NCBI GenBank assembly: GCA_963555995.3
Contig: OY821641.1
Location: 3,264,001 to 3,328,000 of the forward strand
DNA length: 64,000 bases
Source of the DNA: Vicinamibacteria bacterium
GTDB lineage: Bacteria > Acidobacteriota > Vicinamibacteria > Marinacidobacterales > Marinacidobacteraceae
Direction of reading: 5' to 3'
This document shows positions 1 to 64,000 of the stretch, piece after piece. Positions within the stretch are counted from its first letter, which is position 1. The number at the start of each line of letters is the position of its first letter. A model generated the notes under the pieces. The model was not told where the DNA came from. It was given only the letters and a program-made list of their open reading frames with translations, and did not search any database. The position numbers and the translations under genes are program-made.

Positions 1-183
1 ACATCCGGCGCAGTCACCGGCTGTCATCGAGAGACCGAAGTCGCTGTTGACCACCTTCATGAACGAAACGGCGTCCACCGAGGAGACTCCGGAGTCGGCG
101 AATTGCTTGTCCAGATCCGGCACCCGGCCGAGACCGAGATGTTCCTGGGCGAGTTCCGCGAGACGCTGTTCGGTTGCTGTCAT
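1..183 (-). CDS. Stand-alone acyl carrier protein, SupB-like (3' end runs off the window)
   Basis: Not in the ORF track. Manual translation from ATG 183: MTATEQRLAELAQEHLGLGRVPDLDKQFADSGVSSVDAVSFMKVVNSDFGLSMTAGDCAGC. GVSSVDAV resembles the phosphopantetheine-Ser motif; GGAGGA RBS upstream. Confidence 0.7.
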   Translation of the reverse strand, partial: MTATEQRLAELAQEHLGLGRVPDLDKQFADSGVSSVDAVSFMKVVNSDFGLSMTAGDCAGC

Positions 184-240
184 GAGGGGTCCTCCGGGGG
201 CGGCGCATTATTCCACAGGCAGCGGGCGCGCGAACCGGGT

Positions 241-1497
241 TCACGTGGACATGCCGCGCGCCGCGATCGGCCACACCGCTTCCACCAGCCCGCCGCGGAC
301 CGCGTACATCCGGTCGTAGAGGTTCACGACCGGGTCACAGTGGGACACGATGAGTTCCAATTTTTCACCGACCCGGTAGATCCGGCTCGGGTCCTCGTAG
401 CGGATCGTGCCGAACTCGTCGGAGCCCGAGGTGTAGCTCATCCCGCTCTCGCCCTTGACGATCGCCCAGGGCCGGTTGATGGTGCACGCCTTGGCGCCGG
501 CGTCGGTGGTGGCGCGGCCCTCGTACTGGGCGTTCAGGACCGTTGCGAGGATCGTCAGGGACGGCTGGAAGTCGGTGTACACGTCGGGATCGGTTTCTCC
601 GCCGATCTCGAGGTACTGGGCGTCCATGAAGACGTAGCTCCCGCACTGGACATCCGTGAACCCGGGGGTCTCGTGGTCGATGTTGTAGCTGCCGGTGCCG
701 CCGCCGCTGAAGATGCCGGTGTCGAGCCCCGAGGCGCGCATCCGCTCGCCGGTGTCGGCCGCCGCCGCGAGCCGTTCGAGGGTCTGCGCCCGGCGCTTCT
801 CGAACCCCTTGACGTGCTGCGAGCCGCCGTCGTAGCAGAGGATGCCGCGCAGCGTGAGGCCGGGAAGCCGGTCCACGAGCTGGGCGAGCCGGAGCGCGGG
901 CTCCCCGGGGGTGATCCCGGTGCGGTGGCCGCCCGGGTCCACGTCCACCGTCACGTCCGCGGTGACCCCGGCTGCCGTCGCCGCTTCCGAGAGGGCGCGC
1001 GCGTTCTCCCCGGTGTCCGTGGTCTGGATGAAGCCGGGACACTGCTTCCGGAGGCCCATCGCGCGCCGGATCTTGAACGGAGTCACGCTGCTGGTGGTCA
1101 GGAGTAGCCGGTCAACGCCGTGATCGAAGAGGGCCTGGGCCTCGCTCACCTTCGCGACCGAGATGCCGAGGGCGCCGGCTTCCATCTGCATCCGGGCGAT
1201 CGCCGGACACTTGTGGGTCTTGGCGTGGGGACGCGGCGCGATTCCGTTCGCGGCGGTGGTCCGGGCCATGGTCGCGATGTTCGCCTCCAGGGCGTCGAGG
1301 TCCACGAGGAGCGCCGGGGTATCGAGGTCCCACATCGAGATCCCGAACTCGGCGACTTCGCGGCCGGCCGCGCGGGCCTCGATCTCGGCGCCGGTCAGGC
1401 CCTTCACCGCCCGGGGCGAGAAGACGGCGGCGGAGGCGCCGGCGGCGCCCAGGAAACTGCGTCGGGAAAGACTCTGTCGGGATAGGGCGTTGATCAT
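241..1497 (-). CDS. DSD1/D-threonine aldolase-like PLP enzyme (alanine racemase fold) with Tat signal
   Basis: LDTPALLVDLD, RPHAKTHK (PLP Lys), SGGGTGSY, GSYVFMD, HCDPVVNL; N-terminal SRRSFLG twin-arginine motif. True start taken as ATG 1497. Confidence 0.85.
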   Translation of the reverse strand: MINALSRQSLSRRSFLGAAGASAAVFSPRAVKGLTGAEIEARAAGREVAEFGISMWDLDTPALLVDLDALEANIATMARTTAANGIAPRPHAKTHKCPAIARMQMEAGALGISVAKVSEAQALFDHGVDRLLLTTSSVTPFKIRRAMGLRKQCPGFIQTTDTGENARALSEAATAAGVTADVTVDVDPGGHRTGITPGEPALRLAQLVDRLPGLTLRGILCYDGGSQHVKGFEKRRAQTLERLAAAADTGERMRASGLDTGIFSGGGTGSYNIDHETPGFTDVQCGSYVFMDAQYLEIGGETDPDVYTDFQPSLTILATVLNAQYEGRATTDAGAKACTINRPWAIVKGESGMSYTSGSDEFGTIRYEDPSRIYRVGEKLELIVSHCDPVVNLYDRMYAVRGGLVEAVWPIAARGMST

Positions 1498-1558
1498 CCG
1501 GCGTTTGTACCACCCCGCCGGTTGTGCAGGCGACCGGAAACCCCAGGCGCCGCCGGCC

Positions 1559-1828
1559 TGGAACGCCGGCTTCATGACCAGCGGAGCGCACCGGAGGACA
1601 CGCGCATGGGTGTTGCTGTGAAAATGCAGTGTCGGCGAAACGCTGTCCGTCGGGATCGCGCCGCCGGCTGGGAGCGCCGGCTTCAGCCGGCACCGCGAGC
1701 CCAAGGCTCCCGGATGTCGTGCCGCGCTGCGCGGTGATGGACAAAGAGCCGAACGCCGTCGGGCGCGCCAGCGTCGTGCTGTCCGCTGCGCTCCGCGCAG
1801 CGGGTGCCGGCTGAAGCCGGCGTTCCAA
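1559..1828. repeat. REP/REPIN-like module (inverted pair of GGARCGCCGGCTTCAGCCGGCAC plus GCTGTGAAAATGCAG box)
   Basis: Copies at 1671-1693 (+) and 1804-1826 (-), partial copy at 1560; the same modules recur across the window. Confidence 0.8.
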
Positions 1829-1899
1829 GCCGTTTCCGCCCCCGGCGGGGTGCACCGGAGGCTACCGGCCGTCGGGCGGCTGGTACCATGGCGGGTCGC

Positions 1900-3531
1900 A
1901 TGCGAAGCGCCGCCGCAATTGCCGCCATTTCGCTCCTCGCGTCGGCCGGGCCGGCCGTAGCGGACGACGGCATCCCGGTCAAGAGTCCGCTGGTCGAGGC
2001 GGCGTGCGGCAGTTGCCACGCGACCGATGACGCCGGCCGGATGTCGCGGATCTCCTGGCAGCGGAAGTCGGCGGAAGGCTGGCAGATCACCGTCATCCGG
2101 ATGATCCGCACCGGGAACATCTCCCTGTCCGCGGAGGAGGCGCGGGATGTGGTCCGCTACCTGACCGACAACCACGGGCTCGCCCCCGAAGAGGAGCGCC
2201 CGTACTTCTACCTGGCCGAGCAGCGGCCCCACCAGGAGACCTTCGCCGAGGACGAGGCGCTGCTCGCGGAGACCTGCTCGCGCTGCCACCTCACCGCCCG
2301 CTTCCGCACCCAGCGGCGGGCCGCCGAGGAGTGGGACCTGCTGAAGGGGATGCACGTCGGCTACTTCCCCACGATCGAGGGCCAGACCTTCCGCGGGGAA
2401 ACGCCCGAGGACGGCTGGGCGGTGGACCAGGTCCTCGACCAGCTCAAGGAGAAGTACCCCTTCGAAACGCCGGCCTGGCGGTCCTACCGCGCCAAGGGGC
2501 CGGGGCCGGGCATCGCCGGACGCTGGTTCTTCCGGGGCTCCCAGCCGGGAAGCGGCCCGATCGGCGGCATCGTCGAGTTCCGGCCGGATGACGGATCCGA
2601 GGGGAACTACGGCTACGAGGCGAACCTGGTCCACGCCGACGGCGCCGCCGAGCGCCGGCTGGGCGCCGGGGTGCTCTACGGCGGGTTCTCGTTCCGCGGC
2701 AGGGCCCAGGGAGACCGGCTGGAGCAGCGCCGCGCGGCGCTCCTGCTCTCCGACGACGGGCAGACGCTCACCGGCCGGCTGTTCAGCGGGCGTTTCGGCG
2801 AGGACGGCCTGGACGTGACCCTCACCCGCGCCACGGGCGGCGTGCAGATCGCGGCCGCCTGGCCGCCGGCGGGCCGGACGGGCGCTACGGCCACCGGGGT
2901 CCGGATCCTGGGGGCCGGCTTCGGCGAGGACGCCGCCGCCTCGCTCGACTTCGGGGCCGGCGTGACGGTCGAGAACGCCCGGCGGGTTTCCGAGATGGAA
3001 CTGCTGGTGGATCTCCGGATCGCTGAGACGGCCCCCCTCGGCTACCGCGACGTGTCCGCCGGCGGCATCCGCCTCGTGGACGGCTTCGCGGTCCACGACG
3101 GCGTGGACTACATCCGCGTCTCCCCCGAGATGGCGCTTTCCCGGGTCGGCGGGGCGGTGGCGCCGAAGCAGTTCGTCCAGTTCGAGGCGAACGGCTGGCA
3201 CCGGGGCCCCGACGGCGAACCGCTCACCGACGACGACCTGGCGCTCGGGCCGGTCGAGGTCATCTGGACCACCGAGGAGTACTACATCCGGGACGAGGAC
3301 GCGGACACCCGCTTCGTGGGCAACGTTGACGAACGCGGCCTGTTCACCCCCGGGCTCGACGGCCCGAACCCGGAGCGCGAACTGATGGCCGACAACATGG
3401 GCGACGTGTGGGTGGTGGCCGAACACCGGGACCCGGCGAGCGGCGAGACGCTGCGCGACCGCGCCCGCCTCGTGGTGTCTCCCCCCGTCTTCCTCTTCTG
3501 GGACCTGTTCCCGCAGCGCGCCGAACAGTGA
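1900..3531 (+). CDS. qhpA: Quinohemoprotein amine dehydrogenase alpha subunit (di-heme c)
   Basis: Signal peptide; two CxxCH motifs (CGSCH, CSRCH); SRISWQRKSAEGW; FTPGLDGPNPER. Start is 1888 or 1900. Confidence 0.92.
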   Translation: MRSAAAIAAISLLASAGPAVADDGIPVKSPLVEAACGSCHATDDAGRMSRISWQRKSAEGWQITVIRMIRTGNISLSAEEARDVVRYLTDNHGLAPEEERPYFYLAEQRPHQETFAEDEALLAETCSRCHLTARFRTQRRAAEEWDLLKGMHVGYFPTIEGQTFRGETPEDGWAVDQVLDQLKEKYPFETPAWRSYRAKGPGPGIAGRWFFRGSQPGSGPIGGIVEFRPDDGSEGNYGYEANLVHADGAAERRLGAGVLYGGFSFRGRAQGDRLEQRRAALLLSDDGQTLTGRLFSGRFGEDGLDVTLTRATGGVQIAAAWPPAGRTGATATGVRILGAGFGEDAAASLDFGAGVTVENARRVSEMELLVDLRIAETAPLGYRDVSAGGIRLVDGFAVHDGVDYIRVSPEMALSRVGGAVAPKQFVQFEANGWHRGPDGEPLTDDDLALGPVEVIWTTEEYYIRDEDADTRFVGNVDERGLFTPGLDGPNPERELMADNMGDVWVVAEHRDPASGETLRDRARLVVSPPVFLFWDLFPQRAEQ

Positions 3532-4970
3532 CCCTGCCCGACACCGCCCCGACCCTCGTCGAAGCGACCCAGATGCACCGGTTCGCCGGTGGGGAGCGGC
3601 GTTACGCCTTCCTGGTGCCGTCCTCGATGATCTTCGAGCTGGACGAGGCCAGCGAGCGGGTGCTCGACCGGCTCGCGGCGGGGCCGAAGCCCCCGACGGA
3701 CGTCGTCGAATCGGCCGAGGAAGAGGCCGCGCTTCGCGAGCTGGCCGGAGTGGGGGCCGTCGCCCGCCAGGGCGCGCCGCTCATCCCGATCGGCGGCCTC
3801 CAGGAAGTGGACGGCCCGCCGCCGATCCGGACGGTCGTTCTGAACGTCACGAACTCCTGCAACCTGGCCTGCCGCTACTGCTACGAGTACGGGGACGACC
3901 GGATCGCCGAGGCGGAAGTTCCGCTGGCCATGACCGAGGAGGTCGCGCGCCAGTCGGTGGACCGGCTGATCGCCGACTCCGGGGAGGCGAAGGACCTCCA
4001 GGTCACCTTCTTCGGCGGCGAGACCCTGCTCAACTGGCGGGTGATCCGGCCGACCGTGGAGTACGCCCGGGAGAAAGCGCAGCAAGCCGGCAAGTGGGTG
4101 GACTTCAGCCTCACCACGAACGCCACCCTGCTGACCCGCGAGGTCTCCCAGTGGATCGCGGACAACGGGATCGGGGTCACGATCTCGGTGGACGGCGACA
4201 AGCAGTTCCAGGACTCCATGCGGGTGTACCAGAGCGGCATGGGCAGCTACGACGTCATCGCCCCCCGGATCGCCGAGTTCCTGAAGCTGCAGAAACGGCC
4301 CGTCGGCGCCCGGGTGACGATCACCTCGAAGAACCTCGACGTGCCCCGCATCTTCGAGCACCTCATGGGGCTCGGGTTCTACGAGGTCGGCTTCGCCCCG
4401 GTGACCTCGTCTCCCGACCAGGACTACGCCCTCGGCGAGGACGGATTCGACGAACTGCTCGACCAGTTCCGGGACCTCGCCGACGACTACGTGGAAGCCG
4501 CGACGGAGGGCCGCTATCTCGGCTTCTCCAACCTCAGCGACCTGCTCGGCGAGATCCACGAGGGGGTCAGCAAGGCCTACCCCTGCGGCGCCGGACTGGG
4601 GCTCGTGGGGGTCGCGCCCGGCGGCGAGGTCGGTCTCTGCCACCGGTTCGCCGGGTCCGGCGATCACGATCTCGGCCACGTGGCCACCGGAATCGACGAC
4701 GAGAAGCGGGCCGAGCACCTGCAGAAGGCGCACATTGACGCCCGCACCGACTGCAGCCAGTGCTGGGTCCGCAGCCTCTGCTCCGGCGGCTGCTACCACG
4801 AGGCGCAGGTCCGCTACGGCGACCGCTTCCGCCCCAACCTCCACTACTGCGACTGGATCCGCGACTGGACGGCGCTCGGCCTCTCGGCGTACGGGCGTAT
4901 CCTTGACCGGAACCCCCGTTTCCTGACCCGCTTCGAGGGCATGGTCCGGGTCGAGAGCCCGACCCCCTAG
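3528..4970 (+). CDS. qhpD: Radical SAM/SPASM thioether-forming maturase
   Basis: CNLACRYC, FFGGETLLN, YPCGAG, CHRF, CSQCWVRSLCSGGC; GTG start overlaps the qhpA stop (GTGA). Confidence 0.92.
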   Translation: MTLPDTAPTLVEATQMHRFAGGERRYAFLVPSSMIFELDEASERVLDRLAAGPKPPTDVVESAEEEAALRELAGVGAVARQGAPLIPIGGLQEVDGPPPIRTVVLNVTNSCNLACRYCYEYGDDRIAEAEVPLAMTEEVARQSVDRLIADSGEAKDLQVTFFGGETLLNWRVIRPTVEYAREKAQQAGKWVDFSLTTNATLLTREVSQWIADNGIGVTISVDGDKQFQDSMRVYQSGMGSYDVIAPRIAEFLKLQKRPVGARVTITSKNLDVPRIFEHLMGLGFYEVGFAPVTSSPDQDYALGEDGFDELLDQFRDLADDYVEAATEGRYLGFSNLSDLLGEIHEGVSKAYPCGAGLGLVGVAPGGEVGLCHRFAGSGDHDLGHVATGIDDEKRAEHLQKAHIDARTDCSQCWVRSLCSGGCYHEAQVRYGDRFRPNLHYCDWIRDWTALGLSAYGRILDRNPRFLTRFEGMVRVESPTP

Positions 4971-4982
4971 GAGGGCCAATCG

Positions 4983-5309
4983 ATGAAACACCTCTCCCCC
5001 AAGAACCTCAAGGCGCGCTTCGCCACCGAGTGGCTCGAGGGCGGCGGGGCGGCGCGCGCCACCGCCGACGACCCGAACCCGCACTACCCGTCGGGCTGCA
5101 CCACCATCTTCTCGCCGGGCTGGGAGGTGGACTCCACCGGCGGTACCGCCGCGCTCTGCCAGCCGATGGAGCGGGACCTCTACGACTGCTACAAGACCTG
5201 CTACTGGCCCGCCCAGGTGCCCGATTACCTCAACAACAGCCCCGACTGGCACAAGAACTGTGCGGCCGCCGTGCAGGACTGGCGGGAGATTGACCTCGTC
5301 TTCCCCTGA
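4983..5309 (+). CDS. qhpC: QHNDH gamma subunit (CTQ precursor peptide)
   Basis: MKHLSPKN leader; GCTTIFSPGWEVD...LCQPMERDLYDCYKTCYWPAQVPD keeps the Cys-Glu/Asp crosslink positions and the CTQ Cys/Trp pair. Confidence 0.95.
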   Translation: MKHLSPKNLKARFATEWLEGGGAARATADDPNPHYPSGCTTIFSPGWEVDSTGGTAALCQPMERDLYDCYKTCYWPAQVPDYLNNSPDWHKNCAAAVQDWREIDLVFP

Positions 5310-5355
5310 GGCGCCGTTCCTTCCTGGCTCCAACAACCACTCCGAGTTCCAGTCC

Positions 5356-6426
5356 ATGATCCGGCGGCTCTTCCTCGCGTCCGGGATCGCTCTGCTCGCC
5401 GCCGGGACCGCGGCCGGGCAGGACGCGGACCGGTTCCTGGCCGGCATTTGGCCGGACGAACTGATCACCTTCAACCAGGAGTCCCTGACGTTCGAAAAGG
5501 TCGGGAACCTGCGGCACGGCGCCGCCACCAACAACACCTGGACCGCCGACGGCCGCTATCTCGCCATCGTGACCGGCCGGATGGAGACGGTCGAGGTCTT
5601 CGACGCCGCCGAGATGGCGGTCGTGGACGACTTCCGGCTCAGCACGGTGGGCACCCGCATCCGCTTCATGAGCGCGACCCCGGGGCCGGGCGCCCGGCGG
5701 ATCTACCTGGTCCCGGTGGTGGTGGACCTCGAGCCGGACCGCTTCCTCCACAAGACGCCGTCGGAGATCTGGGTGTTCGACCGCGAAGCGCGCGAGGTCA
5801 CCCACCGGATCCCGCTGGGCGGCGCCGACGACTGGCGTCCCAACATCTACTTCAGCCCGGACGGCGCTTCGGTGTTCCTGGTGAACGACCAGATCGTGGA
5901 ACTCGACGCGGAGACGTTCGAGGAAACAGACCGGATCGAACTGGACCGGCCGCTCGCTCCCGGCTACGGCGGGGTGCGCGGGCACTCGCTCGACGAGGTG
6001 GAACCGGGCCGGCTCTTCGGGGTGTACCGGACCGTGGAACCCCGGCAGGGGATGGAGCTCTTCGGCCTGCTGGAGATCCGGCTGCCGGAGAAGACCTTCA
6101 GCCGTTACGAGGTGGGGCCCCAGATGCGGCTCGCGCGCTTCGCGCTCTCGCCGGACGGGAAGCGCGGCTACGCCGGCCTCAGCGACGCGGCGGTGATCGA
6201 CATGGAGAGCCGGCAGGTCATCCTCCGCAAGAAGGGCTTCGAGCGGGGCCGCACCAACATCTCGATGATCGTCTCGGCGGACGGCAAGCGCCTCTTCGTC
6301 TCGGGGGTCGGGGACACCATGTACGTGTACGACGCGGAGACGCTCGAGCCGGAGACCGAGATCTTCGCGGGCGGCGACTTCATGATCCCGCCGCAACCGA
6401 TCCGCTACCGGGCCACCGGCAACTGA
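5356..6426 (+). CDS. qhpB: QHNDH beta subunit (secreted beta-propeller)
   Basis: Signal peptide; YncE-like repeats (FSPDG, LSPDG, VSADGKRLFV); position directly after qhpC. Confidence 0.8.
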   Translation: MIRRLFLASGIALLAAGTAAGQDADRFLAGIWPDELITFNQESLTFEKVGNLRHGAATNNTWTADGRYLAIVTGRMETVEVFDAAEMAVVDDFRLSTVGTRIRFMSATPGPGARRIYLVPVVVDLEPDRFLHKTPSEIWVFDREAREVTHRIPLGGADDWRPNIYFSPDGASVFLVNDQIVELDAETFEETDRIELDRPLAPGYGGVRGHSLDEVEPGRLFGVYRTVEPRQGMELFGLLEIRLPEKTFSRYEVGPQMRLARFALSPDGKRGYAGLSDAAVIDMESRQVILRKKGFERGRTNISMIVSADGKRLFVSGVGDTMYVYDAETLEPETEIFAGGDFMIPPQPIRYRATGN

Positions 6427-6431
6427 GCATG

Positions 6432-6926
6432 GGATCGCCGGTCTTCAGACCGGCACCGCCCGCGAAGCGGGCGCAACTCCCATGCGCGTCCCCTCCGACA
6501 CACCCCGCCCGGCACGAAAGTGCGGGCCGGGACGCTGAGGCCCAGGGCGGCGGGAACCGTTGGGAACGCCGGCTTCAGCCGGCACAGCCCGGCGAAGGCG
6601 GGCGGCGAGACGAATCTCATTCACCGGGACGGCCCGGCCGCGCGCGCCAAGGCGCCCGGGGTAGCAGCGAACCGCCTGCGGGCCGCGGTGCCGGCCGAGA
6701 CCGGCCCGGTTGCCGTGAAAATGCAGTTCCGGCGGCCCGCTGACCGTCTCAATGACGCCGCCGGCTTGGAGCGCCGGCTTCAGCCGGCACGCGCTGCGCG
6801 GAGCGCAGCAGGCGGCGCCGGGCTGACCTGCCCGAGGGCGTTTGGCTCGCGCCACATCGCCGCGCCAGAAAATACGACTTCGGCGAGCCTTCGGCTCGCG
6901 GCGCCGGCTGAAGCCGGCGCTCCAAG
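6432..6926. repeat. REP cluster (4 REP copies plus shared linker modules)
   Basis: REPs at 6432-6456, 6563-6585, 6768-6790 (+) and 6901-6923 (-); GCCGTGAAAATGCAG near 6712. Confidence 0.8.
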
Positions 6927-6989
6927 CCGCTGCTGCCACGACGGCCAGCGCGGCGGCGAACACCGGCACTCCGGTGATGGCTCTACGCC

Positions 6990-8678
<1,689 letters not shown>

Positions 8679-8695
8679 CGGCTCCCCCGACCCAA

Positions 8696-9442
8696 ATGCT
8701 GCGGATCGCGATCCTCGACACGGGGATCAACCCGGCGCACCGGCAGGTGGGGCCGGTGGCGGGCGGGGTCCGGGTGTCCTGGCGCGACGGCGGAGTTCGG
8801 CTGGCCGGGACCCGGAAGGATGACTGGACGGACGAGATCGGACACGGCACGGCGGTCGCGGCAACCGTGTCGGACGGACTGCCGCGCGACGGCTTCACGC
8901 TGCTCTCGGTGCGCGTCTTCGGCCGCCGGATGGACACCCCGCCGCAGTGCCTCGCGGCGGGAATCCGGTGGGCGGCCGAGGAGGGCGCCGACATCATCAA
9001 TCTGAGCGCCGGCGTCCCCGCCGGCACGGACCCGGCGGGCGAGCGCGACGTTCGCGCAGCGTGGACCGAAGCCGCGGCGACCGGCATCGCGCTGATCGCG
9101 CCGCGAGCGAGGCAGAACACCGTCCTCATCCCGGGTTCGCTCGCCACCGTCCCGGGTTCGATCGGCGTCGAGGCCGAACCGGAACTCGACTACGGCGAGC
9201 TGGCGCGGCGCGGACCGGTGCTGGTCGCCTCTCCCTGGGCGCGGCCCCTCCCACCGCTGCCCCGTGAGAAGAACTTCTCCGGGGTCAGCTTCGCCGTCGC
9301 CGCGGTCACGAACCGGGCGGCCCGGCTCGTGACGTCGGGGAAGGCCCGGCCGGGAACCGCGCTCGCCGCGGAACTCCTGGGCGCCGCCGGGCCGGATCAG
9401 GCCGCCGCGACGCCGCGCGGGCCGGAGACCGCCGATCGCTGA
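8696..9442 (+). CDS. qhpE: S8 subtilisin-like leader peptidase, QhpE-like
   Basis: Catalytic triad motifs ILDTGI, GHGTAVA, SGVSFA; short, no signal peptide; cluster context. Confidence 0.82.
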   Translation: MLRIAILDTGINPAHRQVGPVAGGVRVSWRDGGVRLAGTRKDDWTDEIGHGTAVAATVSDGLPRDGFTLLSVRVFGRRMDTPPQCLAAGIRWAAEEGADIINLSAGVPAGTDPAGERDVRAAWTEAAATGIALIAPRARQNTVLIPGSLATVPGSIGVEAEPELDYGELARRGPVLVASPWARPLPPLPREKNFSGVSFAVAAVTNRAARLVTSGKARPGTALAAELLGAAGPDQAAATPRGPETADR

Positions 9443-11610
9443 ATCCGGGCGCGCACCGACTTGAAGGCCGGCGTTCCCGACCGCCGGTCCACCCGGCGCG
9501 GCACGAGGGCGTTGGCTTCCGGGTAGTACATGGCCAGGTTTCCGGCGCGAATGTCCACGATGGCCACCACGACGTCGAGTTCGCCGGCGTCGGTCGTCAC
9601 CCGGACGGCGTCCCCTTCGTTCAGCCCCAGCCGGCCGGCGTCCGCCGCGGCCATCATCACGACATCGCGGCGGACGTTGCCCCGGTACGGATCTTCTTCT
9701 TCGTACACCACCGTGTTGAACTGACCCTCGGAGCGCAACGTCATCAGCCGGAAATCGCCGTCGTCCCCATCGAGGTCCGGCGCCGGAGTCACCTGGAAGC
9801 GCGCCCGGCCGTCGTCCGTCTCGAAGCGGGGTTCCGGGAAGGTCCGCCCCCGGACGCGGAACTCGCCGCCCTTCCCTTCGATCGCGCCGATGCCCTCGTA
9901 CCCCGGAACGGTGGCGGCCATCGCCGCGCGCAGCGCGCGATGGGAGCTGAGGGCCGTCCAGTCGAAACCGGCGTTCGGAAGGATCCGGCGGGCGAGCGAG
10001 GCGATGATGTCCACCTCGGATCGCATCTCCGAGCTCGCCGCCGGGTGTCCGCCGTCGGAGAGGCGCACGAAGTGGAACATGGACTCCTGGGTCGTCGCCT
10101 GCCGCTCCTCGTCCCGGGCGAGCGCCGGAAGGATCAGGGTGCGCTGCCCGCGGCCGTGGACGTGACCCTCGTTGAGCTTCGTGGACACGAAGACGGCGGT
10201 CGGGATGCGGCGCAGGCTGCGGGCCGCCCACGCCCGGTCGGGGTTGCTGCCGAACAGGTTCCCGCCCAGCAGGAACGCGGCCCGGATGCGGCCGTCGGCC
10301 GCCGCCTCCATCGAACGGAAGGTGTCCATCCCCGCGTGTTCCGCGGGAGCGATGCCGTAGAGCTCCCCGAGTTTCTCGGCGAACGCCCGCTTCAGCACCG
10401 GGGTCACCCCGACCGAGCCGACCCCCTGGACGTTCGAATGGCCCCGGATGGGCAGCAGGCCGGCGCCCGGACGGCCGAGCCAGCCGCGCGCGAGGGCCAG
10501 GTTGGAGAGCGCGAGCACGTTGTCCACGCCGTGGGCGTGGTGGGTGAGGCCCATCGCCCAGCAGAACACCCCCCGGCGGGCCCGAACGAGCATTTCGGCG
10601 GCGGCTTCCACCTCGGCGCGCCCGACCCCGCAGGCGTTCAGGAGCTCGTCCCAGGATGACGCTTCGAGATCGCCCGCGACCTCCCGCCAGCCGTTCGTGA
10701 AGCGCCCGACGTAGTCCTCGTCCACCCCGTTCCGCTCGCGGACCGCCTTCAGCAGCGCCTTGAAGAGCGCCACGTCCGAGCCCACGTGGGGTTGCAGATA
10801 GAGATCCGAGACCGTCGAACCGAAGAGCATGCTGCGCCAGTCCGAGGGGATCCGGAAGCGCACCAGCCCCAGCTCCCGCAGCGGGTTGACGATGATCACG
10901 CGGCCGCCGCGCCGCCGCAGCCGGACGAGCTGGGTGATCAGCCGGGGGTGGTTGCTCGCCGGATTCGCCCCTGCGATCAGCACCAGATCGGCCTTCTCCA
11001 GGTCGTCCAGCGCCACGGATCCGGAGCTCGTTCCGTAAACGCTCGCCAGGCCCACGCTGGAGGCGTTGTGGCAGTAGAAGGAGCAGTTGTGGATGTTCGC
11101 GGTCCCGTAGGCCCGGGCCACCAGTTGCATCAGGAAGGCGGCCTCGTTGCTCGACCGGCCCGAGGAATAGAAGAACACCTCGTCCGGCCGCGCGGCGCGG
11201 AACGCCTCCGCCGCGATCTCCAGCGCGGCATCCCAGCCGATCCGGCGGAATCCCTCGTCGCCGTCGTCCGCGAGCAGGGGAAAGGCGATCCGGCCCAGCC
11301 GGTCGAGTTCGGCGGAGGTCAAGGTCTCCAGCCGGCGAAAGGGCAGGCCGCGCAGCCCGGCTTCGGCAAGCGTCCCCTGCATGTCCCCGGCCTGCGCCTG
11401 GACGGACTTCTTGCAGACCTCCGGGAAATGACCGGCCTCGTTCACCATCCCGCCGCGCTGGCCGCCCATTCCGAGCGCGCAGGTCTTGCAGGCGTTCCGG
11501 CTGCGCATCCGGCGGTAGAACGCGACCGGGTTGCCGGCCGCAAAGGCCTTCCGGAAGGTGTAGGCGACGGCGGGCCAGCCGCCGGCGGCGGAAACGGTCG
11601 GTTCAGCCAC
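9397..11610 (-). CDS. FdhF/YdeP-family molybdopterin oxidoreductase
   Basis: CKTCALGMGG, FYSSGRSSNEAA, NCSFYCH, PIRGHSNVQG, TLRSEGQFNT, SGTPAFKS. Confidence 0.9.
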   Translation of the reverse strand: MAEPTVSAAGGWPAVAYTFRKAFAAGNPVAFYRRMRSRNACKTCALGMGGQRGGMVNEAGHFPEVCKKSVQAQAGDMQGTLAEAGLRGLPFRRLETLTSAELDRLGRIAFPLLADDGDEGFRRIGWDAALEIAAEAFRAARPDEVFFYSSGRSSNEAAFLMQLVARAYGTANIHNCSFYCHNASSVGLASVYGTSSGSVALDDLEKADLVLIAGANPASNHPRLITQLVRLRRRGGRVIIVNPLRELGLVRFRIPSDWRSMLFGSTVSDLYLQPHVGSDVALFKALLKAVRERNGVDEDYVGRFTNGWREVAGDLEASSWDELLNACGVGRAEVEAAAEMLVRARRGVFCWAMGLTHHAHGVDNVLALSNLALARGWLGRPGAGLLPIRGHSNVQGVGSVGVTPVLKRAFAEKLGELYGIAPAEHAGMDTFRSMEAAADGRIRAAFLLGGNLFGSNPDRAWAARSLRRIPTAVFVSTKLNEGHVHGRGQRTLILPALARDEERQATTQESMFHFVRLSDGGHPAASSEMRSEVDIIASLARRILPNAGFDWTALSSHRALRAAMAATVPGYEGIGAIEGKGGEFRVRGRTFPEPRFETDDGRARFQVTPAPDLDGDDGDFRLMTLRSEGQFNTVVYEEEDPYRGNVRRDVVMMAAADAGRLGLNEGDAVRVTTDAGELDVVVAIVDIRAGNLAMYYPEANALVPRRVDRRSGTPAFKSVRARIQRSAVSGPRGVAAA

Positions 11611-12175
11611 CGCGGGGTCTGCCCGGAGGCCGGTTCCAGTGGACGAGCTCGTCCCACCCCTCGGGCACTGGCAGGATGCGCGCCGGGACCTTCTCGAACA
11701 GATGCTGCATCTTGAGGTCGCCGCGCCGTATCCGCTTCCGAAGCTCCTCCTTCAACGCCCCATGGTAAACGGCGAACAGCGGATGAAAGCGGTCGGACCG
11801 ATAGACGACGGCGCGGATGTCCGCTCGCCGCGCGTTCAGGAGTTCCCGCGCCCACGCGGTCCGGAACCCCACCTGGTCGCAGGCGGCGAGGAAGACCCAG
11901 GGCGCGGGCGCCGCGTCCTCGAGGGCGGTGAGCAGCCCGCCCATGGGACCCTTTCCCGCAATGGAGTCCGCGAGGGTCGGCAGCCCGAGATCGTCGTAGC
12001 TTCCGGGGGAACGCGCGACCACGCGGATCGTGGAAGCGATCCCTTCCAGGTCGCGCGCCACCCGCGCCAGCAGGGGCTGCCCATCCAGCAGCGCGCGCGC
12101 CTTGTCGCCGCCGAAGCGCCGGCTGCGGCCCCCCGCCAGGATATAGACGGGTACGCCCGCGTCTCCCGGACTCAA
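11603..12175 (-). CDS. mobA: Molybdenum cofactor guanylyltransferase
   Basis: ILAGGRSRRFGGDKA, GPMGGL, ACD, HPLFAVY. Confidence 0.9.
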   Translation of the reverse strand: MSPGDAGVPVYILAGGRSRRFGGDKARALLDGQPLLARVARDLEGIASTIRVVARSPGSYDDLGLPTLADSIAGKGPMGGLLTALEDAAPAPWVFLAACDQVGFRTAWARELLNARRADIRAVVYRSDRFHPLFAVYHGALKEELRKRIRRGDLKMQHLFEKVPARILPVPEGWDELVHWNRPPGRPRGG

Positions 12176-12206
12176 CGGCTTCCCCGGGGATCCGGAGGCT
12201 CCCCCG

Positions 12207-13757
12207 TCAGTTCCCCGCGAGCGCGTTGCGGATGATGCCGTGGACCCGCGTGTTCTCCCCGATGCCGAGTACGCCGTCGGCCCCGGGGCCGTAGCCGAGG
12301 AGCAGCACCGGCTCCGAAGTGTGGCCGCCGGTGGACCAGACGACCTGCGTGTGGTTCGCGAGTTTTTCGGCGGCGAGCGCTACGGGGACGGTGAACGAGT
12401 CGAGGTAGTAGGTTGCATAGTCGCGCGGCGCGGGGTCTTCCGCGTTGAGTTGTTCCGCGAGATCGGCAGCCTCTTCGTCGGTAAGCCGGATCCCCGTCGC
12501 TTCCTCGATCACGGCGAGCACCGAATCCACGGTCGCCGGGGAGGAGATCTCCGGCATGGCCTCGATCAGGGAACGGCGCTGGGCGGCGAGCAGCTCCAGG
12601 TGCCGGTTCCCGGCCATCTCCGGGCCGGAGGAGTAGTCCGGGAACACCGTCTCCGGGAGGGGACCCGGCCCGCCGGGGCCGTAGGTGAACGAAAAGCCCC
12701 CGGTCCCATGATCGGCGGTCACCAGTACCAGGGTGTCCTCGCGAGCCCGTGCGAAGTCGAAACCGACCCCGACCGCTTCGTCGTAGTCCAGGATCTCGGC
12801 CAGCATCGCTCCCGCGTCGTTCTCGTGCCCGGCATAGTCAATCAGGCCGCCCTCGACCACGAGGAAGAAACCCTCTTCGTCTCCCTCGAGCGAGGCGATC
12901 GCGGCGCCGGTGAGTTCGGCAAGCGTCGGCACGGCGTCATCCAGTCCGTCCCACGACCGGTCGAGCACGTAGGGGAGGTGGCTCGCGGCGAAGACGCCGA
13001 CGAGACGCTCCGCGCCACGGGCCGCTTCCAGCCCGGCGCGGTCGCCGACGACGGTGAAGCCGCGCGCCGCCGCCTCGGCGATCAGGTCGCGGCCATCGCT
13101 GCGGTTCGAGGCGCCGTCGGTTCCCTCCGGCAGACCGGGCACGCTGTCCTTGACGTTCGTCCCCTGCGGGACCATCGCCCGGCCGCCTCCGCCGAGCAGC
13201 ACCTCGACCTCGGGTTCCGCGAACAACTGGTCGGCGAGTTCGGGCTCGGGCACGTAGCGCGACTTGGCGTGGACCTTGAAGGCGGCCGGGGTGGCGTGGG
13301 TCAGGCGCATGTTGGACACCAGGCCGGTGGCGAGGCCCCGCTCCTCGGCCCATTCCAGGACCGTCGGCAGAGGCTCGGCGGTTTCCGGGTCCACGCTGAG
13401 GGTCTCGGTGAGCACCCGCGCTCCCGTCGCCATCTGGGTGGCGGCGGCCGCGGAGTCGGTGGTGATCCGCGCGTAGGAGAAGGGAATCGCATAACCGGCG
13501 CTCCCCGCGTTCGCCAGTTCGGCCATCCGCAGCGGGCGGCCCTCGACCTCGGAGGCGTAGGCCAGCCCCAGCGCGAGCTGGTTCATCCCGAAGCCGTCCC
13601 CGATGAAGAGGATGACGTTCTTCGCCCGCTGCGGCTCCGGCGGCGCACACGCCGGCCCGGCCAGTCCGAAGACGAGGACGGTGAGCGAAAGGATCGCGGC
13701 GAAAGGACGCCGCGTGGGTTCTACTGGCCGGTCAGGGCCGCGTAGTTGTCCTTGCAA
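12207..13757 (-). CDS. Alkaline phosphatase (lipoprotein-like; start uncertain)
   Basis: KNVILFIGDGFG, TDSAAAAT, THATPAAF, EGGLIDYAGHEND, TADHGTGG, GGHTSEPV. Confidence 0.88.
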   Translation of the reverse strand: MQGQLRGPDRPVEPTRRPFAAILSLTVLVFGLAGPACAPPEPQRAKNVILFIGDGFGMNQLALGLAYASEVEGRPLRMAELANAGSAGYAIPFSYARITTDSAAAATQMATGARVLTETLSVDPETAEPLPTVLEWAEERGLATGLVSNMRLTHATPAAFKVHAKSRYVPEPELADQLFAEPEVEVLLGGGGRAMVPQGTNVKDSVPGLPEGTDGASNRSDGRDLIAEAAARGFTVVGDRAGLEAARGAERLVGVFAASHLPYVLDRSWDGLDDAVPTLAELTGAAIASLEGDEEGFFLVVEGGLIDYAGHENDAGAMLAEILDYDEAVGVGFDFARAREDTLVLVTADHGTGGFSFTYGPGGPGPLPETVFPDYSSGPEMAGNRHLELLAAQRRSLIEAMPEISSPATVDSVLAVIEEATGIRLTDEEAADLAEQLNAEDPAPRDYATYYLDSFTVPVALAAEKLANHTQVVWSTGGHTSEPVLLLGYGPGADGVLGIGENTRVHGIIRNALAGN

Positions 13758-14251
13758 AACTCCTCCAGTTGCCCGGCCAGATGGCTGGCGGCGTTGCGCA
13801 GGCTGGGCCCGGTCTCCCGTTCGTCCAGCCCGGTCAGGTTCTGGCGCAGCGCTCCGGCGAGCGCCACCGCGTCCACGTAGTGGAACTCCACGATCTCGCT
13901 GCGCTCGACCAGCTCCACCCGGCCATTGATGATCAGCCGCTCGAGCTTGGGCAGCATCATCTGCGACGTCCGGTAGTTGATGACGCGCACCGTGATCGCC
14001 GCGTCCTCCGCGGTGTTCACGATGCGAAACCAGTTCCGCCGGCTGCGGACGCGGTCCTGAATCTCCCGGGCGGCAGTCTCCAGCCCTTCCCGCAGTTCCG
14101 GATCCTCCGGCTCGCTCGGATGCACGAAGACGCTGAAGGGCTCGGGAGGGCGGCGGGGCGCCTGGACGCCGGCCGAAGCTGCAAGACCGGTCAGAAGCAG
14201 GACTGCGGCGAACGCCGCCGGGCGCGGATGCCGGAATCGGTGGATGGTCAT
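13721..14251 (-). CDS. Secreted hypothetical protein, paralog 1 of 4
   Basis: Signal peptide; APRRPPEPFSVFV...YVDAVALAG...SLRNAASHL...FCKDNYAAL shared with neighbouring genes. Confidence 0.75.
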   Translation of the reverse strand: MTIHRFRHPRPAAFAAVLLLTGLAASAGVQAPRRPPEPFSVFVHPSEPEDPELREGLETAAREIQDRVRSRRNWFRIVNTAEDAAITVRVINYRTSQMMLPKLERLIINGRVELVERSEIVEFHYVDAVALAGALRQNLTGLDERETGPSLRNAASHLAGQLEEFCKDNYAALTGQ

Positions 14252-14254
14252 GAC

Positions 14255-14560
14255 GCCCTCCCCGGGGTGCGCGAAACCTTCGTGATCGGGTCCTCCTGCA
14301 CACCCTGCCAGGCATGAAAACGGCGGAGACCGCTGGGAGCGCCGGTCTTCAGACCGGCACCGCGGGCCGAAGGCCCGCAGATATCGTGTCGCAATTCGCA
14401 CTGATGAACCAGAAGCGGAACGCCACCGCGCCGGTCGGCGTCGTGCCGCGCGCTGCGCGGTGGCGCAGCGCGTGCCGGTCTGAAGACCGGCGCTCCCAGC
14501 CAGCGGCGCAACCCGCGCTGGTGGACGTTTCGCTGAAACCGCATTCTCACCGCAAACCGA
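14255..14560 (-). repeat. REPIN-like module, inverted copy of the module at ~54255-54550
   Basis: REPs at 14336-14360 and 14472-14496; flanks CCAGGCATGAAAACGGCGGA and GCATTCTCACCGCAAAC match the reverse complement of the 54 kb copy. Confidence 0.75.
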
Positions 14561-14686
14561 ACCCGCGAGCCTCCCGCTCGGGAATCATCGCACGGAGGGC
14601 CGGAGCGCAGTTTCCGCGAGGCCATTGCGAAGAACCTCCGACCCGAACGAGCCGTCAGGCCCCGCTCGGGGGGCCGGTGATCCCGG

Positions 14687-15208
14687 CTACCGGGGCGTCG
14701 CCGGCTTCCGGTGCCCGCTGAGGGCGGCGTAGTTTTCCTTGCAGAACCGTTCCAGCTCTTCCGCCAGGTGGCTGGCGGCGTTCCGGAGGCTCGCTCGCAG
14801 GAGCGCGGGACGCTGGTCCAGGCCGGACAGTTTCTCGCGGGCCGTTCCCGCGATGGCAACGGCGTCCACGAAGACCAGCTCGACGGTGGGACCCTCGTAC
14901 CAGCCCCACTTGTGCGCGTGGGAATTGTGGTAGTTGACGATGCGCAGCACCACATCCGCCGCTTCCGCGGATTCGGCCAGTTGGAACCACTTCCGCCGCT
15001 CCACCCGCTCCCGAACCATCGGGACGGCTTCCTCGAGCCGCGCCTTCAACTCGGCATCGGCCGGATCGCCCGTCTGCACGAACACCCGAAACGGCTCCGG
15101 GGGACGCCGCGGCGCCTCGTCCTGCCCGCTGGCGGGATGACTGCCCAGCGTCGCGAGGAGAAGCGGGAGCGCCAGGGCCCAGGTTCGGGCCGAACCGTTC
15201 CGGATCAC
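14687..15208 (-). CDS. Secreted hypothetical protein, paralog 2 of 4
   Basis: Signal peptide; APRRPPEPFRVFV, FVDAVAIAG, SLRNAASHLAEELERFCKENY. Confidence 0.78.
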   Translation of the reverse strand: MIRNGSARTWALALPLLLATLGSHPASGQDEAPRRPPEPFRVFVQTGDPADAELKARLEEAVPMVRERVERRKWFQLAESAEAADVVLRIVNYHNSHAHKWGWYEGPTVELVFVDAVAIAGTAREKLSGLDQRPALLRASLRNAASHLAEELERFCKENYAALSGHRKPATPR

Positions 15209-15771
15209 CTTGGCGTCTCCCCGCGCTCCCGCTTCGCCTGCGCCCTTGCGCGGCTCACGGCGCCGTAGTTGTCCTTGGTGAACCGCTCCAGTTCTTCGGC
15301 CAGGTGACCGGCGGCGCTCCGGAGGCTCGGCCTCTCGTCAACGCACCGATGGTCCAGTCCCGAAAGCGCCGCCCGTGCGTCACCAGCCAGAGCGACCGCA
15401 TCCACGTAGTGATACCCCGTCGCCCAGCAGGTGAACATGGATTCGGTCTGGCCGCCGCGGACCGACAGGTTGAGGTTCGCCTGCCGATAGTGAGTGATCC
15501 GCAGCGTGATTTCGGCCGTCTCGGCGGAGTCCACCAGCCGGAACCACTTGTTGCGCCGCATCACGCGTTCCCGGACCATCGGCAACGCATCATCCAGGGT
15601 CGCCTGCACGGCGGCATCGGCGGCAGGGGTGGCATGGACGAAGACCCGAAACGGCTCAGAAGGACGCCGCGGCGCCTTGTCCTGCCCGGCGGCGGCAGCC
15701 GCCAGCGCGAGGAGCGCGATGGGCGGAAGAATCAGGCCCGCCATCCGGGCCGTGGTCCAACGCGAAGGCAT
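15205..15771 (-). CDS. Secreted hypothetical protein, paralog 3 of 4
   Basis: Signal peptide; APRRPSEPFRVFV, YVDAVALAG, SLRSAAGHLAEELERFTKDNY; 4-nt overlap with paralog 2. Confidence 0.78.
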   Translation of the reverse strand: MPSRWTTARMAGLILPPIALLALAAAAAGQDKAPRRPSEPFRVFVHATPAADAAVQATLDDALPMVRERVMRRNKWFRLVDSAETAEITLRITHYRQANLNLSVRGGQTESMFTCWATGYHYVDAVALAGDARAALSGLDHRCVDERPSLRSAAGHLAEELERFTKDNYGAVSRARAQAKRERGETPR

Positions 15772-15774
15772 GGC

Positions 15775-16311
15775 TCAGCGGGACCCGCCGCCTGACTCCT
15801 GCGCGAACGCCTTGAGCCGGCGGACGAAGTCGGTGGCGGCGGACCGGAAACTGCCCGTCTCGGTCGCGCCGGTGCCGGAGGCCTGGAGGTGTTTCCGGTT
15901 GCCGTCCACCCGCACGACCGCGTCGAACGAAAAGAAATCGCTCCCCCGGGCTTCGAAGACGCGGTTCGGGGTGAATCCGGCGGGGCCGCCCACATGCCTC
16001 GGCTCGCCCGTGACGGCCTGCGCATCGAAGATCGTCACCCGAACGTCCGCTTCGTCGGCCGTCTCCACCACCCGGAACCGCTCGGGAAGGTCCACCAACT
16101 CGTCCGTGAGTGCGATCACCGCATTGGTGAGCCGGACGTCCAGATCGGCGTCCACCTCACCCGCCCGCGACACGAAGACCGAAAACGGCTCGGAAGATTG
16201 CGGCGGCGTTGTCTCGGCGCTCGGCATCGCCACCGCAACCGCCGCGACCGCAGCCAGAACGGCCAGGGCCGCCGCAAGACCCCAACCCCGAGGGGAAGAA
16301 GAGTTCCGCAT
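15775..16311 (-). CDS. Secreted hypothetical protein, diverged paralog 4 of 4
   Basis: RBS GAGGAGG; signal peptide; SEPFSVFV, FRVVETADEADV, SFDAVV, SFRSAA. Confidence 0.7.
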   Translation of the reverse strand: MRNSSSPRGWGLAAALAVLAAVAAVAVAMPSAETTPPQSSEPFSVFVSRAGEVDADLDVRLTNAVIALTDELVDLPERFRVVETADEADVRVTIFDAQAVTGEPRHVGGPAGFTPNRVFEARGSDFFSFDAVVRVDGNRKHLQASGTGATETGSFRSAATDFVRRLKAFAQESGGGSR

Positions 16312-16388
16312 ATCGCCCTCCTCGCAAGAGCCTGGGGCAAGCAAGGCCCATGCTACGGGTGCGCTCGCCGGCAGCGCAAAGGCGAACC

Positions 16389-17741
16389 TCAGCCGTCCGC
16401 GGAACCAGGGGCGAACCGGTCGGCGGCCGGGGCGAACGCCTCGATCTCCTCGCCCCACTGGAAGGCGCCGGCCACCGATTCCTGAAGGGACAGCTTCACG
16501 ACCTCGCCGGGGTCCGGGAACAACCGCCGCTCGAGATCCGCGATCCGCTCGGGCTCCGAGCGGGTGCGGGGCGACCCGGCGATGAGGGCGCAGCAGTCCT
16601 TCGCCGGGACGGCGGAGATCTCCCAGGTGCCGATCGTCCGGGCCCGGTCCATGATCGCCACCTTGTCGAGCCCCACCAGCGGCCGCAGGACGGGCAGCGA
16701 GAGCGCGGCGTCCACGCTGATGAGGTTCTCGAGCGTCTGGGACGCGACCTGGGAGAGGCTGTCGCCGGTGGCCAGCGCCGCCGCGCCGAACTTCCGGGCC
16801 ACGGCTTGGCCGCAACGGAAGGCGAACCGCCGGAACAGCACGGCCTCGTGGCCGCTCCGGCTGCCGGTGAGCCGCAGGTCGAAGTGGGTGTACGGAACGA
16901 GCACCAGCCGCGAGCGACCGGTATAGCGCGAGAGGACGCGGACCAGGTCCGCCGCCTTGCGGGCGGTGGCGGAGGACGGGTCCGGGCGGGAGGGCGTGAG
17001 GTGGACGAAGTCGAGCGACGCTCCCCTGCCCGCCATCATCCAGGCCGCCACCGGCGAGTCGAACCCGCCGGAGAGCATCCCCACCAGCCGGCCCGCGACG
17101 CCGACCGGAAGCCCGCCGGGACCCTTCACGCGGCGCGTCCAGAGGTAGATGGCTTCCTCGTGAGGCTCGATGAAGACCGTCAGCGCCGGGTTCGACAGAT
17201 CCACCCGGTCCCAGGCGGTGCGCTCCAGGATGGCGCGCCCCACCGACTCGGCGATGGCCTGCGAGCGGATGGGGAAGTTCCGGTCCCGGCGCCGCACCCG
17301 CAGGGCGAAGCCCGTCTCGGGTTCCGGCCGCTCCCGGGCCGCCAGTCCGCAGGCGAGCGACGTCGTGTCGTCCAGCAGCCGGTCGGGTGAAAGGGCCTCG
17401 CCGCGCGGGCGGGGAATCACGAAACACGGCAGCGCCAATTCGACCCCGAAGATCGTGGAGATCACCGCGAGCGCCCGATCGAGCTCCGCGTCTTCTTCGG
17501 GCGGAACCTCGATCCAGACCCGGTCGCCCGCAGAACTCGCCCGCCAGCGCAGCCCGATGCCGCGGAGCCGCTGTCCCAGGTTGCGCTTCAGCGCTTCCCG
17601 GAAGGAGGGCCGGTTTCGGCCCTTGATACGGATCTCCGGCGAGCGGATGAGGATGCGCCGCGGTGCGTCCGGGGCCGGATGCGCGGCCGCGCCCGCGAGC
17701 GGCCCCGCTTCGGCTGGCGGGTGGGGAAGACGTTCCTGCAC
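16389..17741 (-). CDS. thiI: tRNA 4-thiouridine synthase ThiI (THUMP + PP-loop; start uncertain)
   Basis: EIRIKGRNR, GPGGLPVG, LSGGFDSPVA, GDSLSQVASQTLEN, RPLVGLDK, DCC; no rhodanese domain. Confidence 0.9.
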   Translation of the reverse strand: MQERLPHPPAEAGPLAGAAAHPAPDAPRRILIRSPEIRIKGRNRPSFREALKRNLGQRLRGIGLRWRASSAGDRVWIEVPPEEDAELDRALAVISTIFGVELALPCFVIPRPRGEALSPDRLLDDTTSLACGLAARERPEPETGFALRVRRRDRNFPIRSQAIAESVGRAILERTAWDRVDLSNPALTVFIEPHEEAIYLWTRRVKGPGGLPVGVAGRLVGMLSGGFDSPVAAWMMAGRGASLDFVHLTPSRPDPSSATARKAADLVRVLSRYTGRSRLVLVPYTHFDLRLTGSRSGHEAVLFRRFAFRCGQAVARKFGAAALATGDSLSQVASQTLENLISVDAALSLPVLRPLVGLDKVAIMDRARTIGTWEISAVPAKDCCALIAGSPRTRSEPERIADLERRLFPDPGEVVKLSLQESVAGAFQWGEEIEAFAPAADRFAPGSADG

Positions 17742-17894
17742 GGCGGGCCGGGAGTGTGCCCTCCCGAAGGCGATGGTACGCGGACCCGGCGTAGGGATTG
17801 AGGAACAGCCGGTGGCAAGAGTGCCGAGCGTTACGACGAGCGCTGACCTGCGGCCAGCGCGTGCCGCTCTGAAGAGCGGCGTTCCCGCATCGGG

Positions 17895-17971
<77 letters not shown>

Positions 17972-17989
17972 AACCCGATGCGACCACGC

Positions 17990-18066
17990 TGGTACGCCTG
18001 AGAGGATTCGAACCTCTGACTTCTTGCTCCGGAGGCAAGCGCTCTAATCCACTGAGCTACAGGCGC
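17990..18066 (-). tRNA. tRNA-Arg (CCG)
   Basis: GCGCCTGTAGCTCAG...CTTGCCT-CCG-GAGCAAG...GGTTCGAATCC...ACCA. Confidence 0.95.
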
Positions 18067-18092
18067 TCCCAGCGGAACGCGGAAGGTTACCG

Positions 18093-19058
18093 CTACGGCC
18101 GCCCTCCGGCCAGCCGCCGGAGCAGTTCCTCCTTCAGTTGGGGATCCGGGGTATGGCACCAGGTCACGGGCCATCCCTCCGGCGCGTCGGTCCGGACGAG
18201 CCACGGTTTTGTCTCTCCGGTGTCCGAGTACCCGTCGGCGGGTCCCTCCCGGACGACCACCGAGGTCCGGTCGCAACGGAGGAGTTCCGGGGCCACCAGA
18301 AAGGACACCGCAAAGGAATCGAACGGATAGGTCGCCCGCCGCCCGTAGTGTTCGCCGAACCAGTCGAGATAGTCCTCGATCGGACGGCGGAAGAACTCCC
18401 CGAACGGGGTGTCCCAGACCGACGCCCATTCCTCCGCAGCGATCGGCAGCTTCGCGGCGAGTTCGAACGGGGCCAGGACCACCGGGGCGCCGCTTCCCAC
18501 GACGACCTCCGCCGCCTCCGGGTCCAGTTCGAAGTTGAAGTCGAGGAGGTTCGGGCCGCCGCCGGGGAACGTGAGGGCCTCCCCGGCGCGCCGGCCGATC
18601 ACCAGGATCACCGTCTCGAGGCGGCCCGCGAGGTCGGGCCGCTCCCGGAGGGCGGCGGCCACGTTGGTCGCCGGCCCGAGCGCCAGCACCGTGAGCGGTT
18701 CCCGTTCGAGCGCCGCGATGAGGGCGCGGGACGCCGGGGTCGGGTCCGGGGAAGACCAGGCGCTCCCCTGGTACACCCGGACGTCCTCCCGAGCGAAGCG
18801 GGCCACGATCTCCCAGGCGATGGCGTAGCCGCGCTCCACCGGCGCGTTCCCGAACACCACGCTCACCCCGGCGACCCGCAGCTCGGGCGAATGGAACGCC
18901 TGGACCATGGCGACCCCGTCGTCGGGCTCGTGACCGCCGGGCATGACCGCGGGGTCCACGTCGAGCCAGACGGCGCGGGGAGGCGGCGGACCGGCGGTTC
19001 CGGCGCAGGCGCCGGCGAGCAGCGCCCCCGCCGCCAGCGAAGCGCGCGCGGCGCTCAA
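18093..19058 (-). CDS. Nucleoside hydrolase (IUNH family), lipoprotein-like
   Basis: WLDVDP...PDDG, VFGN, LGPATNVA, FNFELDPEAA, PFD; LAGAC lipobox-like; TTG start overlaps the upstream stop. Confidence 0.85.
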   Translation of the reverse strand: MSAARASLAAGALLAGACAGTAGPPPPRAVWLDVDPAVMPGGHEPDDGVAMVQAFHSPELRVAGVSVVFGNAPVERGYAIAWEIVARFAREDVRVYQGSAWSSPDPTPASRALIAALEREPLTVLALGPATNVAAALRERPDLAGRLETVILVIGRRAGEALTFPGGGPNLLDFNFELDPEAAEVVVGSGAPVVLAPFELAAKLPIAAEEWASVWDTPFGEFFRRPIEDYLDWFGEHYGRRATYPFDSFAVSFLVAPELLRCDRTSVVVREGPADGYSDTGETKPWLVRTDAPEGWPVTWCHTPDPQLKEELLRRLAGGRP

Positions 19059-20971
19059 ACCCCGACGGGGGTTCCGGCGGCGCGTTCTTCCACCGGAGCT
19101 TCGACCGCTGCCGGCGGGTCGTACGGATTCGGGACGCGGTCTTCCAGCAGGGTGGGGAAGCCGCCCTTCAGGAAGCCCTGGGCGAGCGCGTAGGTCTCCT
19201 CGTCCCGGTTCCGCCGGAGGCCGCGCCGCAACGCGCCGATGCGGACGCGCGAACCCGCGCAGAAGTCCTCGACCAGCGGCAGCACGTCTTCTTTCGGCTC
19301 GCCGCGGGCGAGGAGCGCCTCGGCGCGGACCACAGTGGCCACCTGCGCGTAGAGCTCCGCACCGAAGTCCACGAAGCGCCAGAGGAGCATCTGCCGCTTC
19401 TCCAAGCCGGGGCCGTATCGCAGCATCGCGTGGAAGAGGCTGCGCGCCAGCCGGCGGCTGCTCTTCGCCACGAAACGGAGATGGCGCCGCGCCCAGGCCT
19501 CGCCGCCGGAGGGTGCTCCGGCCGGCAGCCACTGCCGCAGGTACCAGGGGACGTAGAAGAGCGCGGCGCGGACGGCAGTCGCGAGCCGCTTCGAGAGCGG
19601 CAGCGAGGGGTTCATGACCGCCCCCGCCCGGCTCAGGTGCGGGTCCATGACCTCGCGCGCGATGAAGAGGCGCAGGATCTCGCTCGAACCCTCGAAGATC
19701 GTGTTGATCCGGTTGTCGCGGAGCGTCCGTTCCGCCGGGAACGGCCGCTCGCCCCGCGCGGCGAGCGACCGGGCAGTCTCGTAGCCCCGTCCGCCCAATA
19801 CCTGGACGGTCTCGTCGGCGATCCGCCACGCCGCCTCGCTCGCGTACATCTTGGAGATGGCGGCCTCGATGCGGATGTCCGCCCCGCCGATGTCCACGAG
19901 CAGCGAGGTGAGATCGGACATTGCGTCCATGGCGAAGGTCGTCGAGGCCATCCGCCCGATCTTGTCGGCGATCGCCGCGTGCTCGCCGATCGGCGCTCCC
20001 CACTGCACCCGCTCCCGCGCCCAGGTCCGGGAGATGTAGAGCGAGCGCTTGGCGGTCCCGATGCAGATCCCGGGGAGGGTGAGCCGTCCCGTGTTCAGCG
20101 TCGTGAGGGCGACCCGCAGCCCCTTCCCGACCGGGCCCAGGACGTTCTCGCGGGGAATCCGGACGTCGGTGAACCGCATCACCCCGTTGTAGAGCGCCTT
20201 GAGCCCCATGAAGCGGCAGCGGCGCACGACTTCGACGCCCGGCCAGCGCGTGTCCACGATGAAGGTGGTGATGCCGGCCCGGCCGCCGGGCGTCTCGGCC
20301 GGCGTGCGCGCCATCACCACCAGCCAGCGCGCCTTCGTGCCGTTCGTGCACCAGAGCTTCTCGCCGTTCAGGACGAAGAACCGGCCGTCCGGGGTCGGCT
20401 CGGCGTGCGCCTGCATGCGGGCGGCGTCGGAGCCCACCGTGGTCTCGGTGAGCGCGAACGCCGAAATGTCGCCAGCCGCCACCTGGGGCAGGAACTCCGC
20501 CTTCTGTTCCTCGGTTCCGAACAACAGGATGGGCTGGGCGATCCCGATGGACTGGTGGGCCGAGAGGAGCGAGGCCAGGTTCCCGCAGTGGCTGCCGAGG
20601 AGGATGGCGGCCCGGGTGTAGGTCCGCTGCGACAGGCCGAGCCCTCCGTAACGCGTGGGGATCTTGATCCCGAAGGCGCCCATCGCCGCCAGGTCCCCGA
20701 GCACCCGGTCGGGAATCTCGCCGGTGCGGTCAATCTCGTCGGCGTCCACCTCCTCGAGGAGATACGACTCCAGCCGCCCGAGGAAGGCTTCTCCCTCCGG
20801 CTCGACCCCACTGTCGGGGTAGGGGCGCACGATCCCGGTGGACAGCCGCCCGAGGAAGAGCCCCCCGGCGAAGGTCGGGTAGCGCCATCCCGTCTCGCGC
20901 GCCGCCTCCGCGAGTTCGAACGCGGCGCGCTTGCCGGCCGACATCCGGGACGTGTCGATCGCGGTGGTCAT
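19055..20971 (-). CDS. Acyl-CoA dehydrogenase (FadE10-like long form)
   Basis: SAFALTE...GSDA, NGEKLWCTNG, LNTGRL, QVLGGRGY, RINTIFEGSSEI. Confidence 0.92.
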   Translation of the reverse strand: MTTAIDTSRMSAGKRAAFELAEAARETGWRYPTFAGGLFLGRLSTGIVRPYPDSGVEPEGEAFLGRLESYLLEEVDADEIDRTGEIPDRVLGDLAAMGAFGIKIPTRYGGLGLSQRTYTRAAILLGSHCGNLASLLSAHQSIGIAQPILLFGTEEQKAEFLPQVAAGDISAFALTETTVGSDAARMQAHAEPTPDGRFFVLNGEKLWCTNGTKARWLVVMARTPAETPGGRAGITTFIVDTRWPGVEVVRRCRFMGLKALYNGVMRFTDVRIPRENVLGPVGKGLRVALTTLNTGRLTLPGICIGTAKRSLYISRTWARERVQWGAPIGEHAAIADKIGRMASTTFAMDAMSDLTSLLVDIGGADIRIEAAISKMYASEAAWRIADETVQVLGGRGYETARSLAARGERPFPAERTLRDNRINTIFEGSSEILRLFIAREVMDPHLSRAGAVMNPSLPLSKRLATAVRAALFYVPWYLRQWLPAGAPSGGEAWARRHLRFVAKSSRRLARSLFHAMLRYGPGLEKRQMLLWRFVDFGAELYAQVATVVRAEALLARGEPKEDVLPLVEDFCAGSRVRIGALRRGLRRNRDEETYALAQGFLKGGFPTLLEDRVPNPYDPPAAVEAPVEERAAGTPVGV

Positions 20972-21147
20972 GGCGGGCTCCCGATTCTACGCGCCTCACG
21001 GTCGCGCCGGGCGTTGAGCCCCGCTATCCTCCAAGGCACGGACTTCGGCTGGCGGACCCCCTTGGGTGGCGGGGCTGTTTCTCCGATTTGCCTTTCGGAA
21101 TGTTCCGGGACGCCGATCCGCCGAGCAGTCCGACGGGAGGAGATCCG

Positions 21148-21582
21148 ATGACCAGCCTGCTAGCGATGCTTCTCGCGCTGCCCAGCGCAGTCGAGTGGAA
21201 GACCTTCGAGTACATGGGGGTGCACGGAGCCGAATTCGTCGTCGGCGCCCACACCGGGATCATGGTCCAGTGCAACGAGGAGCAGGAGCAGATCCTCCTG
21301 ACCGTCCACGTCCCGCACGGAGACAACGCCCCGTCCCGGCGGCAGCAGCGGACGCTCTACGTGCAGCTCGACGGCGGGGACACCCGGACCATCGAAAAGA
21401 CGGAGGACCGGCCCTTTCCCGGGGTCTTCCAGTTCGAGCCGGAGGAATGGCTCGTGGACTTCCTGCTCGCCGGCGGCAGCCTGGCGGTTCGCTTCGAGGG
21501 CGAGACGATGGAGGCGCCGGTGGACGCGGCCATCATGGAGACGACCCTCGACCACTGCACGGGCGGCGTGCACGTCCACTGA
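21148..21582 (+). CDS. Hypothetical exported protein
   Basis: GGAGGAG RBS, hydrophobic N-terminus, two Cys, host-like codon usage. Confidence 0.6.
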   Translation: MTSLLAMLLALPSAVEWKTFEYMGVHGAEFVVGAHTGIMVQCNEEQEQILLTVHVPHGDNAPSRRQQRTLYVQLDGGDTRTIEKTEDRPFPGVFQFEPEEWLVDFLLAGGSLAVRFEGETMEAPVDAAIMETTLDHCTGGVHVH

Positions 21583-21588
21583 ACTGAA

Positions 21589-21832
21589 CAGCCTGTAGCA
21601 ACCCCCGCGGCCCCGGTGCTGCGAAAACGCAGTCGTGCGGGGTTGCCCAACAGCCCTGATGGCGCCGTCGGCCTGGAACGCCGGCTTCAGCCGGCACAGC
21701 GGCCCGCAGGGCCGCGGGCGGTTCGTCGCTATCCCGGGTGCATTGGCGCGCAGCCGCGCCATCCCGGCGAATGAGGTCCGTCTCGCCGCCCGCCTACGGC
21801 GGGCTGTGCCGGCTGAAGCCGGCGTTCCAAGC
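21589..21832. repeat. MITE-left-end plus REPIN module
   Basis: CAGCCTGTAGCAACCCC end, GCTGCGAAAACGCAG box, REPs at 21675-21697 and 21806-21828 (inverted). Confidence 0.72.
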
Positions 21833-21865
21833 CGGTTCCCGCCACCCGGGGCTCCGGTCCCCGAG

Positions 21866-22036
21866 TCAGGCGCCGAGCATCTCGGCGATCTGAACGCCGA
21901 GAAAGTACGGCCACACGGCGAGCGCGAGAAGCCCGCGCCAGAAGCCAAGGTCCAGGAAGCCGATCGAGAACAGCCATCCGGTCATCCAGATCCCGAACCC
22001 GAGTCCTCCCTGCTCGATCCTGATCCGCTCGGTCAT
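21866..22036 (-). CDS. Small membrane protein
   Basis: MTERIRIEQGGLGFGIWMTGWLFSIGFLDLGFWRGLLALAVWPYFLG; GGAGGAGGG RBS. Confidence 0.65.
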   Translation of the reverse strand: MTERIRIEQGGLGFGIWMTGWLFSIGFLDLGFWRGLLALAVWPYFLGVQIAEMLGA

Positions 22037-22078
22037 TCGGGAACCCTCCTCCACCATGCCGGTAGTCCGGTAGTGATG

Positions 22079-22915
22079 CTACCCCGGCTTCGCTTCCGGC
22101 GGACGGCCGGAGAAGGTGTCCATGGCGACGTGGATCCCGAAGAACGAGGCGATCGGATCGAGCCAGCGGGCGGGGAGCAGGCGGAGCAGTTTCAGCGAGT
22201 GGACGAACCGGGGAAGGACGACCACCGCGCGGTTCCTCTCGACCGCGCGGATGACGGCGGCGGCGACCCGCTCCGGTTCCAGGATCGGCAACAGCAAGGG
22301 GAAGCGGGTGCGAACTCCGGCGAACATGCCGGTGCCCACGAAGAACGGGCAGATCAGGCTGGTTCCGACGCCGGGGGCCGTCCGGCGCAACTCCGCCCGC
22401 AGCGATTCGTGGAAGCCGACCGCGCCGAACTTGGAAGCGCAGTAGTCCGACAGGCCCGAGACGCCGATCAGGCCGCCCGCCGACGCCATGGTCACCACGT
22501 GTCCGGCGCCCGCTTCGATCATCGCCGGAAGGAACGCGCGGGATGTCCAGAAGAGCGCCGCGGTGTTGACCCGCAGGGTGCGCTGCACCTGTTCCGGCGA
22601 CAGCTCCGTCAGCGGTTTCCCGGAGACCACTCCGGCGTTGTTGACCAGGACGTCCACGTTCCCAAGGGAACCCCCGAGGCGCGCCGCCGCTTCCAGAACC
22701 GCATCGGGGGCGCCCACGTCCACGACGTCCGACACCACAAGCTGGTCCTCGCTCGCCCGGGCGGCGGCAACGCGCCCCGCGGCATCGGGGAGCGCCTTGC
22801 CGTTCATGTCCCAGATGCCGACGTGGGCGCCCCGGGCCGCAGCGCGCTCGGCGATGAGCAGTCCCATGCCCCGCGCCCCACCCGTGACGAGGAGGCGGCG
22901 GCCTTCCAGTTTCAC
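22079..22915 (-). CDS. SDR-family oxidoreductase
   Basis: TGGARGMG, NNAG, YCASK. Confidence 0.92.
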   Translation of the reverse strand: MKLEGRRLLVTGGARGMGLLIAERAAARGAHVGIWDMNGKALPDAAGRVAAARASEDQLVVSDVVDVGAPDAVLEAAARLGGSLGNVDVLVNNAGVVSGKPLTELSPEQVQRTLRVNTAALFWTSRAFLPAMIEAGAGHVVTMASAGGLIGVSGLSDYCASKFGAVGFHESLRAELRRTAPGVGTSLICPFFVGTGMFAGVRTRFPLLLPILEPERVAAAVIRAVERNRAVVVLPRFVHSLKLLRLLPARWLDPIASFFGIHVAMDTFSGRPPEAKPG

Positions 22916-24360
22916 CGGGAGTCACCCGCCGGACGCGCGAAATACGGCGTGAGCGCCGACTCCGGGGGAGGGGCGGTGAACCGGCTGACCGCCACCCCCA
23001 GCACGAGGGAAACCAGCACCCCCGGGGCCGCCGGATGGACCAGTTCCGGGCCCCAGCCGGGCCACGGGAGCGCCCCGCTCTGCCAGACGAAGACCCCCGC
23101 CACCCCTCCCACCATGGCGGCCAGCGCGCCCTCCCGGGTGAGACCGCGCCAGAGGACGCCGAGGACGACCGGCACGAAGAACGCGCTCGCCATGATCGCG
23201 GTGAAGAGCAGCACGATGAACTGCACCAGTTCCCCCTCGCCGACGCCGCTCAGGATCAGCACCAGCGGCGCGATGCCGACGATCAGGATCCCGAGCCGCG
23301 CCGCCAGCATCCGCGCCCGCGGGCCGGCCCCGGGCCGGAAAACGCCCAGGAGATCGTGGGAGAGCGCCGATCCGGCCACCAGCAGCAGCGAGTCCACGGT
23401 GGACATGATCGCCGAAACCACCGCGGCCAGCAGCACCGTCCCCAGGATGGGGGGCAGCGCGTAGGAGGCGATCAGCGGCATGGCCAGATCCCCGCTCGGG
23501 AGGATCGGGAACAGTCCCATGGCCCCGAGCGCGATGAGGAAGACCAGCAGGTTCACCCCGGTGGCCACGATCATGGCGAGGAACAGGCCCCGCCGGATCT
23601 CCCGCTGGCCGCGCATCGCGTAGAGACGCACGAGCTTCTCGGGGGTGGCGACCCCTCCCAGCAGGAAGGAGATCCCCATCGTGAAGAGCAGCACCCCGGG
23701 AAGGGCGCCGAACTCGAAGGCTTCGGGCCGCAGGGTCTCGACGGCCGCGAACAGCGGACCCGGCCCCCCGAGCAGCCGGAAGACCATCGGGACCGCCACC
23801 AGGGCGCCGATCACCATGACGACCAACTGCACGAGGTCGGTATAGACCACCGCGACCATGCCGCCGATCGCGGTGTAGGCGAGCAGGATGACGGTGAAGA
23901 ACACCATCCCCCAGACCGCCGGAATCCCGAACACGGTCTCGGCGATCAGCCCGCCGGCGATCACCTGCGCCTGCACGTACACGGTGGCCGCGATCAGGAT
24001 CACCACCGCGGCGAGCGCCCGCGCCCGCCGGCTGTAGTAGCGCCGCTCGATGAACGCCGGCAGCGTCAGTTCCCGGGTGCGGGCGAAGCGCGGACCCAGG
24101 AATCCGGCCATGAACCAGTAGCTGAGCGGGATGAACAGCACGAGCCAGGTGAACTCCCAGCCCACCGTGTGGATCACCCCGACGGTGCCGATGTAGGTGC
24201 CGGCGCTCGCGTGGGTGGCGGCGAGCGTCGCGCCGCCAAGCAGCCAGCCGAGCTTGCCCCCGGCGATCCAGTAGTCGCCCTCGGTGCGCGTCCGCCGGAG
24301 CGCCACCGCCCCGATGGCGAAGATCGCCGCGAGGTAGGCGCCGAAGACGATCGCCGTCAA
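22912..24360 (-). CDS. Sodium:solute symporter (SSS)
   Basis: Many TM helices; DYWIAGG, YTAIGGMVAVVYTDLVQ, SAIMSTVDSLLL. Confidence 0.92.
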   Translation of the reverse strand: MTAIVFGAYLAAIFAIGAVALRRTRTEGDYWIAGGKLGWLLGGATLAATHASAGTYIGTVGVIHTVGWEFTWLVLFIPLSYWFMAGFLGPRFARTRELTLPAFIERRYYSRRARALAAVVILIAATVYVQAQVIAGGLIAETVFGIPAVWGMVFFTVILLAYTAIGGMVAVVYTDLVQLVVMVIGALVAVPMVFRLLGGPGPLFAAVETLRPEAFEFGALPGVLLFTMGISFLLGGVATPEKLVRLYAMRGQREIRRGLFLAMIVATGVNLLVFLIALGAMGLFPILPSGDLAMPLIASYALPPILGTVLLAAVVSAIMSTVDSLLLVAGSALSHDLLGVFRPGAGPRARMLAARLGILIVGIAPLVLILSGVGEGELVQFIVLLFTAIMASAFFVPVVLGVLWRGLTREGALAAMVGGVAGVFVWQSGALPWPGWGPELVHPAAPGVLVSLVLGVAVSRFTAPPPESALTPYFARPAGDSR

Positions 24361-24482
24361 CGCAGGCCGTCCCCGGGGTGTTCGCGGGACTCCCGGCGTT
24401 CGAGCCGCCGCATCCAGAACCAGTAGGCAACGAGGATGGCGCCGAAGACCGCGAACAGTCCCCAGAAGGAAAACCGGGTCAT
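24357..24482 (-). CDS. Small single-TM protein coupled to the SSS gene
   Basis: MTRFSFWGLFAVFGAILVAYWFWMRRLERRE...; 4-nt overlaps on both sides. Confidence 0.65.
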   Translation of the reverse strand: MTRFSFWGLFAVFGAILVAYWFWMRRLERRESREHPGDGLR

Positions 24483-25090
24483 CGCGGATCGCCCGCGTCC
24501 GGAACGGCTGGCCGCAGCAGGCGGCGGATTCCGAAGACACCGAGACCGATCAGCAGGAGGGCGACCGCCCCGTCCACCAGGCCGGCCAGCCCGATGGTCC
24601 TGGCATCCTCCGGCTCGACCCGGAACCGGATCAGGGAGGGCGGCGCGGGAAGCGCCAGCCGGACCGCTCCGCCGTCCGCGCCGCCCACCGTTCCGGCCGG
24701 GAAGATGTCCACAATCCGGTAGCCCGGCGACGGAGCGATCTCCGCCGCGAACGACAGATCGGTTCCCGGCGGGGGCAGCGCGTCCGGGATCGGGATCGGC
24801 ACCCGCAGCCAGCCGTCCGGCCCCGCCGCGACCTCGCCCGCGAACACCAGCCCGCCGCCGGGGTCCGGTTCGGGAACCATCGCCGTCCGGCGCCACCCCC
24901 GCTCCGGGTCACCGGTCAGGCCGTGGAACCCCGACGTCCCCGCCAGACCGCTGTCCGCGGGAATGCGGGTGCGGACCGTTGCCCGGCCGGCGCTCTGGAG
25001 TTCGACCCCCGCCTCGATCGCCGGCTGCGCGGCGACGGAAAGCGTCGGCGCGACCAGCAGGCACAGCAGGCCCGCAAAGGCGCGGGTCAC
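24479..25090 (-). CDS. Hypothetical protein (signal peptide and C-terminal TM anchor)
   Basis: Translationally coupled by 4-nt overlaps within the operon. Confidence 0.7.
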   Translation of the reverse strand: MTRAFAGLLCLLVAPTLSVAAQPAIEAGVELQSAGRATVRTRIPADSGLAGTSGFHGLTGDPERGWRRTAMVPEPDPGGGLVFAGEVAAGPDGWLRVPIPIPDALPPPGTDLSFAAEIAPSPGYRIVDIFPAGTVGGADGGAVRLALPAPPSLIRFRVEPEDARTIGLAGLVDGAVALLLIGLGVFGIRRLLRPAVPDAGDPR

Positions 25091-26301
25091 GCCCAGACGT
25101 CCCGCAGCACCCGGAGCGCGTTCCCGCCCATCACCTTGCCGATGTCCTCGTCGGAGTAGCCGTGCTTCACCAGCCAGCGCAGGATGTTCGTCGAGCCCTC
25201 CACCGGGTTCTCGATCCCGGCGACGTAGGGCACCCGGTCGAAGTCGGGCGCCCCGCTGCCGGTGCTGGCCTTCCGGATGGAGAGCGCGGCGGCATAGACC
25301 CCGTGGAGCCCCACATGGTCGCCGAACACCGTGTCCGGCCCGAAACCGACGTAGTCCACCCCCACGAGGTCCTTCACGTACTCGAAATGCTCCATGAAGG
25401 ACTCGAGGTCGTGCCGGGGGTGGTTCTTCGTGAGCGTGGTGTGCGGGGCGGCCTCGATCCCGATGATGCCGCCCTTGCCGGCGCAGGCTTTCAGCACGTC
25501 GTCCGGGGCCATCCGCCGGGTGTTCCAGAGCGCGCGGGCGCCGATGTGGGTGATCGAGACGGGCTTCTCACTCGCCGCGATGACGTCGAGGGTCGTCCGG
25601 TCGCCGCAGTGCGCGGTGTCAATCAGCATCCCGACCTTGTTCATCCGCTCGACGACCTGGTGCCCGAACGCGGTCAGCCCCCCGTCGTTCGCTTCCTTCA
25701 ACCCGCTCCCGAGCGCGTTCGACTCACTGTAGGTGATCCCCATCTCCCGCACCCCGAAGCCGTGGAGGACCTCCACGCGGTCGAGTTCGTTCTCGATGGG
25801 CGCCGCGCCCTCGATGGCCGCCACCCAGGCGATCCGCCCCTCGGCGTGCGCCCGGAGGATGTCGTCCACGGTCTTGCAGTGGATGAGGAAGTCCTGGTGG
25901 GCGATGTCCGCGAGCCGCATCCCGAGGTCGTGCAGGACCTCGTTCCACTTCCAGCCCGTCCGCGACTCGATCCGGCAGATCCCGTCGAGCAGGTTGTCGA
26001 ACACGCAGTCCCAGTCCGACCGGGCGAGCGCATCAAAGGGGGTGAAGACCCGCCCCTCGCGCACGTAGGCGGGCGTCCGGTGGATGTCCCGCGGAAAGCT
26101 GCCGAGATGTTCGTGCAGCGAGACCAGCACCAGCTCGCCGGCGAGGCGCTCCGCGCGCGCCTCCTCATCGGCCGACAGCGGCACCGGGTGCGCCGGAAAG
26201 AGTTCGGCGTCCTCCACCAGGTCTTCCGGGCGGTAGTCCTCCCCCGGAACCAGGTAGCCGAACGACCGGTACCCACCCGCGCCCCGCTTGTTACGTCCCA
26301 T
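25087..26301 (-). CDS. Membrane dipeptidase (peptidase M19)
   Basis: SLHEH, IEGAAPI, GGLTAFG, MLIDTAH, ITHIGAR, VGFGPD, MGGNALRV. Confidence 0.9.
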   Translation of the reverse strand: MGRNKRGAGGYRSFGYLVPGEDYRPEDLVEDAELFPAHPVPLSADEEARAERLAGELVLVSLHEHLGSFPRDIHRTPAYVREGRVFTPFDALARSDWDCVFDNLLDGICRIESRTGWKWNEVLHDLGMRLADIAHQDFLIHCKTVDDILRAHAEGRIAWVAAIEGAAPIENELDRVEVLHGFGVREMGITYSESNALGSGLKEANDGGLTAFGHQVVERMNKVGMLIDTAHCGDRTTLDVIAASEKPVSITHIGARALWNTRRMAPDDVLKACAGKGGIIGIEAAPHTTLTKNHPRHDLESFMEHFEYVKDLVGVDYVGFGPDTVFGDHVGLHGVYAAALSIRKASTGSGAPDFDRVPYVAGIENPVEGSTNILRWLVKHGYSDEDIGKVMGGNALRVLRDVWA

Positions 26302-26586
26302 CAACCGATGCTACCAGTGGGCGCCACACCGGCTTGGAACGCCGGTCTCCAGACCGGCACCCGCGGCGCTCCGCGCCGCGCACGTCCCTACTCCACCCGC
26401 AAAGACGACCCCCAAATCGGCGCAAACCTCAACCCCGCCGCCGACACGCACGCCTTGGAACGCCGGTCTCCAGACCGGCACGCGCGGTGTCAAACGACAG
26501 GTAAAGATCGGGCTTAAACGACACGAACTTTGTCACCTGTTTGCGTCGTTGGCTGAGGCTTCGGTTCTCGCTTCAGGGGGACCGCC

Positions 26587-27840
26587 ATGGCACTCAGCAA
26601 GGAGCTTCGGATGACGATCAGGGCGCTTTCGGAGCGTGGTTGTTCCCGGCGTGAGATCGCGCGGGCGGCGCGGGTGAGCGAGCGTCAGGTTCGCTACGAG
26701 CTGGGTCGCGAGGAGGGTAGGCGCGACGGTCGCGGGAAGGTTGAGCGCGCTTCGAGGCTTGGGGAGGAGATCCGGGAGTGGTGCGCGGACTTTGCGGGGG
26801 GTCAGCCCTTGAACGCGACGGCGCTGCACGAGCATTTGGTGGCGGAGCACGGGTATGTGGGGAGCCTGCGGTCGGTGCAGCGGTATCTGCGTCGTCGGTT
26901 GGGTCCGGGCCGGGTACGGGCGCGGCGTCGGGTGGAGACGCCGCCGGGGGCGCAGGCGCAGGCGGACTGGGCGGAGGCGCCGGGGATGCTGGTTGGAGGC
27001 CGGCGGGGGGTAAGTGCGTTTGCGCTGCGGTTGAGCTTTTCGCGGAAGAGCGCGGTGGTGTGGTCCCCGTTGAAGGACACGCTGTCGTGGTTGTGGGTTC
27101 ACGGGCAGGCGTTTGTGCGTCTGAAGGGGGTGACGGCGACGGTACGGATGGACAACGTGAAGACGGCGATAGTGCGCGGCGCGGGGGTCTGGGGGGAGGT
27201 GAACCGGGCCTATTTGCGGTATGCGGAGGAGGCGCGGTTTCACATCGATCCCTGTCCGCCGCGGTCTCCGGAGGCGAAGGGGAAGGTGGAGCGAGGGATC
27301 CTGGACCTGCGGGGTTGGGGTCCGGGGCCGACGAGCGAGTGGTCGAGCCTGGAGGAGTTGCAGGCGTGGACGGACGCTCGGTTGCTGGAGTGGGAGTCGC
27401 GCCGGACGAGCCCGGCGACGGGGCGCGGGGTGTTGGAGAGTTGGGAGGAGGAGCAGGGGTATTTGGGGGACTGCACGGGGTTGCCGGAGCCGTTCGACCT
27501 GGTGGGGCTGCGGCCGGTGCGGAAGGACTGCACGGTGGCGTTCGACAGCCGGAGCTGGTCGGTGCCGTTCCGTCTGGTGGGGACCCGGGTGGAGGTGCGC
27601 CGGTGCGCGCGCCGGGTGCAGGTGTTGGATCGCGGGGAGGTGGTGGCGGAGCATCCCCGAGAGGGCAACTCCTTGCTTGTGCGCGACTTGTCGCATTACG
27701 AGGGGGCTTCGACGGGTCGGGTGATCGCGCCGGCGCCGCTGGGGCGGATGGGGCGTCGGCTGGAGGAGATCGGGGCGATGGCTCCGGAGGAACGTCCCCT
27801 GGATCTGTATGCGGCGCTGGCGGAGGTAGCGCGATGGTGA
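26587..27840 (+). CDS. istA: IS21 transposase
   Basis: N-terminal HTH, ETPPGAQAQADW, DNVKTA, KGKVER. Confidence 0.95.
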   Translation: MALSKELRMTIRALSERGCSRREIARAARVSERQVRYELGREEGRRDGRGKVERASRLGEEIREWCADFAGGQPLNATALHEHLVAEHGYVGSLRSVQRYLRRRLGPGRVRARRRVETPPGAQAQADWAEAPGMLVGGRRGVSAFALRLSFSRKSAVVWSPLKDTLSWLWVHGQAFVRLKGVTATVRMDNVKTAIVRGAGVWGEVNRAYLRYAEEARFHIDPCPPRSPEAKGKVERGILDLRGWGPGPTSEWSSLEELQAWTDARLLEWESRRTSPATGRGVLESWEEEQGYLGDCTGLPEPFDLVGLRPVRKDCTVAFDSRSWSVPFRLVGTRVEVRRCARRVQVLDRGEVVAEHPREGNSLLVRDLSHYEGASTGRVIAPAPLGRMGRRLEEIGAMAPEERPLDLYAALAEVARW

Positions 27841-28691
27841 GTATGGATGTGGACCTGGACCTGGACCGGACGCGGCGGATCCTGGGAGAGCTCGGGATGC
27901 GGGAGGCATCGGCTCGGTTGTCCGAGTTGCTGACCGAGTGTGCGCGGGAGGAGCTGCCGGCGCATCGCCTGTTGGTTCGGGTCCTGGAGACGGAGAGGGA
28001 GTTCCGCCGGCAGCGGCGGCTGGAGATGGGGCTGCGGATGGCGGGGTTGCCTCTGGGACGGACCCTGGGGAACTTCGACTTCGGCTTCCAGCCGACGCTG
28101 GACCGGACGCGGGTGGAACTGTTGGGCACCTGCGGTTGGATCCGGGAGCGGCAGAACGTTCTGCTGCAGGGCCCGCCGGGGGTGGGGAAGACGCACCTGG
28201 CGGCGGGTCTGGGGATGCGGGCGCTGGAGAACGGGTTCCGGGTGGCGTTCTACCGGCTGGACGAGTTGCTGCGGACCCTGAAGCGGCATGAGGGGTCGAC
28301 GACGCCACGGGGGAACCGGCGGTATCTGTCGGCGTCGCTGTTGATCATCGACGAGATGGGCTACGAAGCCCTGGACGCGAAGGAAGCGAGTCAACTGTTC
28401 CGGTTGATCAACGACCGGCATGAGCGGGGGAGCGTGCTGGTCACGACGAACAAGGCGATCCGGGAATGGCCGGAGGTGCTGGCGGGGGACGCGGTGCTGG
28501 CGAGCGCGATCCTGGACCGGTTCCTGCACCGCTGCGTGGTCCTCGACATCCGTGGCCGCAGCTATCGGCTGCGGGATCTGGAGCAGAGCTTCCGGGAGCG
28601 CCAGGAGACGATCGCTCGATCCTTCCTCCTCCCGGAAGAGGCGGCCTCATCCCCCGCCGCGGCGCCGGCGGGGAAGGAGGGACGTCGGTGA
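27834..28691 (+). CDS. istB: IS21 helper ATPase
   Basis: FDFGFQP, GPPGVGKTHLA, LLIIDEMGY, AILDRFLH, GRSYR. Confidence 0.95.
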   Translation: MVSMDVDLDLDRTRRILGELGMREASARLSELLTECAREELPAHRLLVRVLETEREFRRQRRLEMGLRMAGLPLGRTLGNFDFGFQPTLDRTRVELLGTCGWIRERQNVLLQGPPGVGKTHLAAGLGMRALENGFRVAFYRLDELLRTLKRHEGSTTPRGNRRYLSASLLIIDEMGYEALDAKEASQLFRLINDRHERGSVLVTTNKAIREWPEVLAGDAVLASAILDRFLHRCVVLDIRGRSYRLRDLEQSFRERQETIARSFLLPEEAASSPAAAPAGKEGRR

Positions 28692-29064
28692 GCGCTCTGG
28701 TCGCCCTCCGGGCTCCCGCCGCGCTCCCCAACGTCCCTCCTTCCCCGCCGAAACAGGCTCTCCAGGGTGACAAAGTAGGTGTCGTTTATCTGGGCCAAAC
28801 TAGGTGTCGCTTGACACGCGGGGCTCCGCACCGCGCACCTCCCTACTCCACCCGCAAAGACGGCCCCCAACTCCGCGCAGACCTCAACAGCGCCGGCGAC
28901 ACGCACCGCTCGGAGCGCCGGCCTCCAGACCGGCATCGCGCGGGAGCGCGAAACCCGCGCTGATGGTGCCCGGCCCGCCATCGGGCGGCCCGCTCACCGC
29001 CGGGGAGCCAACGCCCCGAACCAGTCCGCCACTTTCGACATACTTACACTCACCAAGGATCACC

Positions 29065-29340
29065 ATGTCCGATTCTGGACCGCTCACCACCACGATGGCG
29101 CCCGGGGGTCGGGTGCCCCTGCCCGAAACAATTCGCCGGGCGCTCGGCTGGAAGGATGGCGCACGCCTGATCGTGGAGCGAACTTCCGACGGCGTACTCC
29201 TGAAGACCGTCCCGATCTTCGCCCGAACCCGCGTTGAGGATGTGGCTGGCTGCCTCACATGGCGAGGCGCGCCACGATCGCTGGCCGAAATGGAAGCAGG
29301 TGTCCGGGCTGAAGCAGGACGGCACCACACTCGGCGTTGA
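29065..29340 (+). CDS. AbrB/MazE/SpoVT-family DNA-binding protein (orphan antitoxin)
   Basis: TTMAPGGRVPLPETIRRALGWKDGARL...DGVLL. Confidence 0.8.
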   Translation: MSDSGPLTTTMAPGGRVPLPETIRRALGWKDGARLIVERTSDGVLLKTVPIFARTRVEDVAGCLTWRGAPRSLAEMEAGVRAEAGRHHTRR

Positions 29341-29406
29341 TGAGCGCCGCAACTGCGCTGATAGCGTTCCGCCGGTTTCCGCCGAATCAAACCCGTGGGA
29401 TGATCC

Positions 29407-29832
29407 ATGAACACCGCGTTTCGCAGAGCCCCTTCTGCTCCTTGCCTCGTCGCCGCCGGCTCCGCCGCCGCGCGGGACTACGGCACAAGCAGCAACCTTG
29501 AAGTGTCCGCCACCGACGCCGAGCGCGCCGTGATCGAGGCGCTCCACCAGCGCGTTGTCCCCAATAGGGACCCGGCGCACACCGAATTCATCGTGGTCTG
29601 GAAGACCGGCACCTACGCCGAAGCGTGGGGCTTCCGGGATTGGGATTCCGCACTCCGCGAGGTCACCCCCGCGGACCGTTTCGACATCGTCAACCGCGAC
29701 CGCGCCGTGCTCCTCTCGGTAGTGGGCAGCAAGCCGATCGCCTCGGGAATCCGCCTCATCAACAGCTCCATTGACGCGATCCGGCTTGCCTTCTGCTCAT
29801 CGGGGGTTGTTTTTTGTGTCCCTAGGCCATGA
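29407..29832 (+). pseudogene. Probable truncated N-terminal fragment of an M18 aminopeptidase
   Basis: AEAWGF...PADRFDIVNRDRAVLLSVVGSKPIASGIRLINSSIDAIRL recalls the M18 N-terminus up to the HIDSPRL motif, then the ORF ends. Confidence 0.45.
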
Positions 29833-29859
29833 CCACGCGGCTTGCCTTCCTTCGCCAGC

Positions 29860-30822
29860 ATGACGACAAAGCACGAGACCGAATACCGCCGCCCAACGGC
29901 TGTATCCCTGTTCTCGGGATGCGGGGGGTCAGATGCCGGCCTAGTGGCCGCAGGCTTTGATGTAGTCATGGCCAACGACAACTTTGCTTACGCGAAGGAC
30001 TTCTATAGGGCCAATCTTCCAGACACCGACTATCGCCTCTGCGATGTTACCGAAATCGACTCCTTCCCGTGCGTCGATCTGCTTGCCGGTTGCTATCCAT
30101 GCCAAGGGTTCAGCCAAGGCGGCGCCCGCGACCCACGGCGCAAACTCAACTATCTGTATCGGGAGTTCGATCGCGCGCTTCGCAAGATCAAGCCCAAGGC
30201 CTTCATTGTCGAGAACGTTCCTGGGATGAGCAGAAGGGACTTTCGTCACCTATTGAACAATCAGGTGATCCGATTCCGTCTTGCTGGGTACCGGGTTTCC
30301 CATAAGACGCTGGATGCGAAGCGCTACGGTCTCCCACAAGATCGCCAACGGATCTTTATCGTGGGCATACGGTCCGACTTGGGCACGATGTATACATTTC
30401 CGAAGCCTACTCACGGAGTCGGTGCAAAGGACATTCGTACCATTGCCGACGCCATCGGGTCGCTGCCGCACTGGCCGGACGACGAGGTCTGCCAGGATCC
30501 GTTTCACTGGTACTACCTGTCACGAAACAGATACAGACCATGGGATCAACCGAGCAAGACCATCGTGAGCAAAATGCGCCACATGCCGCTACATCCGGCC
30601 AGTCCGAAGCTACTACGAATCCATACGGACAAATGGATCTTTGAAGACGATTCGCCGGCTAGGAGATTCTCATTCCGTGAGGCTGCCCTTCTGCAGGGAT
30701 TCCCTGCCAATGTTAGGTTTCCCGACACAGCACCCATGTCCGCGAAGTACCGAGTGGTCGGCAACGCGGTCCCGCCTCCGCTTTTCCGCGCGGTGGCAGC
30801 ATCACTTCCCGACGTCTGGTAG
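29860..30822 (+). CDS. DNA (cytosine-5) methyltransferase
   Basis: SLFSGCGG (I), GCYPCQGFS (IV), ENV (VI), PQDRQR (VIII), RRFSFREAALLQGFP (IX), GNAVPP (X). Confidence 0.95.
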   Translation: MTTKHETEYRRPTAVSLFSGCGGSDAGLVAAGFDVVMANDNFAYAKDFYRANLPDTDYRLCDVTEIDSFPCVDLLAGCYPCQGFSQGGARDPRRKLNYLYREFDRALRKIKPKAFIVENVPGMSRRDFRHLLNNQVIRFRLAGYRVSHKTLDAKRYGLPQDRQRIFIVGIRSDLGTMYTFPKPTHGVGAKDIRTIADAIGSLPHWPDDEVCQDPFHWYYLSRNRYRPWDQPSKTIVSKMRHMPLHPASPKLLRIHTDKWIFEDDSPARRFSFREAALLQGFPANVRFPDTAPMSAKYRVVGNAVPPPLFRAVAASLPDVW

Positions 30823-30850
30823 AGGGCGGCAAACATCCGAGGACTGACCA

Positions 30851-31981
30851 ATGGCTGACTCCCAACCCGAAGTCGAAAACATGCCCGTGGCCTCCTTGCA
30901 GTTGGACTCGGAGAATCCGCGCTTCGGTGAACACCATGGAGAATCCCACAGTCAGGCCGAAATCCTTGGTCACATCGTTCGGACGTTCGGCGTGGATGAT
31001 CTCCTTAGTTCCTTGGCGGTGAACGGCTATTTCCACGCGGAGCCGCTCCTGTGTCGCCGAAATCCGCTCACCGACGAACTGATCGTTTCGGAGGGCAACC
31101 GGCGTCTGGCCGCGTGCCTCATTCTCATCGGGGACGATCGTGCAGCCAACCAAGAACGTCGCGCTAGCCGATTCCGGGCTATACACAAGAAGCATGGGAG
31201 TCCGACGATCGATCCGGTGCCCATTATCGAAATGGATGCGCGGGCCGACCGCAAGGAAATGTTGTCCTATCTTGGAGTGCGGCATATAGCTTCAGCGCAA
31301 CAGTGGGACTCATTCGCGAAGGCCGTCTGGATTGCTCGTGTCGTTCGCGAGACCGACCTGGATACGAACGCAATCGCCGAGATGATAGGTGACCAGCACC
31401 AAACGGTTACTCGTCTTCTACAGGGTTACTACTTCATCCAACAGCTTATCGGCAAAGGCTTGTTCAGACCGGAAGACAGTGCTAGAAGTGGCCGAGGGAG
31501 CAATATTCGCTATCCTTTTTCTTGGGTTTACACCGTCCTTGGCTACCGCAGTGTCCGCGACTATCTCGCTCTCGATGACGACGCAAAGAACGCGAAACCC
31601 GTCCCGGACGACCGCCTTGATGACGCGGGGTTTCTTGTTACCGCCCTGTTCGGCAATCGCGCGAAGGGTCGGAGTTCGGCGCTGACCGATTCCAGACAAC
31701 TGGGCGATCTAGCGGCGGCAGTGTCCGACTCAGCTAAGGTTGAACTATTGCGTAGCGGCAAGACTCTCAACGAGATCGCAGTCCTGACGTTGCCGTTGGA
31801 CGAGCGCCTCGCCGCGGGACTACTTGACGCTAGGCAGAACCTCGGCGACCTGAACAACCGACTCACGGAGCAGGATGTCCCCCCGCAGATCGCCACTCGT
31901 CACACTGAACAGAGTGAGCGCGTTGAACGACTCGCTGGTGAGGTCCATCGCAAGCTGAAGAACGCTGCAAGTAATGGATAA
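30851..31981 (+). CDS. ParB/Srx-like N-terminal domain protein
   Basis: LQLDSENPRF, VSEGNRRLAA (GxRR-type motif), RH...W, followed by an HTH-like segment (TNAIAEMIG) and a helical C-terminus. Confidence 0.75.
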   Translation: MADSQPEVENMPVASLQLDSENPRFGEHHGESHSQAEILGHIVRTFGVDDLLSSLAVNGYFHAEPLLCRRNPLTDELIVSEGNRRLAACLILIGDDRAANQERRASRFRAIHKKHGSPTIDPVPIIEMDARADRKEMLSYLGVRHIASAQQWDSFAKAVWIARVVRETDLDTNAIAEMIGDQHQTVTRLLQGYYFIQQLIGKGLFRPEDSARSGRGSNIRYPFSWVYTVLGYRSVRDYLALDDDAKNAKPVPDDRLDDAGFLVTALFGNRAKGRSSALTDSRQLGDLAAAVSDSAKVELLRSGKTLNEIAVLTLPLDERLAAGLLDARQNLGDLNNRLTEQDVPPQIATRHTEQSERVERLAGEVHRKLKNAASNG

Positions 31982-32921
31982 CTCCTACTCCAACCGCCAC
32001 ATGGCGCAGCAACTCGGGGGAATCGCTGACCGAGCTGAAATCCACGCCTTGCGTTACGGCTCGGCCATTGTAGATGATGGCTTGGTCAGCGAGAGACTCG
32101 CAGCGGCGGACGACGACCTACGGCCTGAACTCAGTAAGCTTGAGCCGTGGCACGAAATCGATCTGACGTTAGATGGAGGAGCCGGCGGTGCCCGTGACAG
32201 TGTCAATCGGCGTTCCGAGCTTCTTGGAAGGCGATACCCTTTTGTCTTGCCGTCGCTACAGTACAAACCTAGCGACTCACTTGTGTACGAATTCTGTTTG
32301 GCCGTCTGCAATGCCCCCAATCTCACCAAAGGGAAGTACAAACATCTTCCGAGGGTTTTCGAGCGTCTCTCCTGCGTTCTGGCCAAAGCCTACATCGGCC
32401 TCGGTGCCGGTTCACACCACCTGGGCTGGCCTCGTGACAACAACAAACGGACGGGGACGTTTCAAGACGCCATCGCACCGGTCAACCAGGAGACTCAGGA
32501 ATGGTTCTGGGCGCCGGAGCCTGAGCTTCCGCAGAGTCCGACCGTCAAGGAGGTTAAGGATGACGGACTAGACCTACTCGCGTGGAAGGCGATCGACGAA
32601 CGTGTTGGCAGTCTCTTTTTCCTTGGTCACTGCGCGTGCGGTCAAAACTGGCAGACGAAATTCCACGATGCGGACCCACGCAAGCTGTCGAAGTGGTTCA
32701 ATCCCATGACGCTTGTCAGCCCCCCTGTAAGGCTCTTCTTTACTCCTTACCACGTAGCCGATGCTGTGATTCGCGAAGCGAGTAGGACCGCCGGTGTCGT
32801 TCTTGACCGAATTCGCCTGACGCTACTTGCGGAGCAGTCAACCGAACTGCGTAAGCACAAGGCCCTGCGTCGTCGCCTCCGAGAACTCGTTGATTTGGTG
32901 ACCGACGGGAGGACTGGATGA
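31974..32921 (+). CDS. Hypothetical protein, putative PD-(D/E)xK-like nuclease
   Basis: 8-nt overlap with the upstream gene; RVFE...KDDGLDLLAWK...FLGHCACGQNWQTK...VLDRIRL pattern resembles Mrr-like restriction folds. Confidence 0.6.
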   Translation: MDNSYSNRHMAQQLGGIADRAEIHALRYGSAIVDDGLVSERLAAADDDLRPELSKLEPWHEIDLTLDGGAGGARDSVNRRSELLGRRYPFVLPSLQYKPSDSLVYEFCLAVCNAPNLTKGKYKHLPRVFERLSCVLAKAYIGLGAGSHHLGWPRDNNKRTGTFQDAIAPVNQETQEWFWAPEPELPQSPTVKEVKDDGLDLLAWKAIDERVGSLFFLGHCACGQNWQTKFHDADPRKLSKWFNPMTLVSPPVRLFFTPYHVADAVIREASRTAGVVLDRIRLTLLAEQSTELRKHKALRRRLRELVDLVTDGRTG

Positions 32922-33155
32922 CCACATCCAATACCCGTATCTGCGGCATCGTATGGAACTGGAGATAGTCTTCAAGCCCCGGCTGCGATCAGCCGCGCAT
33001 GGTCATCCAGGCGGAACGCCAGATTTGCCGACGGCATCTAGGCCGACGAATCTGAGACCGCGCCGCCACCGTTAGTTGGTTGACCGTGACAATCGGTCGT
33101 TGATTAGCCTTGGGGGCGTGGCCATGAGACGGGGTCGGGTAGCGTGCCCTCCGGC

Positions 33156-34646
33156 ATGAGCACTCGTGACCTGAAGGCGGAACTCTGGAACTGCGCCCAG
33201 GTCCTCCGTGGCAGCGCCGTGGCCCGCACGGACTGGAAGGCGTACATCCTGCCGCTCCTGTTCTTCAAGCGCATCAGCGACGTGTGGGACGAGGAAACCA
33301 CCGCCGCCATCGCGGCCTACGGCGAAGCGGACGCCGCCGCCTTCCCCGAGGAACACCGCTTCGTGGTGCCGGAGGGCTGCCACTGGCAGGATGTCCGCCA
33401 GACGCCAAAGGGAGTGGGCGCGGCGCTCGCGCGCGCCATGCGGGAGATCGAGCGGGCCAATCCCGACACCCTCTCCCGGGTGTTCGGCGCTGCCGACTGG
33501 GGGAACCGCGCGGTTCTCGGAGACGCGATCCTCAAGGACCTCGTGGAGGGGCTGTCGGCCGTGCCGCTCGGCAACTCGGCAGTCGGATCGGATGTGCTCG
33601 GCGACGCCTACGAGTACCTGATCGGCAAGTTCGCCGATGTCACCCGCCGGAAGAAAGCCGGCGAGTTCTACACGCCGCGCAGCGTGGTGCGGATGCTGGT
33701 GGAACTGCTGGACCCCGGCCCGGGGGAGACGATCTACGACCCGGCCTGCGGCACCGGCGGGATGTTGCTGGGGGCGATCGAACACGTGGAGCGGGCGGGA
33801 GGCGACCCCCGCACGTTCTTCGGCCGGATCTTCGGGCAGGAGAAGAACCTGACCACCTCGTCCATCGCGCGCATGAACCTGATGCTCCACGGGGTCGAGG
33901 ACTTCCGCATCGAGCAGGCGGACACCCTGCGCCGGCCGGCCTTCACCGACGCGGTCGGCGGCGTCACCGCTTTCGATTGCGTCATCGCGAACCCGCCGTT
34001 CTCCCTCCAGGATTGGGGACGCGAGGTCTGGGAGGCGGACCCCTGGGGACGGGCCGGCTTCGGCCTGCCGCCGACGAAGAGCGGGGACTACGCCTGGGTT
34101 TCGCACATGGTCGCCTCCATGAAGGAACCCGACGGGCGCATGGCGGTCGTGCTGCCGCAAGGGGCGCTCTTCCGCCGCGGGGCGGAGGGACGAATCCGGC
34201 AGGCCCTGCTGGAGCGCGATCTGGTGGAGGCGGTGATCGGACTGGCGCCCAACGTGTTCTACGGCACCGGTCTCGCCCCGGCGGTGGTGACACTCCGCCG
34301 GCGGAAGACCCGCGGACGCCGCCGGAAGGTGCTGCTGGTGGATGCTTCCCGGCTCTTCCGCAAGGGCCGGGCGCAGAGTTTCCTCGACCCGGAGCACGCC
34401 TCCCGTATCGTCGGCTGGGTTCGCGGATTTCGGGACGTGACCGATTGCGCGAAAGTCGTTCGGCTGGACGAGATCGAGAGCAAGGATTGGACGCTCAACA
34501 TCTCCCGTTATGTGGCGCCTCCGCTCGGCGAAGAGCCCCCGCCCCTGCCCCAGGCGGTGGCCGCCTTCAAGGAAGCGGTGGGGGAGGCGAAGGCCGCCGA
34601 GGACCGACTGCGGACGGTTCTCACCCGGGACGGCTGGCTCGACTGA
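33156..34646 (+). CDS. hsdM: Type I R-M methyltransferase M1 (NPPF)
   Basis: PLLFFKRISD, GEFYTP, YDPACGTGGML, ANPPF. Confidence 0.95.
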   Translation: MSTRDLKAELWNCAQVLRGSAVARTDWKAYILPLLFFKRISDVWDEETTAAIAAYGEADAAAFPEEHRFVVPEGCHWQDVRQTPKGVGAALARAMREIERANPDTLSRVFGAADWGNRAVLGDAILKDLVEGLSAVPLGNSAVGSDVLGDAYEYLIGKFADVTRRKKAGEFYTPRSVVRMLVELLDPGPGETIYDPACGTGGMLLGAIEHVERAGGDPRTFFGRIFGQEKNLTTSSIARMNLMLHGVEDFRIEQADTLRRPAFTDAVGGVTAFDCVIANPPFSLQDWGREVWEADPWGRAGFGLPPTKSGDYAWVSHMVASMKEPDGRMAVVLPQGALFRRGAEGRIRQALLERDLVEAVIGLAPNVFYGTGLAPAVVTLRRRKTRGRRRKVLLVDASRLFRKGRAQSFLDPEHASRIVGWVRGFRDVTDCAKVVRLDEIESKDWTLNISRYVAPPLGEEPPPLPQAVAAFKEAVGEAKAAEDRLRTVLTRDGWLD

Positions 34647-34726
34647 GAGCCCCCGACGGGACGACCGCTCGGGGCGGCCAACACCCGGAACCCGATGCTA
34701 CGATCCGGCGCGCTTTGGAGAGCCGA

Positions 34727-36295
34727 GTGACGCGGGCGGCCCGGAGTTCCCGGTCGCGGAGAAGCAAACCCGGACCGGTCGGCGGGACGGCGAAGCGGCT
34801 CGGTCAGAGGGAACTGGCGGCGCACCTCTGGGGCGCGGCCACACTGCTTCGGGGGTTGGTGGACGCCGCCGACTACAAGCAATACGTCTTCCCGCTCCTC
34901 TTCTTCAAGCGGCTCTCGGACGTATGGGACGAGGAGCACGCGGCAGCGCTCCGGGAGACCGGCGACCATGGCTATGCCCGGGACATCGCCAATGACCGTT
35001 TCGCCATCCCGGACCGCGCGCACTGGTCGGACGTCCGCGCCGCGTCCCGCGATGTCGGGCTGGCCCTTCGGCGAGCGTTCCGGGAGATCGAGAAGGCGAA
35101 CCCGGACCGGCTCTCCGGAGTCTTCGGCGCGGCGCCGTGGACCGACAAGGCGCTGCTTCCGGACGCAACCCTGAAGAACCTGATCGAGCACTTCTCCCGG
35201 CATCGCCTCGACCTGACGGGGGCGCCCGAGGACGAGCTGGGCAATGCCTACGAGTACCTCATCGGCCAGTTCGCCGACGACAGCGGCCACACCGCGCAGG
35301 AGTTCTATACGAACCGGACCCTCGTCCACCTGATGACCCGGATGCTGGCTCCGAAGCCCCGGGAGCGGATCTACGACCCGACCGCGGGCACCGGCGGAAT
35401 GCTGATCTCGGCGCTCGCGGAAGTGAAACGCCGGGGTGGGGAGGCGCGGACGCTCGGCCTCTGCGGGCAGGAACTCATCGGCTCGACGGCGGCCATTGCC
35501 CGCATGAACCTCGTGCTGCACGGGGTCGAGGACTTCCGCATCGAGGTGGGCAACGCGCTGAGCGCCCCGGCCTTCGCCGAGGGCGGTCGCCTGATGACCT
35601 TCGACATCGTGTTGGCCAACCCCCCGTACTCGATCAGGAACTGGGACCGGGATGCGTGGCGGAGTGACCCGTGGGGCCGCAATTTCCTCGGCGTTCCGCC
35701 GCAGGGCCGGGCCGACTACGCCTTCTTCCAGCACATCCTGAAGAGCCTCAACCCGAAGACCGGGCGTTGCGCCATCCTGTTCCCGCACGGGATCCTGTTC
35801 CGCAAGGAGGAAGCCCAGATGCGACGGGCGCTGGTGGAGAGCGACCTTCTCGAATGCGTACTGGGGCTCGGGCCGAACCTCTTCTACAACTCGCCGATGG
35901 AAGCGTGCGTCGTCGTCTGTCGCACACGGAAGCCGCCCGCCCGACGCGGCAAGGTGCTGTTCATCAACGCAGTGCGCGAGGTAGCGCGCGAGGGCGGCCA
36001 GAGTTTCCTGCAGCCGCCGCACCAGCGCCGGATTCTGAAGGCGTACCGCGCGTTTGCGGCGGAGCCGGGCTTCGCCGCCGTCGTGACGGCAGCGGAGATT
36101 CTGGAAAGCGGAGGAACCCTGTCCATCGCCCGCCATGTCGGCCAGCCCGCCCCTCTGGCGGGAGAATTGGGCCAACGGGACCTCAAGACGGCCTGGACCG
36201 AGTTCGAGGCGGGGGGTACGAAATTCTGGCGACGGATGGACGCCGCTGTCCGATCGCTCGAACCGATGGCAGCAGAGCCGCATGATGCGGCGTAG
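34727..36295 (+). CDS. hsdM: Type I R-M methyltransferase M2 (NPPY)
   Basis: PLLFFKRLSD, QEFYTNR, YDPTAGTGGML, ANPPY. Confidence 0.93.
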   Translation: MTRAARSSRSRRSKPGPVGGTAKRLGQRELAAHLWGAATLLRGLVDAADYKQYVFPLLFFKRLSDVWDEEHAAALRETGDHGYARDIANDRFAIPDRAHWSDVRAASRDVGLALRRAFREIEKANPDRLSGVFGAAPWTDKALLPDATLKNLIEHFSRHRLDLTGAPEDELGNAYEYLIGQFADDSGHTAQEFYTNRTLVHLMTRMLAPKPRERIYDPTAGTGGMLISALAEVKRRGGEARTLGLCGQELIGSTAAIARMNLVLHGVEDFRIEVGNALSAPAFAEGGRLMTFDIVLANPPYSIRNWDRDAWRSDPWGRNFLGVPPQGRADYAFFQHILKSLNPKTGRCAILFPHGILFRKEEAQMRRALVESDLLECVLGLGPNLFYNSPMEACVVVCRTRKPPARRGKVLFINAVREVAREGGQSFLQPPHQRRILKAYRAFAAEPGFAAVVTAAEILESGGTLSIARHVGQPAPLAGELGQRDLKTAWTEFEAGGTKFWRRMDAAVRSLEPMAAEPHDAA

Positions 36296-37454
36296 ACGGC
36301 GGAACCCCGTTGCGTTCGGGGAAATTGCGGACAATGTGACCGAGCGCGTGGACCGTCCCGCCGAATCGGGCGTTGACCGGTATGTGGGTCTCGAACATCT
36401 GGAACCGGGCTCGCTGAAGATCCAGCGATGGGGATCTCCCACCGATGTTTTCGGGACGAAGTTGCGGTTTCGCGAGGGCGACATCGTGTTCGGACGCCGC
36501 CGGGCCTATCAGCGGAAGCTGGCGGTCGCACATTTCGACGGCATCTGCTCGGCTCATGCACTGGTCCTGCGCGCTCGGCCGCGAGTGGTTCTGCCCGAAT
36601 TCCTGCCGTTCTTCATGCAGAGCGACGGATTCATGGAACGGGCGCAACGAATCTCCGTCGGCTCCCTGTCTCCGACCATCAACTGGAAGACGCTGGAACA
36701 GGAGGAGTTCGTCTTGCCCCCGCGCTCCGAGCAGCGCCGTATCGCGTCTGCCCTGAACGGGTTAGCGACAGCCGCGGATTCGGTGAAGAAACTGGAAGCT
36801 GCTGCGGATGCCCTGCTCTTCTCGATCTATCGGGTCGTGTTCGAGGCTCCGGAGAACCCGACCCGGCCACTACGAGAAATCGCGGAAGTGCGCATGGGAC
36901 GGCAGCGCTCCCCACGGCACGCCCACGGCGACCACATGGTGCCTTACGTCAGGGCCGCGAACATCAAGCAGGACACTCTCGATCTGTCCAGCGTCTTGAA
37001 GATGAACTTCGATCCGGGTGAGCAAAAGAGGTACGGACTCCGAGCCGGGGATATCCTGGTCACGGAAGGGTGCGGCAGCCTCGCTGGAATCGGCGCGAAC
37101 GCCGTGTGGAACGATGAGCTGACCGGAAAGGTGTGCTTTCAGAATCACGTGATCCGGCTCCGAGCAATGGAGAATCTGGTTTCGCAGCGCCTTTTGCGGC
37201 ATTGGGCGCGATACGCCTATCTGTCGGGGAAATTCGCCAAGACAGCCCAAGGTACAACGATCCTCTCCATCGGCCAGAAGCGCTGCGAGCAGATGACGGT
37301 CCGGTTGCCCCCTACGGGAATACCGAGGAAGTCAGCCGAACGGCGAATGAACGAGGTCGAAGAGGCCAAGCGTCGCGCCGAGACGAGGGCGGAGTCGTTG
37401 CAACGGATGCGTGCGGCGCTGCTCGAACAAGAAATCGGAAGCGCGACCGCGTAG
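36282..37454 (+). CDS. hsdS: Type I R-M specificity subunit
   Basis: Two TRDs; GDIVFGRRRAY, LPPRSEQRRIA, GDILV. Confidence 0.92.
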   Translation: MMRRRRRNPVAFGEIADNVTERVDRPAESGVDRYVGLEHLEPGSLKIQRWGSPTDVFGTKLRFREGDIVFGRRRAYQRKLAVAHFDGICSAHALVLRARPRVVLPEFLPFFMQSDGFMERAQRISVGSLSPTINWKTLEQEEFVLPPRSEQRRIASALNGLATAADSVKKLEAAADALLFSIYRVVFEAPENPTRPLREIAEVRMGRQRSPRHAHGDHMVPYVRAANIKQDTLDLSSVLKMNFDPGEQKRYGLRAGDILVTEGCGSLAGIGANAVWNDELTGKVCFQNHVIRLRAMENLVSQRLLRHWARYAYLSGKFAKTAQGTTILSIGQKRCEQMTVRLPPTGIPRKSAERRMNEVEEAKRRAETRAESLQRMRAALLEQEIGSATA

Positions 37455-37493
37455 CAATCCGCTGCTCGCGGCCTCGCCATTCGGGTACGCACA

Positions 37494-38687
37494 GTGACCG
37501 ACGCCAAGCCGCCAACTGCCGACACACCAACACCGGATCCGGGTTACGCCATCTTGCGAGCCCGCTTGAGCGACAGGGATCCGAACAGCGAAGACGTGCA
37601 GCCACGCGATTTGGCGAAGCACCTCAAGGAGCGATTCTGGATCGAGCGGTGGCTTGCGCTGGGCCGATGGAAGAACTCCGAGTTGATCGGGGCTCGAGGA
37701 CACACGGAATTGCGTCTCGCCGACTTGGGCAGACGACTCGACGAGCCGGGGGACGCATTCTTCGATTTTGTCCAGACCTGCCGGAAGGGCGTGGTGAGCG
37801 TTCGAACCTGGGTCGAAGTGACGGAGGCGGTGGGGCCGGACGACGCCCGACGCATCACCCAGGAGTTGCGAGCCCTTGGGCAACGGCCACGGGGATCAAG
37901 AGAAGAAGCACGGTCGCTCTGCGACTTGAAGGACCCGCACGTTCCGGACCGACTGGCACAGGCCCGCATGGCGGATCGCGTAGTCGAAGCCGTAGTCAAG
38001 AAGGCCCGGAAGGGACGTGACGGCGGCTCGTACGAGGCGCTTGTTCGCGACTATGGCCGTGGTGCGCTGGTCGTAGGCGTGCCGTTGTGGTTTCCAGTGC
38101 TGGCGTCAGACGCTACCGACCCGCGCAGGTTCGAGACCGATTTCAGTCCCCGGCTCGGTATTGGGCTGAGAGCGATACGTCGCACAGTTCTGAGTACCCG
38201 TTGGTGTCCATTCGATTCGGTGGTCGTTCTCTGGTGTCCGACACGGGTTGCGATACGCGAGTGGGCCGATACCGCCGCGGATCCCGAATCGTTCCTTCCG
38301 AGAACCTACGAGTGGCTGGAGGACTTGGGGCTGACCGAGACCACGTCCGCCATGAACCTTCACTGGCGTTGGCACCGCTACCCGTCGCTCGACGCGGCGG
38401 TCGCGGCCCAGCAGAATCGCGTGCGCTGGCCGGGATTGCCCCGACCGTTCGGAACCAAGGCGCAATTCAAGATCTGCACCTCCGGGTCTGCCCGATGGAA
38501 AGACGGCTGGTACCGGCTGCTTGGCGTTGCTGTGCTGTTCACCGCGTTCCTGCGGATGGGCGGCGGGCGCGACCTCCGGCGCTGGGTCCAGGCGCTCACG
38601 CGGCCAGCGTGGCACTGGAAACGCTGGAGAATCCGCCGACGAGTCATGCGCTCCTACCGGGAGTCGGTCCGCAGCATCGAGGACTGA
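37494..38687 (+). CDS. Hypothetical protein inside the type I R-M operon
   Basis: 397-aa ORF co-oriented between hsdS and hsdR; Trp-rich; one C-terminal hydrophobic segment. Confidence 0.6.
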   Translation: MTDAKPPTADTPTPDPGYAILRARLSDRDPNSEDVQPRDLAKHLKERFWIERWLALGRWKNSELIGARGHTELRLADLGRRLDEPGDAFFDFVQTCRKGVVSVRTWVEVTEAVGPDDARRITQELRALGQRPRGSREEARSLCDLKDPHVPDRLAQARMADRVVEAVVKKARKGRDGGSYEALVRDYGRGALVVGVPLWFPVLASDATDPRRFETDFSPRLGIGLRAIRRTVLSTRWCPFDSVVVLWCPTRVAIREWADTAADPESFLPRTYEWLEDLGLTETTSAMNLHWRWHRYPSLDAAVAAQQNRVRWPGLPRPFGTKAQFKICTSGSARWKDGWYRLLGVAVLFTAFLRMGGGRDLRRWVQALTRPAWHWKRWRIRRRVMRSYRESVRSIED

Positions 38688-38823
38688 TCGGCTCGAACGA
38701 CCAGACGCCTGTAGAGAGTCCCCGGATGGGGTGTGCGACCCAGCGGTAAACCGATCCGGGGGCCGCGCGAGTGACGGCGGTCCCTGCGGCGCCTCCGTCG
38801 GGCGAGTCGTCTATCATGGCCGC

Positions 38824-39051
38824 ATGCAGTCCGAATGGGACTCGGTCGTCCAGAGCGATCCCGAGATCTCGGGGGGAACGCCCGTCTTTCGCGGCACCAG
38901 AGTGCCGGTTCGGAGCCTGTTCGACTACCTGGAGGGCGGCGAGACACTCGACTGGTTCCTCGATCAGTTCCCCTCCGTTTCCCGCGCCCAAGCGCTCGCT
39001 GCGCTCGAAGTGGCCCGGGATTCCGTCCTGATCCGTGCGCGTTCTGCTTGA
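38824..39051 (+). CDS. DUF433 antitoxin (VapB45-like)
   Basis: DPEISGGTPVFRGTRVPV...FLDQFPSV. Confidence 0.9.
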   Translation: MQSEWDSVVQSDPEISGGTPVFRGTRVPVRSLFDYLEGGETLDWFLDQFPSVSRAQALAALEVARDSVLIRARSA

Positions 39052-39370
39052 CGAGAATCTGCCTCGCGGCCTCGCCAGCGAACTGACCGGACACGAGGTC
39101 ACTACGGTCCAGGCCGCCGGTTGGGCGGGGACGAAGAACGGCGAACTGCTCCGGCGCGCTGACACCCGTTTCGATGTCCTGATGACCATGGATCGCAACC
39201 TTCGATACCAGCAGAACCTGAGCGCGCTGCGATTGAGCATCCTGATCGTCCGTGCTCGTTCGAACCGCATGGTGCACCTGAGGCCACTCGTGGGCCGCAT
39301 CCTGGGGGCATTGGAGGAGCTGCGGCCCGGGCAGTACCGCGAGATCGGGACACCATCCGGCGCGGACTGA
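39035..39370 (+). CDS. DUF5615 PIN-like toxin (VapC45-like)
   Basis: MRVLLDENLP, GWAGTKNGELL, TMDRNLRYQQN. Confidence 0.9.
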   Translation: MRVLLDENLPRGLASELTGHEVTTVQAAGWAGTKNGELLRRADTRFDVLMTMDRNLRYQQNLSALRLSILIVRARSNRMVHLRPLVGRILGALEELRPGQYREIGTPSGAD

Positions 39371-39395
39371 AGGAGCGGCGCATCCGCGACCGCGC

Positions 39396-42371
39396 ATGAC
39401 TTTCAACGAAGCCAACACCGTCGAGGCGTTCCTCCGCGACCTCCTCTGCGGGGGAATCACCCACCACACCGCGGTCGGCCCGGGCCGGGCGCGCCGAGCC
39501 GGGAGGCTCTCCGGGCTCGGTTGGCACTACCTCGCGGCGCGAGACCTTCCTCGGTCTTCGCACCAGGTCCTCGTCGAACCCCACCTGCGCGAAGCCCTGA
39601 TCCGCCTGAACCCGGAGATCGCGGCGCAGCCCGATCGCGCCGACGAAGTCCTGTACCGGCTGCGGGCCATCCTGATGACGGTGGGGGCTGAGGGGCTGGT
39701 CGAGGCCAACAAGGAGTTCGCGGCGTGGCTGACCGGCGAACGATCCATGCCCTTCGGGCCGGAGGGGGAGCACGTGACTGTCCGGTTGCTCGACTTCGAG
39801 GACGTGGACCAGAACCAGTGGGTCGTCACCCAGCAGTACATCGCCCGGCGCGAGCAAGACACGACCAAACGTGCCGATCTGGTGCTGCTCGTCAATGGAA
39901 TTCCGCTGATCGTCATCGAGGCCAAGACCCCGGTGCGGCTCAGCGAGAGCTGGCTGGACGGAGCCATCCAGATCGAGGTGGACTACCAGAAGAACGTCCC
40001 CGAGCTGTTCGTGCCCAACTTGTCGTCCATCGCCACCGAAGGCAAGGAGTTTCGGTACGGAGGTGTCGGCCTGCCGGCGGGCGACTGGGGTCCCTGGCGG
40101 TCGCCCGAGCCGGGGCAGACGGAGGCTCCGGCACTCAAGCGCCTTGAAGGTCTCGTGGCTTCAATGCTCCACCCGGAGACCGTTCTCGATCTCGTTGCCA
40201 ACTTCACCGCCTTCGTGGCCGACCCACAGAAGGGGCGCATGAAACTCATCGCCCGCCACCAGCAGGTCGAAGCGACGAACCGGATCGTCGAGAGGGTCGT
40301 TGCCGGCCGGCCCAGGCAGGGCCTCATCTGGCACTTCCAGGGCTCCGGGAAGACGGAACTCATGCTCTTCGCCGCCCGCAAACTGCGGATGCACCCGGAG
40401 TTGCAGAACCCCGCAGTGCTTGTGGTGGTGGATCGGGTGGATCTGGACACCCAGCACTCCGCCGCCTTCCGGGCGGCGGAGTTGCCCAACATGGTCCGGG
40501 CGGAGAGGACGGAGGACTTGGTTCGCCTGCTGGCCCAGGACACGCGCAAGGTCATCCTCACGACCATCTTCAAGTTCGGGGAGGCGGAAGGGGTCCTCAA
40601 CGACAGCGACAACCTGATCGTGCTGGTGGACGAGGCGCACCGGACCCAGGAAGGCGACCTCGGCCGCCGGATGCGCCGGGCGCTGCCCAACGCCTTCCTG
40701 TTCGGCCTCACCGGCACGCCGATCAACCGGGCCGACAAGAACACCTTCCTCGCTTTCGGGGCCGAGGAAGACGCAAACCGCTACCTCAGCCGCTACGGTT
40801 TCGAGGAGTCGGTTGCGGACGGCGCGACCCTGCCGCTCCATTTCGAGCCTCGCCTGCTCGAACTCCACGTGGATCAGGACGCGATGGACGCCGAGTTCGG
40901 GCAACTGACCGGCAGCTTGACGGACACCGAACGCGAGCGGCTGGCCAAAACTGCCGCGCGGACGGCCGTGCTGCTCAAGACCCCCGAGCGGGTCGAAGCG
41001 ATCTGCGCCGACATCGCGGACCACTATCGCGGCAGGGTCGAGCCTCACGGTTTCGGCGCCCAGGTAGTGACCTACGACCGGGAGAGTTGCGTTCTCTACA
41101 AACGGGCGCTCGACCGGCACCTGCCTCCAGAAGCGTCCGCCGTCGTCATGACCGTTGAAGGCGGCGAGCAGGAGTTCGCGGCCTATCGCCGGGACCGCGA
41201 GGAAGAGGCGCGGCTACTCGACCGCTTCCGGGACCCTGGTGACCCGCTGAAGATCCTGATCGTGACCTCCAAGCTGCTGACCGGGTTCAACGCGCCGATC
41301 CTGCAGACGATGTATCTCGACAAGCCGATCCGCGACATCGCGCTGGTGCAGGCCATCTGTCGGGCGAATCGCCCCTACGGCGACGAAAAGAAGCACGCGC
41401 TGATCGTGGACTACCTCGGGGTGTTCGACGACGCGGCGCGCACACTGCGGTTCGACGAGAAGGGCATGGAAAGGCTCATCACCAACATCGCGGAACTGGT
41501 TGCTGAACTCCCGGAGGCGTTGCGGAAGTGTCTCGCCTACTTCAGCGGCGTGGACCGCTCCGTCTTTGGGTATGAGGGGTTGATCGCGGCGCAGGAGTGT
41601 CTGCCGGACAACGCGACCCGCGACCGCTTCGCCGCCGACTACGTGCGGCTGGCCCGGCTGTGGGAAATCGCCTCCCCGCGCCCTCCCACGGACACCTACG
41701 AGGCCGACTATCGCTGGTTGACGCAGGTGTACCGCTCACTGCAGCCCTCCACCGGCACCGGGCGGCTCCTGTGGCGTAGCTTCGGCGCCAAGACCATCCA
41801 GCTCATCCAGCGGAACGTCCATGTGGACGCGATTCAGGACGACCTCGACGAAGTCGTTCTCGACGCGGAGACGCTGGAAGCGGTGCTGGCGAATCCCGAC
41901 GCGGAACGGAAGGCCAGGGAAGTCGAGATCAGGCTCGGCTCACGGCTGCGGCGGCTCGCCCACGATCCGAAGTTCCGCCCGCTCGGCGAACGGCTTGAGG
42001 CGCTCAAGGAGAAACACCTGCAGGGAGCGCTCGGGAGCATCGCGTTCCTGAAGTCGCTGCTCGAGCTGGCCCGCGATGTCCTCGAAGCGGAGCGCACGGC
42101 GGCGGTGCCCCATGCGGAGGATCCCGGCAAGGCAGCGCTCACGGCTCTCTTCGAAGAAGTGCGCAACGAACGAACCCCCATCATCGTCGAGCGCGTCGTG
42201 AGCGACATTGACGAGATCGTGCGCCAGGTCCGTTTCGACGGTTGGCAGAGCACCCACGCCGGAGAGCGCATCGTCAAGAAGGAGCTTCGGAGGACCCTGC
42301 TGAAGTACCGCCTCCACAAGGAAAAGGACCTCTTCGACCGCGCCTACGGCTACATCACGCAGTACTACTGA
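39396..42371 (+). CDS. hsdR: Type I restriction subunit R
   Basis: ADLVLLVNGIPLIVIEAK, QGSGKT, DEAHR, TGTP, QAICRANR. Confidence 0.95.
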   Translation: MTFNEANTVEAFLRDLLCGGITHHTAVGPGRARRAGRLSGLGWHYLAARDLPRSSHQVLVEPHLREALIRLNPEIAAQPDRADEVLYRLRAILMTVGAEGLVEANKEFAAWLTGERSMPFGPEGEHVTVRLLDFEDVDQNQWVVTQQYIARREQDTTKRADLVLLVNGIPLIVIEAKTPVRLSESWLDGAIQIEVDYQKNVPELFVPNLSSIATEGKEFRYGGVGLPAGDWGPWRSPEPGQTEAPALKRLEGLVASMLHPETVLDLVANFTAFVADPQKGRMKLIARHQQVEATNRIVERVVAGRPRQGLIWHFQGSGKTELMLFAARKLRMHPELQNPAVLVVVDRVDLDTQHSAAFRAAELPNMVRAERTEDLVRLLAQDTRKVILTTIFKFGEAEGVLNDSDNLIVLVDEAHRTQEGDLGRRMRRALPNAFLFGLTGTPINRADKNTFLAFGAEEDANRYLSRYGFEESVADGATLPLHFEPRLLELHVDQDAMDAEFGQLTGSLTDTERERLAKTAARTAVLLKTPERVEAICADIADHYRGRVEPHGFGAQVVTYDRESCVLYKRALDRHLPPEASAVVMTVEGGEQEFAAYRRDREEEARLLDRFRDPGDPLKILIVTSKLLTGFNAPILQTMYLDKPIRDIALVQAICRANRPYGDEKKHALIVDYLGVFDDAARTLRFDEKGMERLITNIAELVAELPEALRKCLAYFSGVDRSVFGYEGLIAAQECLPDNATRDRFAADYVRLARLWEIASPRPPTDTYEADYRWLTQVYRSLQPSTGTGRLLWRSFGAKTIQLIQRNVHVDAIQDDLDEVVLDAETLEAVLANPDAERKAREVEIRLGSRLRRLAHDPKFRPLGERLEALKEKHLQGALGSIAFLKSLLELARDVLEAERTAAVPHAEDPGKAALTALFEEVRNERTPIIVERVVSDIDEIVRQVRFDGWQSTHAGERIVKKELRRTLLKYRLHKEKDLFDRAYGYITQYY

Positions 42372-42387
42372 CTCGGGTCGCGGGCGT

Positions 42388-42430
42388 TTGACATGATTTT
42401 CCCTAATTTCTATAGTTACGAGGATGTCAA
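42388..42430 (+). promoter_or_regulatory. Sigma70 promoter with an overlapping inverted repeat
   Basis: TTGACA (42388-93), 17 bp, TATAGT (42411-16); TTGACAT/ATGTCAA inverted pair at 42388 and 42424. Confidence 0.75.
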
Positions 42431-43122
42431 GTCACAAGACGCAGTCGGGGATGCCCTTGCCGGAGTCCCTGATCAGCGTTGGCCTCGACGCTGACGACCT
42501 TCGGGCGCTCCCGGAAACGCTTCGTGAGCAATGTGGCGTGCTCTGGGAAGGGCCTTCGGGGGACTGGACCCTGGTGGGCACCCGCGACACGGAACTGGCG
42601 CAGCTCCTCCGGAGGGTCCTTACCCGTCTGGAACCGATGGCGGCCATGCACCGCCGGAGACTCAGCGAGCGCAACATTGATCTCTTGTTGGAGAGCATTC
42701 TCGCCGACGCTCCGCGAGACGACGTTCACGCCGTGCTCGAGTTGGACAACGCCAAGCTGCGGGCCGACTACGTGGAGGAGACACGGTTGCTCACCGGGGC
42801 CGAGGTTCGCGCCGCGTCGGGCCTCAGCCCGAAAAACGCCAGCGAACCGGCCTCGCGCTGGAAGCGCGAGGGGCGAATCTTCGCGGTTCGCCACGGCGGG
42901 CGAGACCTCTACCCGGCGTTCCAGTTCGCCGATGGCCAACCGAGGTCCGTCATCAAGAGCATCCTTGCCGTGATGCCATCGTCGGCGACACCCTGGCAGA
43001 TTGCGCTGTGGTTCGCCTCCGGCAACGGCTGGCTGGACGGCGCCGAACCTCAAGAATGCCTCGATGCCGCGGAGCAGCTCGTTGAAGCGGCCCGCGACTT
43101 CGCCAATCCGGTCGAGGGCTAG
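42424..43122 (+). CDS. MbcA/Xre-like antitoxin of a RES toxin
   Basis: RWKREGRIFAV...YPAFQF...WQIALWF...GWLDG..P; directly upstream of the RES gene. Confidence 0.8.
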   Translation: MSSHKTQSGMPLPESLISVGLDADDLRALPETLREQCGVLWEGPSGDWTLVGTRDTELAQLLRRVLTRLEPMAAMHRRRLSERNIDLLLESILADAPRDDVHAVLELDNAKLRADYVEETRLLTGAEVRAASGLSPKNASEPASRWKREGRIFAVRHGGRDLYPAFQFADGQPRSVIKSILAVMPSSATPWQIALWFASGNGWLDGAEPQECLDAAEQLVEAARDFANPVEG

Positions 43123-43301
43123 CAGCCTGTGGTGCAACTCACGCGGCTTTCGACGCCCGCTGAATCCCCGCTGAAACGCTCGCTTGCAGCTCGCTCATCG
43201 TTGCGCTTCGGTCGAAATACACCCGGTATTCCTCCCTTGCGCGCCTTGTCAGCGAGGCCCCGCGGGCGTCTCGGTCCTCACGCCAGTTCCACCACAGGCT
43301 G
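43122..43301. mobile_element. MITE (~180 bp)
   Basis: TIRs CAGCCTGTGGTGCAACT and AGTTCCACCACAGGCTG (1 mismatch); CTA duplicated on both flanks. Confidence 0.85.
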
Positions 43302-43319
43302 CTAACCGAGGCGCGGATC

Positions 43320-43955
43320 GTGACGATCCCGAAGCCTTCCGGACACCTGGCGCCCCCCAATCCCAGGATTCTGGAGTCCGGGACCGTGCTGCACCGGATC
43401 CATGATCGGAGCCGGTCGCCCAACGCCTTCAATCCGTGTCGGGGGAGGCCAACGCGCTTCGCGCCCATCGCGGACGCCAAAGGACGGTGCGTACCTTCCC
43501 TCTATGCGGGAAGCACCTTTGATTCCGCCGCCTACGAAACGCTGTTCCGCGGCATCCCCGTACACACGCAACGGAAGACCGCTCCTCTCTCCGCGGTGAT
43601 CAGCCGCGCTCACGGCACCTTCCAGACGCTGCGGGACCTCACGCTCGCTTCGCTGCGAGCTCCCGATCTCGCGAGATGGGGGGTGTCGCGGCACGCGCTG
43701 ATCGCGTCTTCGCCCCAGCACTACCAAGAGACCGCCGCTTGGGCGAAGGCGATCCATGACCAGTGTCCGCGCATCGAGGGCCTCGTATGGACCTCCAGCC
43801 AGTGCGATCCAGACGACGCCTATCTCTTCTTCGGGGACCGCGTTCGCCCCGAGGACCTGCGAATCGTCTCCGTCCGGGACGGCTCGAGTGATCCTGCGTT
43901 CCTCGCCGATGTGCGGCTGGCCGGACAGCGCGCCGGCATCACCATCGTGATTTGA
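43320..43955 (+). CDS. RES-domain toxin (NAD+ phosphorylase-like)
   Basis: LHRIH, FNP, TRFAP, SLYAG, YETLFR, YQETAAWA, GLVWTS, FGDRV. Confidence 0.88.
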   Translation: MTIPKPSGHLAPPNPRILESGTVLHRIHDRSRSPNAFNPCRGRPTRFAPIADAKGRCVPSLYAGSTFDSAAYETLFRGIPVHTQRKTAPLSAVISRAHGTFQTLRDLTLASLRAPDLARWGVSRHALIASSPQHYQETAAWAKAIHDQCPRIEGLVWTSSQCDPDDAYLFFGDRVRPEDLRIVSVRDGSSDPAFLADVRLAGQRAGITIVI

Positions 43956-44069
43956 TCAGGCGAGTTGCGAGAGCAGCGCCAGCGCCGGGGCGACCCGGAT
44001 CCCGTCGAGGGTTTGATCGTCCTTCTGTCCGGTGCCGGAAATCTGCAATACGGCAGTTTTCACCCCCGG

Positions 44070-44095
44070 TCCAAATTTGCCGCGGCAGATTTGGA
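44070..44095. terminator. Hairpin between convergent genes
   Basis: TCCAAATTTGCC-GC-GGCAGATTTGGA. Confidence 0.4.
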
Positions 44096-44102
44096 TCGCG
44101 GG

Positions 44103-45011
44103 TCAGATTTGCCGTGCTCCGTCCGCGATGTTGATTCCCGCGATGTCCTCGCAGTAGCGGGCGATGGCGGCGTGGTCCTCGCGGGCGTGGCCGTTCTCCA
44201 CCAGCGTCTTCACGAACTGGCGGACGACGGTGGTGACCGGGATCGGACTCCCGTTCTGGGCCGCCGCGGCCAGAGCGTTGTTGAGGTCCTTGAGATGGAG
44301 TTCGAGGCGGAAGCCCGGCTTCCAGTCGCCCGCGATCATCTTCCCGGCCTTGGCGTTCAGCACCGCGCTCCCCGCGAGGCCCCCCTCGATGGCGGACACC
44401 ACCACCCGCGGATCGAGACCGGAGCGAACGGCAAAGACGAGCGCCTCGCCCACGGCCTGGATGTTCGCGGCCACGATCATCTGGTTCGCGATCTTCACCG
44501 TGTTGCCGGCGCCCACCGGGCCGCAGAGGACCGCGCTCTTGCCGAGGACATCGAACACGGGACCCAGCGCCTCGAAGGCGGCCTCCTCGCCTCCCGCCAT
44601 GATCGCGAGCTCCCCGGCGATGGCGCCGGGCTCTCCGCCGCTCACCGGCGCATCCACGAACCCGACGCCGCGCTCGCCGGCGGCGGCGGCGATCTTTCGG
44701 GAAACCCCGGGCTCGATCGAGGACATGTCCGTCACCAGCGCCGGAAGTTCCGGGGCGGCGAGGACGCCCTTCGGGCCGAGCATCACGAGCTCCGAGTCGG
44801 GCGAATCCGGCAGCATCAGGATGACCGCATCCCGTCCGCTCGCGCATTCGGCGCCCGACCCGGCGCGCCGAGCGCCCGCGGCCACCAGTTCGTCCACCGG
44901 CCCCGGCGAGCGGCTGTGGACCGTGAGGTCATACCCGGCAGCCAGCAGATTCTTCGCCATGGGCTTGCCCATGACCCCGAGACCAATGAACCCGATGGAG
45001 TGGAGCGGCAT
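44103..45011 (-). CDS. 2-hydroxy-3-oxopropionate reductase / beta-hydroxyacid dehydrogenase
   Basis: GFIGLGVMGKPMA, DAPVSGG, KIANQ, PGFRLELHLKDL. Confidence 0.92.
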   Translation of the reverse strand: MPLHSIGFIGLGVMGKPMAKNLLAAGYDLTVHSRSPGPVDELVAAGARRAGSGAECASGRDAVILMLPDSPDSELVMLGPKGVLAAPELPALVTDMSSIEPGVSRKIAAAAGERGVGFVDAPVSGGEPGAIAGELAIMAGGEEAAFEALGPVFDVLGKSAVLCGPVGAGNTVKIANQMIVAANIQAVGEALVFAVRSGLDPRVVVSAIEGGLAGSAVLNAKAGKMIAGDWKPGFRLELHLKDLNNALAAAAQNGSPIPVTTVVRQFVKTLVENGHAREDHAAIARYCEDIAGINIADGARQI

Positions 45012-45085
45012 GACGGGCGAGGCTACCAGCCCGCGGAAAACCCGCGCGGCGCAGTTGCTGTGAGAATGCAGTCTCGCTCGCCCGC

Positions 45086-45487
45086 CAAACCGCTGCACTC
45101 GCCGGGTCTTCGGACGGGAACTTCACGCACTACCGGGGCCTCCCCGCCGTGGACTCCATGCATTAGGTCACCCGGTTGGCCCGGACTCCATGCACTCGCC
45201 GGATCTTGGGACGGGAACTCCACGCACTACGAGGACCTGCCGGCCGCGAACTCCATGCATTCGCTGACCCGGTTGGCCCGAACTCCATGCACTTGCCGGG
45301 TCTTCGGACGGGAACTCCACGCACTACCGGGGCCTGCCCGCCGTGGACTCCATGCACTAGGTCACCCGGTTGGCCCGAACTCCATGCACTCGCCGAGTCC
45401 TCGGACGGGAACTCCACGCACTACCGGGGTCTTCCGGCCATGGACTCCATGCATTCGCTGACCCGGTTGGCCCGAACTCCATGCACT
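45086..45487. repeat. Hierarchical tandem array: 14-bp core every 32-33 bp, 97-bp and 194-bp higher-order units
   Basis: GRACTYCAYGCAYT starts at 45118, 45151, 45183, 45215, 45248, 45280, 45312, 45345, 45377, 45409, 45442 and 45474, plus a partial first copy. Confidence 0.95.
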
Positions 45488-45529
45488 CGCCGAACTCATC
45501 CTCCACCTCCGAATGGCGCCGTCGGGGGT

Positions 45530-45580
45530 GGCCCCGTTCTGGATGTCGCCATACGGCCCCGTTTTGGATGTCGCTTGGCA
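45530..45580 (-). mobile_element. Solo IS21-like terminus (remnant)
   Basis: Two GGCCCCGTTYTGGATGTCGC repeats ending TGTCGCTTGGCA, similar to the IS21 end TGTCGCTTGACA at 28805-28816. Confidence 0.6.
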
Positions 45581-45689
45581 GGTGGGGGGTAGCGACGCTC
45601 ACGGGGGTTTCACCGCAGACGGGTACAGCCGCCCGCCGGTCTCATTCGGGATAGCCTTCGGAGTCCGCCTCGCGGCAGAAGGAGACCAG

Positions 45690-46022
45690 GTGAGCCACTA
45701 CTACGAGGACCACGACCTGTCCCGCTTCGGCGAGATGGGCCGCAACGCTCCCGAACTCTGGGACAAGTTCAACGACTGGTACCAAGCCACGTTCAAGGAG
45801 GGATCGCTGACCGGGCGGGAGAAGGCGCTGATCGCCCTGGGCGTGGCGCACGCCCTCCAGTGTCCCTACTGCATTGACGCCTGGTCGCAGGAGTGCCTCG
45901 AGAAGGGGTCGAACCTCGACCAGATGACGGAAGCGGTCCACGTCGCGGCGGCCATCCGGGGCGGGGCGGCCCTGGTGCACGGGGTGCAGATGCGGAAACG
46001 GAACGACGAGCTGAGCATGTGA
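45690..46022 (+). CDS. CMD/AhpD-like protein (arsenosugar-associated peroxidase-like)
   Basis: REKALIAL, QCPYCID, EAVHVAAAIRGGAALVHG; AGGAG RBS with GTG start. Confidence 0.9.
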   Translation: MSHYYEDHDLSRFGEMGRNAPELWDKFNDWYQATFKEGSLTGREKALIALGVAHALQCPYCIDAWSQECLEKGSNLDQMTEAVHVAAAIRGGAALVHGVQMRKRNDELSM

Positions 46023-47044
46023 TGGAGGCTCTCCTCGAACTCCCGACCCGGAACGGGCGCCGGGCGCCCCGCCCGGTCAGCGAGCAGCGGTTTCCCTCCT
46101 TCGATTCCCGGCTCGCGCGCCACGGACTCCACCCCCTCCGCGCCACCGGCATCGAGGTCTTCCAGATCAACGTCGGCAAGCTCTGCAACCAGACGTGCCG
46201 GCACTGCCACGTGGACGCCGGACCGGACCGCAGCGAGCGCATGACCCGCGAGACGGCCGAGGCCTGCATCCGGGCGCTGGAGCGGACGGACGCCCACACC
46301 GTGGACATCACCGGCGGCGCCCCCGAGCTGAACGAGAACTTCCGCTACCTGGTGGACGCCTCCCGCGCCCTCGGACGCCACGTGATGGACCGGTCCAACC
46401 TGACCGTGCTGCTGCTCCGGTCCCAGGCGGACCTCGCCGGATTCCTCGCCGAGCACGAAGTGGAGGTCATCGCCAGCCTCCCCTACTTCCTGGCGGAGCG
46501 CACCGACGCCCAACGCGGGGAGGGCGTCTTCGACAGGTCCATCGAGGCGCTCCGCCTCCTGAACCGCCTGGGGTACGGCCAGGGCGGCAAGCTGCGGCTC
46601 AACCTGGTTTACAACCCGACGGGCGCGTTCCTGCCCGGCGACCAGGACGCACTCGAGCGGGAGTTCAAGCGCGAGCTCGACCGGCGGTACCGGATTCACT
46701 TCGACCGCCTCTACACGATCACGAACATGCCGATCAGCCGCTTCCTCGACTTCCTGCTCGAGAGCGGCAACTACGAGAGGTACATGGAGCGGCTGGTGAA
46801 CGCGTTCAATCCGGCGGCGGCCGAGGCCGTGATGTGCCGCAACACCCTCTCGGTGGGCTGGGACGGGCAGCTCTACGACTGCGACTTCAACCAGATGCTG
46901 GAGGACACCGTGGGGTTCGGGGCGCCCACGCACGTCCGCGACTTCTCGGCGGACCTGCTGGCGAAGCGGCGCATCGTGACCGGTCTTCACTGTTACGGCT
47001 GCACCGCCGGCGCCGGCTCCAGTTGCGGAGGGACCACCGCTTGA
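46022..47044 (+). CDS. arsS: ArsS-family radical SAM protein (DUF3641)
   Basis: QINVGKLCNQTCRHCHVDAGP, NMPISRF, MCRNTLSV, YDCDFNQML, HCYGCTAGAGSSCGG. Confidence 0.9.
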   Translation: MEALLELPTRNGRRAPRPVSEQRFPSFDSRLARHGLHPLRATGIEVFQINVGKLCNQTCRHCHVDAGPDRSERMTRETAEACIRALERTDAHTVDITGGAPELNENFRYLVDASRALGRHVMDRSNLTVLLLRSQADLAGFLAEHEVEVIASLPYFLAERTDAQRGEGVFDRSIEALRLLNRLGYGQGGKLRLNLVYNPTGAFLPGDQDALEREFKRELDRRYRIHFDRLYTITNMPISRFLDFLLESGNYERYMERLVNAFNPAAAEAVMCRNTLSVGWDGQLYDCDFNQMLEDTVGFGAPTHVRDFSADLLAKRRIVTGLHCYGCTAGAGSSCGGTTA

Positions 47045-48138
47045 ACCGAACGGCGCGGGCGGCGGTGCTGGCCGCGCCGGGACGCCCCGCCGAACTCCGG
47101 GAGTTTCCGCTCCCCGCACCGGAGCCCGGGGAAATCCTGCTGGAAACCCTCGCTTCCGAGGTGTGCGGAACGGACGTCCATCTCCGCGAGGGCCGGCTCG
47201 CCGGCGTTCCCTACCCGATCATCCCGGGACACGTGAGCGTCGGCCGGGTCGCGGAGACGAACGGCGTCACCCGGGACGCCGCCGGAAACCCGCTCGGCGC
47301 GGGCAGCGTGGTGTCCTTCTTCGACGTCCACGCCACCTGCCACGCCTGCTACCAGTGCCTGGTGGCGCGCCAGCCGAACCGGTGTCCGTCCCGCCGGGTC
47401 TATGGCATCACCTATTCCGCGGAAGAAGGGTTGCTCGGGGGCTGGGCCGAGAACATCCTGCTGCTCCCCGGAGTCCGGACGGTGGTGCTTCCCGGCGAGC
47501 TTTCGGTGGACGACCTGATCGGCGGCGGGTGCGGGCTCTTCACCGGGTTCGCCGCGGTGGACCGGGCCGACATCCGTCTCGGCGAGAGCGTGGTGGTGCA
47601 GGGCGTCGGCCCGGTGGGGCTCGCGGCCATCGCCTTCGCCCGGACGTCCGGCGCCGGCGCGGTGGTGGCGGTCGGGGAGCCGGCGGCGCGCCGCGAGCTC
47701 GCCCGCCGCATGGGCGCGGACGAGTCCCTGGCGCTGGCGGAGACCGATGCGGACGACCGGGTTCAGCAAGTGCGGGCCGCCACCGGGGGACGCGGCGCCG
47801 ATGTGGTCATCGAGGCGAGCGGGAATCCGCAGGCGGTACCGGAGGGTTTCGCCATGCTGCGCGACGGGGGCCGCTACGTCGTCGTGGGGCACTACACCGA
47901 CGCCGGCGCCGTGCCGGTGAACCCCCACGTGGACATCAACCGCAAGCACGCGGAGGTCCGCGGCCAGTGGGGCAGCGAGTTCCATCACTGGACCCGGGCG
48001 CTGGACACCCTGGTCCGCTACCGGGAGCGGATCCCGTTCGCCGAGGTGATCGGCCGCCGCTACCGGCTCGAGGAGGCCAACCAGGCGCTCGACGACGTGG
48101 AGGCGCTCCGGGTGACCAAGGCGATCATCGTCCCGTGA
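47041..48138 (+). CDS. Zinc-binding alcohol dehydrogenase (MDR)
   Basis: CGTDVH, IIPGH, CHACYQC...C, GVGPVG; TTG start overlaps the arsS stop. Confidence 0.9.
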   Translation: MNRTARAAVLAAPGRPAELREFPLPAPEPGEILLETLASEVCGTDVHLREGRLAGVPYPIIPGHVSVGRVAETNGVTRDAAGNPLGAGSVVSFFDVHATCHACYQCLVARQPNRCPSRRVYGITYSAEEGLLGGWAENILLLPGVRTVVLPGELSVDDLIGGGCGLFTGFAAVDRADIRLGESVVVQGVGPVGLAAIAFARTSGAGAVVAVGEPAARRELARRMGADESLALAETDADDRVQQVRAATGGRGADVVIEASGNPQAVPEGFAMLRDGGRYVVVGHYTDAGAVPVNPHVDINRKHAEVRGQWGSEFHHWTRALDTLVRYRERIPFAEVIGRRYRLEEANQALDDVEALRVTKAIIVP

Positions 48139-48191
48139 GGCGCGTACCATCGCCGCAACCGGCACTCGATGCCGGAGATGGGGGATCGCTG

Positions 48192-49100
48192 ATGGCCGAA
48201 CGGGAGCGCCGGGACGAACCGGAGAACCTCGCCCGGGTGCGCGGCAGCCGGACCGCCGAGATCACGGCCGCCACCCGCGCCGGACACTTCGCGCACGGGG
48301 AGCCGCCGCTGGTCGTCGAGGACCCCTACGCGATCCACCTCGCCGGGGACCGCTGGCGGCGGATCATCGGCTCGCGTTTCCGCCACTGGCTGGTCACCCG
48401 CGTCCTGCTGCGGAAGCTCATGGGGAACGCCACCTACGTTCTCATCCGCGCCCGGTTCACCGACGACCGGGTCCTGGCGGCGGCGGAACGCGGGATGCGG
48501 CAACTGGTCATCCTGGGCGCCGGGTTCGACACCTTCGCGCTCCGGTATCCGGACCTGGGGGTCGAGGTGTTTGAAGTGGACCTGCCGGCGAGCGGCGCCC
48601 TGAAGCGGGAGAGGATGGCCGCCGCCGACCTCCCCGTTCCGCCGCACCTGCATTTCGTGAACGTGGATTTCGAGCGGGACGACCTCGGCGAACGACTCGG
48701 CGCCGCGGGCTTCCGCCCCGCCGAACCGGCGTTCTTCGCGTGGATGGGAGTGACCTTCTACCTCGTCCGCGAGGCCGTGCCGGCCACGCTGGCCCAGGTC
48801 CAGGCGCTCGCCGCCCCCGGCTCGGAGCTGGCGTTCGACTACATGAACCCGCGGGAGTCCGTTGCGGCCGGGGACCTCGCGGCCTTCGACGAGATGCTCC
48901 GCTTCGTCCGGAAACACGGGGAGCCGATGATCACGAGCTTCGATCCCGCGACCGTCACGGAGGACCTGGGGCTGGACGACGGCTGGGAAGTACTGGAACA
49001 CGAGTCCCCCGCCGAGAATCCGGAACGCATCCTGGGAGACCGCACCGACCTGCACCGCGCACCACCCCTCTTCCGCCTGCTGCACGTGCGAAAACGGTGA
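48192..49100 (+). CDS. SAM-dependent methyltransferase (LCM family), copy 1
   Basis: EDPYA, RARFTDD, QLVILGAGFDTFA, FEVDLP, WMGVTFYL, FDY. Confidence 0.88.
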   Translation: MAERERRDEPENLARVRGSRTAEITAATRAGHFAHGEPPLVVEDPYAIHLAGDRWRRIIGSRFRHWLVTRVLLRKLMGNATYVLIRARFTDDRVLAAAERGMRQLVILGAGFDTFALRYPDLGVEVFEVDLPASGALKRERMAAADLPVPPHLHFVNVDFERDDLGERLGAAGFRPAEPAFFAWMGVTFYLVREAVPATLAQVQALAAPGSELAFDYMNPRESVAAGDLAAFDEMLRFVRKHGEPMITSFDPATVTEDLGLDDGWEVLEHESPAENPERILGDRTDLHRAPPLFRLLHVRKR

Positions 49101-49219
49101 GCAACCATTGCGGGTCGGCCGAACGTGTACTGCGAACGCCGGGGCGATAGCACCGCGCCGGAGCCGGTTCCGGGCCGTCACCCCGACGTCCGACAGGCCG
49201 TACCGGTAGGAGGCTGACC

Positions 49220-50128
49220 ATGGCTCGATCGGGACGCCGGAGCCGATCCCGGAACCTCGCGAGCGAAAGCGGCAGCGCTACCGCCGATTGGGTGGCGGCG
49301 GTGCGGGCGCTCCATTTCGTCGCGGGAGACAGGCCCCTCATCGTCGAGGATCCCTATGCGGTCCACCTCATCTCCAGGCCGGCGCGGCGGATCGTCTCCT
49401 CCAGGGTCCTCCGTTGGCTGTTTTCCCGCATCCTCCTGCGCAAACTCGCGCCGGGCGTGGCTTTCCTGCTCGTCCGGGCGCGGTTCACGGACGATCGGGT
49501 GGTAGCGGCCGCGGAGCGGGGCGTGCGGCAACTCGTGATTCTGGGTGCGGGGCTGGACACGTTCGCCCTCCGGTACCCGGAACTGGGGATCGAGGTGTTC
49601 GAAGCGGACCTGCCGGCGAGCGGCGTTCTGAAACGAAGAGCCCTGGCGGACGCGGGCCTCGGGATTCCCGATCACCTCCACTTCGTCAGCGTGGACTTCG
49701 AGCGCGACGATCTGCAGCAGCGGCTGGTCGCCGCAGGTTTCGCCCCACAGGAACCCGCCTTCTTCACCTGGATGGGGGTCACCTATTACCTGACACGGGA
49801 GGCGGTGCGCGGCACCCTCGCCAAGCTCGGCGAACTGGCGGCCCCCGGGTCGGAACTGACGCTCGATTACATGAACACGCGGGAATCCCTGCGCGAGGAA
49901 GATCTTTCGCTCTTCGACGCCAATCTTCGCTTCGTGGGCAGGGTCGGCGAGCCGATGCAGACCTTCTACCTGGCGGAGACCGTGACGGGGGACACCGGAC
50001 TCGAGAACGAATGGAAGGTGCTGGCGCACGAGTATCCGGCTGCTCAGCGGGAGCGCTACTTGGGGGATCGCACCGATCTGGATCAGATGTCGCCGCTCTT
50101 CCGACTGTTGCATGTGCGCCGGAAGTAG
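49220..50128 (+). CDS. SAM-dependent methyltransferase (LCM family), copy 2
   Basis: Same motifs (QLVILGAGLDTFA, WMGVTYYL); close paralog of copy 1. Confidence 0.88.
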   Translation: MARSGRRSRSRNLASESGSATADWVAAVRALHFVAGDRPLIVEDPYAVHLISRPARRIVSSRVLRWLFSRILLRKLAPGVAFLLVRARFTDDRVVAAAERGVRQLVILGAGLDTFALRYPELGIEVFEADLPASGVLKRRALADAGLGIPDHLHFVSVDFERDDLQQRLVAAGFAPQEPAFFTWMGVTYYLTREAVRGTLAKLGELAAPGSELTLDYMNTRESLREEDLSLFDANLRFVGRVGEPMQTFYLAETVTGDTGLENEWKVLAHEYPAAQRERYLGDRTDLDQMSPLFRLLHVRRK

Positions 50129-50223
50129 CCGAACGCAAGCCGGGACGCGCGGAGGATGCGCCAACCCGCGCCCGACCACAGGAACCGATTCACGCTCATG
50201 GCCCCATCCGGAAACCGCTCGAC

Positions 50224-50298
50224 GGGGTGGATGAGGGGACTCGAACCCCCAACCACCGGAACCACAATCCGGTGCTCTGCCGTTGAGCTACATCCACC
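50224..50298 (-). tRNA. tRNA-His (GTG)
   Basis: G-1 plus GTGGATGTAGCTCAA...CCGGATT-GTG-GTTCCGG...GGTTCGAGTCC. Confidence 0.93.
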
Positions 50299-50322
50299 AC
50301 CGTAGGGAAAGGCGGGCGACAC

Positions 50323-50399
50323 TGGCGCGCCAGGGAGGATTCGAACCCCCGACCCGCGGCTTAGAAGGCCGCCGCTCTGTCCAACTGAGCTACTGGCGC
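50323..50399 (-). tRNA. tRNA-Arg (TCT)
   Basis: GCGCCAGTAGCTCAG...GCGGCCT-TCT-AAGCCGC...GGTTCGAATCC...GCCA. Confidence 0.95.
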
Positions 50400-50451
50400 T
50401 CCCAAGCTTCGTGATCGGACCGGCCCCGAGCGACCGCCGAGCGACCGCTCG

Positions 50452-50525
50452 TCGGGGCGAGAGGATTTGAACCTCCGGCTTCCTGCTCCCAAAGCAGGCG
50501 CGCTGCCAGACTGCGCCACGCCCCG
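50452..50525 (-). tRNA. tRNA-Pro (TGG)
   Basis: CGGGGCGTGGCGCAG...CCTGCTT-TGG-GAGCAGG...GGTTCAAATCC; CCA not encoded. Confidence 0.95.
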
Positions 50526-50530
50526 AGAAA

Positions 50531-51181
50531 CTAGTTGATTATAGGTTCTGGCGATCCGAGCGCAGCCTGCAGGAACCGCCGCACCGCCCGCAGCGCCCGG
50601 CCGCGATGGCTGATCCTCTCCTTTTCCGCGAGGGTCAGTTCAGCCATCGTCCTGCCGAACTCCGGCACGAGGAACACCGGGTCATAGCCGAAACCCCCGC
50701 TTCCCCGCGGAGCGTCGGCGATGCGTCCTTCCACCGTGCCCGTGGATCGGAAGACGATCCGGCCGGCGACCGCGATCGCAACCGCCGACCGGTATCGCGC
50801 TGCCCGTCCCTTGACCGGGTTCCGGTTCACGATTTCCAGCAGCCGCCGGTTTTTCTCCGCGTAGGGAGTGTCGCGCCCCAGCCAGCGCGCGGAACGGACC
50901 CCGGGAGCGCCGTCGAGGGCGTCCACCTCGAGGCCCGAGTCCTCGGCCAGCGCCGAAACCCCGGTAGCGGCCTGGTAGTGGAGCGCCTTGATGCCGGCGT
51001 TCGCCAGGAATCCCTCTCCCGTCTCTTCGGGCTCCTCGGACGCGGATCCCGGAAGATCGTCCAGACCGAGCCATCGGAGTCCCGTCGAGGCCAGGGCGGC
51101 CCGCATCTCCCGGACCTTCCCGGCATTCCCGGTAGCGAGCAGGATCCGCGGCGAGCGCAGCGGCGGTGGACCCGCTGCCAT
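50531..51181 (-). CDS. rdgB: Non-canonical purine NTP pyrophosphatase
   Basis: ATGNAGKVRE, EDSGLEVDALDGAPGVRSAR, GFGYDPVF, SHRGRA. Confidence 0.95.
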   Translation of the reverse strand: MAAGPPPLRSPRILLATGNAGKVREMRAALASTGLRWLGLDDLPGSASEEPEETGEGFLANAGIKALHYQAATGVSALAEDSGLEVDALDGAPGVRSARWLGRDTPYAEKNRRLLEIVNRNPVKGRAARYRSAVAIAVAGRIVFRSTGTVEGRIADAPRGSGGFGYDPVFLVPEFGRTMAELTLAEKERISHRGRALRAVRRFLQAALGSPEPIIN

Positions 51182-51186
51182 GAGGA

Positions 51187-51921
51187 TCAGCGTCCTTCCG
51201 GCAAGGGGATCCCGGCCAGCACCGCACGCTGCCGCGCGGCCAGGGTGGCGATGCCCCCGAGCGCCGCGTCGAGGAGGTCGTCCAGAACCTCGCGCCGGAA
51301 CGGCGCCCCCTCGGCGGCGCCCTGGACTTCGATCAGGTCGCCCGCCGCGGTCGCCACCACTGTCAGGTCCACGGACGCCCGCGAGTCCTCGGCGTAGTCC
51401 AGGTCGAGGAGAGTCTCTCCATCCACGATTCCGACGCTTACCGCCGCAACCTGGCGGCGCAGCGGGTTCTCCGGCAGCTCGCCACGCCGGGAGAGCTGGT
51501 GAAACGCCAGGGCCAGCGCCACGAAGGCGCCGGTGATGGAAGCGGTCCGCGTGCCGCCGTCGGCCTCGATGACGTCGCAGTCCACCCGCACGGTCCTTTC
51601 GCCCAACCGGGAGAGGTCCACGGCGGCCCGCAGCGAACGGCCGATGAGCCGCTGGATCTCCGCCGTCCGTCCGGGGACTCCACCCCGGTCGCGGCGGATT
51701 CGTTCTCCCGAAGAGAGAGGCAGCATGCCGTACTCGGCGGTCAGCCAGCCGCGGCCCCGGCCGCGGAGCCACCCGGGCACCCCCTCCTCGATGCTGACCG
51801 CCGCGAGCACGCGCGTGTCGCCCTGGCGGACCAGCACCGAGGCGGGGGAACGGCGCAGGAAACCGGCCTCCAGCCCGCATTCCCGGATCTCCCGCGCGCC
51901 GCGGCCGCCGCGACGTTTCAC
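51187..51921 (-). CDS. rph: Ribonuclease PH
   Basis: GWLTAEYGMLP, EIQRLIGRSLRA, DCDVIEADGGTRTASITG. Confidence 0.95.
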   Translation of the reverse strand: MKRRGGRGAREIRECGLEAGFLRRSPASVLVRQGDTRVLAAVSIEEGVPGWLRGRGRGWLTAEYGMLPLSSGERIRRDRGGVPGRTAEIQRLIGRSLRAAVDLSRLGERTVRVDCDVIEADGGTRTASITGAFVALALAFHQLSRRGELPENPLRRQVAAVSVGIVDGETLLDLDYAEDSRASVDLTVVATAAGDLIEVQGAAEGAPFRREVLDDLLDAALGGIATLAARQRAVLAGIPLPEGR

Positions 51922-52616
51922 CGGCGCCCGCCTGTCTCGGCAACCAGGCGGTCGGGGGCCCGGGCGAATCCCGAACGAAGGTCGAGATGTCCGGCGAGAG
52001 TCTCGGTCTGTTGCCCCTCGACCAACAACCGCACCTCGGCGATGGCCGGGATGCTCTCCACCAGCGTGTGACTCAGGCTGTAAACGGTCAGCTCTTCCGC
52101 ATGGAGGCCCCCGGAGTGCCTCTCGAGCAGGTCCAGCGTGAAATTGATGACAGCCACCCCGCGACCGCTCACGAACACGTCCAGCACCCGCACCCCTTCG
52201 GGGAAGGTCCCGGATTCCGCCACAACCCGCTCGACCAGGGCCTCCGCGCGGACCCGGGTGTCGGCAAGGTCGGGGAGTTCCACCTCCCGGGCGTGCAGCA
52301 GGCCGTCCGCGCCGACCGTGAACAGCGTCGCGGCGGAAGCTGCCTCCCGCGCCCTGGCGGCGGACGCCTCCGAACTCGTCCGGCCCCCGGCGAAGGCAGC
52401 GGCATCCGCCAGCGACGCGGGTGAAGCCGCCGGATCTTCGGCGGGCGCACCGCCGCCGCAGGCTGCGATTCCTGCCGCCCCGACCACCGGCAGGAGCGAC
52501 GTCAGCAGCCTGTGGTGAAACCCATGTGAGCGCCGAGGCCCCCACCGGGAGAACTGGGCCGCGTGGGTTTTGCCACAGGCTGTCAACCGCCCTCCGCGGC
52601 CGAATCCGCGCGTCAC
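51918..52616 (-). CDS. GerMN-domain lipoprotein (in-frame MITE in the signal peptide)
   Basis: IAAC lipobox; FPEGVRVLDVF, EELTVYSLSHTL, ETLAGHLDL; amidase-GerMN-rph synteny. Confidence 0.8.
   Translation of the reverse strand: MTRGFGRGGRLTACGKTHAAQFSRWGPRRSHGFHHRLLTSLLPVVGAAGIAACGGGAPAEDPAASPASLADAAAFAGGRTSSEASAARAREAASAATLFTVGADGLLHAREVELPDLADTRVRAEALVERVVAESGTFPEGVRVLDVFVSGRGVAVINFTLDLLERHSGGLHAEELTVYSLSHTLVESIPAIAEVRLLVEGQQTETLAGHLDLRSGFARAPDRLVAETGGRR
52505..52582. mobile_element. Minimal MITE (~78 bp)
   Basis: TIRs CAGCCTGTGGTGAAACCC and GGGTTTTGCCACAGGCTG; TCA duplicated on both flanks. Confidence 0.85.
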
Positions 52617-54100
52617 CGGAGCCCTCCGGTCGCCCGGAAGCCGGCCAGCGACCGCTGATAACGGGCCACTCCGGCCGCGAGGGCGCGGGCCGCCCGGTCC
52701 GGAAACCCCGGATCCCGCAGGCGAGCGAGATCGCCGGTGGAGGTCACGAACCCGAGTTCCACCTGGACCGCCGCCATCTCGGCGCCGCGCAGCACCCGCA
52801 CCGGCGCATCCGCGGTCCCGCCCGACCGGATGTTCAGCGCCTCGAGTTCCGCCGCCAACGCCTCGGCCAGTGACCGCGACGCGGGGACGAGCGGCGCCTG
52901 CGCGCCGTTCCAGGGCACGAAGTGAACGGCGCCTTCACGCGAGGCGCGGTCCGAGGCCTGCGGGGTGAGGTGGTACACCCGGCTCCCGGAGGCGGCCGGA
53001 CTGGGAGAAGCGTTCAGGTGGATGCTGATCAGCAGGTCGGCGCGGGCCATGTTCGCGGCCGCCACCCGATCGTCGAGCGCTACTTCGCGGTCCTGCTCCC
53101 GCGTCAGCACGACCCGAAACCCGTGCTGTTGTTCCAGCACGTCCCGCAGCGCGAGGGCCACCGACAGCGCAACGTCCTTCTCCGTCACACCGCCCCGGCC
53201 CGCAGCGCCGCGATCCGTTCCTCCGTGACCCGGGTCAATGGCGATGGTCCGGATGTCGGTGGGTCCGACCGGATCCCACTGAACACGATTTTCGGGAGAC
53301 GGCGTCACCGCCAGGACGTCCGCTCCCGAGGCGGCGCGCACGCCGGCCCGGATCAGATCCAGGGTCAGCAGGCCCGGGCCGCGTTCCTCCCGGAGACGCC
53401 CGTAGTTCCGTCCGGTCGCGATCTCGAGGGCGTAGGTGCTGCCGCGCCGGATGAGCTCCACCTGTTCCACCACCCCATCACGCGGCGTCGCCCGGACGAA
53501 TGCGGTTTCGACGAACGAGGTCCGCAGCATGACGGAGATTCCACGCGGGTACTCCTCAATCTCCATCGGTACCGGCGGGTCGGTGCGCACGACAACCCGG
53601 GTCGTTCCCGGACGGCTGGAGACGTCCACCTCGAACCGCGGGTACTCCTCACCGCTCACCAGGGTGCGGGCCTCGTCGTCGTACCGGTTGCGACCCGGAA
53701 GCAGGTCGGGCAGCACGGTCGCGACGAAGCCGAGCGGCACGAACCACTCGCCGCCCCGTCGAACGCTCGGGGTCCGGAGCACCCTGGTCGTGTCGCCCAC
53801 CATCACGAAACTGCGCCCGGCATCGAAACGGACCGTGCGGTCCGGCAATCGCAGGAGGACCTGGCGCTCGTTCTCGCCCGGCCGCATCGTGCCGCCGACC
53901 GCGCGGGCAACTTCGGCAAGGCGCACCATTTCGACGCCGCCGAGGCGCCGCACCGCGAGCGTGGACGTCTCCCCGTGATGAATGATCCAGAGTTCCCGGG
54001 GCCGCTGCGCAGCCGAAGCGGTGGACGGGAACGCCGGGACGACGGCCAGGCATCCCACCCCGAGCAGGAAAGACAGGAGGCCGGAGGCGCCGCGACGCAT
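52613..54100 (-). CDS. N-acetylmuramoyl-L-alanine amidase (Amidase_3)
   Basis: IDPGHGG, EKDVAL, LTRE, ISIHLNA, VELGFV; signal peptide. Confidence 0.9.
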   Translation of the reverse strand: MRRGASGLLSFLLGVGCLAVVPAFPSTASAAQRPRELWIIHHGETSTLAVRRLGGVEMVRLAEVARAVGGTMRPGENERQVLLRLPDRTVRFDAGRSFVMVGDTTRVLRTPSVRRGGEWFVPLGFVATVLPDLLPGRNRYDDEARTLVSGEEYPRFEVDVSSRPGTTRVVVRTDPPVPMEIEEYPRGISVMLRTSFVETAFVRATPRDGVVEQVELIRRGSTYALEIATGRNYGRLREERGPGLLTLDLIRAGVRAASGADVLAVTPSPENRVQWDPVGPTDIRTIAIDPGHGGTDRGAAGRGGVTEKDVALSVALALRDVLEQQHGFRVVLTREQDREVALDDRVAAANMARADLLISIHLNASPSPAASGSRVYHLTPQASDRASREGAVHFVPWNGAQAPLVPASRSLAEALAAELEALNIRSGGTADAPVRVLRGAEMAAVQVELGFVTSTGDLARLRDPGFPDRAARALAAGVARYQRSLAGFRATGGLR

Positions 54101-54231
54101 GAAAGGCTGCCGGAAAATCAGGAATGGACAGAATAGCGTTTCGAGGCTGGCAGCCTGTGGATGAAGTGACGTGAGCGCGCTCCCGGCGGGCGGACCGGTC
54201 GTGCGCCGGTCGCCCCCCCGGCGGGACGTAA

Positions 54232-54589
54232 CGGCCTGTGGCAAAACCCACGCGGTCCAGTTGCTGTGAAAATGCAGCCTGGGCGAAAGGCAGACGAGCG
54301 AAGTTGCGCCGCCGGCTGGGAGCGCCGGTCTTCATTCAGACCGGCACGCGCTGCGCGACAGCGCAGCGCACGGCACCACGCTGCCCTGCACGATGGCGGT
54401 CGACTCTTGTTCCATCACGGCAAAGAGCGCTACGACGTCCGCGGGCCTTCGGCCCGGCGTGCCGCTCTGAAGAGCGGCGCTCCCAGCGTTTCCGCCGTCT
54501 TCATGCCTGGCGGGGTGTGCGGGAGGACCGCACATGACGGTTTCTCCCGGTGGGGGCCTCGGAGCTCACGGGGGTTTCACCACGGGCGT
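54232..54589. mobile_element. MITE of the 52505 family carrying a ~280-bp REPIN cargo
   Basis: Both halves of the reverse-complemented 52505 element flank 54263-54543, which holds inverted REPs at ~54319 and ~54459. Confidence 0.8.
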
Positions 54590-54621
54590 TTACACCCGTT
54601 GCCGTAGAATCCGCCGCCCCT

Positions 54622-55956
54622 ATGGCAAGAACGGGATTTGCGGTCCAGCCCGCGGACGGTGGCCTCGTGGTGTTGCTCCCCGGTCTGGGGGCGGTCAGCA
54701 CCACCTTCATCGCGGGAATCCACGCGATCCGCAAGGGACTCGCGGCGCCCATCGGCTCGGTCACCCAGATGGGAACGATCCGGTTGGGCAAACGCACCGA
54801 GGGCCGAACCCCCCTGATTCGCGACTTCGTTCCCATCGTTCCCATCGGGGACCTCTCCTTCGCCGGCTGGGACGTGTTCGAGGACGACGCCTACACGGCA
54901 GCGCAGAAGGCGGGCGTGCTGGAACCGGCGCTGCTGGACGCGGTCCGGGAGGAGCTGGCGGCGATCCGTCCGATGCCCGCGGTCTTCGACCGCGACTACG
55001 TGAAGAAGCTCGACGGTTCGTTCGTGAAGGCGGGCGCCACCAAGATGGACCTTGCCGAACAGCTCATCGAGGACATCGAAGGAGCCCGGGAGACGTCGGG
55101 CGCTGCCCGGGCGGTGATGATCTGGTGCGGCTCCACCGAGACCTTCCTGAAGGAGACCCCGGTGCACCGGGATCTCGAGAGCTTCGAGCGCGGGCTCCGG
55201 GAGAACTCGCCGGACATCGCGCCCAGCATGATCTACGCCTACGCCGCCCTGCGCTGCGGCGTCCCGTACGCCAACGGCGCCCCGAACCTGAGCGCGGACA
55301 TTCCGGCGCTCCTGGAACTAGCGTCCACCGAGGGTGTTCCGGTCGGCGGCAAGGACTTCAAGACCGGGCAGACGCTGATGAAGACGATCCTGGCGCCGGG
55401 GCTGAAGGCGAGGATGCTGGGGCTCCGCGGCTGGTTCTCGACGAACATCCTCGGCAACCGGGACGGGGAAGTGCTCGACGACCCCGGCTCGTTCCGCACC
55501 AAGGAAGAGAGCAAGCTGAGCGTGCTGGAGTACATCCTCCAGCCGGACATGTATCCCGACCTCTACCGCGATCTCTACCACAAGGTGCGGATCAACTATT
55601 ACCCACCCCGCCGCGACAACAAGGAGGGCTGGGACAACATAGACATCTTCGGCTGGCTCGGCTACGAGATGCAGATCAAGGTGGATTTCCTCTGCCGGGA
55701 TTCCATCCTCGCCGCCCCGCTGGTGCTCGACCTCGCCCTCTTCCTCGACCTGGCCTCCCGCGCCGGCCTCCGGGGCATCCAGGAGTGGCTGTCGTTCTTC
55801 TTCAAGAGCCCGATGAGCCCGCCGGGGGTGTACCCCGAACACGACCTGTTCATCCAGCGGAAGAAGCTGACGAACACCCTCCGCTACCTGATGGGAGAAG
55901 AGGTCATCAGCCACCTCGGGGAATACACTCTCGAAACGAGGGAGACGTCCGACTGA
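54622..55956 (+). CDS. ino1: myo-inositol-1-phosphate synthase
   Basis: GLGAVSTT, GKDFKTGQTLMK, NILGNRDG, DNKEGWD, CRDSILAAP, SFFFKSP. Confidence 0.95.
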   Translation: MARTGFAVQPADGGLVVLLPGLGAVSTTFIAGIHAIRKGLAAPIGSVTQMGTIRLGKRTEGRTPLIRDFVPIVPIGDLSFAGWDVFEDDAYTAAQKAGVLEPALLDAVREELAAIRPMPAVFDRDYVKKLDGSFVKAGATKMDLAEQLIEDIEGARETSGAARAVMIWCGSTETFLKETPVHRDLESFERGLRENSPDIAPSMIYAYAALRCGVPYANGAPNLSADIPALLELASTEGVPVGGKDFKTGQTLMKTILAPGLKARMLGLRGWFSTNILGNRDGEVLDDPGSFRTKEESKLSVLEYILQPDMYPDLYRDLYHKVRINYYPPRRDNKEGWDNIDIFGWLGYEMQIKVDFLCRDSILAAPLVLDLALFLDLASRAGLRGIQEWLSFFFKSPMSPPGVYPEHDLFIQRKKLTNTLRYLMGEEVISHLGEYTLETRETSD

Positions 55957-55959
55957 TCC

Positions 55960-56760
55960 ATGCGGATCTCGAAGAGCCGCTGCGTCGGCTGCGGGAACTG
56001 CGTGGCGGTCTGCCCGGTCTCGGCGATCAGCATCGGCGACGACGGGCGCGCGGTGGTGAACAGCGACCAGTGCGTCGAGTGCTTCACCTGCTACCGGGGG
56101 CTCAGCACGGAGCGGCTGAACCCCACCCTGATCCGCACGATCCGGAAGGTGCTCGGCTGGTTCCGGCTCCGTTTCGACCCGGCGCCGGACATCTGCCCCA
56201 CCTCGGCCATCGAACCGGAGGAACTCACCTGGCCGCGCGTGGTGCGGCGCGCCTTCAGCGATCCGCTGGTGTCGCACGAGGCCACCGGGGTCCACGGACG
56301 CGGGACCGAGGAAGTCAAGACGAATGACGTGACCGGCAGGGTGTCGGTCGGCGAGTGCGGGATGACGGTGGAGTTCGGCCGGCCGGGGGTGACCGCGAGC
56401 TTCGCCGACATGGACCGGGTCACCCGGCGGCTGGCCGCGCTCGGCGTGCACTTCGAGAAGAAGAACCCGGTCACGAACCTGATGAGCGACGTGGCCACCG
56501 GCGCGATCCGGGAGGATCTGCTCGGGGAGCGGGTGCTCTCCGCGATCGTGGAGATCAAGGTCGGGATGGAGCAGGTGCCCGCGGTGATGCGGGAAGTGGA
56601 AGCCGCCGCCGCCGAATCGGAAACGATCATTTCGGTGGGAGCCGCCACCCGCTGCGACCCGCAAGGCGAGGACGAACTCGGAGCTCTGCTGCGCGAGCGC
56701 GGCTACACCGCCTTCCGGGGCAAGACGAACCTCGGGCTCGGCCGCCGGCCGAGCGCGTAG
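55960..56760 (+). CDS. 4Fe-4S dicluster protein with an uncharacterised C-terminal domain
   Basis: CVGCGNCVAVCP and CVECFTC...ICP; GRGTEEVKTNDVTGR, EFGRPG. Confidence 0.8.
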   Translation: MRISKSRCVGCGNCVAVCPVSAISIGDDGRAVVNSDQCVECFTCYRGLSTERLNPTLIRTIRKVLGWFRLRFDPAPDICPTSAIEPEELTWPRVVRRAFSDPLVSHEATGVHGRGTEEVKTNDVTGRVSVGECGMTVEFGRPGVTASFADMDRVTRRLAALGVHFEKKNPVTNLMSDVATGAIREDLLGERVLSAIVEIKVGMEQVPAVMREVEAAAAESETIISVGAATRCDPQGEDELGALLRERGYTAFRGKTNLGLGRRPSA

Positions 56761-56782
56761 CCCGCCGGCCGCGCCCGTCCGC

Positions 56783-59700
56783 CTATCCGGGCCAGTGCCG
56801 CTTGCGCTGGAACGGATACGTCGGGCTCCGGAGCCGCCGGCGGCGTTCCCCCGCGAACAGTCCCGGGAAGGAAACCCCGAAGCCGGCCTCGTACGCCGTC
56901 CCTACGGCGGCCACGAACGAAACGCTCTCGCTCGATGCCGAAGCGAACGGGCTCGGCACGACGGCCGGCCGCGTCTTGCCGAAGGCCTTCCCGATGTCCT
57001 CGTGCGCGAACCCGGCCGGTCCGATCTCCACCAGCGTCCGCGCGCCCGCAGCGGCGAGTCCCGCGAGCATGCTTGGCAGGGACGCCGGACGCCGCACCGC
57101 CCGGCTCCATACATCCGGTTCCGGAGCCCGCGCTTCCATCCATTCCGCCGTCGCCGGATCCAGCAACGGCAGAGCCGGCGCGGTGATCTCCAGTCCCGCC
57201 AGGTCCCTCTCCACGGATTCCGGCGACATCGCGTCCGCATGAGCCAAGCGGCGCGCCGCGAACCGCATCGCGGCCTCGGCGGGGAAGACACCCGCCGCCG
57301 CCGCCGCCGCGAGCGCGCCCGGACCGCAGCCGGCCACCACATCGGGCCGGATCCCCAGGCTCGCCCACAGCGCGGTGAGCGCCGCGCCGAGCGCAACGGA
57401 CGACGACGCCGCCCATTGCGGACCGGACCGCATTTCGCCTCCGGACTCCCCGAACAGGTTCTCCAGCAGCGAGACGCCGCGCTCCTCCCGGAAGATCCGC
57501 TCGCACCGGTCGAGCGCAGCGCGCGCCACGGGCTCGCCGGAGTACAGCTCGCGGCCCATCCCGGCCTGCGGAACGCCACCGAAGAGGAACGCCACCTTCC
57601 CCGGGCGTCGGGACCGGACACCGCGCTTGCCCTTCGAGACCAACGCGAGTTCCCGGTCCAGAGATTCCAGATCGGCCGCCACCAGCCCTGCACGCCACGC
57701 CAGGTGGCTGCGCCCGACGCCGGCGGTCCACGCGAGATCCGCCAGCAGCTCGCTGTCGGAAGCCAGGGCCCCGTTCCGGGCTGAGAGCCACGACCGGTAC
57801 CGGCCGGCCAGGTCCGCGAGAGCGGCCCGCGTCCTCCCGGACAGCGGGAACACCCGGGCCGGGCGTTCAGGCGGCGCCGCCGCAGCGGCGGGCGCCAGCT
57901 CGGGAGGGGCGGCCACCACGACTCCGCGGGCGTGCGCCGGCGCGCGGTATTCCTCCAGGACGAGGTGCGCGAGCGTCCCCGAGAAACCGAACGCGCTCAC
58001 CGCAGCGCGCCGCGGGCGATCCGGACGGTCCGGCCAGGCCGACCCCTCGGAGACGACCCGCAGCGGAAGCCCGTCCCAGTCCACCTGCGGGTTCGGTTCG
58101 TGGAAGTGCAGGTGCTTCGGAATCCAGCGGTGCGCCAGGGACTGGATCACCTTGATCACCGCCGCCGCGCCCCCGGCAGCCTCCAGGTTGGAGACGTTGG
58201 ACTTCACCGAACCCAGCAGCAGCGGCCGGTCCGGAGTCCGTCCCCGCCCGTACACGGCAGCCGCCGCTTCCAGTTCGATCGCGTCGCCGGCCAGGGAACC
58301 CCCACCATGCGCCTCGAGATAGTCCACCTCCGCGGGCGACACCCCGGAACGCGACAACGCCTCCAGCAGCACCCGTTGCTGGGCCGGCTGGTTCGGCACC
58401 GTCAAACCGGACGTCGCGCCGGCCTGGCGGAACGCGGAACCGGTGAGGACCGCCGCAATCGCATCGCCGGCCGCCTCCGCGTCCTCCAGGCGTTTCAGCA
58501 CCAGTACTCCGCAGCCCTCCCCGACCCCGAAGCCGTCGGCGGCCGCGTCGAACCCCCGGCACCGACCATCCGGAGACAGGAACCCCGCCTTGCGGAACCC
58601 CCGATAATGGGCGGGGTCCAGAACCGTGTTGACCCCGCCGGCCAACGCAAGGTCCACCTCCCGCCGCTCGAGCCCCACCACCGCGTGATGCATCGCGACC
58701 GCCGCGGAGGAACAGGCCGTTTCCACCGCCAGCGCGGGCCCGTCAAGACCCAGGAAGTAGGCCAACCGGTTCACCGTGCCGCTCGGGCTGTTGCCCAGAT
58801 ATTGGTAGATCGGAAGGACGTAGTCCTCCCGCCGGCCGAGCACGGAGCCGTACTCGTTGAGCCCAACCCCCGCATAGACCCCGGTCCGGCTGCCCCGCAG
58901 CGTGCGGGGATCCATCCCCGCGTGCTCCAGGGCGGTCCAGGCGACCTCGAGGAGCATCCGCTGCTGGGGATCCATGTATCGCGCTTCCGCCGCCGGGAGT
59001 CCGAAAAAGCCGGCATCGAGGCAATCCACCCCGGGCACGTAGGCAGCCGGGAAGCGCTCGTCCTCGATGCCGGGCAGGGGCTGGGGCCGTCCCTCCGTCA
59101 CCGCCTCGCGCCCCTCGCGCAACATGCGCCAGAAGGCCGCCAGGTCCGGCCCGCCGGGCAGCCAGGCCGCCATCCCGACCACCGCGATCCGGCCACTGTC
59201 CGGCGCGACCTGCGGCGCCAGCGCCGCAGGCGTCGCGGCCGGCGCCTCGTCCGGGAACAGTTGCGTTTCGAGGTGCTCCGCAAGCCGGTTCACGTCGGGA
59301 AAGTCGAACACGGCCGTGTTCGAAACCGGCGTGCCGGGAAACGCCCGATTCAGCCGGTCGCGCAGTGCGACGGCCATGAGGGAATCCATTCCCAGCTCGT
59401 TGAAGCCGACGTCCGGCTCCGGCAGTGAAGAAAACCGCAGCACGGAGCGCACTTCGCCCTGCAGGAACTCCAGCAGGATTCCGGACCGTTCGGAGGGCAG
59501 GGCCTTTTCCAGGCGGGGGAAGGGGCTCGCCGCCGCGACGCTCTCGCCGCGCCGGGCCTCTTCCAGGATCTCGTCCAGCAGGGCCGGTCCGGACGGCAGC
59601 GCCGGCCAGTCCACCGAGACCACCACACTCGTCCCGATGTCCTCCCGCACGAGCCGCGAAAGCGCCGAGAGGCCCCGTTCGGGCGAAATCCAGCCTTCGC

Positions 59701-62700
59701 CGTACTCGTCGAGTCTGGTCCCGATCCGCGCCCGCGCCTCCTCCGCGAGCCCCGCGCCCGACCAGGCGCCCCACGCAATCGCCTGGCCAGGAAGTCCCAG
59801 CGCGCGACGGTGGCGCGCCAACTGATCCAGAAACGCGTTGGCGGCGGCGTAGTTGGCCTGCCCCGGGTTCCCGAGCACGCCCGCCGCGCTCGAAAACAGC
59901 ACGAACAGGTCCAGGTCGCGATCCCGAGTGGCCCGGTGCAGGCGCCACGCCCCCAGAACTTTCGGCCACAGCACCTCCTGAAAGCGTCCCCAGTCCTGGT
60001 TCGCCACCGCTCCATCCGACAACACGCCCACCGTGTGCATCACTCCGGCGAGTGGCGGCAACCCCGCCTCCACTCGAGCCAGCATCGCTTCCACCGCCGC
60101 CCCGTCCGTCACGTCCGCAAGCTCCACCCGCACGTCCACACCCTGCGCGCGCAACTTCGCAATCGACTCCGAGGCCCGCGCCGAGGGCGCCCGGCGGCCG
60201 TTCAGCACCACCGCGCCGGCGCCCCGTTCCCCGAGCCACCGGGCCACTTCCAGGCCGATCCCGCCGAGCCCCCCCGTCACCAGGTAGCTCCGGTCTTCAC
60301 GCAGACGGCCCGTCGCCATCGCCGAGGGCGACAGCACCAACTTCCCGACGTGCCGCCCGTCCCGCATGGTTTCCAGCGCGGAGCCCGCCTCCGACAGCGG
60401 CCACCGCGTGAACGGAAGCGGGGCCAACTCTCCCGACGCGATCCGCGCCAGGACCGAGCGAAGCACCTCGCGCACGCGCGCCCGATCCTCCTGAAGCAAC
60501 CGGTCCAGCGCCAGCACCCAATACGCCACGTCCGGCCGGGACGCCTCCATCTCCGCCGCGCTCCAGATCCCCCGCTTCCCGAGCTCGACGAAGCGCCCCC
60601 CCTCGGCAAGGCACGACAGGCTCGCCTCGATGAATCCCTCTCCCGTCAGGCTGTTCAGGACCATCGAGACCCCACGCCCCCCCGTCGCTTCCCGAACTTC
60701 CGCACCGAAGCCGGTCCCCCGACTGTCGAACACCCCACGAACTCCCAGCGAGCGCACGTACTCCTGCTTCGGTGCGCTTGCGGTCGCCAACACCCGAAGC
60801 CCCGCCGCCCGCGCCAACGCCGTCGCCGCGTGCCCCACTCCCCCGGCGCCCGCATGGATCAGAATCGAGTCTCCGGAATCCAGGCGCCCGAAATCCAACG
60901 CCAGCGCCGCCGTCACGAACGCCACGGGTACCGTCGCGAGGGCGAGCGGAGAAACCCCGGCCGGCGCCGGAACGACCAGGTCCGCGAGCGTCACCGCCTC
61001 CGGACCGAAAGCACCCGCCGCGAATCCCACCACCCGCTCGCCGATCGCCAGGTCCTCCACCTCCGGACCCACCGCGAGCACCCGGCCGCACAGCTCCCCT
61101 CCCAAGGTCGGCGCCGCATCCACGAGCCCCATCCCCAGCAGCACATCCAGGAAGTTGACCCCTGCCGCCTCCACGGCAACCCGGATCTGCCCCGGACCGA
61201 GTTCCGCCGCCGGCGCATCGTCCACCCGCAAGCGGTCCAGCCCTGCGCTCCCGTCCGGCGCGAAACGCCACACCCCCTCCTCCGGAAGATCCACCCGCCG
61301 CGGGACGCGCACGAGTCGCGCTACCCGTCGCGTTCCGCCGCGCCACGCCACGCGCGTCTCCCGGTCGGGGCGGAGCAGTTCGTCCGCCAGCGCGCCAACC
61401 GCCGGCGCACCAGCCGGATCCAGGTCCAGCAGCCGCGGCCGCAGGTCCTCATGCTCGAGTCCCGCGGCGGCCCCGAATCCCCACAGCGCGGCCCCGGCCA
61501 GCGCACCCGCCGTCTCCCGTTCCACCACCTGAGCGCCACGGGTCACGAACCAGACCCCGGACTCCGGCCAGGTCCCGGCATCCGACAGTCCCTGCACCAT
61601 CACGAGCGCTCCCGAACCGACCGCATCCAGTTCCCCCGCCAGCCCGGACACCGACAACTCCGACCCGTCCTCCCGAACCGCGTCCAGATGCACCACCCCG
61701 CGCAGCGGCAACTCGTCCGGGAGCGATTCGAAGAATTCCCGCCAAGCTTCGCGCCCCCCGGTCCGGGGGCCAACGACGACCTGCTGGTCGCGTCGCGACA
61801 GTTCCGCCGACAGGTCCGCCGCCACCGCGCCACCACCCGACAGCACGAACAATCCCGGCGCGGCGGCCTCCGGCACCGGACTCTCCGTCAGCGACGGCGC
61901 CTCCCGCCACTGCAGCTCGTACAGCAAACGGCCAACTCCCGATCCCAGCAGGGCCGCCCGGCTCGCCTGTTTCAGGGTGAAGCCGTCCACGCCGCCCAGC
62001 GCGGCACCCGCCGGCGAGTAGAACGCCAGGTCCGCCTTGCGTATCCGTCCGGCCCCTTCCCGGAAGCGCGCATGGCACCAGACCCGCTCCGGCAGCGGAC
62101 CGCGCAGCCAGAGCCGATCCCACCCGAACGGAAGCCAGACCCCGGCATCGGCCGTCAACTCCGACCCGCCGGCCAGCACCTGGAAACAGCCGTCCAGCAG
62201 CGCCGGAGGCGCCACCAGTTCCGCCCGTTCCGCCTCCTCCGGTAGCGCCACCTCGCCGACCGCCTCTCCGGCGCCGGCCCACAGTCCTTCCAGTACCTGG
62301 AATGCGGGACCGTAGCCGATCCCCATGGTTGCGAGACGCCGATACGTCTCCGCAGGTTCCAGCGGAGCGAACCGTGCCGTGAGCTCCGCCAGCGCGACCG
62401 CCGCCGCGTCCCCGAGCGTGGCGGCGGCCCCGCCTTCCGCGTGCAGTTCCCACGACGAGTGCGGGTCGGGCCTCCGGCTGACCACCTCGAAGCGGTCCTC
62501 GGGGGACAGCACCACCTGCACCGTCCGCAGCTCGTCTCCGGAAAAGACGAGCGGCTGGTGGATCTGCGTTTCGCCCAGCGATACGCCCGGACCCCGCCCG
62601 GCGGCCCGCAGCGCTTCGAACGCCTGCGACGCATAGAGCGCCGCCGGCGCCACGGCCTCGCCATACACCCGGTGGTCTCCCAGCCATGCCGGATCACCGG

Positions 62701-64000
62701 ACCGGAACTCGGTCTCGAAGGATGCCTCTCCACCACGGGAGTCGCGCCGTGTCCCGAGCAGCGGATGTCCCGCCTCGCGGAAGCGGCGCCCGGAACCCGG
62801 CAGCCAGTGCCGTTTTCGCTGGAACGGATAGGTCGGGAGCGAAAGCCGACGCCGATGCTCCCCGGTGAACAGACCCGCGAACGAAATCTCGAGCCCCGCC
62901 TCGTACGCGGCCGCCACCGCGGTCACGAAGTCGCCGCCCCCACCGCGGCCAATCCCCGGCACCACGGTCGGCCCCTCTTCCGTCGGCCACTCCCGCAACG
63001 CCATTTCTCCCAACAACCCGGTCGGACCCACTTCCACCAACACCCCCACTCCCAGCTCCGACAAACTCGCCACGGCCGTCTTGAAGCGCACTGCTTCCGT
63101 CGCCTGACGACGCCAGTACGCCCCCGCTGGAACCTCGGTCACGAGCCGCCCGCTCGCTCCACCAATGAACGGAACCGCCGGCGCGCGGACGTCTCCCAGC
63201 GACTCCTCCGCCGGCAGCGACCCCATCGGAGCGCCCCGACGCGCGGCGAACCGCAACCCGGCCTCCAGGTCGAACACCCCGGCGGCCCGCGCCGCCGCAA
63301 CCTCCCCCGCGCCGTACCCGAACACCGCGGCCGGACGCACCCCCACGCTCACCCACAGCGCGGTCAGCCCGCTCTCCAGCGCGTAGAGCGCCGGTTGGGC
63401 CCACTCGGTCCGCTCCGGACCTTCCGCCTCCCCGAGCAGTACGGCCCGCAGCGAACCTTCGCGCTCCCTCCGGAGAGCCGCGTCGCACCGATCCACGACC
63501 TCCCGGAACACCGGTTCGGAGGCATAGAGCTCGCGGCCCATCCCCGCCCACGCACTGCCTTCGCCGGGATACAGGAAGCCGACCTTTCGCGTTTCGGTCG
63601 CCGCCGTTCCTGCGGCGCTCCGCTCCACCTGCTCCAGACGTTCCCGGAGCGCCCGCAGATCGTGGAACACGACGCCCGCCCGATGGCTGAAATGGCTCCG
63701 GCCCGTTCCCGCCGTCCACGCCACGTCGGCGAGCGGCGACTCCTCCGAGAGCCAGCCTCGGTATCGCCCCGCCAACTCGGCCAGTGCCTCCGCCGACTTC
63801 GCGGAAAGGGGTAGCAGGCGCGTCGCGCGGGGCACGTCCGGCGGCGCAACTTCCGGCGGTTCGGCGTAACCCTCCGCGATGACGTGCGCGTTCGTTCCCG
63901 AGACGCCGAAAGAGCTCACCGCCGCCCGCGGGGGCCGATCGGCAGCCACCGGCCAATCCGCGGCCTCCGCAACGACCCGCACCGGAAGACGATCCCAGTC
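56783..64000 (-). CDS. Type I PKS, 3' part (KS end-AT*-DH-ER-KR-ACP-KS*-AT*), SupA-like; 5' end outside the window
   Basis: [11 protein letters not shown]; [12 protein letters not shown] and DGCFQ; [10 protein letters not shown]; [10 protein letters not shown] and YAAAN; ACP GMDSL; KS TACSS; both AT sites lack GHSxG. Confidence 0.92.

Follow-up and report, generated by a model that had tools for sequence, protein, structure and literature searches.

A candidate restriction-modification cassette of a HaeIII-like C5 methylase, a ParB-fold protein and a predicted Mrr-like nuclease in a Vicinamibacteria genome

Three co-oriented genes were analyzed from a 64,000-nucleotide stretch of Vicinamibacteria DNA (hereafter the window). 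They encode a C5-cytosine DNA methyltransferase, a ParB/Srx-fold protein and a predicted Mrr-like nuclease (Table 1). With slightly better than even confidence, the cassette is interpreted as a restriction-modification (R-M) system whose restriction arm consists of an NTP-dependent switch and a nuclease. The gene 1 methylase would place 5-methylcytosine (5mC) in host DNA at its presumed target, and the ParB-fold protein of gene 2 would act as a nucleotide-dependent DNA-binding switch. The products of genes 2 and 3 may form a complex, in which gene 2 would load or slide on unmethylated DNA and license the gene 3 nuclease to cut DNA lacking the mark. The expected outcome would be restriction of phage or plasmid. 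This interpretation is built on computed evidence: gene identities and folds, catalytic residues, reciprocal linkage, co-variation of genes 2 and 3, methylase exchange, and mobile distribution.

Genes 1 and 2 are separated by 28 bp and genes 2 and 3 overlap by 8 bp, and the open reading frame coordinates agree with the gene order and spacing given in a first-pass annotation. An in-frame TTG at 29842 is an alternative start for gene 1, giving 326 aa. The annotation had also described the trio as less GC-rich than its host, which is correct: GC is 0.569, 0.575 and 0.573 in genes 1, 2 and 3 (about 57%) against 0.70 in the genome, and just 7 of 1,265 segments of 3 kb on the main contig are equally low. 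GC3 is 0.63-0.66 in the trio versus 0.87-0.91 in hsdM, hsdR and one host gene. The motifs named there, GCYPCQ in gene 1, LDSENPRF and EGNRR in gene 2, and KDDGLD and GHCACGQNW in gene 3, are all present. A type I R-M locus begins 222 bp downstream of the trio. Its position just downstream had been recognized, but an association of the two does not hold; the adjacency is incidental, because hsd genes adjoin only a few of 79 gene-2 loci.

Table 1. Genes and predicted functional motifs of the cassette.
Feature	Position in the window	Strand	Remarks
Gene 1, C5-cytosine DNA methyltransferase	29860-30822	+	ATG start, 320 aa
Motif IV GCYPCQ (aa 77-82) of gene 1	30088..30105	+	From sequence; catalytic Pro-Cys kept
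Gene 2, ParB/Srx-fold protein	30851-31981	+	376 aa
EGNRR, ParB Box II-like arginine motif (aa 81-85) of gene 2	31091..31105	+	Kept in 45/45 close and distant homologues checked
Gene 3, predicted Mrr-like PD-(D/E)XK nuclease	31974-32921	+	315 aa
Predicted catalytic centre of gene 3: D196-x-G-x-D200, (Q/H)219-C-A, relocated K229, E130 upstream	32559..32660	+	From homologue alignment

Gene 1 matches the Pfam family DNA_methylase (3e-60) over the full length of PF00145, with the PC and ENV motifs intact as in the methyltransferases of type II R-M systems. Its nearest PDB sequence is M.HaeIII (142 bits over aa 14-315), and HhaI matches with 74 bits over aa 15-184 only. By sequence, gene 1 is thus classified as a HaeIII-like C5 methylase with a HaeIII-like target-recognition region. 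The target is probably a short GGCC-like site, because the SRNR element of HaeIII and the next Arg are retained, though flanking residues differ. Avoidance of GGCC in the host is uninformative (0.84 of expected), and the absence of such a signal is as expected if the cassette came in recently. The idea of an overlap with Dcm, by which phages grown on K-12 would be pre-protected, is weakened by the full-length match to HaeIII; with the most remote of the bacterial C5 methylases listed from the PDB, presumably Dcm among them, the gene 1 methylase scores no more than about 30 bits. Motif IV, reported earlier as atypical, is present but is the norm in the family: GCYPCQ is shared by 60 of 63 linked methylases and the catalytic PC is retained, so that judged from the alignment it is the mark of a clade, not an oddity. 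The target-recognition segment is almost unvarying (xHW[YH]Y[LM]SRNR in 55 of 63 linked methylases), and the clade signature is GCYPCQ / FHWYY[LM]SRNR.

The AF2 models of genes 2 and 3 both have a pLDDT of 88. Foldseek with the gene 2 model returned ParB/KorB/Noc as top matches (e-value 2e-5, probability 1.0), with low TM scores of 0.2-0.3, which bears out the ParB-like assignment of the first-pass annotation. The predicted layout is an N-terminal nucleotide-binding domain, HTH-like helices at around aa 172-201, and long C-terminal helices. Gene 2 is predicted to have the ParB/Srx fold with the Box II arginine motif, as in ParB CTPases. It has no Pfam match, and PDB sequence searches with genes 2 and 3 returned nothing significant. 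NTP binding by gene 2 should not be assumed, because 11 of 28 purified ParB-fold proteins bound an NTP according to a preprint (bioRxiv 10.1101/2025.10.10.680097).

Gene 3 is predicted to combine a helical, weakly winged-helix-like N-terminal region and an Mrr-like PD-(D/E)XK domain at around aa 100-300. The best VIA-align matches are AF1548 and MspJI (Z 6.9; rmsd 3.5 and 4.0 over 113 and 142 aa), and the top rows are PD-(D/E)XK nucleases almost throughout. Foldseek pairs the model with MspJI at a probability of 0.95, yet with an e-value of 0.013. An Mrr-like PD-(D/E)XK fold is predicted from these comparisons at moderate Z (below 8), in line with the putative nuclease proposed earlier. Searched singly and as 27 alignment members, gene 3 has no match in Pfam, PADLOC or NCBIfam, and no REase_II profile matches it. 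In the ESM Atlas, the top 23 matches are unnamed clusters, and HaeII and BsoBI-type REases at 0.80-0.82 serve as leads only. The nuclease family alone comprises 2,810 clusters at 50% identity.

Among 98 aligned gene 3 homologues, D200 is conserved in 98, Q219 in 97 and E130 in 90. The lysines are mutually exclusive: K221 is found in 5/98, K229 in 93/98, and both in none; the five QCK (K221) forms constitute a single clade. The catalytic lysine appears to have shifted from the QxK position to K229, and in the alignment this compensatory relocation indicates that the active site is maintained, which counts for the R-M reading. The HCA motif of the first-pass annotation is present in the window protein but is not the family motif, which is Q-C-A; H-C-A is restricted to the window protein and five of its closest relatives (6 of 27 alignment rows). 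The His of the window protein at the otherwise conserved Gln219 counts against the R-M reading. With E130, D200 and K229 kept and His at 219, gene 3 would be a linked endonuclease of the type II R-M kind with its predicted catalytic residues intact.

Gene 3 comes after gene 2 in 73 of the 79 gene-2 genome loci, in support of the R-M reading, and at four of the six remaining loci the sequence runs no further than about 200 bp from gene 2. A methylase of the gene 1 clade is found beside genes 2 and 3 in 64 of the 79. These counts support a conserved three-gene synteny across phyla, which had been suggested as a check. The methylase is downstream and convergent in 46 loci, downstream in tandem in 11, upstream in tandem as in the window in 5, and divergent in 2; in type II R-M systems, the orientation of M relative to R is typically free. 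Reciprocally, among the best 80 of 371 confirmed methylase loci, which were not de-replicated, genes 2 and/or 3 are present in 72 (both in 67, one in 5), and where both are missing, in 8 loci, the downstream sequence ends after 1.6 kb or less. A Vsr-like gene is near 26 of the 79 loci (Pfam Vsr confirmed on one); this is expected beside an active 5mC methylase and therefore counts for the R-M reading. The Mantel correlation of pairwise identities across 58 loci, kin among which are not independent, is 0.81 for genes 2 and 3, 0.45 for genes 1 and 2, and 0.31 for genes 1 and 3. The cassette is widespread, mobile and patchily distributed, and occurs in the P2 defence hotspot.

A methylase also adjoins 15 of 18 distant gene 2-3 pairs, which again argues for R-M. 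Six of these methylases are of the D12/m6A class (one weak, one through an adjoining PD-lambda-5-like pair), four of the N4/N6 class, one of the gene 1 clade, and four other C5 enzymes. Some distant pairs are accompanied by a PD-Lambda-5_B-type D12 methylase (316 bits at L082). The other three pairs, with no methylase within about 4-5 kb, count against the R-M reading. Two close-clade loci (L040 and L041) have no methylase within the flanks available, and whole-genome searches of 10 genomes with pairs lacking a nearby clade methylase found one in a single genome. At L048 the methylase is 5'-truncated and genes 2 and 3 are apparently intact, possibly through an assembly artefact. The methylase class changes inside supported clades of the gene-2 tree; this is difficult to reconcile with a restriction enzyme tied strictly to its sequence and argues against R-M. 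Among the "other C5" methylases near close-clade pairs, only that of L055 looks like a true swap; those of L051, part of a NotI-type R-M system, and L020, part of a separate ParB/SNF2 operon, were rejected.

The same trio, orf98-orf96-mth, is carried by the prophage Wphi of Escherichia coli W. This copy is a distant relative: identity to gene 1 is 63% for the methylase, to gene 2 27% for orf98, and to gene 3 22% over 181 aa for orf96, which scores 47 bits on the gene-3 profile. The Wphi trio occupies the gpA-portal site of P2, a defence hotspot, which favours the R-M reading, and 104 of 5,426 E. coli genomes contain the cassette. The family was listed by Rousset et al. 2022 (PMC9122126) as "RM-like system" #2, the second commonest at the P2 hotspot, with 1,136 of 18,150 hotspot loci, a count that pools C5, D12 and HEPN-labelled variants; the paper offers neither a name nor a mechanism, and its table row lacks a ParB or nuclease assignment. 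The label "undescribed" in the first-pass annotation is thus only partly right: no named system was found in PADLOC or the literature searched, but the unnamed one had been catalogued and cloned (PMC9122126). In the open literature no description of the trio was found beyond the supplements of Rousset et al., and a newer one is possible; term searches of DefensePredictor, a BREX review and Iyer 2008 returned nothing on it.

The Wphi trio was cloned with its native promoters as pFR107 in MG1655 and challenged with eight phages, lambda, T4, P1, 186, CLB_P2, LF82_P8, AL505_P2 and T7, and is placed in the non-validated list, Table S2B (PMC9122126). This counts against the R-M reading, because a GGCC-type system should restrict lambda or P1. 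McrBC, however, attacks purine-5mC, so that an active clone may have been counter-selected in MG1655. For PD-lambda-5, Vassallo et al. worked in a host deleted for mrr (PMC9519451). The isolate SIAC10 of the same study carries the cassette; among four lysogens tested in E. coli C, the text reports protection for the AC1 lysogen only (PMC9122126), so that we infer an implicit negative for SIAC10, also against R-M. The fold Z-scores below 8 and the description of E. coli W as "restriction minus" by Archer et al., which was deduced from gene content, weigh against it too.

The main rival, which is possible but unlikely, is a guard or abortive-infection system, which could stay silent against a small phage panel. 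The ParB-fold protein would monitor the methylase, host methylation or the NTP pool, and a phage disturbance, such as an anti-restriction protein or SAM depletion, would turn the nuclease on, with DNA destroyed and the cell killed or stalled. PD-lambda-5, a related system, has the same ParB domain fused to HEPN and was described as a compacted "RM+Abi". Methylases of differing chemistry intermingled on the gene-2 tree and orphan pairs without a methylase are consistent with a guard as well. In 1960s work on Wphi lysogens, lambda DNA was reportedly broken down and escaping phage was unmodified, also as in a guard, but a further Wphi cargo gene, orf44, could account for these observations. The near-invariant recognition segment, the frequent Vsr and a methylase clade almost never found without genes 2 and 3 fit self-marking, and argue against a guard.

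Orphan pairs are likewise compatible with a modification-dependent system of type IV-like or GmrSD/SspE-like action, which is improbable; genes 2 and 3 would attack foreign modified DNA, and the methylase would be a co-travelling shield against other restriction. The nearest folds of gene 3 include the modification-dependent MspJI and AspBHI, and GmrSD has ParB-superfamily domains. However, the MspJI likeness is confined to the catalytic domain (model aa 100-305) and no SRA-like reader was seen, T4 was among the phages of the negative panel, and it would be unexpected for a single methylase clade to be linked reciprocally and almost without exception. Equally improbable is selfish addiction or prophage-island maintenance, in which the nuclease would kill post-segregationally with little anti-phage value. 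The patchy, mobile distribution (of 15 genomes from the same genus, one contains no more than a distant homologue), the IS21 and toxin-antitoxin genes flanking the trio, and the non-validated Wphi clone are in its favour. The cassette is nevertheless concentrated in a slot known for defence genes, and R-M systems are addictive themselves, so that addiction does not exclude the R-M reading.

Beyond the R-M reading of this cassette, a broader proposal is made tentatively, at clearly less than even confidence. The family may represent a large unnamed R-M class, in which a ParB-type nucleotide clamp, not a helicase or AAA+ motor, would read unmethylated DNA and trigger an Mrr-like nuclease. The switch-nuclease arm would have been re-paired with 5mC, m6A and m4C methylases, PD-lambda-5 would be its HEPN-armed sister, and the unmapped cause of the "restriction in E. 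coli W" of the 1960s might lie in the Wphi copy. In the best-studied prophage defence hotspot of E. coli, only one listed cargo is more frequent than this family, which is also found across many phyla; for gene 3 there is neither a profile match in PADLOC, Pfam or NCBIfam nor a mechanism in the literature searched. If the ParB-fold subunit does gate the nuclease, restriction-modification would gain a new nucleotide-switch design, and the ParB fold a role in defence.

Several known systems share parts of the cassette. Among PADLOC profiles, gene 1 scores highest with DruM2 of Druantia type II (PDLC00027, 359 bits), but no recurrent DruE/F/G-like neighbours occur in the 79 and 80 loci, and genes 2 and 3 match no Druantia profile. 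PADLOC PDC-M38A, a single protein of about 715 aa with a ParB-like and a C-terminal domain, was rejected as a gene 2-3 fusion; gene 2 matches only its N-terminal part, and its C-terminal half resembles RecF-like ATPases and not gene 3. GmrSD and SspE couple a ParB-superfamily NTPase to a nuclease, and the cassette likewise joins a ParB-superfamily domain with a predicted nuclease, but genes 2 and 3 lack Pfam matches to their DUF262 and DUF1524/HNH domains, and no DUF262, HNH or SRA domain was detected in them. The D...QxK catalytic fold of Mrr and MspJI is shared by gene 3, with the QxK lysine moved in most cassette members. In contrast to Mrr/MspJI, GmrSD and SspE, the cassette has a linked cognate methylase. 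PD-lambda-5 (Vassallo et al. 2022, PMC9519451) is validated and pairs a related N-terminal ParB domain with a methylase, which supports the R-M reading. It consists of two genes, a ParB-HEPN fusion and an adenine methylase, whereas the cassette has three, its methylase being of the C5 type and its predicted PD-(D/E)XK nuclease encoded separately. The PD-Lambda-5_A profile covers only aa 9-175 of gene 2 with 45 bits, against 608 bits over the full length for a true member (L087), and the D12 adenine methylase of PD-Lambda-5_B is found only with distant variants. With type II R-M systems that have HaeIII/BspRI-like C5 methylases, the cassette shares the methylase type, free M/R orientation, Vsr association and a fast-diverging restriction side, but that side consists of two proteins including a ParB-fold protein, and gene 3 has no REase_II match. 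The "RM-like system" #2, represented by the Wphi trio, has the same three protein families in adjoining genes, and the window cassette belongs to it; the window copy differs in being chromosomal, in its gene 2-3 clade, and in having the methylase upstream in tandem.

The three genes form a real, conserved, and mobile cassette. Their arrangement in the window is as the first-pass annotation described it, with a 28-bp gap, an 8-bp overlap, and a type I R-M locus downstream. The lower GC content was also confirmed (57% in the cassette versus 70% in the genome), and the cassette is among the 7 lowest of 1,265 3-kb windows. On the upstream side, the small island that holds it includes an IS21 element with a strong local GC skew (+0.34); on the downstream side come the type I R-M locus and the toxin-antitoxin genes. 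The 141-aa ORF following the AbrB/MazE-type antitoxin gene has no match in Pfam and is no clear toxin partner, and the 397-aa ORF inside the type I R-M locus has no match in the profile libraries. The source genome carries one copy of the cassette. Gene-2 matches, all of them distant, were found in 4 of 40 relatives, and 1 of 15 same-genus genomes had one.

Coordinates of the cassette, its island, and homologous regions
Feature	Coordinates	Strand	Description
IS21-family element	window 26587-28691		IstA-like transposase and IstB ATPase; marks the island's left side
AbrB/MazE-type antitoxin gene, then 141-aa ORF	window 29065-29832		
Gene 1	window 29860-30822	+	C5 methylase ORF
Gene 2	window 30851-31981	+	predicted ParB-fold protein ORF
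Gene 3	window 31974-32921	+	predicted PD-(D/E)XK nuclease ORF
Type I R-M locus	window 33144-42371		two tandem hsdM, hsdS, 397-aa ORF, DUF5615/PIN gene, hsdR
397-aa ORF	window 37494-38687		
Toxin-antitoxin pair	window 42424-43955		Xre/MbcA-like antitoxin and RES-domain toxin
Wphi orf44	L232 (Wphi) 14617-15516		299 aa; cargo gene, second P2 variable slot
L081	1-8027		Neorhizobium plasmid
L082	6754-11801		Vibrio, prophage-like
L130	4953-9792		unannotated gut phage scaffold
L131	275-4725		

Conserved synteny was checked at 79 genome loci with gene 2. Gene 3 is the next gene in 73 of them, and 4 of the other 6 are contig ends. A clade methylase, that is, a C5 methylase of the GCYPCQ group including gene 1, adjoins 64 loci, 4 have only another C5 methylase, and 11 have none; in 6 of these 11 the sequence runs out within 700 bp. 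The methylase-first tandem order of the window is a minority (5/64), and Vsr is close by in 26 of the 79 loci. Among the best 80 metagenome loci of the methylase, duplicates included, both partners are present in 67 and one in 5; in the 8 with neither, the sequence stops short downstream. When sets of 400, 401, and 301 genomes were screened with profiles, 3, 6, and 14 matches were obtained, respectively (centres counted).

Genes 2 and 3 are tightly correlated (Mantel r = 0.81), and gene 1 is more loosely correlated with them (0.45 and 0.31, respectively). The partner in 18 distant regions is a D12 adenine methylase (6), an N4/N6-class methylase (4), a clade methylase (1), another C5 methylase (4), or none (3). 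Partner types interleave inside supported clades of the gene-2 tree (42 rows, two long branches flagged), which indicates at the sequence level that genes 2 and 3 are the constant unit and the methylase is exchangeable.

L130 carries two distinct gene 2-gene 3 pairs face to face. In L131, a pair lies immediately upstream of a PD-lambda-5-like pair (454-aa ParB protein and D12 methylase), and both pairs perhaps share a single methylase. A distant pair in L081 ends an operon of C5 methylase, DUF262, Z1, and PD-(D/E)XK genes, and integrase-like and repressor-like genes flank the pair and D12 methylase of L082.

Gene 1 is intact and was verified as a C5 methylase (Pfam, 3e-60). In PADLOC, DruM2 is its top profile (359 bits). 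Among solved structures, M.HaeIII is nearest, and the match spans the full length, SRNR segment included. Its GCYPCQ motif IV had been considered atypical; the motif is present, but it is the clade norm (60 of 63 methylases). Because GCYPCQ is clade-wide and the target-recognition segment is near-invariant (55/63), these methylases are likely to share one target, probably a GGCC-like short site.

Gene 2 has no match in Pfam. The ParB-like fold suggested for it is supported by the AF2 model (pLDDT 88), whose structural hits are ParB, KorB, and Noc, at E 2e-5 and probability 1.0 with low TM-scores, and the EGNRR motif is present in 45/45 homologues. NTP binding is predicted; a ParB-fold survey reports it for just 11 of 28 purified proteins (bioRxiv 10.1101/2025.10.10.680097).

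Although no library profile matches gene 3, its family is large, with 2,810 clusters when grouped at 50% identity (E ≤ 0.001). Residues 100-300 of its AF2 model (pLDDT 88) align nearly exclusively with PD-(D/E)XK nucleases, best with AF1548 and MspJI (Z 6.9). The proposed nuclease fold is thus supported despite moderate Z-scores, because the match list is consistent and the residue pattern agrees. Among 98 aligned homologues (71 close and 27 distant; three probable duplicates and partial ORFs excluded), D200 is invariant, and Q219 and E130 are found in 97 and 90. Five have the canonical Q-C-K without K229 and the other 93 have K229 without K221, in an alignment fitted to a profile containing K229. 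Since these five form a single supported clade, the lysine relocation counts as one event. K229 is nonetheless likely the catalytic lysine. The HCA noted earlier is present as a His variant limited to the window's nearest relatives and is not the family pattern.

A tblastn search of phages located the trio in a Pseudomonas P2-like phage as well as in Wphi, E. coli W's P2-like prophage, where it lies between gpA and the portal gene. Wphi and the window share 63% identity in the methylase, 27% in gene 2, and 22% in gene 3. The cassette is present in 104 of 5,426 E. coli genomes; among the 25 copies listed, 4 (H34-H37) are interrupted by IS elements. Kerszman et al. are said to have described lambda restriction in E. 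coli strain W in 1967. Wphi orf44, which has no match in Pfam, is an alternative candidate behind this historical restriction. Archer et al. 2011 (PMC3032704) describe E. coli W as restriction-minus, judged from gene content.

The system had been regarded as undescribed. The papers searched give it no name and no mechanism, and the tested profile libraries do not call it as a system, but it has been catalogued once: Table S5B of Rousset et al. 2022 (PMC9122126) has the family under #2 as "RM-like system" and counts 1,136 occurrences, variants lumped. The three Wphi proteins (pFR107, "RM-like", ATCC 9637) are entered in Table S2B, which holds systems tested but absent from the validated list. 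When MG1655 was challenged with eight phages, this distant homologue therefore gave no protection that counted as validated. McrBC of MG1655 would counter-select an active purine-5mC methylase, a caveat on the pFR107 test. The SIAC10 lysogen carries the same cassette as Wphi, and the consulted parts of PMC9122126 do not name it as protective, seemingly an implicit negative.

Restriction-modification is modestly favored as the function of the cassette. The methylase would mark self DNA, and the ParB-fold protein would bind DNA in a nucleotide-dependent manner and license the Mrr-like nuclease on unmarked DNA. Three points against restriction-modification, namely the non-validated test of the Wphi trio, the orphan gene 2-gene 3 pairs (the clade methylase is missing from 9 of the 10 genomes searched), and the methylase swaps, favor the main rival, an abortive-infection system guarding the methylase, which is possible but rather doubtful. 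Modification-dependent restriction and a purely selfish module are both improbable.

Among known systems, PD-lambda-5 is listed as "ParB/HEPN, methyltransferase" and termed a compacted RM+Abi system in PMC9519451. Identity with PD-lambda-5 was ruled out, as the PD-Lambda-5_A profile matches gene 2 solely over its N-terminal 175 residues. The cassette is not a member of PD-lambda-5, yet it is related to it.
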